A DNA stretch of 48,526 nucleotides, taken from NCBI GenBank assembly GCA_903922175.1, contig CAIXSY010000429.1, positions 1 to 48,526 on the forward strand, in the 5' to 3' direction. Positions 1-48,526 of the stretch are shown here, in pieces; position 1 is the first letter of the stretch, and each line of letters begins with the position of its first letter. The DNA is from an uncultured delta proteobacterium (GTDB taxonomy: Bacteria; Bdellovibrionota_C; UBA2361; CAIXSY01). The notes under the pieces are model-generated. The model did not search any database. It worked only from the letters and a program-made list of their open reading frames with translations, and was not told where the DNA came from. A program made the position numbers and the translations under genes.

Positions 1-15
1 ACCCTAAATCTCTCC

Positions 16-378
16 GTGCGTCCCCGTCCATCATTTACCGTGTCGCCTCACATTACCTCCAACTGCGTAGGAACTGCACTGTTCTTGGTAGGAGAAGCAA
101 ACACAGATTCTACTATCAATGTTTTTACAGCTTGGGGAGAGCATTTTACTAATCGACATCGGAAGTTTGGTGCCGAACCTTATAAGGGCGCCCTAGCGGT
201 GTGGGGATATGAGTATGGACAAGGAAAAAGAAATCTTCAACTTATGGTATGGCATGTGGCCCTCAAAACGAACGTTTCTGTACGAGAGCCCATCAGGCCT
301 CTGAGAATAGCACATCGACCAGACCACGCGGCTCTTTTTGAAGAGGAGCATTTCTCTGATGTGGATAAGGAAACATGA
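16..378 (+). CDS. Hypothetical protein, probably the 3' end of a gene starting before the window
   Basis: ORF at the window edge with a GTG start and no recognisable motif. Confidence 0.35.
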   Translation: MRPRPSFTVSPHITSNCVGTALFLVGEANTDSTINVFTAWGEHFTNRHRKFGAEPYKGALAVWGYEYGQGKRNLQLMVWHVALKTNVSVREPIRPLRIAHRPDHAALFEEEHFSDVDKET

Positions 379-542
379 AAATCATTTTCTGAAAGTTAAG
401 AATAGCGAAGGGGGACCTTGCGTTGTCAAAAAGAGAATTTCCAGCGCGAAAGGATCTTGAACTTCGATTTTACCTGCCGAAACGACTTGTTCCGGAATTG
501 CGAGCCGGTCAATTGCGCTAAGTAGTGCAGATAAAAAACTAT

Positions 543-575
543 GAACCTCCGATAATCTTTACTTTTCGAATTTTA
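543..575 (+). other. Putative lox-like recombination site A (degenerate right arm)
   Basis: GAACCTCCGATAA-tctttac-TTTTCGAATTTTA; same left arm and 7-bp spacer as sites B, C and D. Confidence 0.5.
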
Positions 576-1577
576 ATTATGAGGATCCCCGTCAAATTTG
601 GGGAGCACACCTCCACGGAGATCTTTAACATGAAAGATACGACGGATTGTTAAGAGCTTCATATCCCCCTCTTGCCCACTGAGCCTAGCGAAGGTAATGG
701 TTCCCGAGCGAGAAGTAATTGGCTTAAAGTGTGGACTATTCGCCCCGAACGCATCTACCATAAACTTTTTCCAAGCATTGATGCCGATCTTTACAGCTAG
801 CGTACGAAGAATCAGCTCGGAAGATGCCTCTAAGGTCACAATATCAGCAGGATGTTTCCCGTCCGATGAATGGACTCCAAGGACCGCCGTCGAAGCAAGA
901 TCGCAATCTAAGAGGTCTCCATTCTGCTTAAGGGAAAACTCGTTTATTCGACGGATAGAAAAAAACTTTTCCTGACCGATTTCGTAGGTATTCGCAAATA
1001 GTCGAAGAACGGCTGGGTAGTTATTGAGTACGTCGGATTTATGAAGTCCATCCAGAAGTTGAAAGCTCGCAAGTAGATCACTATCTACATTTTTACGAGC
1101 GCATGCGATTTGAAGATCGTCTAATATAAATAGAATCGTAATGCGCCTTTGAAGATCGGAGTTAAGAAGTTCATGGAGGCGCCCTACTATCGCTGTGGCT
1201 AACGGCGCAAAAATGAACGAAGTATTTTTAACTTTATCCCTGAATGCTTGCTCAAGATTTTGAACTTCATAGAAAGTTTCCAAAGATTGCCAGAGATCCA
1301 CGATGGCTTGACTCCGCTCAAGAGGAGAGCTTTTGGGATCGAGAAATGGGTCTCGTGCCTGATGAAACCACTTTTCTTGGAAAGGCCTTTGAGTGGGAGC
1401 AAAATCAACTAGTTCTATTGCTCCTGACATGGGCAAGTAGATCTGATGCTTTGCAAACTTGGAGGCAATGTATTGCGAAAGCTGTAAGCGCTGCCTAACA
1501 CGGTGTTGGGACTCGCATTTTCGCGCAATGCAAAGAAGATTTGCTGGGCCGTTATCTAGGAGCAGGCGTCTAGGCAT
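573..1577 (-). CDS. Hypothetical protein (334 aa)
   Basis: Long ORF with no recognised family; its TAA stop (573-575) lies in the arm of site A. Confidence 0.7.
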   Translation of the reverse strand: MPRRLLLDNGPANLLCIARKCESQHRVRQRLQLSQYIASKFAKHQIYLPMSGAIELVDFAPTQRPFQEKWFHQARDPFLDPKSSPLERSQAIVDLWQSLETFYEVQNLEQAFRDKVKNTSFIFAPLATAIVGRLHELLNSDLQRRITILFILDDLQIACARKNVDSDLLASFQLLDGLHKSDVLNNYPAVLRLFANTYEIGQEKFFSIRRINEFSLKQNGDLLDCDLASTAVLGVHSSDGKHPADIVTLEASSELILRTLAVKIGINAWKKFMVDAFGANSPHFKPITSRSGTITFARLSGQEGDMKLLTIRRIFHVKDLRGGVLPKFDGDPHN

Positions 1578-1660
1578 CCACTGTTTATATCAATTTCAGC
1601 TCGCTCGTCTCAACTTTAGGATTTTGGGTTCCTCACCAGAATGAATGGGTGATTTTCGTG

Positions 1661-1685
1661 ATCGTGATCGTGGTCGCGGTCGTGG
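1661..1685. repeat. Left arm of a 25-bp perfect inverted repeat made of RTCGYG hexamers (partner at 5424-5448)
   Basis: ATCGTGATCGTGGTCGCGGTCGTGG is the exact reverse complement of 5424-5448. Confidence 0.8.
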
Positions 1686-1868
1686 TCGAGTGGTCTCAGC
1701 GCAAGCAAAGGGCAGTCAGCATAGCAACTATTCCCTCTATGCCACAAACTCTATGCTTACCTTGTAGACATCAAGTTTCTGTGTCCTTTCGGCAAGCCTG
1801 CATGAATCCCGTTGAGCGCCTCTGGTAAGCTGTCTGCGTAAAGCGCGACAACATAACCAGGAGGATAA

Positions 1869-2285
1869 ATGAGGAAAGGGAAAATCGATAAGATTGGGGA
1901 AGAAGTAGAGCCAGCAGTAATCAGGCTAAGACAACGCATAGAGCGCTGGCGAGTGAAGCGAAAGATCGGGAAACGGATGCCGGAGAGGCTGTGGCTGGCG
2001 GCGCTTGAGGTAGCACGATGGCAGGGCCTCGCCCCGACGGCGCGGTTGCTAAAGCTCGACTATTATACCCTCAAGCGGCGGCTTGAGGGAGACACTTTAG
2101 CAAAATCTGCTTTTATAGAACTTGGACCGGTGGGCAACCTAGCCACCAACCCTGCCGCTGGTCCAGCCGAGTGGAGCATCGAGGTAGAAGAGCGGCGTGG
2201 GCGAAAGATACGAGTGCAGTACAAAGGCCCGCTGGCGCCTGATCTTGGATTGCTGGGGAGCAGTCTTTGGAGGGCAGGTAAATGA
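1869..2285 (+). CDS. tnpA: IS66 accessory protein TnpA (HTH-like)
   Basis: First ORF in the IS, GGAGG RBS, ATGA overlap with tnpB, PERLW..A..AR..G....AR.LKL.Y..LK pattern. Confidence 0.8.
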   Translation: MRKGKIDKIGEEVEPAVIRLRQRIERWRVKRKIGKRMPERLWLAALEVARWQGLAPTARLLKLDYYTLKRRLEGDTLAKSAFIELGPVGNLATNPAAGPAEWSIEVEERRGRKIRVQYKGPLAPDLGLLGSSLWRAGK

Positions 2286-2644
2286 TCCAGGTAACACCAC
2301 AGATGCGGGTATTGGTAGCAAGCGCAGCGGTGGACTTTCGCAAAGGCATCGACGGACTGGTGCAGGTATGCCGGGCGGAGCTTGGGGCGGAACCATTTAG
2401 CGGGGCGCTGTTTGTGTTTCGGAGCCGAAGCGGTAAATGCATCAAGATTCTGGTGTACGACGGGCAGGGTTTTTGGCTGTGCCAAAAACGATTATCGAGG
2501 GGGCAGTTTCGGTACTGGCCATCCCCCAACGCTGGAGAGTCTGCCAGGGTGTTGGCGGCACATGAGCTGCAAGTGCTTCTGGCGGGCGGCGATCCCGGGG
2601 CAGCGCCTGGAGCGGAGCAGTGGCGCGCGCTGCATAATTCGTAA
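2282..2644 (+). CDS. tnpB: IS66 accessory protein TnpB
   Basis: VDFRKGIDGL, LFVFR, KILVYDGQGFWLCQKRL..G.F.W motifs. Confidence 0.95.
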   Translation: MIQVTPQMRVLVASAAVDFRKGIDGLVQVCRAELGAEPFSGALFVFRSRSGKCIKILVYDGQGFWLCQKRLSRGQFRYWPSPNAGESARVLAAHELQVLLAGGDPGAAPGAEQWRALHNS

Positions 2645-2682
2645 AAAACAGCAAAAAGAATGGCACATAGGCGCAAAAGGAC

Positions 2683-2711
2683 TTGCGTTCCGGGCGAAAT
2701 CCTGTTACTTT
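2683..2711 (+). promoter_or_regulatory. Putative sigma70 promoter for the DUF4338 gene and tnpC
   Basis: TTGCGT-17 bp-TACTTT with extended -10 TG; ATG follows 6 bp later. Confidence 0.4.
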
Positions 2712-2717
2712 TTTGGC

Positions 2718-3608
2718 ATGACGGAACTTCTGCGCTATCGCGGACGAAACATAACCGAGAACGAAGCTGCCTTTATCCGGAAGTTGATAGCGGATAACCC
2801 AACACTTAGCCGTCGCGCCCTATCAGCCAAACTGTGCGAAGCCTGGAACTGGCGGCAGGCTAATGGGGCGCTGCGCGACATGGTATGCCGTGGGCTTATG
2901 CTCGTGCTACACCGTGCTGGACATATAGAGCTACCGCCTGTACGCCAGGTAAATCCAAACCCGCTGGCGCGTAGCGCCGCTGCGCGCCGTGCACAGACGC
3001 TCGTAACGATAGACACGCCAGCGTTAAGCGGCAGCCTAGCGGAGCAGCAGCCGCTCTCTATTGTCCAAGTACGGCGCACTGAAAGCGAGGCGCTCTTTGA
3101 TAGCCTTATTGAGCAGTACCACTATCTTGGCTACGTGCAGCCGGTGGGAGAGCACCTAAAATACCTGGTCTATGACCGTTTGGGGCGAGTACTTGCATGC
3201 CTGGCCTGGTCTTCGGCGCCGCGCCACCTTGGAGCGCGAGACCGACACATTGGCTGGGACGCCGCTGCACGACTACGCAATATTCGGTTTATAGCCTACA
3301 ACACTCGCTTTCTTATCTTGCCACACGTACAGGTGCCGCACCTCGCAAGCCATATCCTTGGTCTTCTGGCGCGCCGGATTAGCGCTGACTGGGAGTTTTT
3401 GTATGGGCACGCGCTGTATTTCCTTGAGACTTTCGTCGACCCGCAGCGTTTTAAGGGTACGTGCTACCGGGCGGCTAACTGGGCTGTGCTTGGACTAACC
3501 ACCGGGCGCGGTAAGGCTGACCAAACTAAGAAACAAAACCGCCCGATTAAAGAGATTTTGGGGTATGCGCTGCGGCGCGATTTTAGGGAGCGCCTCATTG
3601 CGGCATGA
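2718..3608 (+). CDS. DUF4338 / Druantia DruA-like domain protein (IS passenger)
   Basis: YHYLGY..PVGEHLKYLV, RD.HIGW, NTRFLILP, ETFVDP.RF.GTCYRAANW..LG.T.GRGK motifs; start placed at the ATG of MTELLRYRGR. Confidence 0.85.
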   Translation: MTELLRYRGRNITENEAAFIRKLIADNPTLSRRALSAKLCEAWNWRQANGALRDMVCRGLMLVLHRAGHIELPPVRQVNPNPLARSAAARRAQTLVTIDTPALSGSLAEQQPLSIVQVRRTESEALFDSLIEQYHYLGYVQPVGEHLKYLVYDRLGRVLACLAWSSAPRHLGARDRHIGWDAAARLRNIRFIAYNTRFLILPHVQVPHLASHILGLLARRISADWEFLYGHALYFLETFVDPQRFKGTCYRAANWAVLGLTTGRGKADQTKKQNRPIKEILGYALRRDFRERLIAA

Positions 3609-5275
3609 TGAAAAAGACTGAGCGCGTAGAGATCGACATTCACGAGATTGAGGCGATCCTGGATCGTACCAAGACAGGATCTTTGGGAGACGAGGATTTC
3701 GCCAAGCTCAAAGCGGCGCTAGAAACATTAGCATACCTGACAGATCTGGTAGAGGATCGCCAGACGACGATGGCGCGGCTGCGCCAGATGCTGTTTGGTG
3801 CCAGCACGGAGAGCCTGAGTAACGTACTAAAAACGCTGCACACACAGACAGCAGCAGGCAGTGGCACTGAGAACAGCGCGAGTGATAATAAAGCCGCAAC
3901 CACGGAGCCTAGCGCCAAAGGGCATGGCCGAAATGGGGCAAGTGAATATAGTGCCGCCAAAAAGATAAAAATTCCTCTTGATTCGCTCAAGGCTGGGCAA
4001 CGCTGCCCAGGCTGCCTTAAAGGCAAGCTTTACGACTCCGTGGCGCCAGGACTGTTAGTGCGGGTGACGGGACAAGCACCGCTTGCTGCAACCGTATATG
4101 AGCTACAAAAACTGCGCTGCAATCTGTGCGGCGAGGTTTTTACTGCCGAGCCGCCTGCCGGCATCGGCACAGAGAAGTACGATGCAGCAGCTGGTGCGAT
4201 GATCGCCATGTTGAAGTACGGCAATGGAATGCCCTTTAACCGCCTGGCCCAGCTGCAAGAGAACATGGGGCTGCCGCTACCGGCAGCCACGCAGTGGGAG
4301 ATAGTTGAGGCAGCAGCCGCCCTAGCAGAGCCGGCACACATAGAACTGGTTCGGCAGGCAGCCCAGGGAGAAGTGCTGCATAACGATGACACCGGCGCTA
4401 AAATACTTGAAATGATGAGCGACAATAACGCGGTGACGAAGCAAGAAGAAGACGAGGAGTCACGAGGCATAGAAGACCCTGAACGGAAAGGTATGTTCAC
4501 CTCCGGCATCGTGGCCGTGACGGGCGAGCATAAGATTGCGCTGTTTTACACCGGGCGTAAGCATGCCGGGGAGAACTTACGGGAACTACTTAAGAGGCGT
4601 TCAGCAAACTTGGCGCCGCCAATTCAGATGTGCGACGCACTGTCGCGCAACATGCCCAAGGAACTCAAAACCATCGTCGCTAATTGCGCAAGTCACGCCA
4701 GGCGTAAGTTTGTCGATGTTGCACTCGACTTCCCCGAGGAGTGCCTACATGTGCTGAAGGTATTTCGGGAGGTGTACGCCGTCGATGCTGCGGCTAAGGA
4801 GCAGAGACTCTCTGCGACTGATAGGCTGGCGAGCCACCAAGCTGAAAGTGCTCCGCGCATGACTGGTCTTCACGACTGGATGAAAGAGCAGATAGCTGCC
4901 AAGAAAGTCGAACCCAACTCAGGTCTTGGGCAGGCAATCGGCTATATGCGCAAGCACTGGGAGAAGCTTACCCTATTTCTACGTGTCCCTGGTGCCCCAC
5001 TCGACAACAACCTGTGTGAGCGCGCCCTCAAAAAGGCAATCCTACATCGTAAAAATGCCTTGTTCTATAAGACGTTACATGGCGCCGTAGTCGGGGACTT
5101 GTTCATGAGCCTCATTCATACCTGTCAACTCTGCGGCGCCAACCCCTTCGATTATCTCGTAGCGTTGCAAAAACACCACAGTGAGCTCGCTGCCACTCCA
5201 TCAGACTGGATGCCATGGAATTATTGCCCTACCATGGATGGCTTGGCACCACTGGCTCCAGCTGCGCAACCTTGA
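3605..5275 (+). CDS. tnpC: IS66 DDE transposase TnpC
   Basis: N-terminal coiled coil ending LFG.STE, CPGC/C..C zinc finger, HNDDT, MCDA, C.SHARRKF, DNNLCERALK. Confidence 0.95.
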   Translation: MMKKTERVEIDIHEIEAILDRTKTGSLGDEDFAKLKAALETLAYLTDLVEDRQTTMARLRQMLFGASTESLSNVLKTLHTQTAAGSGTENSASDNKAATTEPSAKGHGRNGASEYSAAKKIKIPLDSLKAGQRCPGCLKGKLYDSVAPGLLVRVTGQAPLAATVYELQKLRCNLCGEVFTAEPPAGIGTEKYDAAAGAMIAMLKYGNGMPFNRLAQLQENMGLPLPAATQWEIVEAAAALAEPAHIELVRQAAQGEVLHNDDTGAKILEMMSDNNAVTKQEEDEESRGIEDPERKGMFTSGIVAVTGEHKIALFYTGRKHAGENLRELLKRRSANLAPPIQMCDALSRNMPKELKTIVANCASHARRKFVDVALDFPEECLHVLKVFREVYAVDAAAKEQRLSATDRLASHQAESAPRMTGLHDWMKEQIAAKKVEPNSGLGQAIGYMRKHWEKLTLFLRVPGAPLDNNLCERALKKAILHRKNALFYKTLHGAVVGDLFMSLIHTCQLCGANPFDYLVALQKHHSELAATPSDWMPWNYCPTMDGLAPLAPAAQP

Positions 5276-5423
5276 GCCGGGGGATGCCTCCCTACGCTGC
5301 TTACCCGAGATTCGTGCGCATCATGAAAAGAAATTTCGGCTTTTGCAGGCTTGCCGAAAGGACACAAGTTTCTCATGCGCGAACATGTAATATATTCGGA
5401 CTATTCAGCGCAAAGTTTCCTGT

Positions 5424-5448
5424 CCACGACCGCGACCACGATCACGAT
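5424..5448. repeat. Right arm of the 25-bp inverted repeat (partner at 1661-1685)
   Basis: CCACGACCGCGACCACGATCACGAT. Confidence 0.8.
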
Positions 5449-5623
5449 TTGAAAAAAGAGCCTTTCGATTCCCTCGATAAACTTAACTATATCAAATAAT
5501 TAGTCTATCGTTAGTATTGTTCTCTACCCACACTTATTGGTGAGGAACCGGATTTTGAGTGACTGGAGCACCTCGGATTGACTGATGACTTGACACTTTA
5601 TCATCAATTCGCCATCAAATTCA

Positions 5624-5656
5624 TAACTTCCGATAATAGATCGTTATCGGATGTTA
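5624..5656 (+). other. Putative lox-like recombination site B, upstream of the recombinase
   Basis: TAACTTCCGATAA-tagatcg-TTATCGGATGTTA; arms are 12/13 inverted matches; the left end ATAACTTC equals the start of loxP. Confidence 0.75.
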
Positions 5657-5741
5657 GGGGACCTTACCTGTTGAATTAGCTATATTTAGTTGAATCTTCA
5701 TATGGTCTTCAAGCATCCAATAGTATATAAAGAAGGAAGGT

Positions 5742-6707
5742 ATGAAGAACTCCCCTGCCCTGCATAACCCTACAACATCGCTAGATCCGGAAATCCGGGA
5801 GCTCCACCAATTTGCTGCGCTCGCTGATTCGCGAAATACTCAGCGAGCTTACTTAGCTGACTGGAAGCATTTTCTGTCATGGTCTAAGAAACGAAATAAA
5901 TCACCACTTCCTGCAGACCCGGATGATATCGCCATGTACCTACGTTATTGCGCTGAAAAACTAAAACTCAACGTATCAACCGTAAGACGGCGTGTTGCAT
6001 CGATTGCCGAAGCTCACAAGAGAAATGGACATGCATCGCCTTGCGCAGAGTGGGTCGTCAGAAACACGATGAGAAGGTTAAGACGCGAGCTTGGAGTCCC
6101 AGCGCGTGGGAAGAGTCCCATTCTTGTGAGTGATCTAAAGGCTATGATAGCAAACTGTCCCCCTTCCCTTGGCGGGCTTCGTGACAAAGCCGTGCTTCTT
6201 ATAGGCTTTGCCGGAGCATTTAGAAGGAGTGAGCTCGTAGCACTAAATATCGATGATCTTACTATCTCCGATGAAGGATTAGTTATTTTAATACGCGAAG
6301 GTAAAACTGATCAAAAAAGGGAAGGACGTAAAGTTGCTATTCCCTTTGGAAAGAGTCCCCTCACCTGCCCCGTAAAGGCATTAATTGATTGGCTTGAAGC
6401 CGCACGTATTACCACTGGTCCGGTGTTTCGGGCTGTTACGAAATTCGAGAAACCGCGCACAACTCGATTGTCCGACAGAGTTGTTGCCGAGATTGTCAAA
6501 AAATATTGTGGTTTGGTTGGAAAACGGGTTGCGCGCTTTTCGGGCCACTCGCTAAGGGCCGGACTCGCCACTTCAGCGGCTATTGCAGGAGCCTCTGAAG
6601 CGTCAATACAGAAACAAACTGGGCACAAGAGCCTGCTTGTTCTTAGGAGATACATCAGGGATGCATCATTTTTTCGAGAAAATGCGGCTAGCAAGCTCGG
6701 GTTATGA
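5742..6707 (+). CDS. Cre-like site-specific tyrosine recombinase
   Basis: N-terminal SAM-like NT.RAY..DW..F; catalytic R (GAFRRSEL), K (GKTDQ), HxxR (GHSLRAG), H (TGHKS), Y (RRYIR); AGAAGGAAGG RBS. Confidence 0.93.
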   Translation: MKNSPALHNPTTSLDPEIRELHQFAALADSRNTQRAYLADWKHFLSWSKKRNKSPLPADPDDIAMYLRYCAEKLKLNVSTVRRRVASIAEAHKRNGHASPCAEWVVRNTMRRLRRELGVPARGKSPILVSDLKAMIANCPPSLGGLRDKAVLLIGFAGAFRRSELVALNIDDLTISDEGLVILIREGKTDQKREGRKVAIPFGKSPLTCPVKALIDWLEAARITTGPVFRAVTKFEKPRTTRLSDRVVAEIVKKYCGLVGKRVARFSGHSLRAGLATSAAIAGASEASIQKQTGHKSLLVLRRYIRDASFFRENAASKLGL

Positions 6708-6731
6708 CGAAACAAAAGCGAACTCCTCAAA

Positions 6732-7763
6732 ATGCCCAAAGTTAAAGTTCCAGTATCCACAAATAGTGCCGCTAGTATCTTCAAGACTCGTAAAGCATTT
6801 GCATTAGCTCCACGCCGAGAATGCCATGTAAATCGCTGCCCAAACTCTCCGATACGCAGTCATTCAATCAGTAAAAATCATCTTTCTCTTATAGAGACGG
6901 ACGGACATTTGTTTACTCTATCTGAAAGAGAACTTTTTGATGGCACTTTTATCGAGTATTCCAACGCCACAGTAGTTAAAAAAGTTGGGATAGGCGACGC
7001 GACTACATTCGATGGGTTTTGTTCAAACCATGATAACGATCTCTACCAATCAATCGATAAAATTCAATTTGATCTAACACCCAATAATCTGTTGCTGTAT
7101 GCACATAGGAACTTTGCTCGCCAAGTTTCTGAACATTCCAGTCGGGTAGATCAACTTAAGCATTTCTTCTCTATCCATCCCCCTCCCCCGGAGCCTTTGA
7201 GATCTGCGGCTCTGCGACCATTGAAAGTTATGGAATTGAACCTCGATTATATTCGACGTGGTTTTCGAGAGCTTTCCCATACAATAAACACCAGTAAACA
7301 GCAACGTTTTACTCACCTAGTACTCGAAACGAATGCTCGGATTGGATTCGCAATTTCTACGATTCTTTTTCCGACATATTCAATCTTCGGAGATTCATAC
7401 GGTCGAGATGTAAATGGATGGCCAGTAAGTCTCACAATTCTTCCCGATGCCAATCGATCTCTCATACTCTTAACATCTAGGAATCATAATTATCTTGCAT
7501 CAGTAGCTTTCTTGAATTCGATTGAAACCGCTTTCAAGTCAGCCCATAAAAACATCACATCATCCTGCATAGCCGTCGCTGCTATTGAAGGTTGCCCGGT
7601 TTTTTCGCAAAAGTGGTGGGATTGTTTAACGTTAGATCAACAAGAGTTCTTCTTTAAATGTTCTCAGTTCTCCGACCATGAGAATACAGATCCTTCTGTT
7701 TTATCGTCGGCAAAACATATTATTTTGGATTCTACCCCTATAATCAGTTGTTCCCGTCTGTAG
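6732..7763 (+). CDS. Hypothetical protein with an N-terminal Cys/His (HNH-like zinc) motif
   Basis: C....C....I.SHSIS and F.GFC..HDN.LY..ID patterns; starts 24 bp after the recombinase. Confidence 0.65.
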   Translation: MPKVKVPVSTNSAASIFKTRKAFALAPRRECHVNRCPNSPIRSHSISKNHLSLIETDGHLFTLSERELFDGTFIEYSNATVVKKVGIGDATTFDGFCSNHDNDLYQSIDKIQFDLTPNNLLLYAHRNFARQVSEHSSRVDQLKHFFSIHPPPPEPLRSAALRPLKVMELNLDYIRRGFRELSHTINTSKQQRFTHLVLETNARIGFAISTILFPTYSIFGDSYGRDVNGWPVSLTILPDANRSLILLTSRNHNYLASVAFLNSIETAFKSAHKNITSSCIAVAAIEGCPVFSQKWWDCLTLDQQEFFFKCSQFSDHENTDPSVLSSAKHIILDSTPIISCSRL

Positions 7764-7819
7764 AATCTATCCATTCGACGTCTCAGACATATTGGAGTTT
7801 AATCTTGGAAGAGCATAGC

Positions 7820-7852
7820 TTCCTTCCGATAAGTTTTCCTTATCAGATCGAA
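7820..7852 (+). other. Putative lox-like recombination site C
   Basis: TTCCTTCCGATAA-gttttcc-TTATCAGATCGAA, intergenic. Confidence 0.65.
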
Positions 7853-7975
7853 TCAGAATTAGTTGCTTGAACCGGCGTACTTAAAATGATTTGTTATCTC
7901 GCCCTATTCTCCATTTGCGTTTTAATCATAGTCACTTCACTCATATCTAGTGATGATACGGTAGCGGGATTCATC

Positions 7976-9064
7976 TCAACAATTGACTTTGCCCCACTGC
8001 ACAAATAAATCTGCATGGTGAATGACACACCCTGCGCCTTCCATTATTTTAGGATCAGGACTGCAGTTTTCAGTACTAATCCCAGTAAGAAGGTTCTTCC
8101 AAACTTCCACACACCCTAAGTATTCCTTTTGAGAAGGAATTGCTTGGCCGATGGAACATCCAAACCTTGCTTTTTGAGAAATACTGTAATGTAGATACAT
8201 CTCCTTACATACAAGCTCAAAAGACCGCGGAGCCAAGTTTTTATAGTTCTCCTCGTATAATTGATGCAACGATCGACACGTCTCTACGTCGATGTTGATA
8301 AGGGGCTGTTCCTCTGGGTCGAGAGATCCTCCGTAAATATGCTCAGCGGGACCTGCATGCTTTAGTTCTTTGTGAAGCACTCTGTTTACAAAGATGCTTG
8401 AATCGTTTTTCTTTTGAATTTTCGCGATTAGGAGCCACAAAGAAATCGGTGAGGTGACAAAGCCAGCATAATACAAACGAGGAATGCCTCTTTCGCAAAT
8501 GAACTCAAGAAGGTTTAGCCTCATCTCGTTGAATTTGCGATGGAAGGAAATCGCGGACTCGAGATCTTTGGGACTTGGCTTGTTAATGGAATACCCACTA
8601 GGGAACGGATTTGGATGGTTGTGCAGTATCAAAACCGTATCATAAGCTATGCGGCGAACCTGTTCATGCAAATCTTGATCAGTCAGCGCCAAATAAACTG
8701 AATTTGCATCAGCACCTTTGTTCCACCATATTCTTCGAGATATATGATTTTTAACAAAGACTATTACAATCCATTCATGTTTCTTGTATTTGAGCAGTCC
8801 TGCAACTTTCGCAGGAGTAATTCGATAGTCCAATTGGCAGTCAACAAACTCTCCAACCGCCGCCATGGCAGCCTTGTAGGAAGGATCTGCGTAAATAGTG
8901 GTGGTCTGAAAGGAGTATTCCGACAAATGGATGTTCCTCTGTCGCTTCTTAGCTAGAGCAACGATCTGGTCATTAGTTAAAGGATGACGGTGCCGGTAGA
9001 TATCTATAGAATATAAAAGTGCCGCTAACCCTAATCCAGCTCCGATTACAATCACCAACGCCAT
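7976..9064 (-). CDS. Membrane-anchored protein with a JAB/RadC-like metal motif
   Basis: N-terminal hydrophobic helix; EW.V.F upstream of ILHNHPN......PS..D (JAMM-like). Confidence 0.6.
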   Translation of the reverse strand: MALVIVIGAGLGLAALLYSIDIYRHRHPLTNDQIVALAKKRQRNIHLSEYSFQTTTIYADPSYKAAMAAVGEFVDCQLDYRITPAKVAGLLKYKKHEWIVIVFVKNHISRRIWWNKGADANSVYLALTDQDLHEQVRRIAYDTVLILHNHPNPFPSGYSINKPSPKDLESAISFHRKFNEMRLNLLEFICERGIPRLYYAGFVTSPISLWLLIAKIQKKNDSSIFVNRVLHKELKHAGPAEHIYGGSLDPEEQPLINIDVETCRSLHQLYEENYKNLAPRSFELVCKEMYLHYSISQKARFGCSIGQAIPSQKEYLGCVEVWKNLLTGISTENCSPDPKIMEGAGCVIHHADLFVQWGKVNC

Positions 9065-9154
9065 GTTTACCTAGAATTACAACTTGGGTTCTTGAGGGGT
9101 AACACATCAATGTGTTTGCTCACGTCACTAGTACAAACTGCAAAATCTTTGGCA

Positions 9155-9252
9155 ATATAACAGCTAGATTGTGCGGTTCTGGGCTCTCATAGTCAATGAA
9201 ATTTCCACGAAAACACGGCAGGCCCATAATCCGCACTACTCGTATATTAGAC
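9155..9252 (-). other. attC-like imperfect palindrome at the 3' end of the TIR gene
   Basis: Minus strand GTCTAAT (contains the stop)...GTGCGGaTTATGGGC / GCCCAGAACCGCAC...GTTATAT, 98 bp. Confidence 0.4.
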
Positions 9253-10458
9253 GGCCTCCTCGATTGTTTCGACAAGAGGCATCTTTGCGGCTTTCAATTC
9301 GCGTTTGAGCTCCTCCTTCCATCGGCCATCTGAACTCATGCGTATGTATACGATTCCGTCAAAATCGGACGGGGTTTCCAGACTTGGAGTGATAAGAGCA
9401 CACACCCGCTGCTGGCCAAGATGGGAAAGAAAGTAACCTAGTTCAAGAATAACATTTTGTCTTGCTCGCGGTTCTAAAGATGCACCTTTGAGGCTGCCAA
9501 CATCGTCATCGGTCATTAGGACGATCGCGAATGTAACAAGCTCAGCCTCCTCAATAAATTTCGTCAGAAGATGCCGTCCCATGTTGGGTTGATCATGCAA
9601 TACTATTCCCTCCAGGCCGACACTTGAAAGAAACGAGACTATGTTTTCTCTGAGTACATCGTTTTGCCCGTGGACGACAAATACCCGATTAGGAGAACGT
9701 GTTTCAGACTCTTCGTGAGGATCCGCCTGTTCTGGAAGTATTTCACCAATTTCTTGGTGTTGAGATCGTTCAACCGTTGCAAGAGCTTTCTTGATAATAT
9801 AGGCCGACAATAAAGAATTTTCGGCCGTTGTTGCCGTTGGGTTATTAAGAGTGAACTCGATGATTTTGTTGGTCCTATCTCGGCGACTCCCCATGCCTCG
9901 ACCAGCATCCAGCCCAAATTGTCCTGCCTCCAGCAGTAAATCGTCTATGTCTGTATGACTCCATTCTGAGATTATGTTTTTAGCTTTGAGAATCTCGGCG
10001 CGAGTTGGTGCTGGAAGCGGTTTGAATTGGAATTGAGAAACGAGATTCTTATCGAATTTATAGCCAGCGGCGGCAAGAACCGAAAAGAGATCACGATCCT
10101 TGATAGCCCAGTGATTACGGCTGAACTCGAACTGTTCAAAATCAAGTTGCTCCCGAGTTTTCCAAAGAAAATCATTCAAAATTTTACTTGAAGTTGGCAA
10201 AGTAGTGAGCATCACCTTGATGTCACTTTTGGTAATATCAATCGCTTTAATCTGTACAACGTGCGCTTCTTCTTGGCCTCTCCCTTCGTACATCAGAATG
10301 CATGGCCATGATATAATGCAGTCCTTTGCCTCCACTGAGAGTGATTGCAACTGAACCCTAATTAGGTCAGCTGTGTACTCCAGGAAGCGATTTCTTGGAA
10401 TCTCAAATAGTCCGCTACCGCGATTTCCGACTTGGGATGGCACAAACAGACTGTACAT
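9247..10458 (-). CDS. Nucleotide-binding protein with a C-terminal CAP12/Pycsar-type TIR domain
   Basis: RVFVVHG, FAIVLMTDDD, RARQNVILELGYF, ETPSDFDGIVY motifs. Confidence 0.88.
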   Translation of the reverse strand: MYSLFVPSQVGNRGSGLFEIPRNRFLEYTADLIRVQLQSLSVEAKDCIISWPCILMYEGRGQEEAHVVQIKAIDITKSDIKVMLTTLPTSSKILNDFLWKTREQLDFEQFEFSRNHWAIKDRDLFSVLAAAGYKFDKNLVSQFQFKPLPAPTRAEILKAKNIISEWSHTDIDDLLLEAGQFGLDAGRGMGSRRDRTNKIIEFTLNNPTATTAENSLLSAYIIKKALATVERSQHQEIGEILPEQADPHEESETRSPNRVFVVHGQNDVLRENIVSFLSSVGLEGIVLHDQPNMGRHLLTKFIEEAELVTFAIVLMTDDDVGSLKGASLEPRARQNVILELGYFLSHLGQQRVCALITPSLETPSDFDGIVYIRMSSDGRWKEELKRELKAAKMPLVETIEEAV

Positions 10459-10744
10459 TTACTACGAGGTCCTTTGTCTCAATTGAAGTAGATTGGTTTG
10501 CCGCCTACAATGTTACGTATTACAGTCAGTCTAAACTGCCAGTAAGCGTACTCAACCTGAAAAACAACAACCTATCTAGTGCTAAATCGTTCTAAATTGC
10601 CTATGAATTCACCATATTAAAAAACCCCAAACTCACTTGCCACCATGTTACTCAAAGCTTTTGACCTCGATGTTGGAGTAGAGTCAGATGCGAGCACTCA
10701 TCGTTTTGGAATTCTAATGAGGCTGTTTGCCCCCTCCCCTAGCT

Positions 10745-10777
10745 TAACCTCCGATAACGCCCTCTTATCAGAATGAC
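10745..10777 (+). other. Putative lox-like recombination site D
   Basis: TAACCTCCGATAA-cgccctc-TTATCAGAATGAC, intergenic. Confidence 0.7.
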
Positions 10778-10841
10778 TTCTCTAATCGCCTAAAACAATT
10801 ACCCGATTAAGAATTATTGAGGTCCTCTCCCGGGAGAGAAA

Positions 10842-11117
10842 TCAATCCCAGACTTCCGTTATCGATACCTCTAGATCGTGCTTATGACACTTGGGGCATT
10901 CTATAGTCTCGGGCTTGTCAAGGTCCAGAGGTGTGGCAGGCGACCCGCAACAGAAGCATTTCGAAATCGGCTCGGCTGACAGGACAGAAAAGATGCCCTC
11001 GCAAGTGACACAGTACACTATGAAGTACGCGCTATTGCCGCCTACCTCGCCACAACCATCCATAAGACCTGTCGCACAAAATCCACATGGACAATCAATT
11101 CGATAAACGGTTCCCAT
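10842..11117 (-). CDS. Small zinc-ribbon protein
   Basis: CPCG, CVTC, CFCC and CPKC Cys pairs in 91 aa. Confidence 0.7.
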   Translation of the reverse strand: MGTVYRIDCPCGFCATGLMDGCGEVGGNSAYFIVYCVTCEGIFSVLSAEPISKCFCCGSPATPLDLDKPETIECPKCHKHDLEVSITEVWD

Positions 11118-11251
11118 GGGCTCATTTGAATCGGTACATGCAAAAAGGTCAAGCTTTCTTTGAGTCCGGAGGTAACAGCCTGCCCCTGCGTGCTAAAAGC
11201 TTGATTTCCCGCAGTCCGACGAGCACACTACATCAACAGGGATTTACTATT

Positions 11252-11989
11252 ATGATTCACGACTTAAGCGAGATTTTGTTCCTTGATATCGAGACGGTGC
11301 CGGCATACCGTAATATTTCCGAGGTCCCAGAGGACTTAAAGGAAATCTGGATTGAATCCAACACTAAGCGGCGTAAGAAAAAGGTCGTGGAAGATGAGGA
11401 CGACGGTGAGGCTCCGCCCGGGGCTGGCCCTTCGATCCAAGATGCCGGTCAAGCTGGCTATGACGAGGGAGCGGGCTTAAAGGCAGAATTCGGCAAAACC
11501 ATTTGCGTTTCCTTGGGCCACTTTGAAGGTGGCACGGCGGATGAGAACTTCCGCATTTATTCGCTATCCTCACATAACGAGAGTGAGATCCTAACTCAGC
11601 TCGCGGCAGTGTTCGAAAAGTATTCTACTTTCAAGCTCTGCGCCCACAACGGTAAAGGCTTTGATTTCCCATTCCTCGGAAAGAGGTTTCTGATCAACGG
11701 GATCCCCCTCCCCTCTCAACTCGATATCATGGGCAAGAAGCCCTGGGATATTCTCCACTTAGATACTAATGAAATGTGGGCTTTCGGAGCGCGAGGAGCT
11801 GGTACGGGAGCAAAGCTAAAGCTCCTTTGCGCGGTTTTTGGCATCCCCTCTCCTAAAGATGACATCGACGGGTCAGAGGTGCGCGGGGTTTACTATGAAG
11901 AAAACGACCTCCCGCGTATCGTTAAGTATTGCGAGAAGGACGTTATCTCTCTGGCGAAGGTTTTTAAAAAACTGCAAGGATTCCCGTGA
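11252..11989 (+). CDS. PolB-like 3'-5' exonuclease (DEDD/RNase H-like fold)
   Basis: FLDIET, HNGKGFDFPF, HLDT, YCEKDV; start placed at MIHDL. Confidence 0.88.
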   Translation: MIHDLSEILFLDIETVPAYRNISEVPEDLKEIWIESNTKRRKKKVVEDEDDGEAPPGAGPSIQDAGQAGYDEGAGLKAEFGKTICVSLGHFEGGTADENFRIYSLSSHNESEILTQLAAVFEKYSTFKLCAHNGKGFDFPFLGKRFLINGIPLPSQLDIMGKKPWDILHLDTNEMWAFGARGAGTGAKLKLLCAVFGIPSPKDDIDGSEVRGVYYEENDLPRIVKYCEKDVISLAKVFKKLQGFP

Positions 11990-11996
11990 TCTCAAT

Positions 11997-13781
11997 TCAC
12001 TCCTTACGCCATCGCCTTACAACGTCAGCAAAGCTCACGTTTCGCCAATCGGCTTGCCACTCCCCAAACACCTTCACGCTTTGGGACTGCGGCTCCGGAT
12101 TCGGCAATTCCAAATGAACGACAGCGGGAAGGAGTATTGCATCGCCGACCACGATGCACTCACCATCCGTTAGATTCGGTAGTATTTCGGTTATGGCGCT
12201 GGAATTATCTGGGAACAAGCGCCTGACGTAATCCTGATCGTGGCGGTTGGTTAGACGGAGTGCTATAAAATTGTTACACTGCGCAAATATAGTCTCCGAA
12301 ACTTCAGACGGCCGCTGGCTTACTACCATGAGGCTTAGTCCGTATTTTCTTCCCTCCTTGGCGATTCGCTCAATTGACTTTCGAGATGCCCTGTAAGCGG
12401 CATCGTCGCGCGCAGGCACATAGTTGTGCGCTTCTTCACAGACTACCATGACGGGTATATCATTCAGCACGCCCTTCTCGTGTTGGAGTTTGGAATAATG
12501 GAAACAAAAGTCGAATACTAGGCGTGAGATTAAGCTCACCGTTATGCTCAGCACTTCGAACGGCACGCCGCTTAAGTCGACGATGGTGATGTTTGCCTTA
12601 TTAATATAGCCAAGGAACTGCTTCATTATTTCCTCGAAGTCCTTAGTTTCGTAGGGTTTCCCGTCCCTCTGTGGGTGAAGCAAAAAATTTAGGCGTTTGT
12701 CCGAAAGCTTGGTCTGGAGTCTCGACACAAAGCGGTCGAATTCTCCATTGAACGGCCCTGTTGTTGCTCGATCCTCTTTGCCGGTCGACCATGGAACAAA
12801 ATCATGTACTTTATCGAAATACACACATCGATCTGGAACGAGCTGTGGCGGATTAGCGAACTTTGGAAGATTCTCCCCTGGTTTTTTGCCAATCACTTCG
12901 AGGTTCATGTTTTCAATATAATGTTCAACTTCCTCGATCGAGAAATAGACGGGTGTGTCGTAAGTGATATCCTTTACACCGGGGTTGTGCTTTTCCTTGT
13001 TTAGAATTACAGCTTGCTTAAACTGTGATACCTGATTGTGTGAGTTATCTTCGTTGCTCTCGATGAACATGCTCTCTAGTTCTTCCGAGTTCATGAGCCA
13101 ATAAGGAAGCTTCAATTTTGCCACATCAAGCAGATTGAGCGTAAAGTCCTGCTGTGTTTCCAGTTTGAACGCGGCAGCATACTCGGCGTGGATATCAAAA
13201 ACCACAATATGTGAATTATTTTGCCTACCACGGTTTTTGTTCTTGCCGTTGTTAATGCCAACCACGTCTTGCAAGACTTTCGCTACAGCACAAGACTTAC
13301 CAGACCCCGTAGAGCCAACGATCGCAATGTGCTTTCCAAAGAATCTATCACCGTTAATGTGCAGAATGACCGCCTCATTCATTGCAAGCTTCCCGAGAGG
13401 CATATTGTACAGTCCGCCAGATTGAAACAATGCGTCAAGTGTCCCGGTGTCCGCTACATATACAGGTTCGGTCGGCACCGGGAGTAAGACGCTGCCCCTT
13501 CGAAATTTTCCGTCAGCGCCTAGTGCGCCGATGGCCTGACATTCGATCTCGAACTGCCATTGAGGGGTGTTTGCTGAACCAGCCTCTGGTGTGGCGTTCT
13601 TCCCGTTCAGATTTAAGATAACCGCAATCGTGAAATCATCGTTACCTTGGGCGATCTTAAGATAACGACCAATCTGCAAGTCTTTTTTATTCTCTTCGAA
13701 TGTCTGGAGGTCTGCGATCTCAACAACAATACAGCTTGGCGAACACGAGAGGACCTGTCCGATAGATTTATTCGTAGGCAT
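11997..13781 (-). CDS. herA: HerA/DUF87 anti-phage ATPase
   Basis: HAS-barrel-like N-terminus, Walker A GSTGSGKS, DIHAEY, Walker B VCEEAH, IAKEGRKYG, SQRPSE. Confidence 0.92.
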   Translation of the reverse strand: MPTNKSIGQVLSCSPSCIVVEIADLQTFEENKKDLQIGRYLKIAQGNDDFTIAVILNLNGKNATPEAGSANTPQWQFEIECQAIGALGADGKFRRGSVLLPVPTEPVYVADTGTLDALFQSGGLYNMPLGKLAMNEAVILHINGDRFFGKHIAIVGSTGSGKSCAVAKVLQDVVGINNGKNKNRGRQNNSHIVVFDIHAEYAAAFKLETQQDFTLNLLDVAKLKLPYWLMNSEELESMFIESNEDNSHNQVSQFKQAVILNKEKHNPGVKDITYDTPVYFSIEEVEHYIENMNLEVIGKKPGENLPKFANPPQLVPDRCVYFDKVHDFVPWSTGKEDRATTGPFNGEFDRFVSRLQTKLSDKRLNFLLHPQRDGKPYETKDFEEIMKQFLGYINKANITIVDLSGVPFEVLSITVSLISRLVFDFCFHYSKLQHEKGVLNDIPVMVVCEEAHNYVPARDDAAYRASRKSIERIAKEGRKYGLSLMVVSQRPSEVSETIFAQCNNFIALRLTNRHDQDYVRRLFPDNSSAITEILPNLTDGECIVVGDAILLPAVVHLELPNPEPQSQSVKVFGEWQADWRNVSFADVVRRWRKE

Positions 13782-15045
13782 TACTCAGTCCCAATATAAA
13801 GTAAAGCTCTTGCCACTTCGATAATCCAAATTGCGCTACATTCACGTCCTGCAGTTCCAGTGCTTCATGTGGCTTCTCGCCGACCATGATAAGGTCATTA
13901 CACTTGTGAAGGTTCAAAGTCGCCGCATGCGCACCCTGAAGCAGTCGCACGTCGAATTCGCGTATGTGATTGGACATCTTTCCGGTAGTCATGGGCGTGC
14001 GGAAGAAATGATCTTCAAAGAATTTTCCTCCTATGCACCCATCCGTGATCTTAATGCCCTTCTGAAAAAGTCTTTGGCAAATACCGGAGAAGCAGGATGC
14101 GTCGCAATCGAGGCAAAAAACCGGAGTCTGAGTGTGAGCCGGTTTGCAGTGATACTTCTCCAGATAGTCACTAATAAAAGTGACAATCCTACTGTCAAAA
14201 TCTTCCAAGCTACTCTTCGAAAGGATAAAGTACCGTAGACGTGTATTAATGCTGAGATTACACCTGAGTTGCCTACGCCTGGCCTCTAGAATCATCTTTC
14301 TTGTAGTCAACGCCAAAGTCCACCGGCTGATAGTCGTTGCTCTTATCGCGCTTAGCTCGTTTAGCAATTCAGTTCGATTAAGCTTTCGTTCCTCCCCCGA
14401 GTGCTTCATGCTTCGGTTCGCGATAATCTGAATGGCATTGGGATAAAGCAGCGTTGGTATATCACTTTTCGCTAAGCCATTTGACTCTAAAGCGCCGTAG
14501 ACATCGCTGACGAGCTGGCTGAGCGGAACACCGAATTCGAACGAAAACGCTCCGAGAAATCGCCTAATATTGACCTTGTCTTTGAGTTCGGCTGCTAAAA
14601 CCATCAGACTTTTATTCTCTGTTCTTAGAGCATCTTGCACCTCTGCAGTTGTGATTTTTCGAAGTCCAGGTTGCTGACCTTTGACATAAGCGTAGAGACG
14701 ATACCTAATTTTCCGTCCACCACACTTGTTAAAGTGCGCCAACATCTGGAGCAGCGGTTTATAAATGAGGCTTAGGGCAAAACCAATGTTCGATTCGTGG
14801 TACTTGCACTGAATTGCCGTGTCGTCGCGAGCACCAGCTATATCAATATCCTCGATTATACCTTCGACCGTGATCGTTTGCCCGTCATCTGCATTTAGTA
14901 TCTCAAGGAGGGTCTTATTGAATTGGTAGATAAACCCCTGAATAGTGTAATCTGCCGACCGTCGCGCGGCCTTTTTTCCAGAGGACGGCTGCAGCACTTT
15001 ATTTCTCTTACTCTTTACCAAGACTAAACTGCCGCACGTGTCCAC
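13768..15045 (-). CDS. DUF4297-like PD-(D/E)xK nuclease (DUF4297-HerA defence system)
   Basis: A..TI.GF.YQ, VEG..EDID, IQCKY motifs; overlaps the herA start. Confidence 0.8.
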   Translation of the reverse strand: MDTCGSLVLVKSKRNKVLQPSSGKKAARRSADYTIQGFIYQFNKTLLEILNADDGQTITVEGIIEDIDIAGARDDTAIQCKYHESNIGFALSLIYKPLLQMLAHFNKCGGRKIRYRLYAYVKGQQPGLRKITTAEVQDALRTENKSLMVLAAELKDKVNIRRFLGAFSFEFGVPLSQLVSDVYGALESNGLAKSDIPTLLYPNAIQIIANRSMKHSGEERKLNRTELLNELSAIRATTISRWTLALTTRKMILEARRRQLRCNLSINTRLRYFILSKSSLEDFDSRIVTFISDYLEKYHCKPAHTQTPVFCLDCDASCFSGICQRLFQKGIKITDGCIGGKFFEDHFFRTPMTTGKMSNHIREFDVRLLQGAHAATLNLHKCNDLIMVGEKPHEALELQDVNVAQFGLSKWQELYFILGLSNAYE

Positions 15046-15134
15046 CTTCGATTATCCTCTCTTTTCCATTCTGGTCGCACACCACGGATAGAGCGGTGTG
15101 GGCGAAATCGAAATATGCCTTTGCGCCTCTTGAA

Positions 15135-17963
15135 TCATTCCCAAGTCTTATTCTTAAAACCAAGACTGGCCGCATTCTCCGACACCGCACGCTTGATCTC
15201 GTCTTTCACACCGTTCGGAAACTCAGCCGAGATCTCCACACTTACCCTAACACTCGCTTGAGGATCGCTGACAAGCAGGCTGACGATTTCATCGGCTATC
15301 TGTACAAGACGCATCTTGGCGGTCGAGGCGTTTACCTCGGCAGTACCGATGAAAGTGTGAGCCTTATGTGTGATGCCCATCGCAGCCGACTTGCCTGGTG
15401 ACGACGCTGGCTCAAATCCTGGCAACATGGTGCTAAGTTGGCTGCCTGACGGCCCAGCCGGAGCGCCAGAAGTCGGCAAAGGATGTGGTAAATGCGCAGC
15501 CTCATATTGCTTTGCTGTTTCTAACTCGATTAGTAGTAGCGTGTCATCAAGCTGGATGTTTGCATCACCTAGCTTGAAGCCATCAAACGTACCCTCATGC
15601 TGCCCATAGGCAGTACCGAAGAAATCGCGGCTGGTGGCCCCTTTGAGGATAGCTTGTTCCAGTACATTGCGGCTCTTGAGACGCGGCAGATATAGGTAAC
15701 GCATTGTATCTTCCCAAAAGGCCATAGCACCGATAGCGGGCTTCTCTGCTTTCCAATAAAGCTCCTTTAACTTGCCCCGCAGATGAATAGGGGACCAGGT
15801 TGAAATTACCAGCTCGTTTTCGATACTGACGTGCTCAATCTCGGTGCCAAGCGCCGAGCCGCTGCTGCTAAGTAGAAATGCTTCGACAGTCGATTTCGCT
15901 TCAGTGGGCGAATATTGAACGGGACATAGGAGCCATTTATAACACTCGCGAGCGACACGCGGCAGAACTTCCTCAGACGTCTGGAATTCTTTCTCGGCCT
16001 GTCTATTTTGAACCTGGTCAATATTCAGGCGCCCGGCTTTCACGTCCTCCACGATGGACTCCCAAGCCAGCGCTACCCGGATGCAGTCGCACATACGCAC
16101 CAATGAACCTTGGTCAGGAGCAAGAAATATGAGGCGATTACCTCGATAACGAGGTTTAGTGCCGTTGTTGCGTACGTGATCTAGCACAGCATCGAAGGCC
16201 AGGCGTGGCTCATCACGACAATAGAACTGCTCAGGTGAAAGAAAGACGAGACGCAACGAGCTATCATCCGGCACGTCTGCGTGAGGGGTAAAGATGTGGA
16301 CACCGTCCAACAAAGTTACCCCACTAGCCAGTTTCTTAAGCACCTCGGCCAGCTTTCCAAGAACTTCGGTCTTGTCATCGAAGCGCTTTTTGCGGTCTTC
16401 CATTTCGCGGAGCAGGGTAGCGCGAGTATCAAACCAGAACCGTGTGGCATCCTGAGTCTTATCACCGGACCTGTGCAGGTAAACTAATTTTTCATCCAAG
16501 CGATTGAGAGCGTCGGAGTAAGTTGAAGAGGTTTGACCAGGCTGAAGGCAGCCAAGCAACACGCGAGCACGATCTAGGCCACGGATTCCAGCCTTGGTTG
16601 CCAACGAAGACGGGGCGCTTCCGAGAAAGATCGTGCGGGCTACACGACGAGCAGCGTTCACGGCGCCAAAGCGCGGCTCTTTGTTTTCTAACTCCGTCGT
16701 TTCGGCTCGATCGCCATCGATGTTGGTTTCAAGCACCGGATCCCAACCGGCTGGCAGGTAATAGGTTAACTCGTTACGGGAGCCCCCATCGTAAAGCGGC
16801 AAACTGCCAGGAAGGATCATTAGGTCTTTGTTATCATCTTTCCAAAGCCGGTAGATGACTTTGGCCATCAGTTTGAGCACGCCACGTGTGCGCTGAAAGC
16901 CATCAATCGTCGTCCAATCTTCATAAAGCCGGTCAAACACTTCCGGGTGAATTGGATACGCCTGGACGAGCCGGTCGAAATAGCGCGCCTCCTGAGTTTC
17001 TGTAGGTAACTTTGCCCCTTCTGCTACATAGGCATCTGCGAAGGCGCGACAAACTGCTTCGCGGGCTCTTTCATCGCGCACCGGCTCAAACAAACGCCGC
17101 CGAACGATCTCGAAGGCCTCTTCGGTGGCGACTGGTTTCCACAGTGCTTGCACTCGGCCGAAAGTCTTTTCCAAGGCTCGAAGCGCTGCTACTCCGCGTT
17201 GACTCCCCGCCTCTACCTCCGATTCTGGCAACGAGCCGAGAAGAATGGCGTTGGGCACGAGCTTGCAAGCTTCGGTGAGGGCCTGGAGAAATGACAAGTT
17301 GCTGTCGAAACTACCACCGCTTAATGGTTGGCCGTCCTGAAACTGTCGGATGTAGGCCAGCAACTCGTCAATAAGAACCACGCATGGTGCATAGGCTGCC
17401 AATAGGTTCTTGAGCACATCCTTCCCGGGTGATGTACCATTGGCGTCAGACTCTTTAACCAAAGCGAAGGCTTCTTCGCCACCAAGTTGCCAGGCGAGCT
17501 CACCCCAGAGTGTTCGCACACTTTGCTTGCCGCGCTTCCACGGCTGGCCGGGAGCGTGCGCACTGCCATCAAGCACCGCCACGCGAGCCTGCGGCACGTC
17601 CATCAACCCAGCCTGATCAATCAATGCCGAAATTCCAGCAAGATCACCCAGCGCGCACTTGCGCGTGGCAAGGTGATAAACCGCCAACATCGTGTGAGTC
17701 TTCCCGCCGCCAAAGGCCGTCTGGAGTTGAATTACTGGCTCGCCTCCCTTACCATTGAGGCGCTGCGCGACTTGGGTGAGTAACAAGCGCATGCCCTCAG
17801 TAATAAATGTTCGTTGGAAAAATGCAGGCGCGTCTTGATATTCGCGTGTTGCCTTACCGGTGCGAACGGCGGTGATGTCGGCAGCGAACTCAGACTGTTG
17901 GAATGTGCCTTCCAATACGTCGGGGTGCGGTACGGTAATCTCTCTCCAGGGTTTTATGTTCAT
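15135..17963 (-). CDS. DUF499 AAA+ ATPase
   Basis: PW.E...[38 protein letters not shown]. Confidence 0.92.
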
Positions 17964-20864
17964 TTAAATGCCCTTTAACGTTTGTTGACTTGGCCCAGCT
18001 TCAGCGGACGTGTTGACTGCTACAGCTTCGATGCCGGTCCAAGATGTGATCAGTTCATTGTAAGCACGCGCGTCCTCAGCCCAGCCTTGGCGCTCACATA
18101 GAGTGTAAAGTCGATAGGCGAGTTGACGCATGGATTCACCTTGATTCTTGACTGCCTCCAGTAACTTTCCAGAGGCGCTTTCACCACCTTGCTTTAATGC
18201 ACGAATGAGGTGATGTAAAGTTTCCCAGACGGGATTACGCGCATCCTTTTTCGGATCCCAATCTGCGGGGTATTCGGACCACTTACGTAACCGTACGACA
18301 CCGCCACCGGATTCGATAACACCGGCATCCTTCACACCATCAACGCTTGTTCCCTTCGCACGCGAAAGCGTATCCGCATCACCGAAGCGGCCTTCTTTCC
18401 ATCCGTTCTGTTCGAACCAATGCAAGCAGAACTGGGTATCACGATCAAAGTCATCCTCTGCGAGAAAGCGATTAATAAGCTGGAGGGCAGTACGAACGCT
18501 CATGGGCGTCCCATCGGCCTCTAGTACAGCCGTGTATTTGGAATAGATTCCCATACCAGGGCCGATGATAGCCTGGGAGAGGTCTACAGGGGCGACAGGT
18601 GAGCGGTCATCACCTGAGCCTTTGGTCATCTCATCTAGCGCCTCAGGCAATATAGCATTTAATTCCCGCAGAAAATCACGACGTGAAATCGTTAAGGCTT
18701 CCGTGGGTCGCCTGCGACAAACGAGAATAATACTCGAAGCAAGACCGTTCCTGGTCTTCTTAAGGTTGCCACTATATTCTGTGCGCATCGGCCAAGTTCC
18801 AGTAAGCTGCAGCCCCGCTTTGCACACTGCTTCCAAAAAAGTTTCCCAGCCCGTAGAATGCGTACCAACACTGGTTTTTGTTTCTGCCTGCTTAAAGGCG
18901 TAGTAGACGGTAATTGGTGCCTCAGGATGAGCTTGACTTGCTAACCGCTTCATAGCTTTGAGCATTCCATCCATGAAAAATTCTTCGGCCTTTTTTTTGT
19001 TACCATGACGCGCGGGAGTTGCGACCAACTCTTCTGTTTTCGGAGCTACGATAGTAGCGAGGAGCTGTGAAAAGACTGGGCGAAGAACTCTCCGCAACCA
19101 TACATAAAAGAAATCAGATAAATCAGCATAGCCAATATTGTCGTAGTATGGGGGATCTGTAGATATAAATTTTAAGGTTGAAATGTTTTGCACCTGAGAA
19201 TCTGCCTGGAAAACATGCCCATTCCCGCAGCTAACAGAACTTTTAATGCATTTGGCTACTTGTATAATACCGGAATAAAAATTCCCCGATGATTCACTAA
19301 GAGGGTTTGCCTCGGTATAGTCCCATATCATGGGAAGTACCTGACGGCCGAAAGTCGAGACCATCTTTTCCGCACCATTGTGCCAAGCACAAAGAGACGA
19401 CCAATAGTTTGCTCCTTTATCAACTGCAAATGACAAATACACACTTATTACTTCCGCGTATGCACTGGCTCCGGACCCACCGTTATCATACCCAACTCCA
19501 TCATCCAACATCCCAGCAGCTACGGCATCTTTACGAATCTTCTCCCGGGCCTCAATAATTAGGTCACCAAAAGTGGCCAAGGCTACCAATTGGCGTCGAG
19601 TGAAGATATCAGACCATTTGGTCATTCCGTAGTTCCCGACTCGAAAGCCGAGAGCCTGCTGGAAAAACTCGACATCCGGAATCCAAGTTGGTTGCGCGTT
19701 AGCCGCGACAGCTTCCATCTCCGCTGTCGCGGTTAGATAAATACGACTACGAGGGAGTTCGGCGACTACTGCCATAAGACGCTGCCCCATGCGTCCAGCC
19801 CGCGCTTCAGCCTTAATGTAGTCACCACTAATTGGACTATTTGAAATTAAACATCGAAAGTTGGAACCAGCTCCCGGCACTTTAGTCCCTTCTTGAGCAG
19901 TCGGGGGTGGCTCTCCACTCCTGACAACAAGCTTGTACTTGTCCCCTGTTACAATCGGCTGTACATAGGACTCCTTCCCTTTCTTGGCGCAAAGTATAAA
20001 ATTTGAGGCTAATGGGACATCAATGTGAGAAAAAGCAGGATTTGGGCTTTTTACGGTGCGTGCCCAAAGCCAGGCTATGACAGTGAGCTTCTGACCAACT
20101 AGGTTTTTTAAGTCAGTTCGCTCACGCGCCATTTCGGCGGTGATCTCAACCGCCGGATACAGGTGGCCGATTCGTTTCTGTGCTTCCGCACGCATCCATG
20201 CACCGTAGTAGCGAACATCCTCGGCGAGTCCAGTGGCACCGGGCCACGAACCAGAGTCTCCGCCAATCTTCCCTCGTGCTTCCGGATTTATAGGAGGTCG
20301 CCCCGCAAACTTGGGCGGGATTTCGATCATAGCCTTGTTGATGAGCACGGCGACGGGGTTGAGATCGCTGGCGTAAGCCTCCAGCCCCAACCGTTGTGCC
20401 TCCAATGGGATCGCTCCACCACCAGCAAAGGGATCGTGCAGCGCGGGCAGCCTGTCGGGATTAAATAGTTCAGCGGCCTGTGGATGGTCTTTATTCAGTT
20501 CACAAACTTCTCGCCATGATCGACGGATTTCGGCGCGGGCACTCTCAATGACTTTCTCGTTCGTCGTGTTTTCCCAAAGCACGAGGTCTTCAATGATTTT
20601 GAAGAGGCGCTTTCGCTCGATAGCAGCCTCTTTCTTGTTCATTCCGTATCTGAATCCCCCACCCTGCTGATAACCTGGATCGTTTACGAGTTGCGCAAAA
20701 ATAACAGCCCGCGCAGCTGCAAGGGGGCGACGCGCCCACCAAAGATGTAGCGTGCTTGGATGCCCGTGCCGTATAGATTTCTCACGAGCACAGGCGACAT
20801 TAATGGCGTCGAGCGGCAGAGACACCTCGATGAGCTTGCGTGGAGATTTAATGGGATAGCTCAT
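17964..20864 (-). CDS. DUF1156 adenine-specific DNA methyltransferase
   Basis: [23 protein letters not shown] (SAM binding), TDPPYYDN (motif IV). Confidence 0.93.
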
Positions 20865-23800
20865 CGGGATGATGTTCCTTTTGCAAGTAACGAGTTCAGA
20901 TCGTAGTTTACGGATGAGACGCCCCAGCCCGGTTCGGCATCAAAAGGGTTGGTCAAATAATAGGGACCATCTATCGCACCGTTCTCTCCCGCAAGCACAA
21001 TAGCGAGGACGAATTTGTCAGCTTGGTTGAGGGCATAGAGCATTTCGTTGCGAGTAACGGTGATGGTACTCGCACCTTTCACACGACCTTTTACTTCAAT
21101 GTGCCTAGCCTCTGGCTGCTTTCCATCCACAACCGGCGCGTATGAAGTGAGATCCCAACCACACTTCTGGGCAGAGACATCTATAACACAGCAGCCACGC
21201 GCTTCCTCGGCCAGACGGACGGTATTCATGGCGAGCTGCTCAATGCGCGAGCGAGCAGCGGGATCTGTCGAAAAAAGAGAGCTGTCTTCAACGGGAGGAT
21301 CACCACGCAGGCGGCGGAGCAGTCCCGCCGGAACAACTAGCGCACCACTAAGTACAACAGGCGTAGCAGAGGTGACGTGGCGCATTGACTGAAGCTCTTT
21401 TTTTCGGCTTTCCAGCCGCGATTCGAGGTCGCCAAGATTGCGACGGACGTTTTCGAGATTGAGCCGCACATCTTTTCCAGCAGCTTTGTCGTCGGTCAGC
21501 TTGATAAAACGGTCAGACCAGTAATCAATCTCCGTGGTCAGACGTTCGTGAACGGCAGCGAGGGTCTTGTCCACGTGGGCGATGCGGCGTCCAGCGACTT
21601 CGTTGAAGTGTTCCGGAACGAGCGTGGAAGCCGCAAGAGCGAGAGCACGTTGTTCCAGCCCTGCGGTAAGCCAAGGCGCGGAAAGCGTTTCGGCCAGCAG
21701 AGATCTTTCAGTAGCGGCGAGCGGTTCGAGATCTAAGTGTGGTGCCCAACCGGCAAAAGTGGCACTACCATCTGGTAGAACGCGGACGAATTGCAGGCGC
21801 TTGGAGATTACCTGACCATCACCGGACTTTACCTCGTGTGTAAGAAGAAAGAGTAAAGAAGGCTCTTCGCCCTCGTCCGCAGGGTCCACGAGAATTGTGC
21901 CCTGGCGCAGCAGATTGGCGTGCTGCTCAAGTAACACATCGCTAAGTGCCAACATAAGCGGGTGGCCGGGATGAATCATGCTGGCAAAGGCAAGACCGGG
22001 GCGCTCCGTTGGACGCACAGCACCCTTGGTAAAACAAACACGCTCGTAGCGCTTCAGAACAGGCGCTAGATCCCGCCGATTGCGCCCAGTGATGAGGCGG
22101 TCGCGCTCGCATAATTTGCCAGGCACGCGAGTTATCTCAAAACGCTCTAATTCACGGGGATAGATGATGCCGCCGAGAGACTCAAAGCCTTTCATAAAGA
22201 AGGAGCGAACGAAGTACGGCTGAAGACGACGGGCTTCGGCCTTTTCCATCTCTTCTTTTACCGCGAAGAGACGCTCCGGGCTTAGGCTTTCTTGGGCCAG
22301 TGCGTCGCGGTTCAGAATGCTCATGAGGTGCTCGTGATCGAGTGCATTATCTATCTTTTGGCTGAGACGAGCGCGTACTTCTGGTTGGTCGCCGTATCGA
22401 ATGGCCTCCAGTAGCATGTCTTTGAGACTCTTTCCGTCAAAGACTTCGCCGAGGACGTTAAACACTTGACCTTTAAGCGCCTCGCTTACGACCTGAAGTT
22501 TTTCGAGCAATCGGAAATAAACATCGCCTTCGCGCGTTTCTTTGGCAACTAGGTTCCAGTGGTGGCAGACCTCTTGTTGCCCGATGCGGTGGATTCGACC
22601 GAAGCGTTGTTCGAGGCGATTAGGATTCCATGGCAAATCGTAGTTCACCATCAAATTGGCGTTCTGGAGGTTGATACCTTCACCAGCAGCATCCGTGGCG
22701 ACAAGCACCCGGACATCGGGATCCGAACGAAAAAGAGCCTGGGCCTTGCGGCGGTCGTCACGGTGCACCCCACCGTGAATGACCACAATGGCATTGTGGC
22801 TGCCAAGCACACCGGCAATCTTCTGGTGCAGGTAGTTCAGCGTGTCGCGGTGCTCGCTGAAGATGATAATTTTCCGCATGCGCCCCCCTGCGTCATGCAT
22901 CTGGGGTTCGTTCTGAAGAATGCGGGAAAGCTCGTCCCATTTCTTGTCTTTTCCAGAAGCGACAAGGGCCTTTGCCTGTTGTTCGAGGCCTTGAAGGCTA
23001 ACAATTTCAGCCGCAAGCTCTGCAATCGTTTGTGAAGCTGTGGCCTGGTCAACAAGTGTCTCTTCAAGATTTTCCTGCTCCTCGGCATTTAGGTCATCGT
23101 CGTCCTCGGGAACATCCGCGAGGGTTTCGGCAAGAATTTGTTGGCCGCGAGCGCCCATCTTTTCCTCGCGGAGACGACGTTCGAGGCGTTCGCGACGACG
23201 TTTTAGTGACTGAAAAATTGCTTCTGGACTGGAAGCAAGACGCCGCTGGAGGGCGGTGAGTGCAAAACCGACCGAACCTTTGCGCTTGCCATCGAGTGCA
23301 TCAGCTTTACCCATTTCCGTCTTCACATATTGCGTGACGGCTTCATACAGCGCGGATTCAAGGTCAGAGAGTTGATAGTTGACGGTGTAAGCACGGCGCT
23401 CGGGGAAAAGCGGCGTGCCGTCGAATTTCACCAACTTCTCCTTCACCATGCGGCGAATGAGGTCGGAGCAATCGGCCTTGTGAACACCGTCCCGGAATTT
23501 TCCATAGAATCGGTCTGAATCGAGAAGCGACAGGAATAACTGGAAATCCTCTTCCTTGCCGTTGTGCGGCGTGGCAGTCATCAGTAAAAGGTGGCGCGTC
23601 TGGGCGCCGAGCTTTTCCGCTAACTTAAAACGACCTGTCTTTTCGAGCTTACTGCCGAAGAAATGGGCGGCGAGTTTATGGGCCTCATCAAACACCACGA
23701 GATCCCATCCAGCGGCACAGAGTTTTTCCTGCAAATCCTCGTTGCGTGCCATCTGATCGAGCCTAACGATCAAGTGGTCGATATCCTCGAAGGGATTGCC

Positions 23801-24373
23801 GCTGGGAGTGGCGGCTTCCAAGTCCTTAGTAAAGACGCGAAACTCCAAGCCGAACTTTTCGAACATTTCTTCGCGCCACTGCTCCACTAGACTTCCCGGT
23901 GCCACGATGACAATGCGCCGAGCATCTGCCCTCATAATGAGTTCGCGGATGTAGAGACCGGCCATAATGGTCTTGCCAGCGCCGGGGTCATCAGCAAGGA
24001 CAAAACGTAAGGGCTGGCGTGGAAGCATGGCTTCGTAAACCGCCGTAATTTGGTGGGGAAGCGGGTCCACGTTTGATGTGTGGACTGCCATCATCGGATC
24101 AAAAAGAAAGGCGAGGTCGATTCGCTTAGCTTCGACGGCGAGCTTAAAGTCTTCTCCGCTACCATCAAAGGCCCACGGACGCTCCTGGGTGGCTAGGTCA
24201 ATGCCAACCTCATCAGCTCGACCAAGGAGTCGATCCTTAAGCGCACCTTCGGGGGTTTTGTAGATGACTTGAGTGGCCCCTTCCGCGATTGGGACTACAG
24301 CAACAACCGTGACAACGCTTGCTGGTTCAATGCCAGTTAGAGGTATCCCGGGTTTAATATCTTCAAGTCGCAT
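20861..24373 (-). CDS. SNF2-family helicase with a C-terminal DUF3883 nuclease domain
   Basis: [31 protein letters not shown]; C-terminal GWDL...IEVKG. Confidence 0.93.
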
Positions 24374-24420
24374 AAAGTAGAACCTTCACGTAATTGGTCA
24401 CGTCCTCGTCGCATTCACGG

Positions 24421-24669
24421 TCATTCCTTCGTCTTCATCTTATCGCCGTTAGCGGCAATGAACGAACGGATCTCCTCCATCATGTCGAGAAGTCTCAGCC
24501 ATTGCTCTTTGTAAAGAGTTACAGGAAAACGTCCGAGGCCGTACACCGAAAGGCCCCCCGTCTCACCGATTTTGAGACTCAAGCCCTTCTCTTTTCCTTT
24601 CTTAAGAGCTTCGTTTTCAGCACGGAGCCTTTCTAGCTCCGCTTTCATGTCGACTTCGCTGTTACTCAC
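24421..24669 (-). CDS. Small conserved hypothetical protein (coiled coil + G.LSVYGLGRFPVTLY.EQW)
   Basis: AGAGGAG RBS; motif familiar from small proteins on mobile elements; function unknown. Confidence 0.8.
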   Translation of the reverse strand: MSNSEVDMKAELERLRAENEALKKGKEKGLSLKIGETGGLSVYGLGRFPVTLYKEQWLRLLDMMEEIRSFIAANGDKMKTKE

Positions 24670-24798
24670 TTTGCTCTCCTCTCTCTATTTTAATAGCATT
24701 TCCAACAACCTAAGTCATGTTTCCCATACTTCTGTATCCAGTGCTAATCGCGCATTAATCGCGCTCCAATCCGGACATTATCCGGTCATAATCCGGCC

Positions 24799-26199
24799 TT
24801 ATCCGGCCATCACATAGCGACGGGATGGTCCTTTACCTTCCACTGCAAGAACCACCTGCTCCACCATGACACCCAGATCTCTTCGAGCCTGGCGCTCTTT
24901 CACTCCAAACAGTTTCTGATATTCCGGCGAAGTAATTGCTCCGTGCTTACGCACATAATCGAGACACTTGCGCTGCCGCTCGGTGAGCTGCGCTGCGCTT
25001 GATTTAAGTGGCTCAACTTCCGGGGACTCAAACCGAACAATAAATGTGCCCATCTCCGCACGAAACTCAGGCCGCTTCATGTTTCGCTCTTCACAGGCCT
25101 GCAAAATCCTAAGCGTGCCCGTTCCCCAGTGTTCTATTAGCCCAGCGCGGTGAAAAGCGCTTGCGATAAGCCGATTGCGAGGACGCGATCCATGCACGGC
25201 GTATAGTGAAGCAATAGAAAGATCATGCGGTAGCGTTCCTGGATTCCAAACTTCGAGGCCGCTGTGAAAAATTCTAATCTGCGTATGACCGGACTCAGTA
25301 TAGTTTCGGTGACAAATTGCATTAATTACAGCTTCTCGAATAGCAAGGTCTGGATATTCAGAAACTCTTTCATGCTGTGGCTTGCCGGTGATCTTAATAG
25401 CGTTGCGGGTGTTTTTGGCTATAAACGCCACCGCCGTATCTAACTGCGCAAAAAGCGGGACATCGGCCGTCACTTCGTCGATAAATTCAACGGGTAGGTC
25501 GCCACGAAAACGCCCACATTTGATTGATGGCTCGATAATATAGCGGCCTGGAGTATCGGTAAACAAAAGAGCAGCGGCATTACACAATGTGCCGTCAGGT
25601 AATCGAAGGTGCAGATTATCAAGAACAACTTGGGTGGGGATAGAAATGTCCTGCCCACAGCGCTTGAGAAAATCTTCTATAGCGGAACGACTTAAGTGCT
25701 CTTCTTTTAATCCAGGACACGGCAGCGCATCCCATGTGCGGCCGGTGGTTGTTTCTACAAGCCTAAGAGTTTCCTCGCGTGACAGCGACTGATTCGTGCG
25801 ACCTACCCGCTTGTAAGGCTTTCCAAATGCCCACACGGGCTTAATTGGGCTTTCTTCCACGGAAACATGAACAATCGCGGAAGCTTCCCCTCCTTCAACT
25901 TGAATCGAGGGAAACACCGGCGGATCCGTATGGCGCTTTATATCATTAGCCAGGTTTTCAAGGCTATTCTTACCAAGCTGAATACCGACACGCTTACCAT
26001 CTGGATCGATACCAAAATGCACGGTGCCGCCTTTGCTGGTAGCAAACGCAGCTAAAGAGATCGCGGCTTCCTTCCACTCGCTCAAGGAAGTTTTGTTTTC
26101 ACTATTTTCGAGCTCCGCCGTGTCGCTCATTTCTAAATTTCCTGTTCCCCCATACCCCTCACACCCCCGCATTTCCGGTACAGCTATCAAGCTAGACAT
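24799..26199 (-). CDS. AlbA_2 (Schlafen-like) + HATPase_c_4 + HTH protein, putative regulator
   Basis: E.K.S, AFA..KGG..FG, YP..AIREAVINA.CHRNY, NPG, RN..IA, IE.WGTG, C-terminal wHTH; true start may be MSDTAE. Confidence 0.85.
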   Translation of the reverse strand: MSSLIAVPEMRGCEGYGGTGNLEMSDTAELENSENKTSLSEWKEAAISLAAFATSKGGTVHFGIDPDGKRVGIQLGKNSLENLANDIKRHTDPPVFPSIQVEGGEASAIVHVSVEESPIKPVWAFGKPYKRVGRTNQSLSREETLRLVETTTGRTWDALPCPGLKEEHLSRSAIEDFLKRCGQDISIPTQVVLDNLHLRLPDGTLCNAAALLFTDTPGRYIIEPSIKCGRFRGDLPVEFIDEVTADVPLFAQLDTAVAFIAKNTRNAIKITGKPQHERVSEYPDLAIREAVINAICHRNYTESGHTQIRIFHSGLEVWNPGTLPHDLSIASLYAVHGSRPRNRLIASAFHRAGLIEHWGTGTLRILQACEERNMKRPEFRAEMGTFIVRFESPEVEPLKSSAAQLTERQRKCLDYVRKHGAITSPEYQKLFGVKERQARRDLGVMVEQVVLAVEGKGPSRRYVMAG

Positions 26200-26724
26200 A
26201 AATCTCCCAAACGAGCTTACCCCTACTCTTCCCCGACTGACTACTGATTTGAAGTGTTGGCCTTACGTAATACAACAAATTTGGTTTTTAGCCCAGTTAC
26301 TAGAGTCTTTTAGTCTCATTTGATTAGTTGTTAATCAATAAGCAAATCGAGGATGCAAGCTTCCTGTTTCCCGCTGTAGCACCAATCCAGCCGTTTTCAC
26401 GCATCATTCGCGCACTAATCCCGCATTGTCCCGCACCAATCGCGCACTCTTACTTGATGCCAAGTAGCGAACGGTGCGCGAGGCCCCTTCGACAACAGTC
26501 AAGTTCGCTACCTCACTCTCCCCTACTCTTCTCCACCGGTCTGCTGATCACACAGGTATTTCGCTCTACCGGGAAAGCCTGGAATGGACAGACTGACTTT
26601 GAGAATAATAAGCGATACCAGGAATGAAGTCTTCGTTGATTTTGGACCTGCTTTGTCCCACCCACCCGCCCTAAAAGCTTATCAGTCAACTACCAAGAGA
26701 GGGCACTCCCTCCACGCTCAACTC

Positions 26725-27321
26725 CTAGCGAAACTTTAGTCCTGTCTTTTCTCCCTGGTGCGCTGCCCTCGCCTGCTCCCCCGCCTCTACGATTTTACTA
26801 AGCGTTGGAAAATGAAACAGATTGAGCACAAGTCCCGTTACTGCATAGGGGATAATTAAGCTTGGCTCGTGCGCGCTGTTTGACATCACGAAACCACAAA
26901 GTGTGAGCGCTTCACTTAAGACAAGCGAAAGGATGAAGGGGACAAAGATAGGCCCTGGAAGGCTGAGAAACGAAAGCTCCCCTTCTGGTACGCGTTTAAT
27001 CTCCTGGAGTCGGTTCTCATCAATCTGGCCAGTCTGGGGGTTTTGGGCAAAATCTTCTGGCTTATGCGTCTTGCCAAAACAGCTCTGAAACCGCTTAGGC
27101 AGGTATGTCCAGCGCCTTAGTGCAAAAGACAGAAAGCTTACAAGTACTGCTATAGCTACAAATGGAATATTTAGTTCTAGTACGGGGGGCGTCTGTGTCG
27201 GCGGCTTTATCTGAAACGTCACAAACACCAGTATCAGTATCGACATCGTGATCGCTGCCCACAAAATCTTCATTACTACCATGCGCCGTTTTAGAAGGTC
27301 CGTAGTCAATGTTGATATCAT
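26725..27321 (-). CDS. Membrane protein with about 4 transmembrane helices
   Basis: Four hydrophobic segments; AGGAG RBS upstream. Confidence 0.7.
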   Translation of the reverse strand: MISTLTTDLLKRRMVVMKILWAAITMSILILVFVTFQIKPPTQTPPVLELNIPFVAIAVLVSFLSFALRRWTYLPKRFQSCFGKTHKPEDFAQNPQTGQIDENRLQEIKRVPEGELSFLSLPGPIFVPFILSLVLSEALTLCGFVMSNSAHEPSLIIPYAVTGLVLNLFHFPTLSKIVEAGEQARAAHQGEKTGLKFR

Positions 27322-27447
27322 TAGTCATGTCTCCTTGTGACAATGTGTTAGCGTCAGAACATGGGATCTCCTCTTTTATCCAAGCTTCCCAGTCCTTCTT
27401 GATTGCTCCTCTATTGGAATCACGGTTGGCGCATCACCTCTATGGGG

Positions 27448-28221
27448 CTAGAAGCTTGATTCATTTACGGGTAACGTCTCACGCTTGGGTAGGAGATCTT
27501 CAAAGTTAGAGAAGGACTCATCTGACAGAATTCGAGCTCCACACTCAAGAAACTCACTAGGCCATTTCAATTTGGTATTCTCTACTACTGATTTTAGAAT
27601 CCAAAGGGGTCGAGTAAGGCGAAGCGCTTCTCGTCCCTGATACGCTGTGCCACTTATGTCTGTTGCCTCAACTATCACTGTTGCATCTGATAGAAGAGCC
27701 ATGAGGCGGTTACGGGTAGGGAAGTTCCCCTTTGTGACTGGACTGTCTTCTGGAAACTGGGACAATAGTAGGTGATCTCGGCCAATAGTCTCTTGCAAAT
27801 TTCGGTTCTCGGCCGGAGAGACAACAGAAAGCGGCGTGCCAATCACGCCGATGGTTTTGCCACCTGCTTCTATGGTGGCGGTCTGGGCGGCGGTGTCAAT
27901 GCCCCGCGCCAAGCCGCTAACAATGACAACTCCCAGTTTTACCAGGCGACGAGCAAGTTTTCGAGCGCGGGCTAGGCCATCTGCAGAGGCGTCTCTGGAG
28001 CCAATGATGGAGACAAGACGTGCTGATCTTAGTAGCTCTACGTCCCCTTTTACAAATACTACTTCCGGTGCCAATTCCCGCTCTGCTGCATTAAGGGGTC
28101 GAAAGATGTCCTGCCAATAAAGGGCACCTCTTGGTAAGATTCCCCCCTCTGTGCTTGGACTATCCAAGCCGTGCGTTGTGCCATTCTCGCACGGTCGTGA
28201 AATATTAACGAGATTCGGCAT
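27448..28221 (-). CDS. dprA: DprA/Smf Rossmann-fold protein (short form)
   Basis: SIIGSR, IVSGLARGID, F..RNRLMA, IVEA...SGT; no SAM or wHTH extensions visible. Confidence 0.88.
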   Translation of the reverse strand: MPNLVNISRPCENGTTHGLDSPSTEGGILPRGALYWQDIFRPLNAAERELAPEVVFVKGDVELLRSARLVSIIGSRDASADGLARARKLARRLVKLGVVIVSGLARGIDTAAQTATIEAGGKTIGVIGTPLSVVSPAENRNLQETIGRDHLLLSQFPEDSPVTKGNFPTRNRLMALLSDATVIVEATDISGTAYQGREALRLTRPLWILKSVVENTKLKWPSEFLECGARILSDESFSNFEDLLPKRETLPVNESSF

Positions 28222-28581
28222 TTGCTCTCTTCTCTCTATTAGACACCTAGCCTTCTCAGTTAATCTCCCCTCCCTGTCCGCTATCTTCCCTTGCCACTGA
28301 CCTACCCTAGCTTTTTATCGGTCAATTTTACTATCCCCGCCCCCCTTACGCCAATATCGAGGAGTAGCACTCTACCATCGAAGAGAAAAATTCCGAGGCC
28401 GAGGTCTTAGGCAAGAGCTTGGTAAGCCACTGCCGAACTGCTCAAACGTCTAAACGTCTTTAGCTTCACTAATAACGCTGGTTTCAACAGATGTTGAAAC
28501 ACACTGTATCGGTGAAACTTGTGATCACACTCGGCAGAGTATTACTCTTTTATCTGCATAAATTACAGCTCCCCTGCCCTC

Positions 28582-30051
28582 CTACCCGTTAGCTAAGACT
28601 TCAGAAATAAAGGCATCTAACACCAAACGTTTGGCAGCTTCCCCAACTTTTCCGCCGGTTCTGATGAGCTTAAGTTTAGAAGCCTCAGCGTCTGCAAGCG
28701 CTTCGTTCTCAATACGATCTTTTTCTTCACTCGTTAGAGAGTTCCAGTATTCATCAATGGAGCGTCTTTTAGCGACTTCTTGCTCCTCTTCGCGAAGTTC
28801 CCGCACCCTTTCCTTTTCGGCATGAGCTTTTGTTACGGCAACGGACTTTATTTGGCGCTCTTTTAACTCGACTTCATCTTTGTAACTCTTCGGTAGCTCG
28901 TAGTTATGCTCAATAGAGCTTATTAAAAATCCAGCCGGATTTTGAGAAACTCGAGCATCTTTTTTCTCTTTCATCTTAAGAACTAGCTCTAGCTTTTCAT
29001 CGATTAGCTCTCTTGGGAAGTTCGCTACTAGTTCGTGTGCTTTTTGCTCTCTTACGCCAACTTCCACCAAAGCTTCTTCAAGCGAAGTTGTTTTTGTGGC
29101 TGAAAGGTCGATAGCCAAAGCTCCTTCTGTAGGTTTTCTTCGAAACACAACGTCCCACGCGCCAGGGCCATTTTTTACGTACCGGGCTTCTTTTGGTGTA
29201 GGTAGCAAGTAGCACTTTGCCTCAAGCTCATCGATAGCGGAGTTAAGTTTTCTCTTAAGGTCTGCAAGCGGAGAGTTCTTTGAAAGACCGATTTTTTCGT
29301 GGCACAAAGTTTTAAGGTCAAACCTTTTTTCGCCACCAAAAAAGAAACGCTTATCAAGAAAGCGGTAAAGCCTTTGGGCAACAGAGCTTTTTAGCCCCAG
29401 AAAGAAATCGTAATTAAGCGCCTTTACATTTCCATTTTGAAAACTCTTAAAGACAACGTCATTCCACTCAAAATATGAGACAGATTCGTCGTTCTTAACC
29501 TGATTTTTATCGTTTTTAAAGATCTTAACACGCTCTAACACATGAAAACTTTCATCTGCCCAGACCTTGTCTTTTTTGTCTCGCCACGCATTTTTATAGA
29601 ACATGGTGACGCCCATCCAGCGGTTAAGCGCCTGCTCTAACCTAATGTATTTATCGCCCGTAGGCTTCCAGCGAAGAAGATTTATCAATTGATACCGGGT
29701 GAAATAAACTCTTTTAGAGGCGAAGTGTTGTAATTTAGAGAGCTGAATTAAGGCGAGAAGCACCTCTTCATCTGCCGGAGTTGGAAGCCCATGGGCGTCA
29801 GAACCAGTAATAGTGAGCCTTCTCGGGATCCATTTATTTTGACTACGATCGTGGATGCGGTCTTCGAAAACAATTGTCTTTTGTGACGGATCATTTCTCT
29901 CGGAAAGTGAGCTTAGAGGAAACTCCGCAAAGTTCATCTCGTCTTTGCCTTGAGTGATCTTTGAAGGGATATTTACAATGAGCTTAAATTTTGGCTCTTC
30001 GGTTTCTGGCTCTCTGTCTAGAATTTCAGCTTCGATAGCATTTTTATTCAT
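28582..30051 (-). CDS. repA: Plasmid replication initiator RepA, copy 1
   Basis: DEMNFAEFPL, GLPT..DE.VL..L, FTRY.LI, RLYRFLDKR, NPAGFL; adjacent iterons; paralogous to 35792-37267. Confidence 0.85.
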   Translation of the reverse strand: MNKNAIEAEILDREPETEEPKFKLIVNIPSKITQGKDEMNFAEFPLSSLSERNDPSQKTIVFEDRIHDRSQNKWIPRRLTITGSDAHGLPTPADEEVLLALIQLSKLQHFASKRVYFTRYQLINLLRWKPTGDKYIRLEQALNRWMGVTMFYKNAWRDKKDKVWADESFHVLERVKIFKNDKNQVKNDESVSYFEWNDVVFKSFQNGNVKALNYDFFLGLKSSVAQRLYRFLDKRFFFGGEKRFDLKTLCHEKIGLSKNSPLADLKRKLNSAIDELEAKCYLLPTPKEARYVKNGPGAWDVVFRRKPTEGALAIDLSATKTTSLEEALVEVGVREQKAHELVANFPRELIDEKLELVLKMKEKKDARVSQNPAGFLISSIEHNYELPKSYKDEVELKERQIKSVAVTKAHAEKERVRELREEEQEVAKRRSIDEYWNSLTSEEKDRIENEALADAEASKLKLIRTGGKVGEAAKRLVLDAFISEVLANG

Positions 30052-30163
30052 GCGTAGTTCCTAAAAGGACAACAACAGGCGTTGTTTGTTCTTTTTATAG
30101 ATACAAGGATTAAAGAGTTACGATCTAAGTTTGTTCGTGTGAATCGAGAGTTGCGAAAAGTAA

Positions 30164-30560
30164 TGTGGCTCGTTGGTCGTGTTTGTGTGGCTCGTCGGTC
30201 GTGAGTAGCGATAAAAAATGTGGCTCGCGGGTCGAGAAAATGTGGCCTGTTGGTCGTTAGCGATGCAAAAAATGTGGCTCGTCGGTCGTTGGGCAAAAAG
30301 CCAAAAATGTGGCTCGTTGGTCGATGCGGATGGCGTAACGCCGTAGGAGTGATGCGGCGGCCACGTGCGTTATGCGCGGTTTTAAGCCCTCTTATATTTG
30401 AGAAGGCTAGGAAATGTGGCTCGTAGGTCGATACGTTGGGTGTAAAAAGTGGCTCATCGGTCGATAGCCTGAGTGAAAAATGTGACTCGTCGGTCGTGTG
30501 CGCAGCTAAAAATGTGGCTCGTCGGTCGTGTAGTGTTGGAAAAATGTGGCTCGTTGGTCG
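30164..30560. repeat. Iteron array 1 (origin): 11 copies of TGTGGCTCGTYGGTCG
   Basis: Copies at 30164, 30186, 30219, 30241, 30273, 30308, 30415, 30448, 30481, 30513, 30545; spacings mostly 22 or 32-33 bp; directly upstream of repA1. Confidence 0.88.
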
Positions 30561-31100
30561 TGGGAAAGTGACGACGTGGCAGCGGGTCTCTAAGGAAGCC
30601 CCCCCGCGTAGTACCGTTCTAGTAATTAGTTTGTCGGCCCTCACTGTCCCTACTCTTCTCGCTTTGCAAAAAAACGCGGCAGGATTTGTAGCTCGGAAAA
30701 AAATTTCGGCTACACAGATATTGCCTTGACTAAAGAAGGGATTTGGCCTTAGAGTCCTTACACATTGAGCGACTCAAAGGTTTATCTTCTCTGCCAAGAA
30801 AGAAAGACCAAACAAAGAAAGTACCCTGCCAGGTGCTTTTTTTGTTGGTTAAGCTTAAGTATCAAATAAGGTTCTATTATTCCTATATTTAAATTCTGCC
30901 TGTTTAAAGTGCATATTTACTTTAAAGCGCTTAAAGTTCTATCAAAAAGCTCGCAGACTTCATAGTCTTTTCTAGAAATGCGCGGACTATTTACGGCGCT
31001 ATTTTGTTAGCCCCTGATGGGCTGCAACTTGCAACGTGTAACTTCCATCTCGCTTAAGTCGTATCAGGTGCAAGGCTTTGTGTCATTATGCAAAATGACG

Positions 31101-31690
31101 TTGTATGCCTCTATAGAGGCATACAAGTATCTGAAGTTGTTTGAGTATGCCTCTATAGAGGCATACAGAGCTTGACTCAACATAGGCAGCGCTTTTGTGT
31201 GCCTCTACTCAGTAGGATCGCTAGTTTTTTAAATGGTGCGTGTGTGCCTCTATAGAGGCACACAAATTAGCAGAGCTCGATGCAACGATTTGTGTAGAGG
31301 CATACAAAGCGTTTGAGTGCCTCCATACAGAGGCTAAATTTCACTCACTACGCGCTTAAGTCAACATGTACCGGGTGTCTTCTTAGAAACCAATGCTATG
31401 CCGCCTAGGAGGCTTCGTAGTGAGAGATTCTTCATCTGTCTATGCCCGGGGTGGTAGAAAAAAACTGCGGAGCTCTTGGGGCATTTCTGGCTGCTGAAAA
31501 ATTTAGCGTACATTTTGTATGCCTCTATAGAGGCATACAGAATATCTGCGCATGCACTGACTGTTTCTTTGTGTGCCTCTATAGAGGCACACAGTGTTAC
31601 CTCATCACAATTAGTCCGACCATGTATGCCTCTATAGAGGCATACACGCGCAGTTTCCATATTGCATGAGTGCCTCTATAGAGGCATACA
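31101..31690. repeat. Cluster of palindromic parS/operator-like sites TGTRTGCCTCTATAGAGGCAYACA
   Basis: Seven full core palindromes (about 31101, 31145, 31241, 31516, 31570, 31623, 31671) plus half sites, upstream of parA1. Confidence 0.85.
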
Positions 31691-31731
31691 TTTTAGGATA
31701 CCAAATTACATTAACAGTGAGGGCTACTGCC

Positions 31732-32703
31732 GTGAAATTTCCTAAAACTCAAGTAATTGCGCTTGCAAATCAAAAAGGCGGATGTGGAAAAACCACCTCT
31801 GCTATCTCGATAGCGGCTACTTTTGCACACCTTGGGTATTCAGCAGCGATTGTGGACACTGATCAGCAGTGTAATGCCACTATGCATTTTGGCGTATCTC
31901 CCGATGAGCTCTTTGCGCAGGGCAAGCACACGGTGCTAGACGCCTATATGGCGAAGAGGGCCGCTATTAATTTTCAAATTGGTTTCGGGGAGAGATTTAA
32001 TAACAAATTATTTCTGGTGCCCGGGAACAAGTCCTTAAAATCTATCGGTCCTCGCTTTGACCTTGAAGTTCAAGTTGAACTTACAAAACCAAATAGAGCA
32101 GACATTGATGGAGACGATGTACGTAGAGAGCAGCGTTTTCGGTTGCGAGACTCGTTAAATAGTCTACGCGGTGTTCACGACGTCGTCATCATAGACACTC
32201 CTCCGGACCTAGATTTCATAATGACTTCAGCCTTGGCAGCAGCCGATTGGTTTATCGTGCCGGTTTTCCCGTCTGGCTATGACCTTGATGGTTTAAAAAA
32301 CCTTATTACTACGGTTAACAAGGTACGCAGCAAGTTTAATCCCGATCTAAAACTTGCAGGTATATTGCTAGGTAATGTGGAGCCGAATCGTAAGCTTCAC
32401 TCCGAGATACACGGCATTTTATGCGCCAACTTTGGTAAAGAAGCAGTTTTTCAGACGACTATTGGTCATGGCGTAAAAATGCAGGAGCTAACGGTTCTTA
32501 AGCGCACAGTTTTTGAGCACGAGCCTTCAAAGCGCCAGGCTGAAGAGTATAAGGCGTTAGTTGGAGAGATGATAAATAGAGGAACACGCGGGAAATATGC
32601 GCTCACACCGCTGCCGGATATGAATGAATTTTCCGAACGCGTTGAAAATGTAACCGATATGAATTTAAGTCCTGAGGCGTTGTTGGAGGTTGCAAATGGC
32701 TAA
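31732..32703 (+). CDS. parA: ParA/Soj partition ATPase, copy 1
   Basis: ANQKGGCGKTT, VDTD.Q.NAT, IIDTPP; start placed at GTG 31732 by alignment with copy 2. Confidence 0.92.
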   Translation: MKFPKTQVIALANQKGGCGKTTSAISIAATFAHLGYSAAIVDTDQQCNATMHFGVSPDELFAQGKHTVLDAYMAKRAAINFQIGFGERFNNKLFLVPGNKSLKSIGPRFDLEVQVELTKPNRADIDGDDVRREQRFRLRDSLNSLRGVHDVVIIDTPPDLDFIMTSALAAADWFIVPVFPSGYDLDGLKNLITTVNKVRSKFNPDLKLAGILLGNVEPNRKLHSEIHGILCANFGKEAVFQTTIGHGVKMQELTVLKRTVFEHEPSKRQAEEYKALVGEMINRGTRGKYALTPLPDMNEFSERVENVTDMNLSPEALLEVANG

Positions 32704-33328
32704 GGAGAAGGCTGGATTACCTGCAGGTTTTGACTTAGGTGTCTCAATTGATGACGTGGACCGGCCGGTTAGTCTTCCAAGCTACCTAGACTATGATCCG
32801 GCGGTGGATTTGGCGCGCGAAAGAGCAAAAATAGTTCAGACGCAGGCGGTGCAAGTAGCGCCCCCAGTACAAGTCACACCACGCGTAGAAAGTAGGCCAA
32901 GTGTTCCTACGCTTGAGCCACAAAGAGCGAAAGTGGCCCCGCAAGCACCCGAGCAGAAAACGACAGATGAAGTTTTAGTAGCACGGAACAAAAAGAGGGC
33001 TGAACAAAGAGCTCAAATGCTTATTAGAAGACTTCAGGTTAACTTAACTGCTGAAGTTGAAAGGCAAGCGCATGAGCTGCTTGAGCTTCTAAGCGCGCAG
33101 AGCGCCGATAACCGGATAACTGTTAGTGAGGTCATTCAGGGGCTAATTATGAGTCTCTTCGAAGCTAGGGGAGAGATAAATATAAGTATGCTTCCGCAGC
33201 GGGGGAGGTGGGGTTCTCCCACGGCCAAATCTTTTCCATCCGAACTTGCGCACTCCTTTAAGGAAGCGATTGTTTCTTTGGATCAAAAGCTTGGTCCTAA
33301 CGCTTTTAGAAAGGCTTCGGGTGCCTAA
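32696..33328 (+). CDS. ParA partner, putative centromere-binding protein (non-ParB, possibly RHH-like)
   Basis: Overlaps the parA end, GGAGG RBS; Pro/Ala-rich linker, then RRLQVNL strand-helix-helix and RGRWGS.TA..F. Confidence 0.7.
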   Translation: MAKEKAGLPAGFDLGVSIDDVDRPVSLPSYLDYDPAVDLARERAKIVQTQAVQVAPPVQVTPRVESRPSVPTLEPQRAKVAPQAPEQKTTDEVLVARNKKRAEQRAQMLIRRLQVNLTAEVERQAHELLELLSAQSADNRITVSEVIQGLIMSLFEARGEINISMLPQRGRWGSPTAKSFPSELAHSFKEAIVSLDQKLGPNAFRKASGA

Positions 33329-33345
33329 ATTTCAAATGCTATCCA

Positions 33346-33367
33346 GTATGCCTCTATAGAGGCATAC
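33346..33367. promoter_or_regulatory. parS/operator-like palindrome upstream of parA2
   Basis: GTATGCCTCTATAGAGGCATAC. Confidence 0.8.
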
Positions 33368-33393
33368 ATGATTATCGTTCTTTACAGGGAAGT

Positions 33394-34347
33394 ATGAGGC
33401 TACTTAAAACCCAGGTCATCTGTCTTGCAAACCAAATTGGCGGCTGCGGCAAGACCTCAAGTGCAGTTTCCATGGGAGCTGCTTTTGCAACGCTTGGCTA
33501 TTCAGTCTGTCTAGTTGATGCAGACCCACTGTGTAACCTGAGCATGAGTTTTGGCATTAACTGCGACAATCTCTACCGCGAAGGAAAGTGCACACTGGCT
33601 GATGCGTTTCTTAAAAAAAAGCCGGCAGTTGAAATTAAGCAAGACTTCGAGGGCCGTTTCCCCGCGCTACTCTCCCTGGTCCCTGGAAATCACGGCCTCT
33701 CATCTTCTTCGGTAAAACTCGAGGCGCAGCTCCAAGGACTGATTGCAGGTAACGAGATCTCGTCTATGGATGCTGATGATCATCGTAATGAGCATCGTCT
33801 GCGACTTCGAAAATCAATTGAGAGTCTTAGAGGCGTGTACGATATCGTCCTCATCGATACAGCACCAAATCTTGATTTTGTGATGACTGCTGCTCTCGTT
33901 GCTTCCGACTGGTTTATCATTCCCGTATTCCCGTCCGGCTACGATCTAAGTGGCCTTGAATTACTGCTGCGCACCGTTGAACGCGTGCGTGCTCGCTTTA
34001 ATCCTGAGCTAAGACTCGCCGGAGTGCTTCTCGGAAATTACGATAGAAATACCAAACTAGATTGCCAGATTCACGATCTGTTGAAGAAACAATTCACAGA
34101 ACAGTCAGTCTTTCAGACTACTATTGGCCGCTCGGTGCGTTATCGTGAGGCAACCTTTGGGATGGTTACCGTGTTCGAAATGCCAGAGGCTGCACCTCAA
34201 GCAGAACAGTATCTGGCCTTAGTAAAAGAGATGATTAACCGAGGAGCGAAGGGGATTGTTGGGCAAACCGCCAATCCGCTCCCAAGTGTAGCAGACCTGT
34301 CAAGACTTGCAGCACAGGAAGAGGTTCAAGGAGTAGTAAATGGCTAA
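33394..34347 (+). CDS. parA: ParA ATPase, copy 2 (signature Lys replaced by Ile)
   Basis: ANQIGGCGKTS; shares DWFI.PVFPSGYDL.GL, VFQTTIG and EMINRG with copy 1. Confidence 0.88.
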   Translation: MRLLKTQVICLANQIGGCGKTSSAVSMGAAFATLGYSVCLVDADPLCNLSMSFGINCDNLYREGKCTLADAFLKKKPAVEIKQDFEGRFPALLSLVPGNHGLSSSSVKLEAQLQGLIAGNEISSMDADDHRNEHRLRLRKSIESLRGVYDIVLIDTAPNLDFVMTAALVASDWFIIPVFPSGYDLSGLELLLRTVERVRARFNPELRLAGVLLGNYDRNTKLDCQIHDLLKKQFTEQSVFQTTIGRSVRYREATFGMVTVFEMPEAAPQAEQYLALVKEMINRGAKGIVGQTANPLPSVADLSRLAAQEEVQGVVNG

Positions 34348-35007
34348 AACTACGATATGAGGGTTAACTGAGGGCTACGATTTAGATATTCCCCAAAGTG
34401 CACCCGCCCTGATAGGTGATTATTTGCAAGAACTAGATGCTGCGCCGATAAATGCGTACCGAAAAGTTGAGCCGCGCCCAGCACCTTCGTTTCCAAAGTC
34501 ACCGCTTGCAAGAGCTCCCGCTGTTCATGCACCGCTTGTGATGCAGCCAGAAAGTAGGCCTACAGGGTATGCGCTGGGAAATGTTGCTCTCGCACCAGAG
34601 ACCTCTCCTGAAGCTACTATGCTTGATCGGGCATCTGTGGTCACTGCGCAACCGGCGCCAAGAGCTTTTGCACACGCACCTAGCTTAGAGACTCAGGCGG
34701 TGCCACGTGTCAGCCCACCTACTTTTCATGACAAGGTCATACCAATTAAAGATGCGCCACCTAAAAGGCGAGATGAGATTCGGACACAGGTAAATTTAGA
34801 CGGAGAGGCCAAAAAATGCTCTCCGAAGTATTCGTAGGCTTGCTGCGCTCGCTACATGGGGCACGAAGCTACTTTGACCCCAGTGGAATCGGGAGAAGGG
34901 GAGCTTGGGGGTCCGTTACTGCCCGTAACTTCCCGGTCGCCCTTGGGCACGCCTTTGAAAAGGCGATTTTTGAGGCCTATCAAGGTAAAAACACAGGATC
35001 GCTTTAA
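34340..35007 (+). pseudogene. Disrupted paralogue of the ParA partner gene
   Basis: MAKTTI*GLTEGYDL has an in-frame TGA at 34358-34360; frameshift plus deletion near 34811-34816; last part SEVFVGL...RRGAWGSVTARNF aligns with copy 1. Confidence 0.8.
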
Positions 35008-35095
35008 ACATAGCTTTGGGGTATCACCAATATTTGGGACACAGTTGTGAGACCCGTTAGGAGAGGGAGCTAGCCCGACTTTCTAATACTATCTA

Positions 35096-35117
35096 GTGTG
35101 CCTCTGTAGAGGCATAC
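35096..35117. promoter_or_regulatory. Imperfect parS/operator-like palindrome
   Basis: GTGTGCCTCTGTAGAGGCATAC. Confidence 0.7.
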
Positions 35118-35432
35118 ACGATTGTCTTTCTTTATAGGGAAGTGAGGGGACTCTTGCTGTGAGACCTTTAAAACTGCGAGTAGAATGGTGCTTCTTTTGG
35201 AGAATCGCAGGATACACAGTAGCTTTCAGTCGGCAGACCGAAAGGTGACTTGCTCCATCTGGGTGAAAATTACCTAGAATTGTCCCTTCCATCAATCCCG
35301 CAATCGAAAAGCCAAATAGGGTACGTGTACCCGTTCCAAAATGCTCCCTGTATATTTATTTTTTGCAGCAGGAAACTTTGGGCCGAAATATTCGAAAACT
35401 AAATATCCGGGCTTTCTGAAGAGCGTTGGACA

Positions 35433-35679
35433 TACCGTCATTTCGGACACGGAACGGGTGGATTGTCCCCAGCACTAAGTACCGTCATTTGGGACACAGA
35501 TAGGGCTCTAATGCGCCGTCGTTAAGGTCCAAGGCTAGTGTAATTTCGGCTTGCACGTCTACCGTTATTTCGGGCACGAGTAACCCGTTATTTGGGACAC
35601 AAAACTACCGCCATTTGGAGCACCGTAATGCTGGCATTTGGGACACGAAAGATTTGGGCAGTACCGTCATTGGGGGCAC
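35433..35679. repeat. Iteron array 2 (origin): about 7 copies of TACCGTYATTTSGGRCAC
   Basis: Copies near 35433, 35480, 35560, 35583, 35606, 35629, 35662; three consecutive 23-bp spacings; upstream of repA2. Confidence 0.82.
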
Positions 35680-35791
35680 AAAGAGCAGTGCTTACCTGTT
35701 GAACCGCTTAGCGTTTTTTGCAGGTAACTCTTGTTCTTAAAACTTATAAAAGAAACAACATAGCGTTGCTGCTTCTTTGGGGAATTAACTA

Positions 35792-37267
35792 ATGGAAGAA
35801 TACAAGTTCTCGAACGAGCCAACACAGGCACCTGCCCAAATGCCGGTGAGTAACCCGTATCGTGACGAACTCAATTTCGCCGAGTTTCCGCTCGCAGCTC
35901 TCTCCGACACGGTCCCGCAAGGACAGAAAACTCTTACTTTTGAGGACCAGATTTTCGATGAGGGAAACAGAAAGCTCGTCACACGGCAGCTTAAAATTAG
36001 CGCTTCTGACGAATATGGTCTTCCAACCGCAAAAGACGATGAGGTTGTTCTTGGGCTCCTCCAACTTAGCAGTTTGGGCGGTTTTAGAGATCGAAAGCTT
36101 TATTTTACCCGCTACGAATTAATAAAGCTTTTGGGCTGGGAAGATAGTACGAGTTCCTACGCCCGAATCGAACAGTCGCTTAAACGCTGGATCGGCACGA
36201 CCCTGTATTATAAAAACGCTTGGTGGGACAAGGTCGAAAAGAGCTGGGTGGATGAGGCCTTTCACATCATTGACCACGTCACCATTTATGATGCAGAGCG
36301 GCGCTTAAAGCGTGTCGCTTCCAGTGGTGAGGACTCCCATGTCGGCAAATCGTTTGTGTTGTGGAGCGAGAGGGTTTTTAATAGCTTCGAGGCGGGGTAC
36401 CTTAAACGGCTCGACTTGGAGCTCTACAAGACCCTTAAAAGTCAGATCTCGAAGAGGTTGTACCGCTTTCTTGATAAACGCTTGTATCAGAAGCGAGAGC
36501 TTGAGTTCCCACTTCGGCTCTTTGCGCTTGAGAAAATTGGGCTTAGCCGGAAATACCACAATGGGGAGATTAAGAGGCGCCTTACACCAGCTATTCTTGA
36601 GTTAGAGGAGCTTGGGTTTTTAAAACCGTTGCCGCCGGAGAGACGCTTTGTGCAGACCGGACGAGGCGAGTGGAAAGTGGTGTTTGTGAAGGGGGGAGTG
36701 AGCGCTGAGGTAGCTCTAGAGAAGGCCGATCTGGATCCGCTTGTTTGCGATCTGGTAAAAAGAGGGATATCTGAGGGAGTTGCCAAAAGGCTTGTAGCCA
36801 CGAAGACAAAAGAGGAGATCCAAAACCAGATGGAGGTGTTTGATTATTTACTCGAACACAAAGATCCAAAGGTGTCCAAAAATCCAGCCGGGTTTTTGGT
36901 ATCTGCGATAGGGAAGGGGTTTGGAGCGCCGAGAGGCTATGTGGGAAAAGCAGAGAGGGAGGCATCGCTAAGAGAGCATGAAGTTAAGGCAAAACAGGTT
37001 TTGGCAGCTCAAGATAGGAGGGTAAAGCTTCAGCAGGAAACAGAGGAGACGGAACGTGCCACGCTTTCTTCGTTTTGGGAGGCGCTTTCTTCTGGGGATA
37101 AGCAGGCTTTTGAGGTAGAGGCCGTCTCGCATGCGGACTCCTTCCTTAAAAAAACTTATTTTGGTGAAATGGCTCGGGGTGGAAATCTGTTCTTGGCAAC
37201 AAGGCAAAACATTATCAACGCACACATACGGCGAAAGCTTGGAGAGCAAGCGGCCAAAGCTGCCTAA
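35792..37267 (+). CDS. repA: Plasmid replication initiator RepA, copy 2
   Basis: DELNFAEFPL, GLPT.KD..V.LGL, FTRYELI, RLYRFLDKR, NPAGFL. Confidence 0.85.
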   Translation: MEEYKFSNEPTQAPAQMPVSNPYRDELNFAEFPLAALSDTVPQGQKTLTFEDQIFDEGNRKLVTRQLKISASDEYGLPTAKDDEVVLGLLQLSSLGGFRDRKLYFTRYELIKLLGWEDSTSSYARIEQSLKRWIGTTLYYKNAWWDKVEKSWVDEAFHIIDHVTIYDAERRLKRVASSGEDSHVGKSFVLWSERVFNSFEAGYLKRLDLELYKTLKSQISKRLYRFLDKRLYQKRELEFPLRLFALEKIGLSRKYHNGEIKRRLTPAILELEELGFLKPLPPERRFVQTGRGEWKVVFVKGGVSAEVALEKADLDPLVCDLVKRGISEGVAKRLVATKTKEEIQNQMEVFDYLLEHKDPKVSKNPAGFLVSAIGKGFGAPRGYVGKAEREASLREHEVKAKQVLAAQDRRVKLQQETEETERATLSSFWEALSSGDKQAFEVEAVSHADSFLKKTYFGEMARGGNLFLATRQNIINAHIRRKLGEQAAKAA

Positions 37268-37505
37268 TTGACCGATAATGAATTTTGTCCAATGGCGCCC
37301 AAAGAAAGATGTTCCACGCGCATTGCCGGCCGAGTAGGGGAGTAGCTTTTTAGTTAAGAGAATTTAAGGGATAGGGCACTTACCCACATAGGGCGGCTAC
37401 AAGTTGGGGAGGTGTTCCACGGTTTTGATTACCAAAGGGATAGTTCTAATGGTGATAGTTGGGGGGAGCCCCTAAATCCACCTTTTTTGGTTATAAAAGC
37501 ATTTC

Positions 37506-37555
37506 TTGCTTATGGGTTGTTTCAGTGTTATAGTATATTTCAGCATATGTTGAAA
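37506..37555 (+). promoter_or_regulatory. Putative promoter and palindromic operator of the AbiE-like operon
   Basis: TTGCTT-17 bp-TATAGT (extended -10), followed by TTTCAGCATATGTTGAAA (16/18 palindrome). Confidence 0.5.
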
Positions 37556-38626
37556 CAGCTCAAAATAATGAGAGAGACTCCGACAAAAGCCTACCTTTCT
37601 TTCTCACTAAGAGTCATCGAGCAGTGTTTCTCCGAGGTGCCCTCGTGTGCGCTTAAATTATCGCCGTGCAAAGACCCAGCAATGAAAGACTCTATCGACG
37701 CTCTAGGGACGCTTCGTAATGGTGCAAAAGAGGTAACGCTCCTTGTTGTAATACGAAGTAGCGGGGAGCCTCGTTTTGTACGGGAAGCCCTAAATGCGCT
37801 TATGCGCTTTGGGGCCTCCAAACAATCCTCTTATGGCCTCTTTGTGGCTCCCTATATTAGCGATGAGGGGGCGGCGATGCTTTCTTCCCAAAATGTTGGA
37901 TATGTCGACCTTTCGGGTAACTGTCGCATTAGCACTCAGGGGATATTTATACGCCAAGAAGGCCGCCCTAACCTATTTGCTAAGAAACGAGATCTTCGCT
38001 CTCTTTATTCGCCAAAAGCAGAGCGGGTGCTCCGAGCACTTTTAGTCGAGCCAAAACGTTTGTGGAAGGTAAAAGACATTTCTGAGGTAGCCGCGGTAAG
38101 CTTGGGGCAGGTGTCAAACGTAAAAAAACTTCTTGATGCACGCGAGTGGTTAAGCGAGAGGGAAGGGGGATTTGGTTTAGAGGCTCCCGAAAAGCTTCTA
38201 TCGGAGTGGGCGGCAAATTATAGGTTTACACGTCACAAGAGCTTTGAATTCTATAGTGATGAGGCTACAAGTAGCATTGAGCAGTCACTGGCAGAAAGTA
38301 GAGGTGGCGCTACTTTGGGCGTTTTGACAGGCTTTTCTGCAGCCGCAAGACTTTCTCCTATGGTGCGCTATAAAAAGGTAAGCGCATTTGTGCGTCAAAG
38401 TGCCTCTACCGTTGCCTCCAATCTTGGGTTAAAGCCCGTAACTAGCGGCGGCAATGTGCAACTTATTGAGCCCTATGATAATGGTGTCTTTTTGGGGGTG
38501 CGGTTTTTGGCAGGCCTTGAAATAGTCTCTCCGGTACAAACTTATCTTGACCTTCGAAGTATTGCCGGCCGGGGAGAAGAAGCCGCAGAGGCTGTCCTTA
38601 GGGAGGTACTAAAACCCTCATGGTAA
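37547..38626 (+). CDS. Type IV TA AbiEi-family antitoxin / transcriptional regulator
   Basis: APYIS, YVDLSGNC.I, HTH (VSLGQVS), LL.EWA.NY, LTG..AA, VSP.QTYLDL....GRG.EAA; start uncertain. Confidence 0.8.
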   Translation: MLKQLKIMRETPTKAYLSFSLRVIEQCFSEVPSCALKLSPCKDPAMKDSIDALGTLRNGAKEVTLLVVIRSSGEPRFVREALNALMRFGASKQSSYGLFVAPYISDEGAAMLSSQNVGYVDLSGNCRISTQGIFIRQEGRPNLFAKKRDLRSLYSPKAERVLRALLVEPKRLWKVKDISEVAAVSLGQVSNVKKLLDAREWLSEREGGFGLEAPEKLLSEWAANYRFTRHKSFEFYSDEATSSIEQSLAESRGGATLGVLTGFSAAARLSPMVRYKKVSAFVRQSASTVASNLGLKPVTSGGNVQLIEPYDNGVFLGVRFLAGLEIVSPVQTYLDLRSIAGRGEEAAEAVLREVLKPSW

Positions 38627-39443
38627 ATTCGCGAACCGATTATTCCGAGCACGCCACGGCGGCTGCGCGCATGGTGCTTTTGGAGCTCGTGCGTATTCTT
38701 GGCGCTTATAAGGACGAGCTTGTACTTGTTGGAGGCTGGGTTCCTGAGCTCCTCTTTAGTCGTGCAAACCAAATCACGTCGGTAGCACCGATGTCGACCT
38801 AGCCCTTAATCACCGCAGCATCAGTGACGATCAGTACCAGAGCATTTTAAAAGCGCTCCTTGAGCATGGCTACGTACAGGGAGAGCAGCCATTTATGTTC
38901 TTTCGCAAGGTTTCTATAGCGGGGCACTCGGTAAACGTGCAGGTTGACCTACTTGCGGGCGAATATGGAGGGAGCACGAAAAGGCATCGGCATCAAACGG
39001 TACAAGACCTCAAGGCCCGAAAGGCAAGGGGATGCGATCTCGCGTTTGAGATTACAGAGCGGGTTAGAATTGACGGGGTGCTGCCTGAAGGTGCTAAAGA
39101 TAGCGCTGAAATTCAGGTGGCCGGAGTTGTGCCTTTTCTCATTATGAAAGCAATGGCGCTGGCCGACCGTTTGAAGCCCAAAGATGCCTGGGATATTTAC
39201 TTTTGCCTTATAAATTATGCCGGAGGTACTGGCGCACTAGCCGAAGCATTTCGTCCCCACTTAAAAAACAAGTTAGTTGAGGAGGGACTTGGTAAAATGC
39301 GTGATAAGTTTGCCTCGACTCAGCATGTTGGCCCCAAGTGGTGTGCTGATTTCGATGAGATACGAGATGAGGAGGATAGAGCCATTCGCATACGAGACGC
39401 TCATGAACGGGTGGCCGATCTTTTGAGGCGTCTTGGGTTTTGA
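38620..39443 (+). pseudogene. AbiEii-like nucleotidyltransferase, frameshifted near 38765
   Basis: VLVGGWVPELL in one frame; HVGSTDVDLAL continues in the frame of ORF 38895-39443 (MKA.A..DR...KDA.DIY). Confidence 0.8.
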
Positions 39444-39446
39444 GGA

Positions 39447-40676
39447 GTGATAGTGGTATTGAATATGATACTTGAGAAACTAAAAAAGCGCATTAAAAGC
39501 CTTCCTTCCTTTGCGATTAAGGAGTCAAGAGATACAATCTGTGCGGCAAGAGAGCATTCAAGGAGCTCGGTAGAGTTTGGTGGCGAGAAGTTTCTGAGGC
39601 TTATAGGCGCGCAGGCCGCTTTATCGGCATTCGCAGAGTACATAGTAGAGTTGCCAGAGCTAAGCGACTTTTCTCTCTCCTATAGAGCGGCGATGAGTGC
39701 ATACGAGGCTCACGGCAGAGCTGTTGGCCCGGTAAGCCCTTCGTTTTTCTTCTATGCTATGTGCTTAGACTTTCAGTTTGGTGACAAAGAAACCATCTCC
39801 TCTCTTTTTCAGAGTGTTGCAGACATTATAAAGCTACCCTCGGAACTAAAGCAGGAAATGGTAGAGCTTTCCGCCTCTGGTTGCTCGGTTTTTGTGCATG
39901 AAGGATTTAGTGGAGAATTACTTCAGGTAAGAGATCTGATCACAGCGCAGGCCTTTGAGCTTGAAGTTCATAGCGGGTACCGTGGGCAGAAAGGCGACAT
40001 CATTTTTACTCGCGTCTCTTATCCGGTGAGCGAAGGGGAGCACGGCGTTATACTCACAACGCCCTACATCATTAATGGCTCCACCAAGTCGGACTGGGAG
40101 AGCTTTTTTGTAAAGCACCAAATAACTGGGGACTCGGAGAAGGAGTCATTACATGCCTTCTTCCGAAACGGCCCGGTGGCCTTAAAGGCACCTAAGTTTT
40201 ACTGGCTTTCCTACGTTACGGCAGCCTACGAAGGTCAAAAAAGCGGAGCAATCTATCTAAAAGGTGCACCAGGCGCTTACGAGGGGTCCTTTAACGTTGA
40301 AAAAAAACTAGACGTAGCGAAAAAGCTTCCAAGCATCTCCGGGACTTTCCTCCACTATATGGATCCACTACTTAGCGGCATGGGGGTAGCTTCTCTAGAT
40401 TCACCAGAAGTTTCGTCGGCCCTTAAGGTTGGCTGGTCAGTTTGGAACGCCGTGGTATCTGCCGATGTAAACGGAGATCCTTCGTTTTTAAAGATGGTCG
40501 AAAAGAGCGTTGTACCTCCTTATAACTCAGTGGTGAATGTGCTCATTGAAAGAAAGAGGGCACTTTTTGGTGAACACAAGTTTTTTATCGGAGAGTACGG
40601 AGTACGGCGTAAGCCGGATGGCACTTTTTCACTTTTTGCCGAGGCAAAAGAGAGTAAGGGGCTTAGGGTGCACTAA
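39447..40676 (+). CDS. Hypothetical protein (409 aa)
   Basis: Long ORF directly after the TA pair, GAGGAG RBS. Confidence 0.7.
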   Translation: MIVVLNMILEKLKKRIKSLPSFAIKESRDTICAAREHSRSSVEFGGEKFLRLIGAQAALSAFAEYIVELPELSDFSLSYRAAMSAYEAHGRAVGPVSPSFFFYAMCLDFQFGDKETISSLFQSVADIIKLPSELKQEMVELSASGCSVFVHEGFSGELLQVRDLITAQAFELEVHSGYRGQKGDIIFTRVSYPVSEGEHGVILTTPYIINGSTKSDWESFFVKHQITGDSEKESLHAFFRNGPVALKAPKFYWLSYVTAAYEGQKSGAIYLKGAPGAYEGSFNVEKKLDVAKKLPSISGTFLHYMDPLLSGMGVASLDSPEVSSALKVGWSVWNAVVSADVNGDPSFLKMVEKSVVPPYNSVVNVLIERKRALFGEHKFFIGEYGVRRKPDGTFSLFAEAKESKGLRVH

Positions 40677-40690
40677 CGAAGGGGGAGGCG

Positions 40691-40906
40691 ATGAATACGA
40701 AGATCTCGTCTTTTGGCAAAGGCTTCGTAGGATATCCCGAGATAGAGCTTGTAAACGAGGGGGAGGTTATCGATCTTGAAGACGGGGCTGTCAGCGGTAA
40801 CATTGATCCTCCGTCTGGATGCACCTTTCTGCGCGCCATCGCCGATAGCACATTTCTTGCGGTAACTAGCGTAGGGGAGTTGTACCGGGTAGACACCGTG
40901 GTGTGA
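40691..40906 (+). CDS. Small hypothetical protein
   Basis: GGAGG RBS, ATG start, operon position. Confidence 0.55.
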   Translation: MNTKISSFGKGFVGYPEIELVNEGEVIDLEDGAVSGNIDPPSGCTFLRAIADSTFLAVTSVGELYRVDTVV

Positions 40907-40942
40907 GTTTTTGGGCGAGATTCAAGATTTCGCGATAACTAT

Positions 40943-42280
40943 TTGAATGAACTAATAATATCTGGGCGTATTCGCGTGGTTTTTCGGCGATGCAACACAA
41001 TCGACGAAACAAACCATAACACCAGTCATATGGGAACTGATAGAAGTAGCAGCAATGGGCCACTTGTACGGCGAGATGGTGCGCCAGAGCCGGTAAGGAC
41101 TGGATGGTTACGGCGCGCAGCCGGAACCTTCGGTGATGCACTGCGGGCTCTTCGTGCTCCCGCCGGAGCTAGGACCGGCGCCGGATCGGCGATTATTCGT
41201 CGTCGGTCCAACAGAAAACAAGAATTCCCCCTGGAGGCGAAGGTTGAGGCGGCAAGTAGAATTGTCGACCTTGCTCTTTATGGAGGCAGATCGGGGGGGC
41301 GCTCTGATATGCCGCCACGATCCCCTTTTGGTATCGCATCACATCCAAGCGTAAGGGCATTTTGGGAACATGTGCTTCAGCGCCCAATAGCTGATGTGGC
41401 GCGAGAGTTCATGAGCACAGCACCTTTTCCGAATGATAGCGAAGAGCGTTACTTAGCGACATCCTTTGAGCCGCATACACGGATCTATTTAGCAGTTGCA
41501 GCGCGGAGTGACCCTGGCGTGCTTGAGAGGGCGGTACTTGCTCTTCCTAAGTACACGCAGTTCGTTGGGGCCACCGGTGATCCGCAGGAGAAAAAACAAA
41601 TTAACCCCGCTACAGAGATAGAACGCCTCAATCGGCTATTCTCAGGTCGGCCATTGCCTTCAGTGGGGAAGCTCCAGGTGAATCTCATCAAAACCGACAC
41701 ATACGAAACATTGGAGGTTACCCGATACGTTAATTTTAGGGGCACGGGAAAGGTCTATTACTCTGTAGGTAAAGATGGGGTTTCCTATGGGATTTCGGAG
41801 GAGGGTGGATTGTCGGATCCGTGTGGGCTACTTCCCGATTTAGCCGTTGTTGACCCACGCGCTCTTCGATTTCCGACATACTCACAGCTACTTAGTACCA
41901 TGGAGAGGGAGGGGCGGGATATAGAATGGGACGTAATGGAGACGCAGAAGGCAAAGCTTCCGGAATTTCCCCCAAGTGGCCCGAGGCAATTTCGTTATTG
42001 CTCGTACGAAGCGCAGCAGAGTCTAGCAACAGATTTACTGGGGAAGGATCAAGCGTGTATTGACGTAGTGAATAATGGTTGGAACACGCAGCTTCGTCTT
42101 GATGTCTATAGTGCAGCAGCTCGTAGTCCTGACGCCGCTATACGAATACTTGGAACGACACTATTGAGCCTATATCCTCAGGCTGAGCCGTTTCTTCTGG
42201 AAGCGGCTAATGACTCTCATCCACAGGTTGCTGAGATCGCGCGTAAAGCGCTTAGAAGCCTGGCAGGTGCGGCGGATTGA
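40943..42280 (+). CDS. Hypothetical protein with a C-terminal HEAT-like repeat
   Basis: PFLLEAANDSHPQVAEIARKAL; disordered N-terminus; likely start ATG 41030. Confidence 0.65.
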   Translation: MNELIISGRIRVVFRRCNTIDETNHNTSHMGTDRSSSNGPLVRRDGAPEPVRTGWLRRAAGTFGDALRALRAPAGARTGAGSAIIRRRSNRKQEFPLEAKVEAASRIVDLALYGGRSGGRSDMPPRSPFGIASHPSVRAFWEHVLQRPIADVAREFMSTAPFPNDSEERYLATSFEPHTRIYLAVAARSDPGVLERAVLALPKYTQFVGATGDPQEKKQINPATEIERLNRLFSGRPLPSVGKLQVNLIKTDTYETLEVTRYVNFRGTGKVYYSVGKDGVSYGISEEGGLSDPCGLLPDLAVVDPRALRFPTYSQLLSTMEREGRDIEWDVMETQKAKLPEFPPSGPRQFRYCSYEAQQSLATDLLGKDQACIDVVNNGWNTQLRLDVYSAAARSPDAAIRILGTTLLSLYPQAEPFLLEAANDSHPQVAEIARKALRSLAGAAD

Positions 42281-42650
42281 GATAGTGGCATGTAACGTCC
42301 ATGTAACGTCCCGGCCCTTCTTCGCGCCTGCGTGCCATTTGCTACCAAGCTAGACGGTATCATCAACTATGGCTGGACTGGTCACCTAGCGCGACTTTAT
42401 TAAACGATACCGGGTATCGTATCACTCCTACAAAACAACCTCTAATCACCAGCAAGCTTGGTTCCCGGTTCTGGTTCCCAAATTCCCTATAGCGTGTGGG
42501 AACCAGGAACCACCTCCGTCTGTCGTCCACATCCACAACTTGTCCATCATTTTACGAGTATTGGCATGTTACAAAAGCATCGCCGAGGCGAGCACCTAAT
42601 TTTATCTTGGTCAGGAGGAAACTTTTGTCATCTTTGCTCGATACATAGAT

Positions 42651-43832
42651 ATGAGCACTGTGAAAGGTGCCACATTTAGTGGATGGAGCGAGAATATGAC
42701 GAATAGTGTAGGAGGTTTAAGCTCACCGTGGGATGGAATAGATTATTTCTCAGGTCTACAGAAGGAAAATGCGCAGGTTCAGAACGCTTTTGGCTACCAG
42801 CCAAAGTGCGAAGATGTGCTTCGGAGTGTCACCCTTTCGAGCGAAAAAGAAGGTGGCTTCTGCGTTGCCTATCCGGCCACTGGTAGCAACGTCTCAAACA
42901 AGAACAACGATACCATGAGTATCTTTGTAAACGGGCTCGATAATACAAATGGTGAGGCTGCTCGGAGTGCTGCGCTTTTGGCACAAAGCCTCGGACGGCC
43001 GGTCTTACGTATTCATAACGACAGAGAGGACTACCCTTGGGTTGTAGGCTCGTTTAAAGCGTTGGTTGGAAAACTCTCGCCTACAGCAGGCGCTGCGGCG
43101 GAACAGTCTGTTAACACACTAGCCGACACGATAGATCGTCAATTTCGGCAAGGAGGCACGGTCGATCTACATGTGCATAGCCAGGGCTCGGTAATAGGAA
43201 GTAACGCCCTCAGCCTTCTACACGACCGGCTCTCAGCCGATGATTGGGAAAAGCTTACTACGACGCAGCTAAGGGTTACTGCTTACGGTGCAGCCGAACA
43301 TTTGTGGCCACCGGGCGTGAGGGCTACTGATAACTACTTTGTCGGCGATTATGTGACGGGGCTCACGGCCCCGGTCGATGAAACGGTTAGCAAGCTCGGA
43401 AGCGTCTTAAGTGCCGCCTATAATAGTGGGACGTGGGTTCTAGAGAAGCTATTTGGAAGTGGGGAAGGGGAAACAAATAGGCAAAATCAATTCTACGGTG
43501 AGACATATCATAATCCTGTTGCAGGTAGCGCTTTAGACCAGCACCCATTTGTCGGGTATATGCAAGCACAAGCACAGTTTTTGGTCGGGCGTCACTCCAC
43601 GCTTGGTTTTTTTGTCGATGGTAGGGGCGTAGCGGCAGACCTCATAGAGTCGATTAGAAACGGGGAGTATTCGGATGCGGTTCATGAACGTGTCGCTGAG
43701 CTGATGCGATCTTCCGGCAGTTCAGATTTTGCTAAAAGCATTTGCACGGCAATTGACCGAGGTGAGCTGGGGGCGTTTCACTTCAGTGCCGATGAAGAAA
43801 GGCAACTTCGTTTAGCGGCAGGTGCTAACTAG
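42651..43832 (+). CDS. Alpha/beta-hydrolase-like protein
   Basis: IFVNG..N, nucleophile elbow LHVHSQG, V.AYGAA, GD.V, late His. Confidence 0.7.
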   Translation: MSTVKGATFSGWSENMTNSVGGLSSPWDGIDYFSGLQKENAQVQNAFGYQPKCEDVLRSVTLSSEKEGGFCVAYPATGSNVSNKNNDTMSIFVNGLDNTNGEAARSAALLAQSLGRPVLRIHNDREDYPWVVGSFKALVGKLSPTAGAAAEQSVNTLADTIDRQFRQGGTVDLHVHSQGSVIGSNALSLLHDRLSADDWEKLTTTQLRVTAYGAAEHLWPPGVRATDNYFVGDYVTGLTAPVDETVSKLGSVLSAAYNSGTWVLEKLFGSGEGETNRQNQFYGETYHNPVAGSALDQHPFVGYMQAQAQFLVGRHSTLGFFVDGRGVAADLIESIRNGEYSDAVHERVAELMRSSGSSDFAKSICTAIDRGELGAFHFSADEERQLRLAAGAN

Positions 43833-43914
43833 TGGCGATACGCAAAAAAGTAAGAAGTGTTAGTGGAGTGACTAAGTGAGCATGAAGGAGCGCTAAATTT
43901 AGGAGGGAGTATTC

Positions 43915-44445
43915 ATGAGCCTAAAATATCCAGAAGGGTTGATACCCGAAAACGAGCCTGAGATGCGAAGGCTTGCCGAGATGCCGTACAAGGATTACGA
44001 AGTTTTACCGAGTGACGCCAAGAACGGATTTATGCGGATGATAGCTGCGTATCATTTGCCGCAGGAGGTTTATGAGTACCTAGAGGTGCAGATCGAAGAC
44101 GGTTGTATTCGTCTTTACCCGAAGGGGCCAGTCCCAACTTGGCTTGTCCAATGTTTTCAGGTGGTAGAGGCAGAACTACTTCGTGTGCGCGCACAGATTG
44201 GCTTTGTAGGTAGCGATCCGGACGTGAAGCGCGGTGTCGGAGGGTTTCCAAAGCCGCTAGATGAGAAGGCGGCCCTTTGCAAGGCAAGAAAACTTTCACC
44301 TTTAGGCTCATCGGAAGAAATAGCTCTATTAGTAAGAAAGCTATTGGAGGAGGACAAAAATAGGCAGGCCGAGCGCCGCCTAGTGCAAGCACAGCTTGAT
44401 TCGGTGCGAGAAACTCTATCTGCGTGCAAGAGGGACGAAAATTAG
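43915..44445 (+). CDS. Hypothetical protein sharing its C-terminal domain with the downstream Fic protein
   Basis: AGGAGG RBS; GFVGSD....G.GGFPKP motif is also in 44788-45801. Confidence 0.75.
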   Translation: MSLKYPEGLIPENEPEMRRLAEMPYKDYEVLPSDAKNGFMRMIAAYHLPQEVYEYLEVQIEDGCIRLYPKGPVPTWLVQCFQVVEAELLRVRAQIGFVGSDPDVKRGVGGFPKPLDEKAALCKARKLSPLGSSEEIALLVRKLLEEDKNRQAERRLVQAQLDSVRETLSACKRDEN

Positions 44446-44575
44446 GCCGGTGTAGATCCAAGAGGGGGGGGGCAGGACATAAGTACTAAAATAATTTCAT
44501 TACCACCCCCCGCAGAGCATGTCTGTCTGTGATATACTGGAAGGCCTACTAAAATCTTTGGAGAGGAGAATATTT

Positions 44576-44791
44576 ATGATGCAGGACATGAGCCGCTGGA
44601 AGGCAATTCAAAATTCAATGGCAATTGAAGGCTATGAAATTTCAGATGCAATGCTTGAGAAGGTCGCTCGCGAGCATGATGTAGCAGGAGGTGATGCTGA
44701 GATAGAACGCCTCGTTGCTAAGGCAAAAGCCGAAGGACGCTCACTTTTAGATCTATTAAAAGAACACTATGAGGGTGGGGAGGGGGTGTGA
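44576..44791 (+). CDS. VbhA/FicA-like antitoxin
   Basis: NSMAIEG matches the (S/T)xxxE(G/N) Fic inhibitory motif; overlaps the fic start; GAGGAG RBS. Confidence 0.8.
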   Translation: MMQDMSRWKAIQNSMAIEGYEISDAMLEKVAREHDVAGGDAEIERLVAKAKAEGRSLLDLLKEHYEGGEGV

Positions 44792-45801
44792 GCGAAGAGT
44801 TCTTCAAACACCTCCCCTCTGATTGGGAAAGGGTGCAGCGTCTTGGCCTACTGCCCGGCGTTACAAGCGCCGAGGAGTATGCAAGGCGAGTAACACTTGG
44901 GATGGCCAGTGCTCAGGCTATGCTAAAGACGATGGGCGAAGTGGTGCCTTCCGAAGATACGATACGGGCCCTTCATTATACAACATTCCGACTTGTACAC
45001 CCCTGGGCGGGAAGATTTCGAACAATAGGGCAGGAAGTACAGGCGGGAAGCCTTATCTGCTCGGATGCAAAAGATATCAGGCGCGAACTGCAAGAGGTAA
45101 CTCGTGAGATGCATCGCTACCCGCTAAAAGGCACAAAGAAACATCTTTCGGAGATAATCGCCTATTACCATGCGGCGTTTATCGCCATTCATCCCTTTCT
45201 TGACGGAAATGGGCGGGTTGGACGTTTGATGTTGGACTACCAGATGCAGTCTCTTCTTGGAAAAACGCTAGATCAACAGATCCCGAAAAAAGACTATGTT
45301 AAGGCGATCCAGAAGGCGGCGGAGTATGGCGACCTTAAGCCGTTGGCAGAAATTATCCAAGCATATGGGCGAGAGATAAGCATAGATAAGCGCAAACTTG
45401 TTGTGGTAGCGAGCAATACGCAGGTGATCACCAAAACGCTGGAGCAATCGGAAAAAGATCACACAGCGCTTCTAAAAAAAGAGAAAGAGTTGCTCGCGCA
45501 GAGAAGAAAGCTTGGTTTTGTTGGCTCCGATGCTGATGCGTTATATGGCCTTGGAGGTTTTCCAAAGCCGATGACTGAAAACGCGGCATTAAAGCAGGCC
45601 GATGAGTCTGTACCCTGGTTTTTAACCAAAGATGAGGCCCTTCTGATGGCTAGGGAAATTTTAGCAAGGGAGCGAGCCGTAGAAGAGCAGCGGCGGCTGG
45701 TCCAGGAGTCGTTAATTGCCGTTCGATCTGATCTCGTTAGGCACGCGCGAGTGGATGTGGGGCGTGGCATAGGAAGAAAGATGGGGCAGGGGAGAAAGTA
45801 G
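44788..45801 (+). CDS. Fic-family toxin with a C-terminal extension
   Basis: Canonical HPFLDGNGRVGR; LH...F.....WAG.FR. Confidence 0.9.
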   Translation: MSEEFFKHLPSDWERVQRLGLLPGVTSAEEYARRVTLGMASAQAMLKTMGEVVPSEDTIRALHYTTFRLVHPWAGRFRTIGQEVQAGSLICSDAKDIRRELQEVTREMHRYPLKGTKKHLSEIIAYYHAAFIAIHPFLDGNGRVGRLMLDYQMQSLLGKTLDQQIPKKDYVKAIQKAAEYGDLKPLAEIIQAYGREISIDKRKLVVVASNTQVITKTLEQSEKDHTALLKKEKELLAQRRKLGFVGSDADALYGLGGFPKPMTENAALKQADESVPWFLTKDEALLMAREILARERAVEEQRRLVQESLIAVRSDLVRHARVDVGRGIGRKMGQGRK

Positions 45802-45820
45802 AATCTGATCGTTGGAACTA

Positions 45821-46003
45821 TTAATCTACATACTCAATCTCCTTTTTCTTATTTCTCAGCATCACCGACGAAGTGGCCTCCATAAGCTTAATCTGCATCG
45901 TTGAGCCATCATCAAAATCAAGTAAAAGCACTGGCCCACTCTGACGAACACTTTTAATTGTTCGGCCCTTAATGATGGAGGTGAGTTTCTTATTTGCTGC
46001 CAT
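45821..46003 (-). CDS. Small hypothetical protein (60 aa)
   Basis: AAGGA RBS, follows the HNH gene. Confidence 0.6.
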   Translation of the reverse strand: MAANKKLTSIIKGRTIKSVRQSGPVLLLDFDDGSTMQIKLMEATSSVMLRNKKKEIEYVD

Positions 46004-46009
46004 GGGTCC

Positions 46010-46489
46010 TTAACGTTTCTTATTTGTAACCGGCTTCCCCGTCTTAAAATACTTCTTGTATGCCCCGATCCAATCCGAAGCTATTTCATCTTGCGCCTGG
46101 GTGAGAGAGAGTTTGTTCGTGCATACAAGCTTATGAAGCTTATTCTCCAGGGCATCTTTAACACGAGCGTTCCAGAGACCTTGGTAGGCCTGCGGAAAGA
46201 GATTCTTGATTGAGTTAGAACCCCCAAGCTCAAGAGAGATCAGGTGATCGACCTCGTATGCACCTTTTGTAGGATGAGGGATCCCGTAGCGTTGAAAGAC
46301 TTCTTTTCTCACAGACCCAGGGACGTTTCTTACCTTTTTGGTGTAGCCCACAACGCAGACATCTTTTTTAGTCACTTCCAGGATATCGCCCGGCGTTAGT
46401 TTGGGGTCAGGGGCAAATGGGCCCTCGGCAAAAGCCGGAGCAGCTGAAAATAGCAAAGAAAGAAATAGGGCAACAATAAGATGCTTCAT
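46010..46489 (-). CDS. Secreted HNH endonuclease-like protein
   Basis: Signal peptide MKHLIVALFLSLLFSAAPAFA; YEVDHLISLELGGSN...NLFPQ; KD.LEN.LH..VC. Confidence 0.8.
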   Translation of the reverse strand: MKHLIVALFLSLLFSAAPAFAEGPFAPDPKLTPGDILEVTKKDVCVVGYTKKVRNVPGSVRKEVFQRYGIPHPTKGAYEVDHLISLELGGSNSIKNLFPQAYQGLWNARVKDALENKLHKLVCTNKLSLTQAQDEIASDWIGAYKKYFKTGKPVTNKKR

Positions 46490-46838
46490 GGTGACATAAT
46501 GAATTGTTTTGGAGCAGCAGTGCAAGAGCCACATATCCGAGAGTTTAGTGGTTTCGCCCCCCGAGTCAAAAGCCGCGCCAGGGTACGCTGCGCTTTTCTC
46601 CGCTGTCACGTCTTTTGCCGCGTGGTGCGTCCTCAAACTTCTTAGGTAAGCGCTGCAAGACACACAAGCCAAACAGCCAATCGGCCTTGCGCCCTGGGGC
46701 GCAAGAAGTATTTAGCACTCCGTGCGGGGGAGGGGTCATTTTTTGTTGCACGAGGAGGTGAAAACAAAAAATGCCTCCTCCCCCTACCGGGTGCGCTGGT
46801 TTTGGGAACCGAGGAGTCAATAAATCGGAGAGAATAAG

Positions 46839-47270
46839 ATGGGAAACGTAGCTGCAAGTCGAAAAATAGAAATCACCGAGCAGGCTCTTGCCATGTTTAC
46901 TGGCAGCGAGAGCTTTTATCGGCACTCGTTAGCAAGAAACGTAATTTACACCGAAGGGTGCAAGTTTATCTCTGAGAATGGTGCTGCTTGGCTTATTGAC
47001 GAGATTGCACTTGTACAAAACACGAAAGGCCTCTTAAGCCAAGAGTTTCAAAGCTGGGAGCTTACGGTTGACCTAGAGAGCCGTAGCGGGAAGCTCCTTG
47101 CGACAGACGGCGGTGCTATGGAGACCGCGCATGGAGTCGCGGTCTATTGGGAGCTACTCCGCAAGGAGATTCCCTACACAGACTTTCCGCTGGCAAGCAT
47201 AGAACTTTATTGCTGCGCCAACGGCGAGCCTCAAAACGGGAAAACCATAATGCTTGTAAGCGAGTATTAG
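46839..47270 (+). CDS. DUF6876-like protein
   Basis: FTG.E..YRH, YTEG......GA.WL.D.I, FQ.W.L.V, IPYTDFPL. Confidence 0.75.
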   Translation: MGNVAASRKIEITEQALAMFTGSESFYRHSLARNVIYTEGCKFISENGAAWLIDEIALVQNTKGLLSQEFQSWELTVDLESRSGKLLATDGGAMETAHGVAVYWELLRKEIPYTDFPLASIELYCCANGEPQNGKTIMLVSEY

Positions 47271-47282
47271 GGTGACTCAGAA

Positions 47283-47308
47283 AGGGCGGCAAAGTGCCGC
47301 CCGATTTT
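47283..47308 (+). terminator. Possible intrinsic terminator hairpin
   Basis: GGGCGGCA-aag-TGCCGCCC then GATTTT. Confidence 0.45.
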
Positions 47309-47336
47309 AACAAATAAAAATTATATTAGGAGATTA

Positions 47337-47630
47337 TTGATGGACATTTTTTGCGCCAACTGCGGGGAGCCATGGGACGTTTCATCTGTAGCTGAAGTAA
47401 GGCACGGACAAGATACAGACCCGGCCTGGAAACTTAATAGAAGCGGGTACCCGCTTAACTGCCCCTGCTGCCCGAAAGGTAAAGACGGCAAACCAAAGAT
47501 GCAGGAGAAGAAGAGCCCGCGGGCAAAAGCCGCCGCAATCGTCGCAGACCTTTTAGGCGACGATATAGACGGTGCCGCCTGTCTTTTAGAAGACGGTGAG
47601 TTCTTGGGTCTAATGAACGACGACTATTAA
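47337..47630 (+). CDS. Hypothetical zinc-binding protein of mobile elements
   Basis: MDIFCANCGEPWD, CPCC, LLGDDIDG; AGGAG RBS. Confidence 0.7.
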   Translation: MMDIFCANCGEPWDVSSVAEVRHGQDTDPAWKLNRSGYPLNCPCCPKGKDGKPKMQEKKSPRAKAAAIVADLLGDDIDGAACLLEDGEFLGLMNDDY

Positions 47631-48053
47631 CCCATGCCGGCAGGGGGTCTCCCCCTGCCGGTTCTCCACGGAGCTGGCCTTCGCCAGCCTAAAATCTGGC
47701 GCGCTACCGCGCGCTGTTTTAACTACAAACACCAAAAGAACGAGAAGGGTGGCGATGCGCTAGCGCTGGATCTTCGGCGTTGCCTTTGCTTATACTTCTT
47801 CCTATCAACACACTGAGATCTTGGTACTCAATACCAATGAAGGGGGCCTCTTTAGGCTAGGTGGCTTGGTGTGCCATATTTAACCGGTTGAGGAGTGCTC
47901 TGAGCTAAAAGTTAGACTATATTAAGCATTACTAAATGCGTCCTAGTGAGTGTACGCTTACCTGTTTCCAAGGAAACGGACGCGCCAGATCGGAGATCCG
48001 CACGCCAGGGGCGTTCCCCCTGACGCTTACTGTTTTTGATAAGGAGACTACCA

Positions 48054-48302
48054 ATGGAAGAGACTAAGAAGTGTCCAAAGTGCCAAAGCACCATGGACTT
48101 TGGCTATGTGCCAGACTTCGTGCACGGTAATAGCTGCGGCTGCCTTGCGGCTTGGCACCAAGGTGAACCGGAGGCTAAAACTTTTCTGGGTCTAAAAACC
48201 GGAGGTCTCAATGTGAAGGAAGATGGCCTGCCTCTTGTAGCCTATCGCTGCCCCAAGTGCTCACTGGTTGAGTGGTATGCCATGGACGTGTCAGAAAGTT
48301 AG
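48054..48302 (+). CDS. Small zinc-ribbon protein (DUF6487-like)
   Basis: KCPKCQ..M..G and AYRCPKC; AAGGAG RBS. Confidence 0.7.
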   Translation: MEETKKCPKCQSTMDFGYVPDFVHGNSCGCLAAWHQGEPEAKTFLGLKTGGLNVKEDGLPLVAYRCPKCSLVEWYAMDVSES

Positions 48303-48526
48303 ATGGACCTTTACCCGAGACACCACCGAAGGGAAGCCTCGATGGGGTAGGGGAGTAGGGTCATTTTTCCCCATACCTCAAGCCACACCCCATGATCTCG
48401 GTACTCAGGGCCATTGCGGTGGGCGATTTTTGGCTAGGTAACCTTTAACGTGCTATTTTGTGCAAGTCCGCAACTGCTCCGGTATTGCTTACCGCGGGAT
48501 CCCAATATGCACATTTGGCGCAGGAT

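Follow-up and report, generated by a model that had tools for sequence, protein, structure and literature searches.

The stretch of DNA analyzed here (the whole 48,526 nucleotides, hereafter the window) raises the question of why a single replicon should carry four lox-like sites around one gene for a Cre-like recombinase. A reading made from the sequence alone had answered that this was a self-encoded platform for gene capture or shuffling, neither IntI nor XerCD. The system is not a new one, as both the core of the sites and the recombinase family are those of IntA/attA-attD of Rhizobium etli, so that the recombinase-site pair is, judging by its letters, already known in kind. As to the array, we give about an even chance to its being an IntA-type fusion and resolution module, in which the extra att sites would be the junction scars of earlier site-specific joinings.

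The four sites (A to D, Table 1) have the positions and letters that the sequence-only reading had given them, and all of them are 33 bp long, with two arms of 13 bp around a 7-bp spacer (13-7-13). They are far above chance: with up to two mismatches, TCCGATAA-N7-TTATCRGA has eight matches in the window (the four sites, on both strands) against 0.08 expected, a number that none of 100 shuffles reached. A weight matrix of 26 columns, derived from the four sites, was run over the genome (4.79 Mb in 432 contigs), giving 35.2-38.5 for A to D and 21.0 for the best place elsewhere. The motif is thus not equally frequent genome-wide; A to D are the only such sites in the 4.8-Mb genome, and the scan brought up no second replicon with a site. 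The 9-mer YTCCGATAA occurs five times in the window against 0.92 times per 48.5 kb in the remaining genome. The sites are co-oriented because the stronger arm is on the left in all four. They are separated by 5081 (A-B), 2196 (B-C) and 2925 bp (C-D) and, as had been proposed, are all intergenic, with the exception that the stop codon of the gene at 573-1577 falls within the right arm of A. The most symmetric is indeed B, the only near-palindrome (12 of 13 arm positions, compared to 10 in C, 8 in A and 7 in D), and the start codon of an intact recombinase gene lies 85 bp past its end. The 7-bp spacers are all different, with 0-4 of the seven bases identical in pairwise comparison.

Table 1. Features between sites A and D. 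Half-site scores (left arm / right arm) are those of a family half-site matrix.
Feature	Position	Strand	Description
Site A	543-575	+	GAACCTCCGATAA-tctttac-TTTTCGAATTTTA; good left arm, poor right arm; half-site scores 15.8 / 3.9
Gene, 334 aa	573-1577	-	Only A-B cargo besides the insertion element; weak PIN-like lead only
Later insertion	1627-5549	.	IS66-family element nested in a second element
Site B	5624-5656	+	TAACTTCCGATAA-tagatcg-TTATCGGATGTTA; putative cognate, near-palindromic att site; half-site scores 21.1 / 17.8
Tyrosine recombinase	5742-6707	+	321 aa, intact
Conserved hypothetical protein, 343 aa	6732-7763	+	Starts 25 bp after the recombinase gene
Site C	7820-7852	+	TTCCTTCCGATAA-gttttcc-TTATCAGATCGAA; convergent genes on either side; half-site scores 13.9 / 7.1
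362-aa protein	7976-9064	-	N-terminal hydrophobic stretch; H-x-H-P...S-x-x-D (JAB/MPN-like) motif, read by eye
403-aa protein	9247-10458	-	C-terminal TIR domain, CAP12/Pycsar type; matches PADLOC defense candidate PDC-S35
Site D	10745-10777	+	TAACCTCCGATAA-cgccctc-TTATCAGAATGAC; half-site scores 18.6 / 4.2

The recombinase is the only gene of its family in the 4.8-Mb genome, and homologues 65-80% identical to it are found in Logan and ENA. Its catalytic residues R162, H269, R272, H295 and Y304 are invariant among 33 homologues and K188 nearly so. The Cre-like assignment stands, since Cre is the closest solved structure over the full length (phmmer against PDB chains, E 7.8e-16, residues 3-308; XerD 1.6e-5), and so does the statement that the enzyme is neither an integron integrase (17.3 bits with TIGR02249, cut-off 265) nor XerC (63.9 bits with TIGR02224, cut-off 335.15) or XerD (56.3 bits with TIGR02225, cut-off 329.6). 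The likeness to Cre/loxP (and to Vika, Dre and VCre) consists of this full-length alignment to Cre with the catalytic residues in place and of simple two-arm sites near the gene, with the G/T-A-T/G-A motif beside the spacer that has been described for Cre-type sites (PMC10250229). However, the window enzyme has H295 where Cre has a tryptophan, Cre has one site per replicon, and the four sites of the window, like the primary sites of the family, are 13-7-13, with GATA and TATC 9 bp apart, and not the 34-bp 13-8-13. In the published description Cre-type sites are 13-8-13, the accompanying screen sought spacers of 8 bp only and the enzymes are taken to require matching spacers (PMC10250229); with the spacer fixed at 8 bp, the 13-7-13 geometry would escape such a screen.

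On the evidence of its sequence, the window recombinase is a full-length homologue of IntA (29% identity in BLASTP to the intA product of plasmid p42a, CDS 1339-2487, over 339 columns, 92.4 bits, E 1e-25). In R. etli CFN42, IntA has been described to act in integration and excision between plasmids p42a and p42d (PMC4928290; PMC3224233). The published att is 23 bp long, with two 8-bp palindromic arms and a 7-bp center, and its core is TCCGATAA-N7-TTATCGGA (PMC4928290); attA and attD are reported to differ in one spacer base (PMC4928290; plasmid records). In the p42a record we found a 13-7-13 site 107 bp upstream of intA, and p42a and p42d have one strong att each. The core of B is identical to that of the IntA att (no mismatch in either arm) and lies, in the same way, within a 13-7-13 near-palindrome, at a similar distance ahead of the gene, about 100 bp (107 bp in p42a, 85 bp in the window), and in a plasmid setting in both cases. 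C and D also match the arms if R is allowed at one position, and A has two mismatches. There are differences too. IntA has 382 aa, with an insertion in the N-terminal domain, and the window enzyme 321 aa; bidirectional recombination activity has been demonstrated for IntA only. The window has four sites with unrelated spacers on one replicon whereas R. etli has one strong site per plasmid, so that the IntA model system provides no precedent for arrays.

The IntA-type family is very large and mostly unannotated (more than 7600 proteins; 973 PLSDB plasmids at E<=1e-30), and on plasmids the recombinase gene is located in maintenance regions, with toxin-antitoxin and ParA genes next to it. A 13-7-13 palindrome in which 10 or more of the 13 arm positions match was found in 93 of 161 sources (160 related loci and the window), usually just upstream of the gene and with an arm sequence that varies with the lineage. 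As homologues in many phyla carry this same palindrome beside the gene, the sites belong to the recombinase, in agreement with what had been supposed. The rule of the family is a single site adjoining the recombinase gene: among 173 related loci, 93 have none, 73 have one and seven have two or more. The expectation of several sites at gene boundaries with variable cargo was borne out only in part. The neighbor genes of the homologues do vary, and a Bryobacterales chromosome has eight sites in 28 kb, at gene boundaries and with varied cargo, which frame single genes within 13-88 bp (e.g., a MacB/FtsX permease, a DUF3738 protein and a SIR2-like protein), but sites number more than one in only 7 of the 80 relatives that carry any. 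Two of the related loci, L087 and L088, are 90% identical over 1095 bp, from the first base of the site to 3 bp past the stop codon, with unrelated flanks. The att and the recombinase gene thus form a conserved 1.1-kb unit in unrelated surroundings, as fits an exchange of flanks at att, and the window and locus G081:C3 behave like these two. The 3.2-kb module between two sites of L087, set against L088 and L089 (which have the same att-recombinase unit), was considered as a filled and empty pair and rejected, the left flanks being unrelated.

The window replicon is plasmid-like. It carries two Rep and two ParA genes, and the recombinase and a Rep paralogue are together on one contig in three other genomes of the phylum; no terminal overlap that would indicate circularity was found for the contig. 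Seven related contigs of the phylum (19-60 kb each), among them those with the closest homologues (78% and 72% identical), share with the window only the recombinase, Rep, ParA and DprA-like genes. None of the seven shares the flanks of A or D and each has at most one site, so that the observation of only one site at homologous loci, which had been named as speaking against a cassette system, was largely made.

How, then, could the array have come about? We propose that the recombinase and site B would make up an IntA-type (Cre-like) recombination module on a plasmid-like replicon. By analogy with R. etli IntA, two monomers would bind the two arms of an att, two sites would synapse and strands would be exchanged across the 7-bp spacer, in either direction, so that the module could fuse two att-bearing circles, separate them again and resolve multimers. 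A, C and D, which are real att-like sites belonging to the same family, would have been left behind by IntA-type joinings in the past, each of which either fused a whole replicon that was then trimmed or inserted a smaller circle, and the 10-kb region would be a mosaic assembled at att sites. Several observations argue for such scars: the identity of the att core and its position, the homology to IntA, the palindromes of the family, the conserved 1.1-kb unit of att and gene, the plasmid context (the 973 PLSDB plasmids, the two Rep and two ParA genes), the mutually unlike spacers, the hybrid-like sites elsewhere (in genome G001, an array site has spacer and left arm in common with a palindromic site on another contig) and the location of D at a composition step. 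The codon-position-3 GC is 0.35-0.44 on the left of D and 0.48-0.56 on its right. No such step was found at A, B or C, so that by composition the modules do not appear to differ in origin, and this lack of a step at A to C, together with the R. etli system being without arrays, counts against scars. Neither was an empty-site relative or an empty and filled pair found among L087, L088, L089 and the seven contigs of the phylum. No pair of sites in the window has the signature of a single event (identical spacer, swapped arms); the origin of A, C and D by recombination is thus inferred and not seen, as are the activity of the enzyme and its binding to these three sites.

A separate observation concerns the arms. 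A, C and D all keep the same (left) one, although random decay should affect both, which is a point against scars. Retention of one arm resembles what selection for function, or a rule followed by the insertion reaction, would leave.

A, C and D retain a good left arm but only half of the right one, and their spacers are unrelated, so that canonical exchange between them is unlikely; only B has two good arms, so that pairwise recombination within the array would not be expected by the usual mechanism. That the present sites should not recombine with each other would also explain the stability of an array with the recombinase gene inside it. We have placed on positions 1-12500 the Logan contigs of four lake-water runs of one study, the only runs with the region. 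Together they bridge A to D as in the window, the only joints being inside the IS; in two runs of one study independent contigs bridge the sites in the same manner, all four in one run and C and D in the other. The excised circles or hybrid junctions that had been anticipated were absent from the contigs of the four runs, as were excision junctions and alternative junctions at the sites, but contigs cannot show rare forms and therefore say nothing about activity.

The idea of an active cassette platform, in which the recombinase inserts, excises and reshuffles modules as integrons or Acinetobacter dif modules do, survives as a rather unlikely alternative to the scars. The sites are placed at gene boundaries, where they frame complete genes together with the upstream regions, and what they enclose is of an accessory or defense-related kind (conserved hypotheticals, the JAB-like protein and the TIR/PDC-S35 protein). 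It also speaks for a platform that all four sites have retained the same arm and that a second, larger array exists in the Bryobacterales chromosome (eight sites in 28 kb), more than one site being present at 7 of the 80 site-bearing loci. However, arrays are exceptional, the seven contigs of the phylum have at most one site each, and no module was found twice or in another context (at the G001 loci, where no cargo is duplicated between site-bearing loci, or, for the JAB-like protein, in the phylum's 124 genomes). Such a platform would have to use exchange without matching spacers, for example by exchanging one strand pair and leaving replication to complete the product, and a limited literature search returned no report of spacer-independent exchange in this family. 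The differing spacers, the lack of excision products in the contigs and the lack of an empty and filled pair speak against capture and shuffling as originally proposed.

In integrons, which have been described to include defense genes among their cargo, co-oriented sites delimit gene modules near a tyrosine recombinase gene, as in the window. Yet the window enzyme is far below the integron-integrase cut-off and its gene is inside the array, not beside an attI site, and the sites are short duplex near-palindromes (33 bp) and not long folded attC hairpins, with the sequence of one arm conserved and not the pairing (8 of 13 positions in A, 7 of 13 in D). Acinetobacter dif (pdif) modules have sites of 11-6-11 in alternating orientation. 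There too several short two-arm sites frame plasmid accessory genes, and plasmid fusion and resolution at the sites have been documented in published accounts, but these are Xer sites used by the host XerC/XerD, whereas the window enzyme is encoded within the array and far below the XerC and XerD cut-offs, and its sites have a 7-bp spacing and the strong arm always on the same side.

A second alternative, to which we would assign a similarly small probability, is that only B functions, in multimer resolution or fusion, and that homologous recombination or transposition brought in A, C and D with neighboring DNA, as decayed or foreign resolution sites that had no part in the assembly of the region and have none now. 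A single site per replicon is the rule (73 loci, against 7 with several), the plasmid copies sit in maintenance regions, related genomes contain solitary sites that are without a recombinase gene within 10 kb, and in A, C and D the right arm scores 3.9-7.1, compared to 17.8 in B. But three extra co-oriented intergenic sites within 10 kb of the genome's sole recombinase gene of this family are hard to see as passive cargo: no strong site exists elsewhere in the 4.8 Mb, and the left arms of A, C and D are near the family consensus (13.9-18.6 bits), with a matrix that had no match in 2.1 Mb of reversed control sequence.

Still less probable are heterospecific docking pads, each site being a live target for a different partner DNA with the same spacer, as in cassette exchange with incompatible lox variants, so that the array would collect DNA from several partners without deleting itself. 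The spacers of A to D are mutually unrelated, while in the recombinase's own clade the primary sites have spacers that are similar to one another (tagatcg, tatatcg, ttgatgc, gggatcg); in both A and D, left arm and spacer together are similar to primary sites from other subfamilies (L117 and L200), and the G001 array site has its same-spacer partner on another contig. Against this, the weak right arms argue against efficient synapsis and the window's genome yielded no partner with the spacer of A, C or D. Searching IMG/VR for exact 19-mers of B, C and D gave 0, 1 and 1 matches, with about half a match expected by chance (a rough estimate of the collection size); the matches of C and D were rejected as chance, with no recombinase nearby and that of C inside an ORF. 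Other readings of the sites were discarded: an RNA hairpin or terminator (pairing is limited to 8 of 13 positions in A and 7 in D, and the scanned stretch 5450-5800 around B had no terminator-like site), a genome-wide REP-like repeat (the genome has no other copy) and a sigma-70-like promoter over B (not above shuffles).

The recombinase-site pair itself is ordinary, and the R. etli IntA work supplies a tested function for a large family. What is unusual is that one replicon has several of these sites, all with different spacers and with defense and accessory genes framed between them, and that the same pattern recurs on a larger scale in an unrelated chromosome. It is conceivable, if improbable, that att arrays with mutually incompatible spacers are a third gene-capture architecture beside integrons and Xer-dependent dif modules, one that is self-encoded and Cre-like, occurs on plasmids and chromosomes of unrelated phyla (the lake-water genome of the window and a Bryobacterales genome) and collects defense and accessory genes module by module without self-deletion. 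If the enzyme builds the arrays, one could see in them how mosaic plasmids and defense islands are put together by a simple Cre-like system, and genome engineering could draw on them for natural sets of sites that are mutually incompatible yet served by one recombinase. Under the scar reading, the array may record how the region was pieced together; even if the sites are only decayed, the finding ties a large "site-specific integrase" family to a 13-7-13 site.

The cargo was only partly as first described. The TIR domain was confirmed, but the JAB-like motif of the 362-aa protein matches no family model; this protein is present only in the window's own genome among 124 of the phylum. The label HNH-like for the 343-aa protein could not be confirmed. 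Relatives of this protein occur in Bacteroidota and Pseudomonadota, a SEC-C motif being present in some of them. For the 334-aa protein there was no Pfam, NCBIfam or PADLOC match, and its Atlas matches were below threshold. The module between A and B, previously put at about 1.5 kb without the IS, shrinks to about 1.2 kb once the second, outer element is removed as well. The inner, IS66-family element (about 1770-5375) contains orfA, TnpB, an ORF with a DruA domain and the IS66 transposase, with perfect 23-bp inverted repeats at 1780-1802 and 5344-5366, and the outer element around it has imperfect inverted repeats at 1627-1685 and 5424-5549. The GC content of the whole insertion is 55%, compared to 44-45% in the surrounding DNA.

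The four co-oriented 13-7-13 sites (A to D) that the sequence-only reading had described were recovered at the same coordinates and with the same letters when checked against the sequence. When at most two mismatches were allowed, the pattern TCCGATAA-N7-TTATCRGA matched A-D on both strands and nowhere else in the window, which is the entire contig C429 (48,526 bp); the chance expectation of this core pattern is 0.08, and the observed count was reached in none of 100 shuffles. In the weight-matrix scan that the same reading had proposed, run over the whole genome (4.79 Mb, 432 contigs) with a matrix derived from A-D, these sites scored 35.2-38.5 and the best other place, a related palindrome at C202:11525, scored 21.0. 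The left arms of the four sites are near-alike and only in B does the right arm match the left one closely, while the spacers, compared pairwise, share 0 to 4 of their 7 positions. All the sites are intergenic, except that A holds the stop codon of a gene. D is a composition boundary, since the GC content at codon position 3 is 0.35-0.44 in the six non-IS genes to its left versus 0.48-0.56 in the next seven; A, B and C are not.

Features of the window
Feature	Position	Strand	Description
Site A	543-575		left arm GAACCTCCGATAA; right arm matches left at 8/13
Gene ending within A	573-1577	-	
Content of A-B			334-aa gene of unknown function (the gene at 573-1577) and nested insertion
Nested insertion	1627-5549		IS66-family element within a second, outer element
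Outer element ends	1627-1685 and 5424-5549		long imperfect inverted repeats rich in GTGATCG/GTGGTCG units
IS66-family element	~1770-5375		perfect 23-bp inverted repeats
Extra ORF of IS66-family element	2382-3608		Druantia DruA domain (E 1.2e-31), between tnpB and transposase gene
Site B	5624-5656		left arm TAACTTCCGATAA; right arm matches left at 12/13
Tyrosine recombinase, intact	5742-6707	+	Pfam Phage_integrase and N-terminal SAM-like domain
Content of B-C			recombinase and 343-aa conserved hypothetical protein
Site C	7820-7852		left arm TTCCTTCCGATAA; right arm matches left at 10/13
Content of C-D			362-aa protein with JAB/MPN-like motif (read by eye) and TIR protein matching defence candidate PDC-S35
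Site D	10745-10777		left arm TAACCTCCGATAA; right arm matches left at 7/13
Dense defence island right of D	10842-26199		PolB-like 3'-5' exonuclease; HerA with DUF4297; DUF499/DUF1156 methyltransferase/SNF2-NOV_C helicase trio; Schlafen-AlbA/HATPase_c_4 protein
Beyond the defence island			DprA-like, two Rep (RPA family), two ParA, AbiEi(-like) and Fic genes
Rep copies	28582-30051 and 35792-37267		rarer paralogues

The closest solved relative of the recombinase is Cre (E 7.8e-16, residues 3-308), and the protein scores far under the curated thresholds of XerC, XerD and integron integrases. It aligns from end to end with IntA of Rhizobium etli (29% identity, E 1e-25). IntA is described as cointegrating plasmids p42a and p42d and as catalysing integration and excision alike (PMC4928290; PMC3224233). 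Its 23-bp att site is given as TCCGATAA-GCATTAC-TTATCGGA, with attA and attD differing in one nucleotide and no loss of efficiency (PMC4928290). In the plasmid records there is one strong site per plasmid: attA at 2595-2617 of p42a, 107 bp upstream of intA, and attD at 5743-5765 of p42d, where no neighbouring gene is annotated as a tyrosine recombinase. The core of B is exactly that of the IntA site, and one of the 13-bp arms of attA recurs letter for letter as the left arm of D. That the recombinase and B form an IntA-type fusion/resolution module is well supported. An IntA/Cre-type recombinase with a 13-7-13 att site is of a known kind; what is new is the multi-site array.

The family is large: of the 8000 candidates scored, over 7600 are relatives at E<=0.001, and there are homologues on 973 PLSDB plasmids (E<=1e-30, almost always one per record) and on 61 IMG/VR contigs. 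A 13-7-13 palindrome ending ATAA...TTAT, with at least 10/13 arm matches, was found in 93 of 161 sources (160 genome/metagenome loci and the window), mostly just upstream of the gene and with arms that vary by lineage; the site type thus belongs to the recombinase family itself. Like B, the sites A, C and D are genuine members of this site family.

The homologue of SAR11 (37-40% identity; loci L039, L051, L054, L057 and over 40 further ones from Pelagibacteraceae) is preceded, at a distance of about 30 bp, by a conserved site, TTACTAATGATAA-ttaattg-TTATCAATAGTAA; in these loci the site is near position 9970 and the gene at 10001. The spacer is identical across many genomes. The site looks like a housekeeping dimer-resolution site served by a single recombinase. 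A 2009 survey lists Pelagibacter ubique as devoid of dif/Xer (PMC2731167), whereas a 2026 preprint names XerC/XerD for Arctic strains on the basis of automatic annotation. Another spacer, cgatata, is common, with nearly the same arms, to four Veillonella loci (L064, L067, L069, L079) and to L241 (G081:C3, 4086-4118), whose genome is of the same order as the window; B has a spacer that is one base off. Such sharing between phyla points either to an att-recombinase unit that spread recently or to a spacer under constraint. In locus L238 (G078:C30), two near-perfect palindromic sites 3.6 kb apart (9999-10031 and 13623-13655) flank a Mu/Tn552-like transposase gene (rve and Mu-transpos_C) and an AAA_22 ATPase gene, next to a ParA gene; no recombinase gene of the IntA-type family was found within 10 kb of them. 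L236, L237, L239 and L240 likewise have single sites with no recombinase gene close by. The only other good palindrome of this att type in the window's genome (C202:11525-11557, TAACTAGCGATAA-tatatga-TTATCGCTGGTTA) has a Xer-like recombinase gene (1795-2763) 9 kb away, whose product is only 22.5% identical to the window's recombinase.

The rarity of arrays was estimated with a half-site matrix built from 32 primary sites, a match requiring a strong arm and a combined score; 2.1 Mb of reversed control sequence gave no match. Among the 98 genome/metagenome loci with a GC content of at least 0.40 (62 of the 160 were left out as AT-rich, where the scan is noisy), 44 had no site, 48 one, five two and one six. 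The 60 viral loci (one of 61 was dropped) comprised 43 with none, 16 with one and one with three. No locus with more than one site appeared among the eight plasmid loci, including the two of R. etli (three with none, five with one), or the seven contigs of the window's own phylum (three and four, respectively), among them those of the nearest homologues (78% and 72% identical). Altogether, 93 of 173 loci had no site, 73 one and seven more than one, against four in the window; most of these loci extend just 10-20 kb from the gene, they include near-duplicates (L037/L096, L088/L089) and some also served to train the matrix.

The largest array was found in a Bryobacterales chromosome (G001), where eight sites lie in 28.2 kb (C16:153126-181382; loci L046, L169, L170) around a recombinase gene whose product is 48% identical to that of the window. 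Their spacers are all different, and the strong arm is on one strand in six and on the other in two. The sites are located at gene boundaries, framing single genes or small groups, many of them unknown (7 of 10 ORFs tested had no Pfam family). A MacB/FtsX permease gene spans the interval between two successive sites, starting 88 bp past the first and stopping 13 bp short of the second; similar framing is seen for a DUF3738 gene and for a SIR2-like gene. One array site has the same spacer and left arm as a palindromic site on contig C19, the look that would be expected of a hybrid junction. Further sites are present on contigs C3, C8, C13 and C19 of this genome.

Comparison of relatives pointed to breakpoints at the sites. 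L087 has the layout of A-B: a segment of 3.2 kb, with an adenine deaminase and a cyclase-like protein, separates a secondary site from the primary one by the recombinase gene. Between L087 and L088, 90% identity extends over 1095 bp, from the first base of the site to 3 bp past the recombinase stop codon, and the upstream sequences are unrelated. What the window and G081:C3 (72% protein identity) have in common is confined to a segment that runs from 16 bp before B up to the gene's end; in G081 the gene has a TPR-GreAB-PIN protein and metal-efflux genes as neighbours. As identity is limited to att and gene in both pairs, the two form a unit in changing surroundings, which fits, without proving, exchange of flanks at att.

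The observation behind the sequence-only reading, a recombinase with four lox-like sites, is confirmed; its interpretation as a self-encoded cassette platform for gene capture or shuffling is supported only in part. No alternative junction at A-D was present in the contigs of four runs, where rare forms would not show. Same-spacer partners were not found beyond chance for B, C and D in the genome or IMG/VR, nor for A within the window's genome, and no relative among the related loci and phylum contigs shared the backbone, either with a module present or with one absent. Our best inference, to which we give about an even chance, is that A, C and D are junctions left by earlier site-specific joinings and would now be locked by their unrelated spacers and weak right arms. 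Cre-type enzymes are taken to recombine only sites with matching spacers (PMC10250229), and on this assumption an array can persist with its own recombinase gene inside. The same assumption speaks against shuffling within the array, and we consider an active cassette system unlikely, although the left arm, retained at every site, and the array in Bryobacterales keep it in play. It seems just as doubtful that the sites are passive look-alikes, and that they act as heterospecific docking pads is the least probable of all.

Given its right-hand gene content (two Rep and two ParA genes, among others), the contig is plasmid-like, though not closed. Rep alone is no proof of a plasmid, since a homologue is found in 115 of 124 phylum genomes (73 of 73 high-quality ones) and behaves like a core chromosomal gene in this phylum. 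The rarer paralogues share a contig with an IntA-type-family recombinase in three other genomes (G106, G060 and G062). Within A-B, the terminal repeats of the outer element show up in other contexts as loose ends in metagenome contigs.
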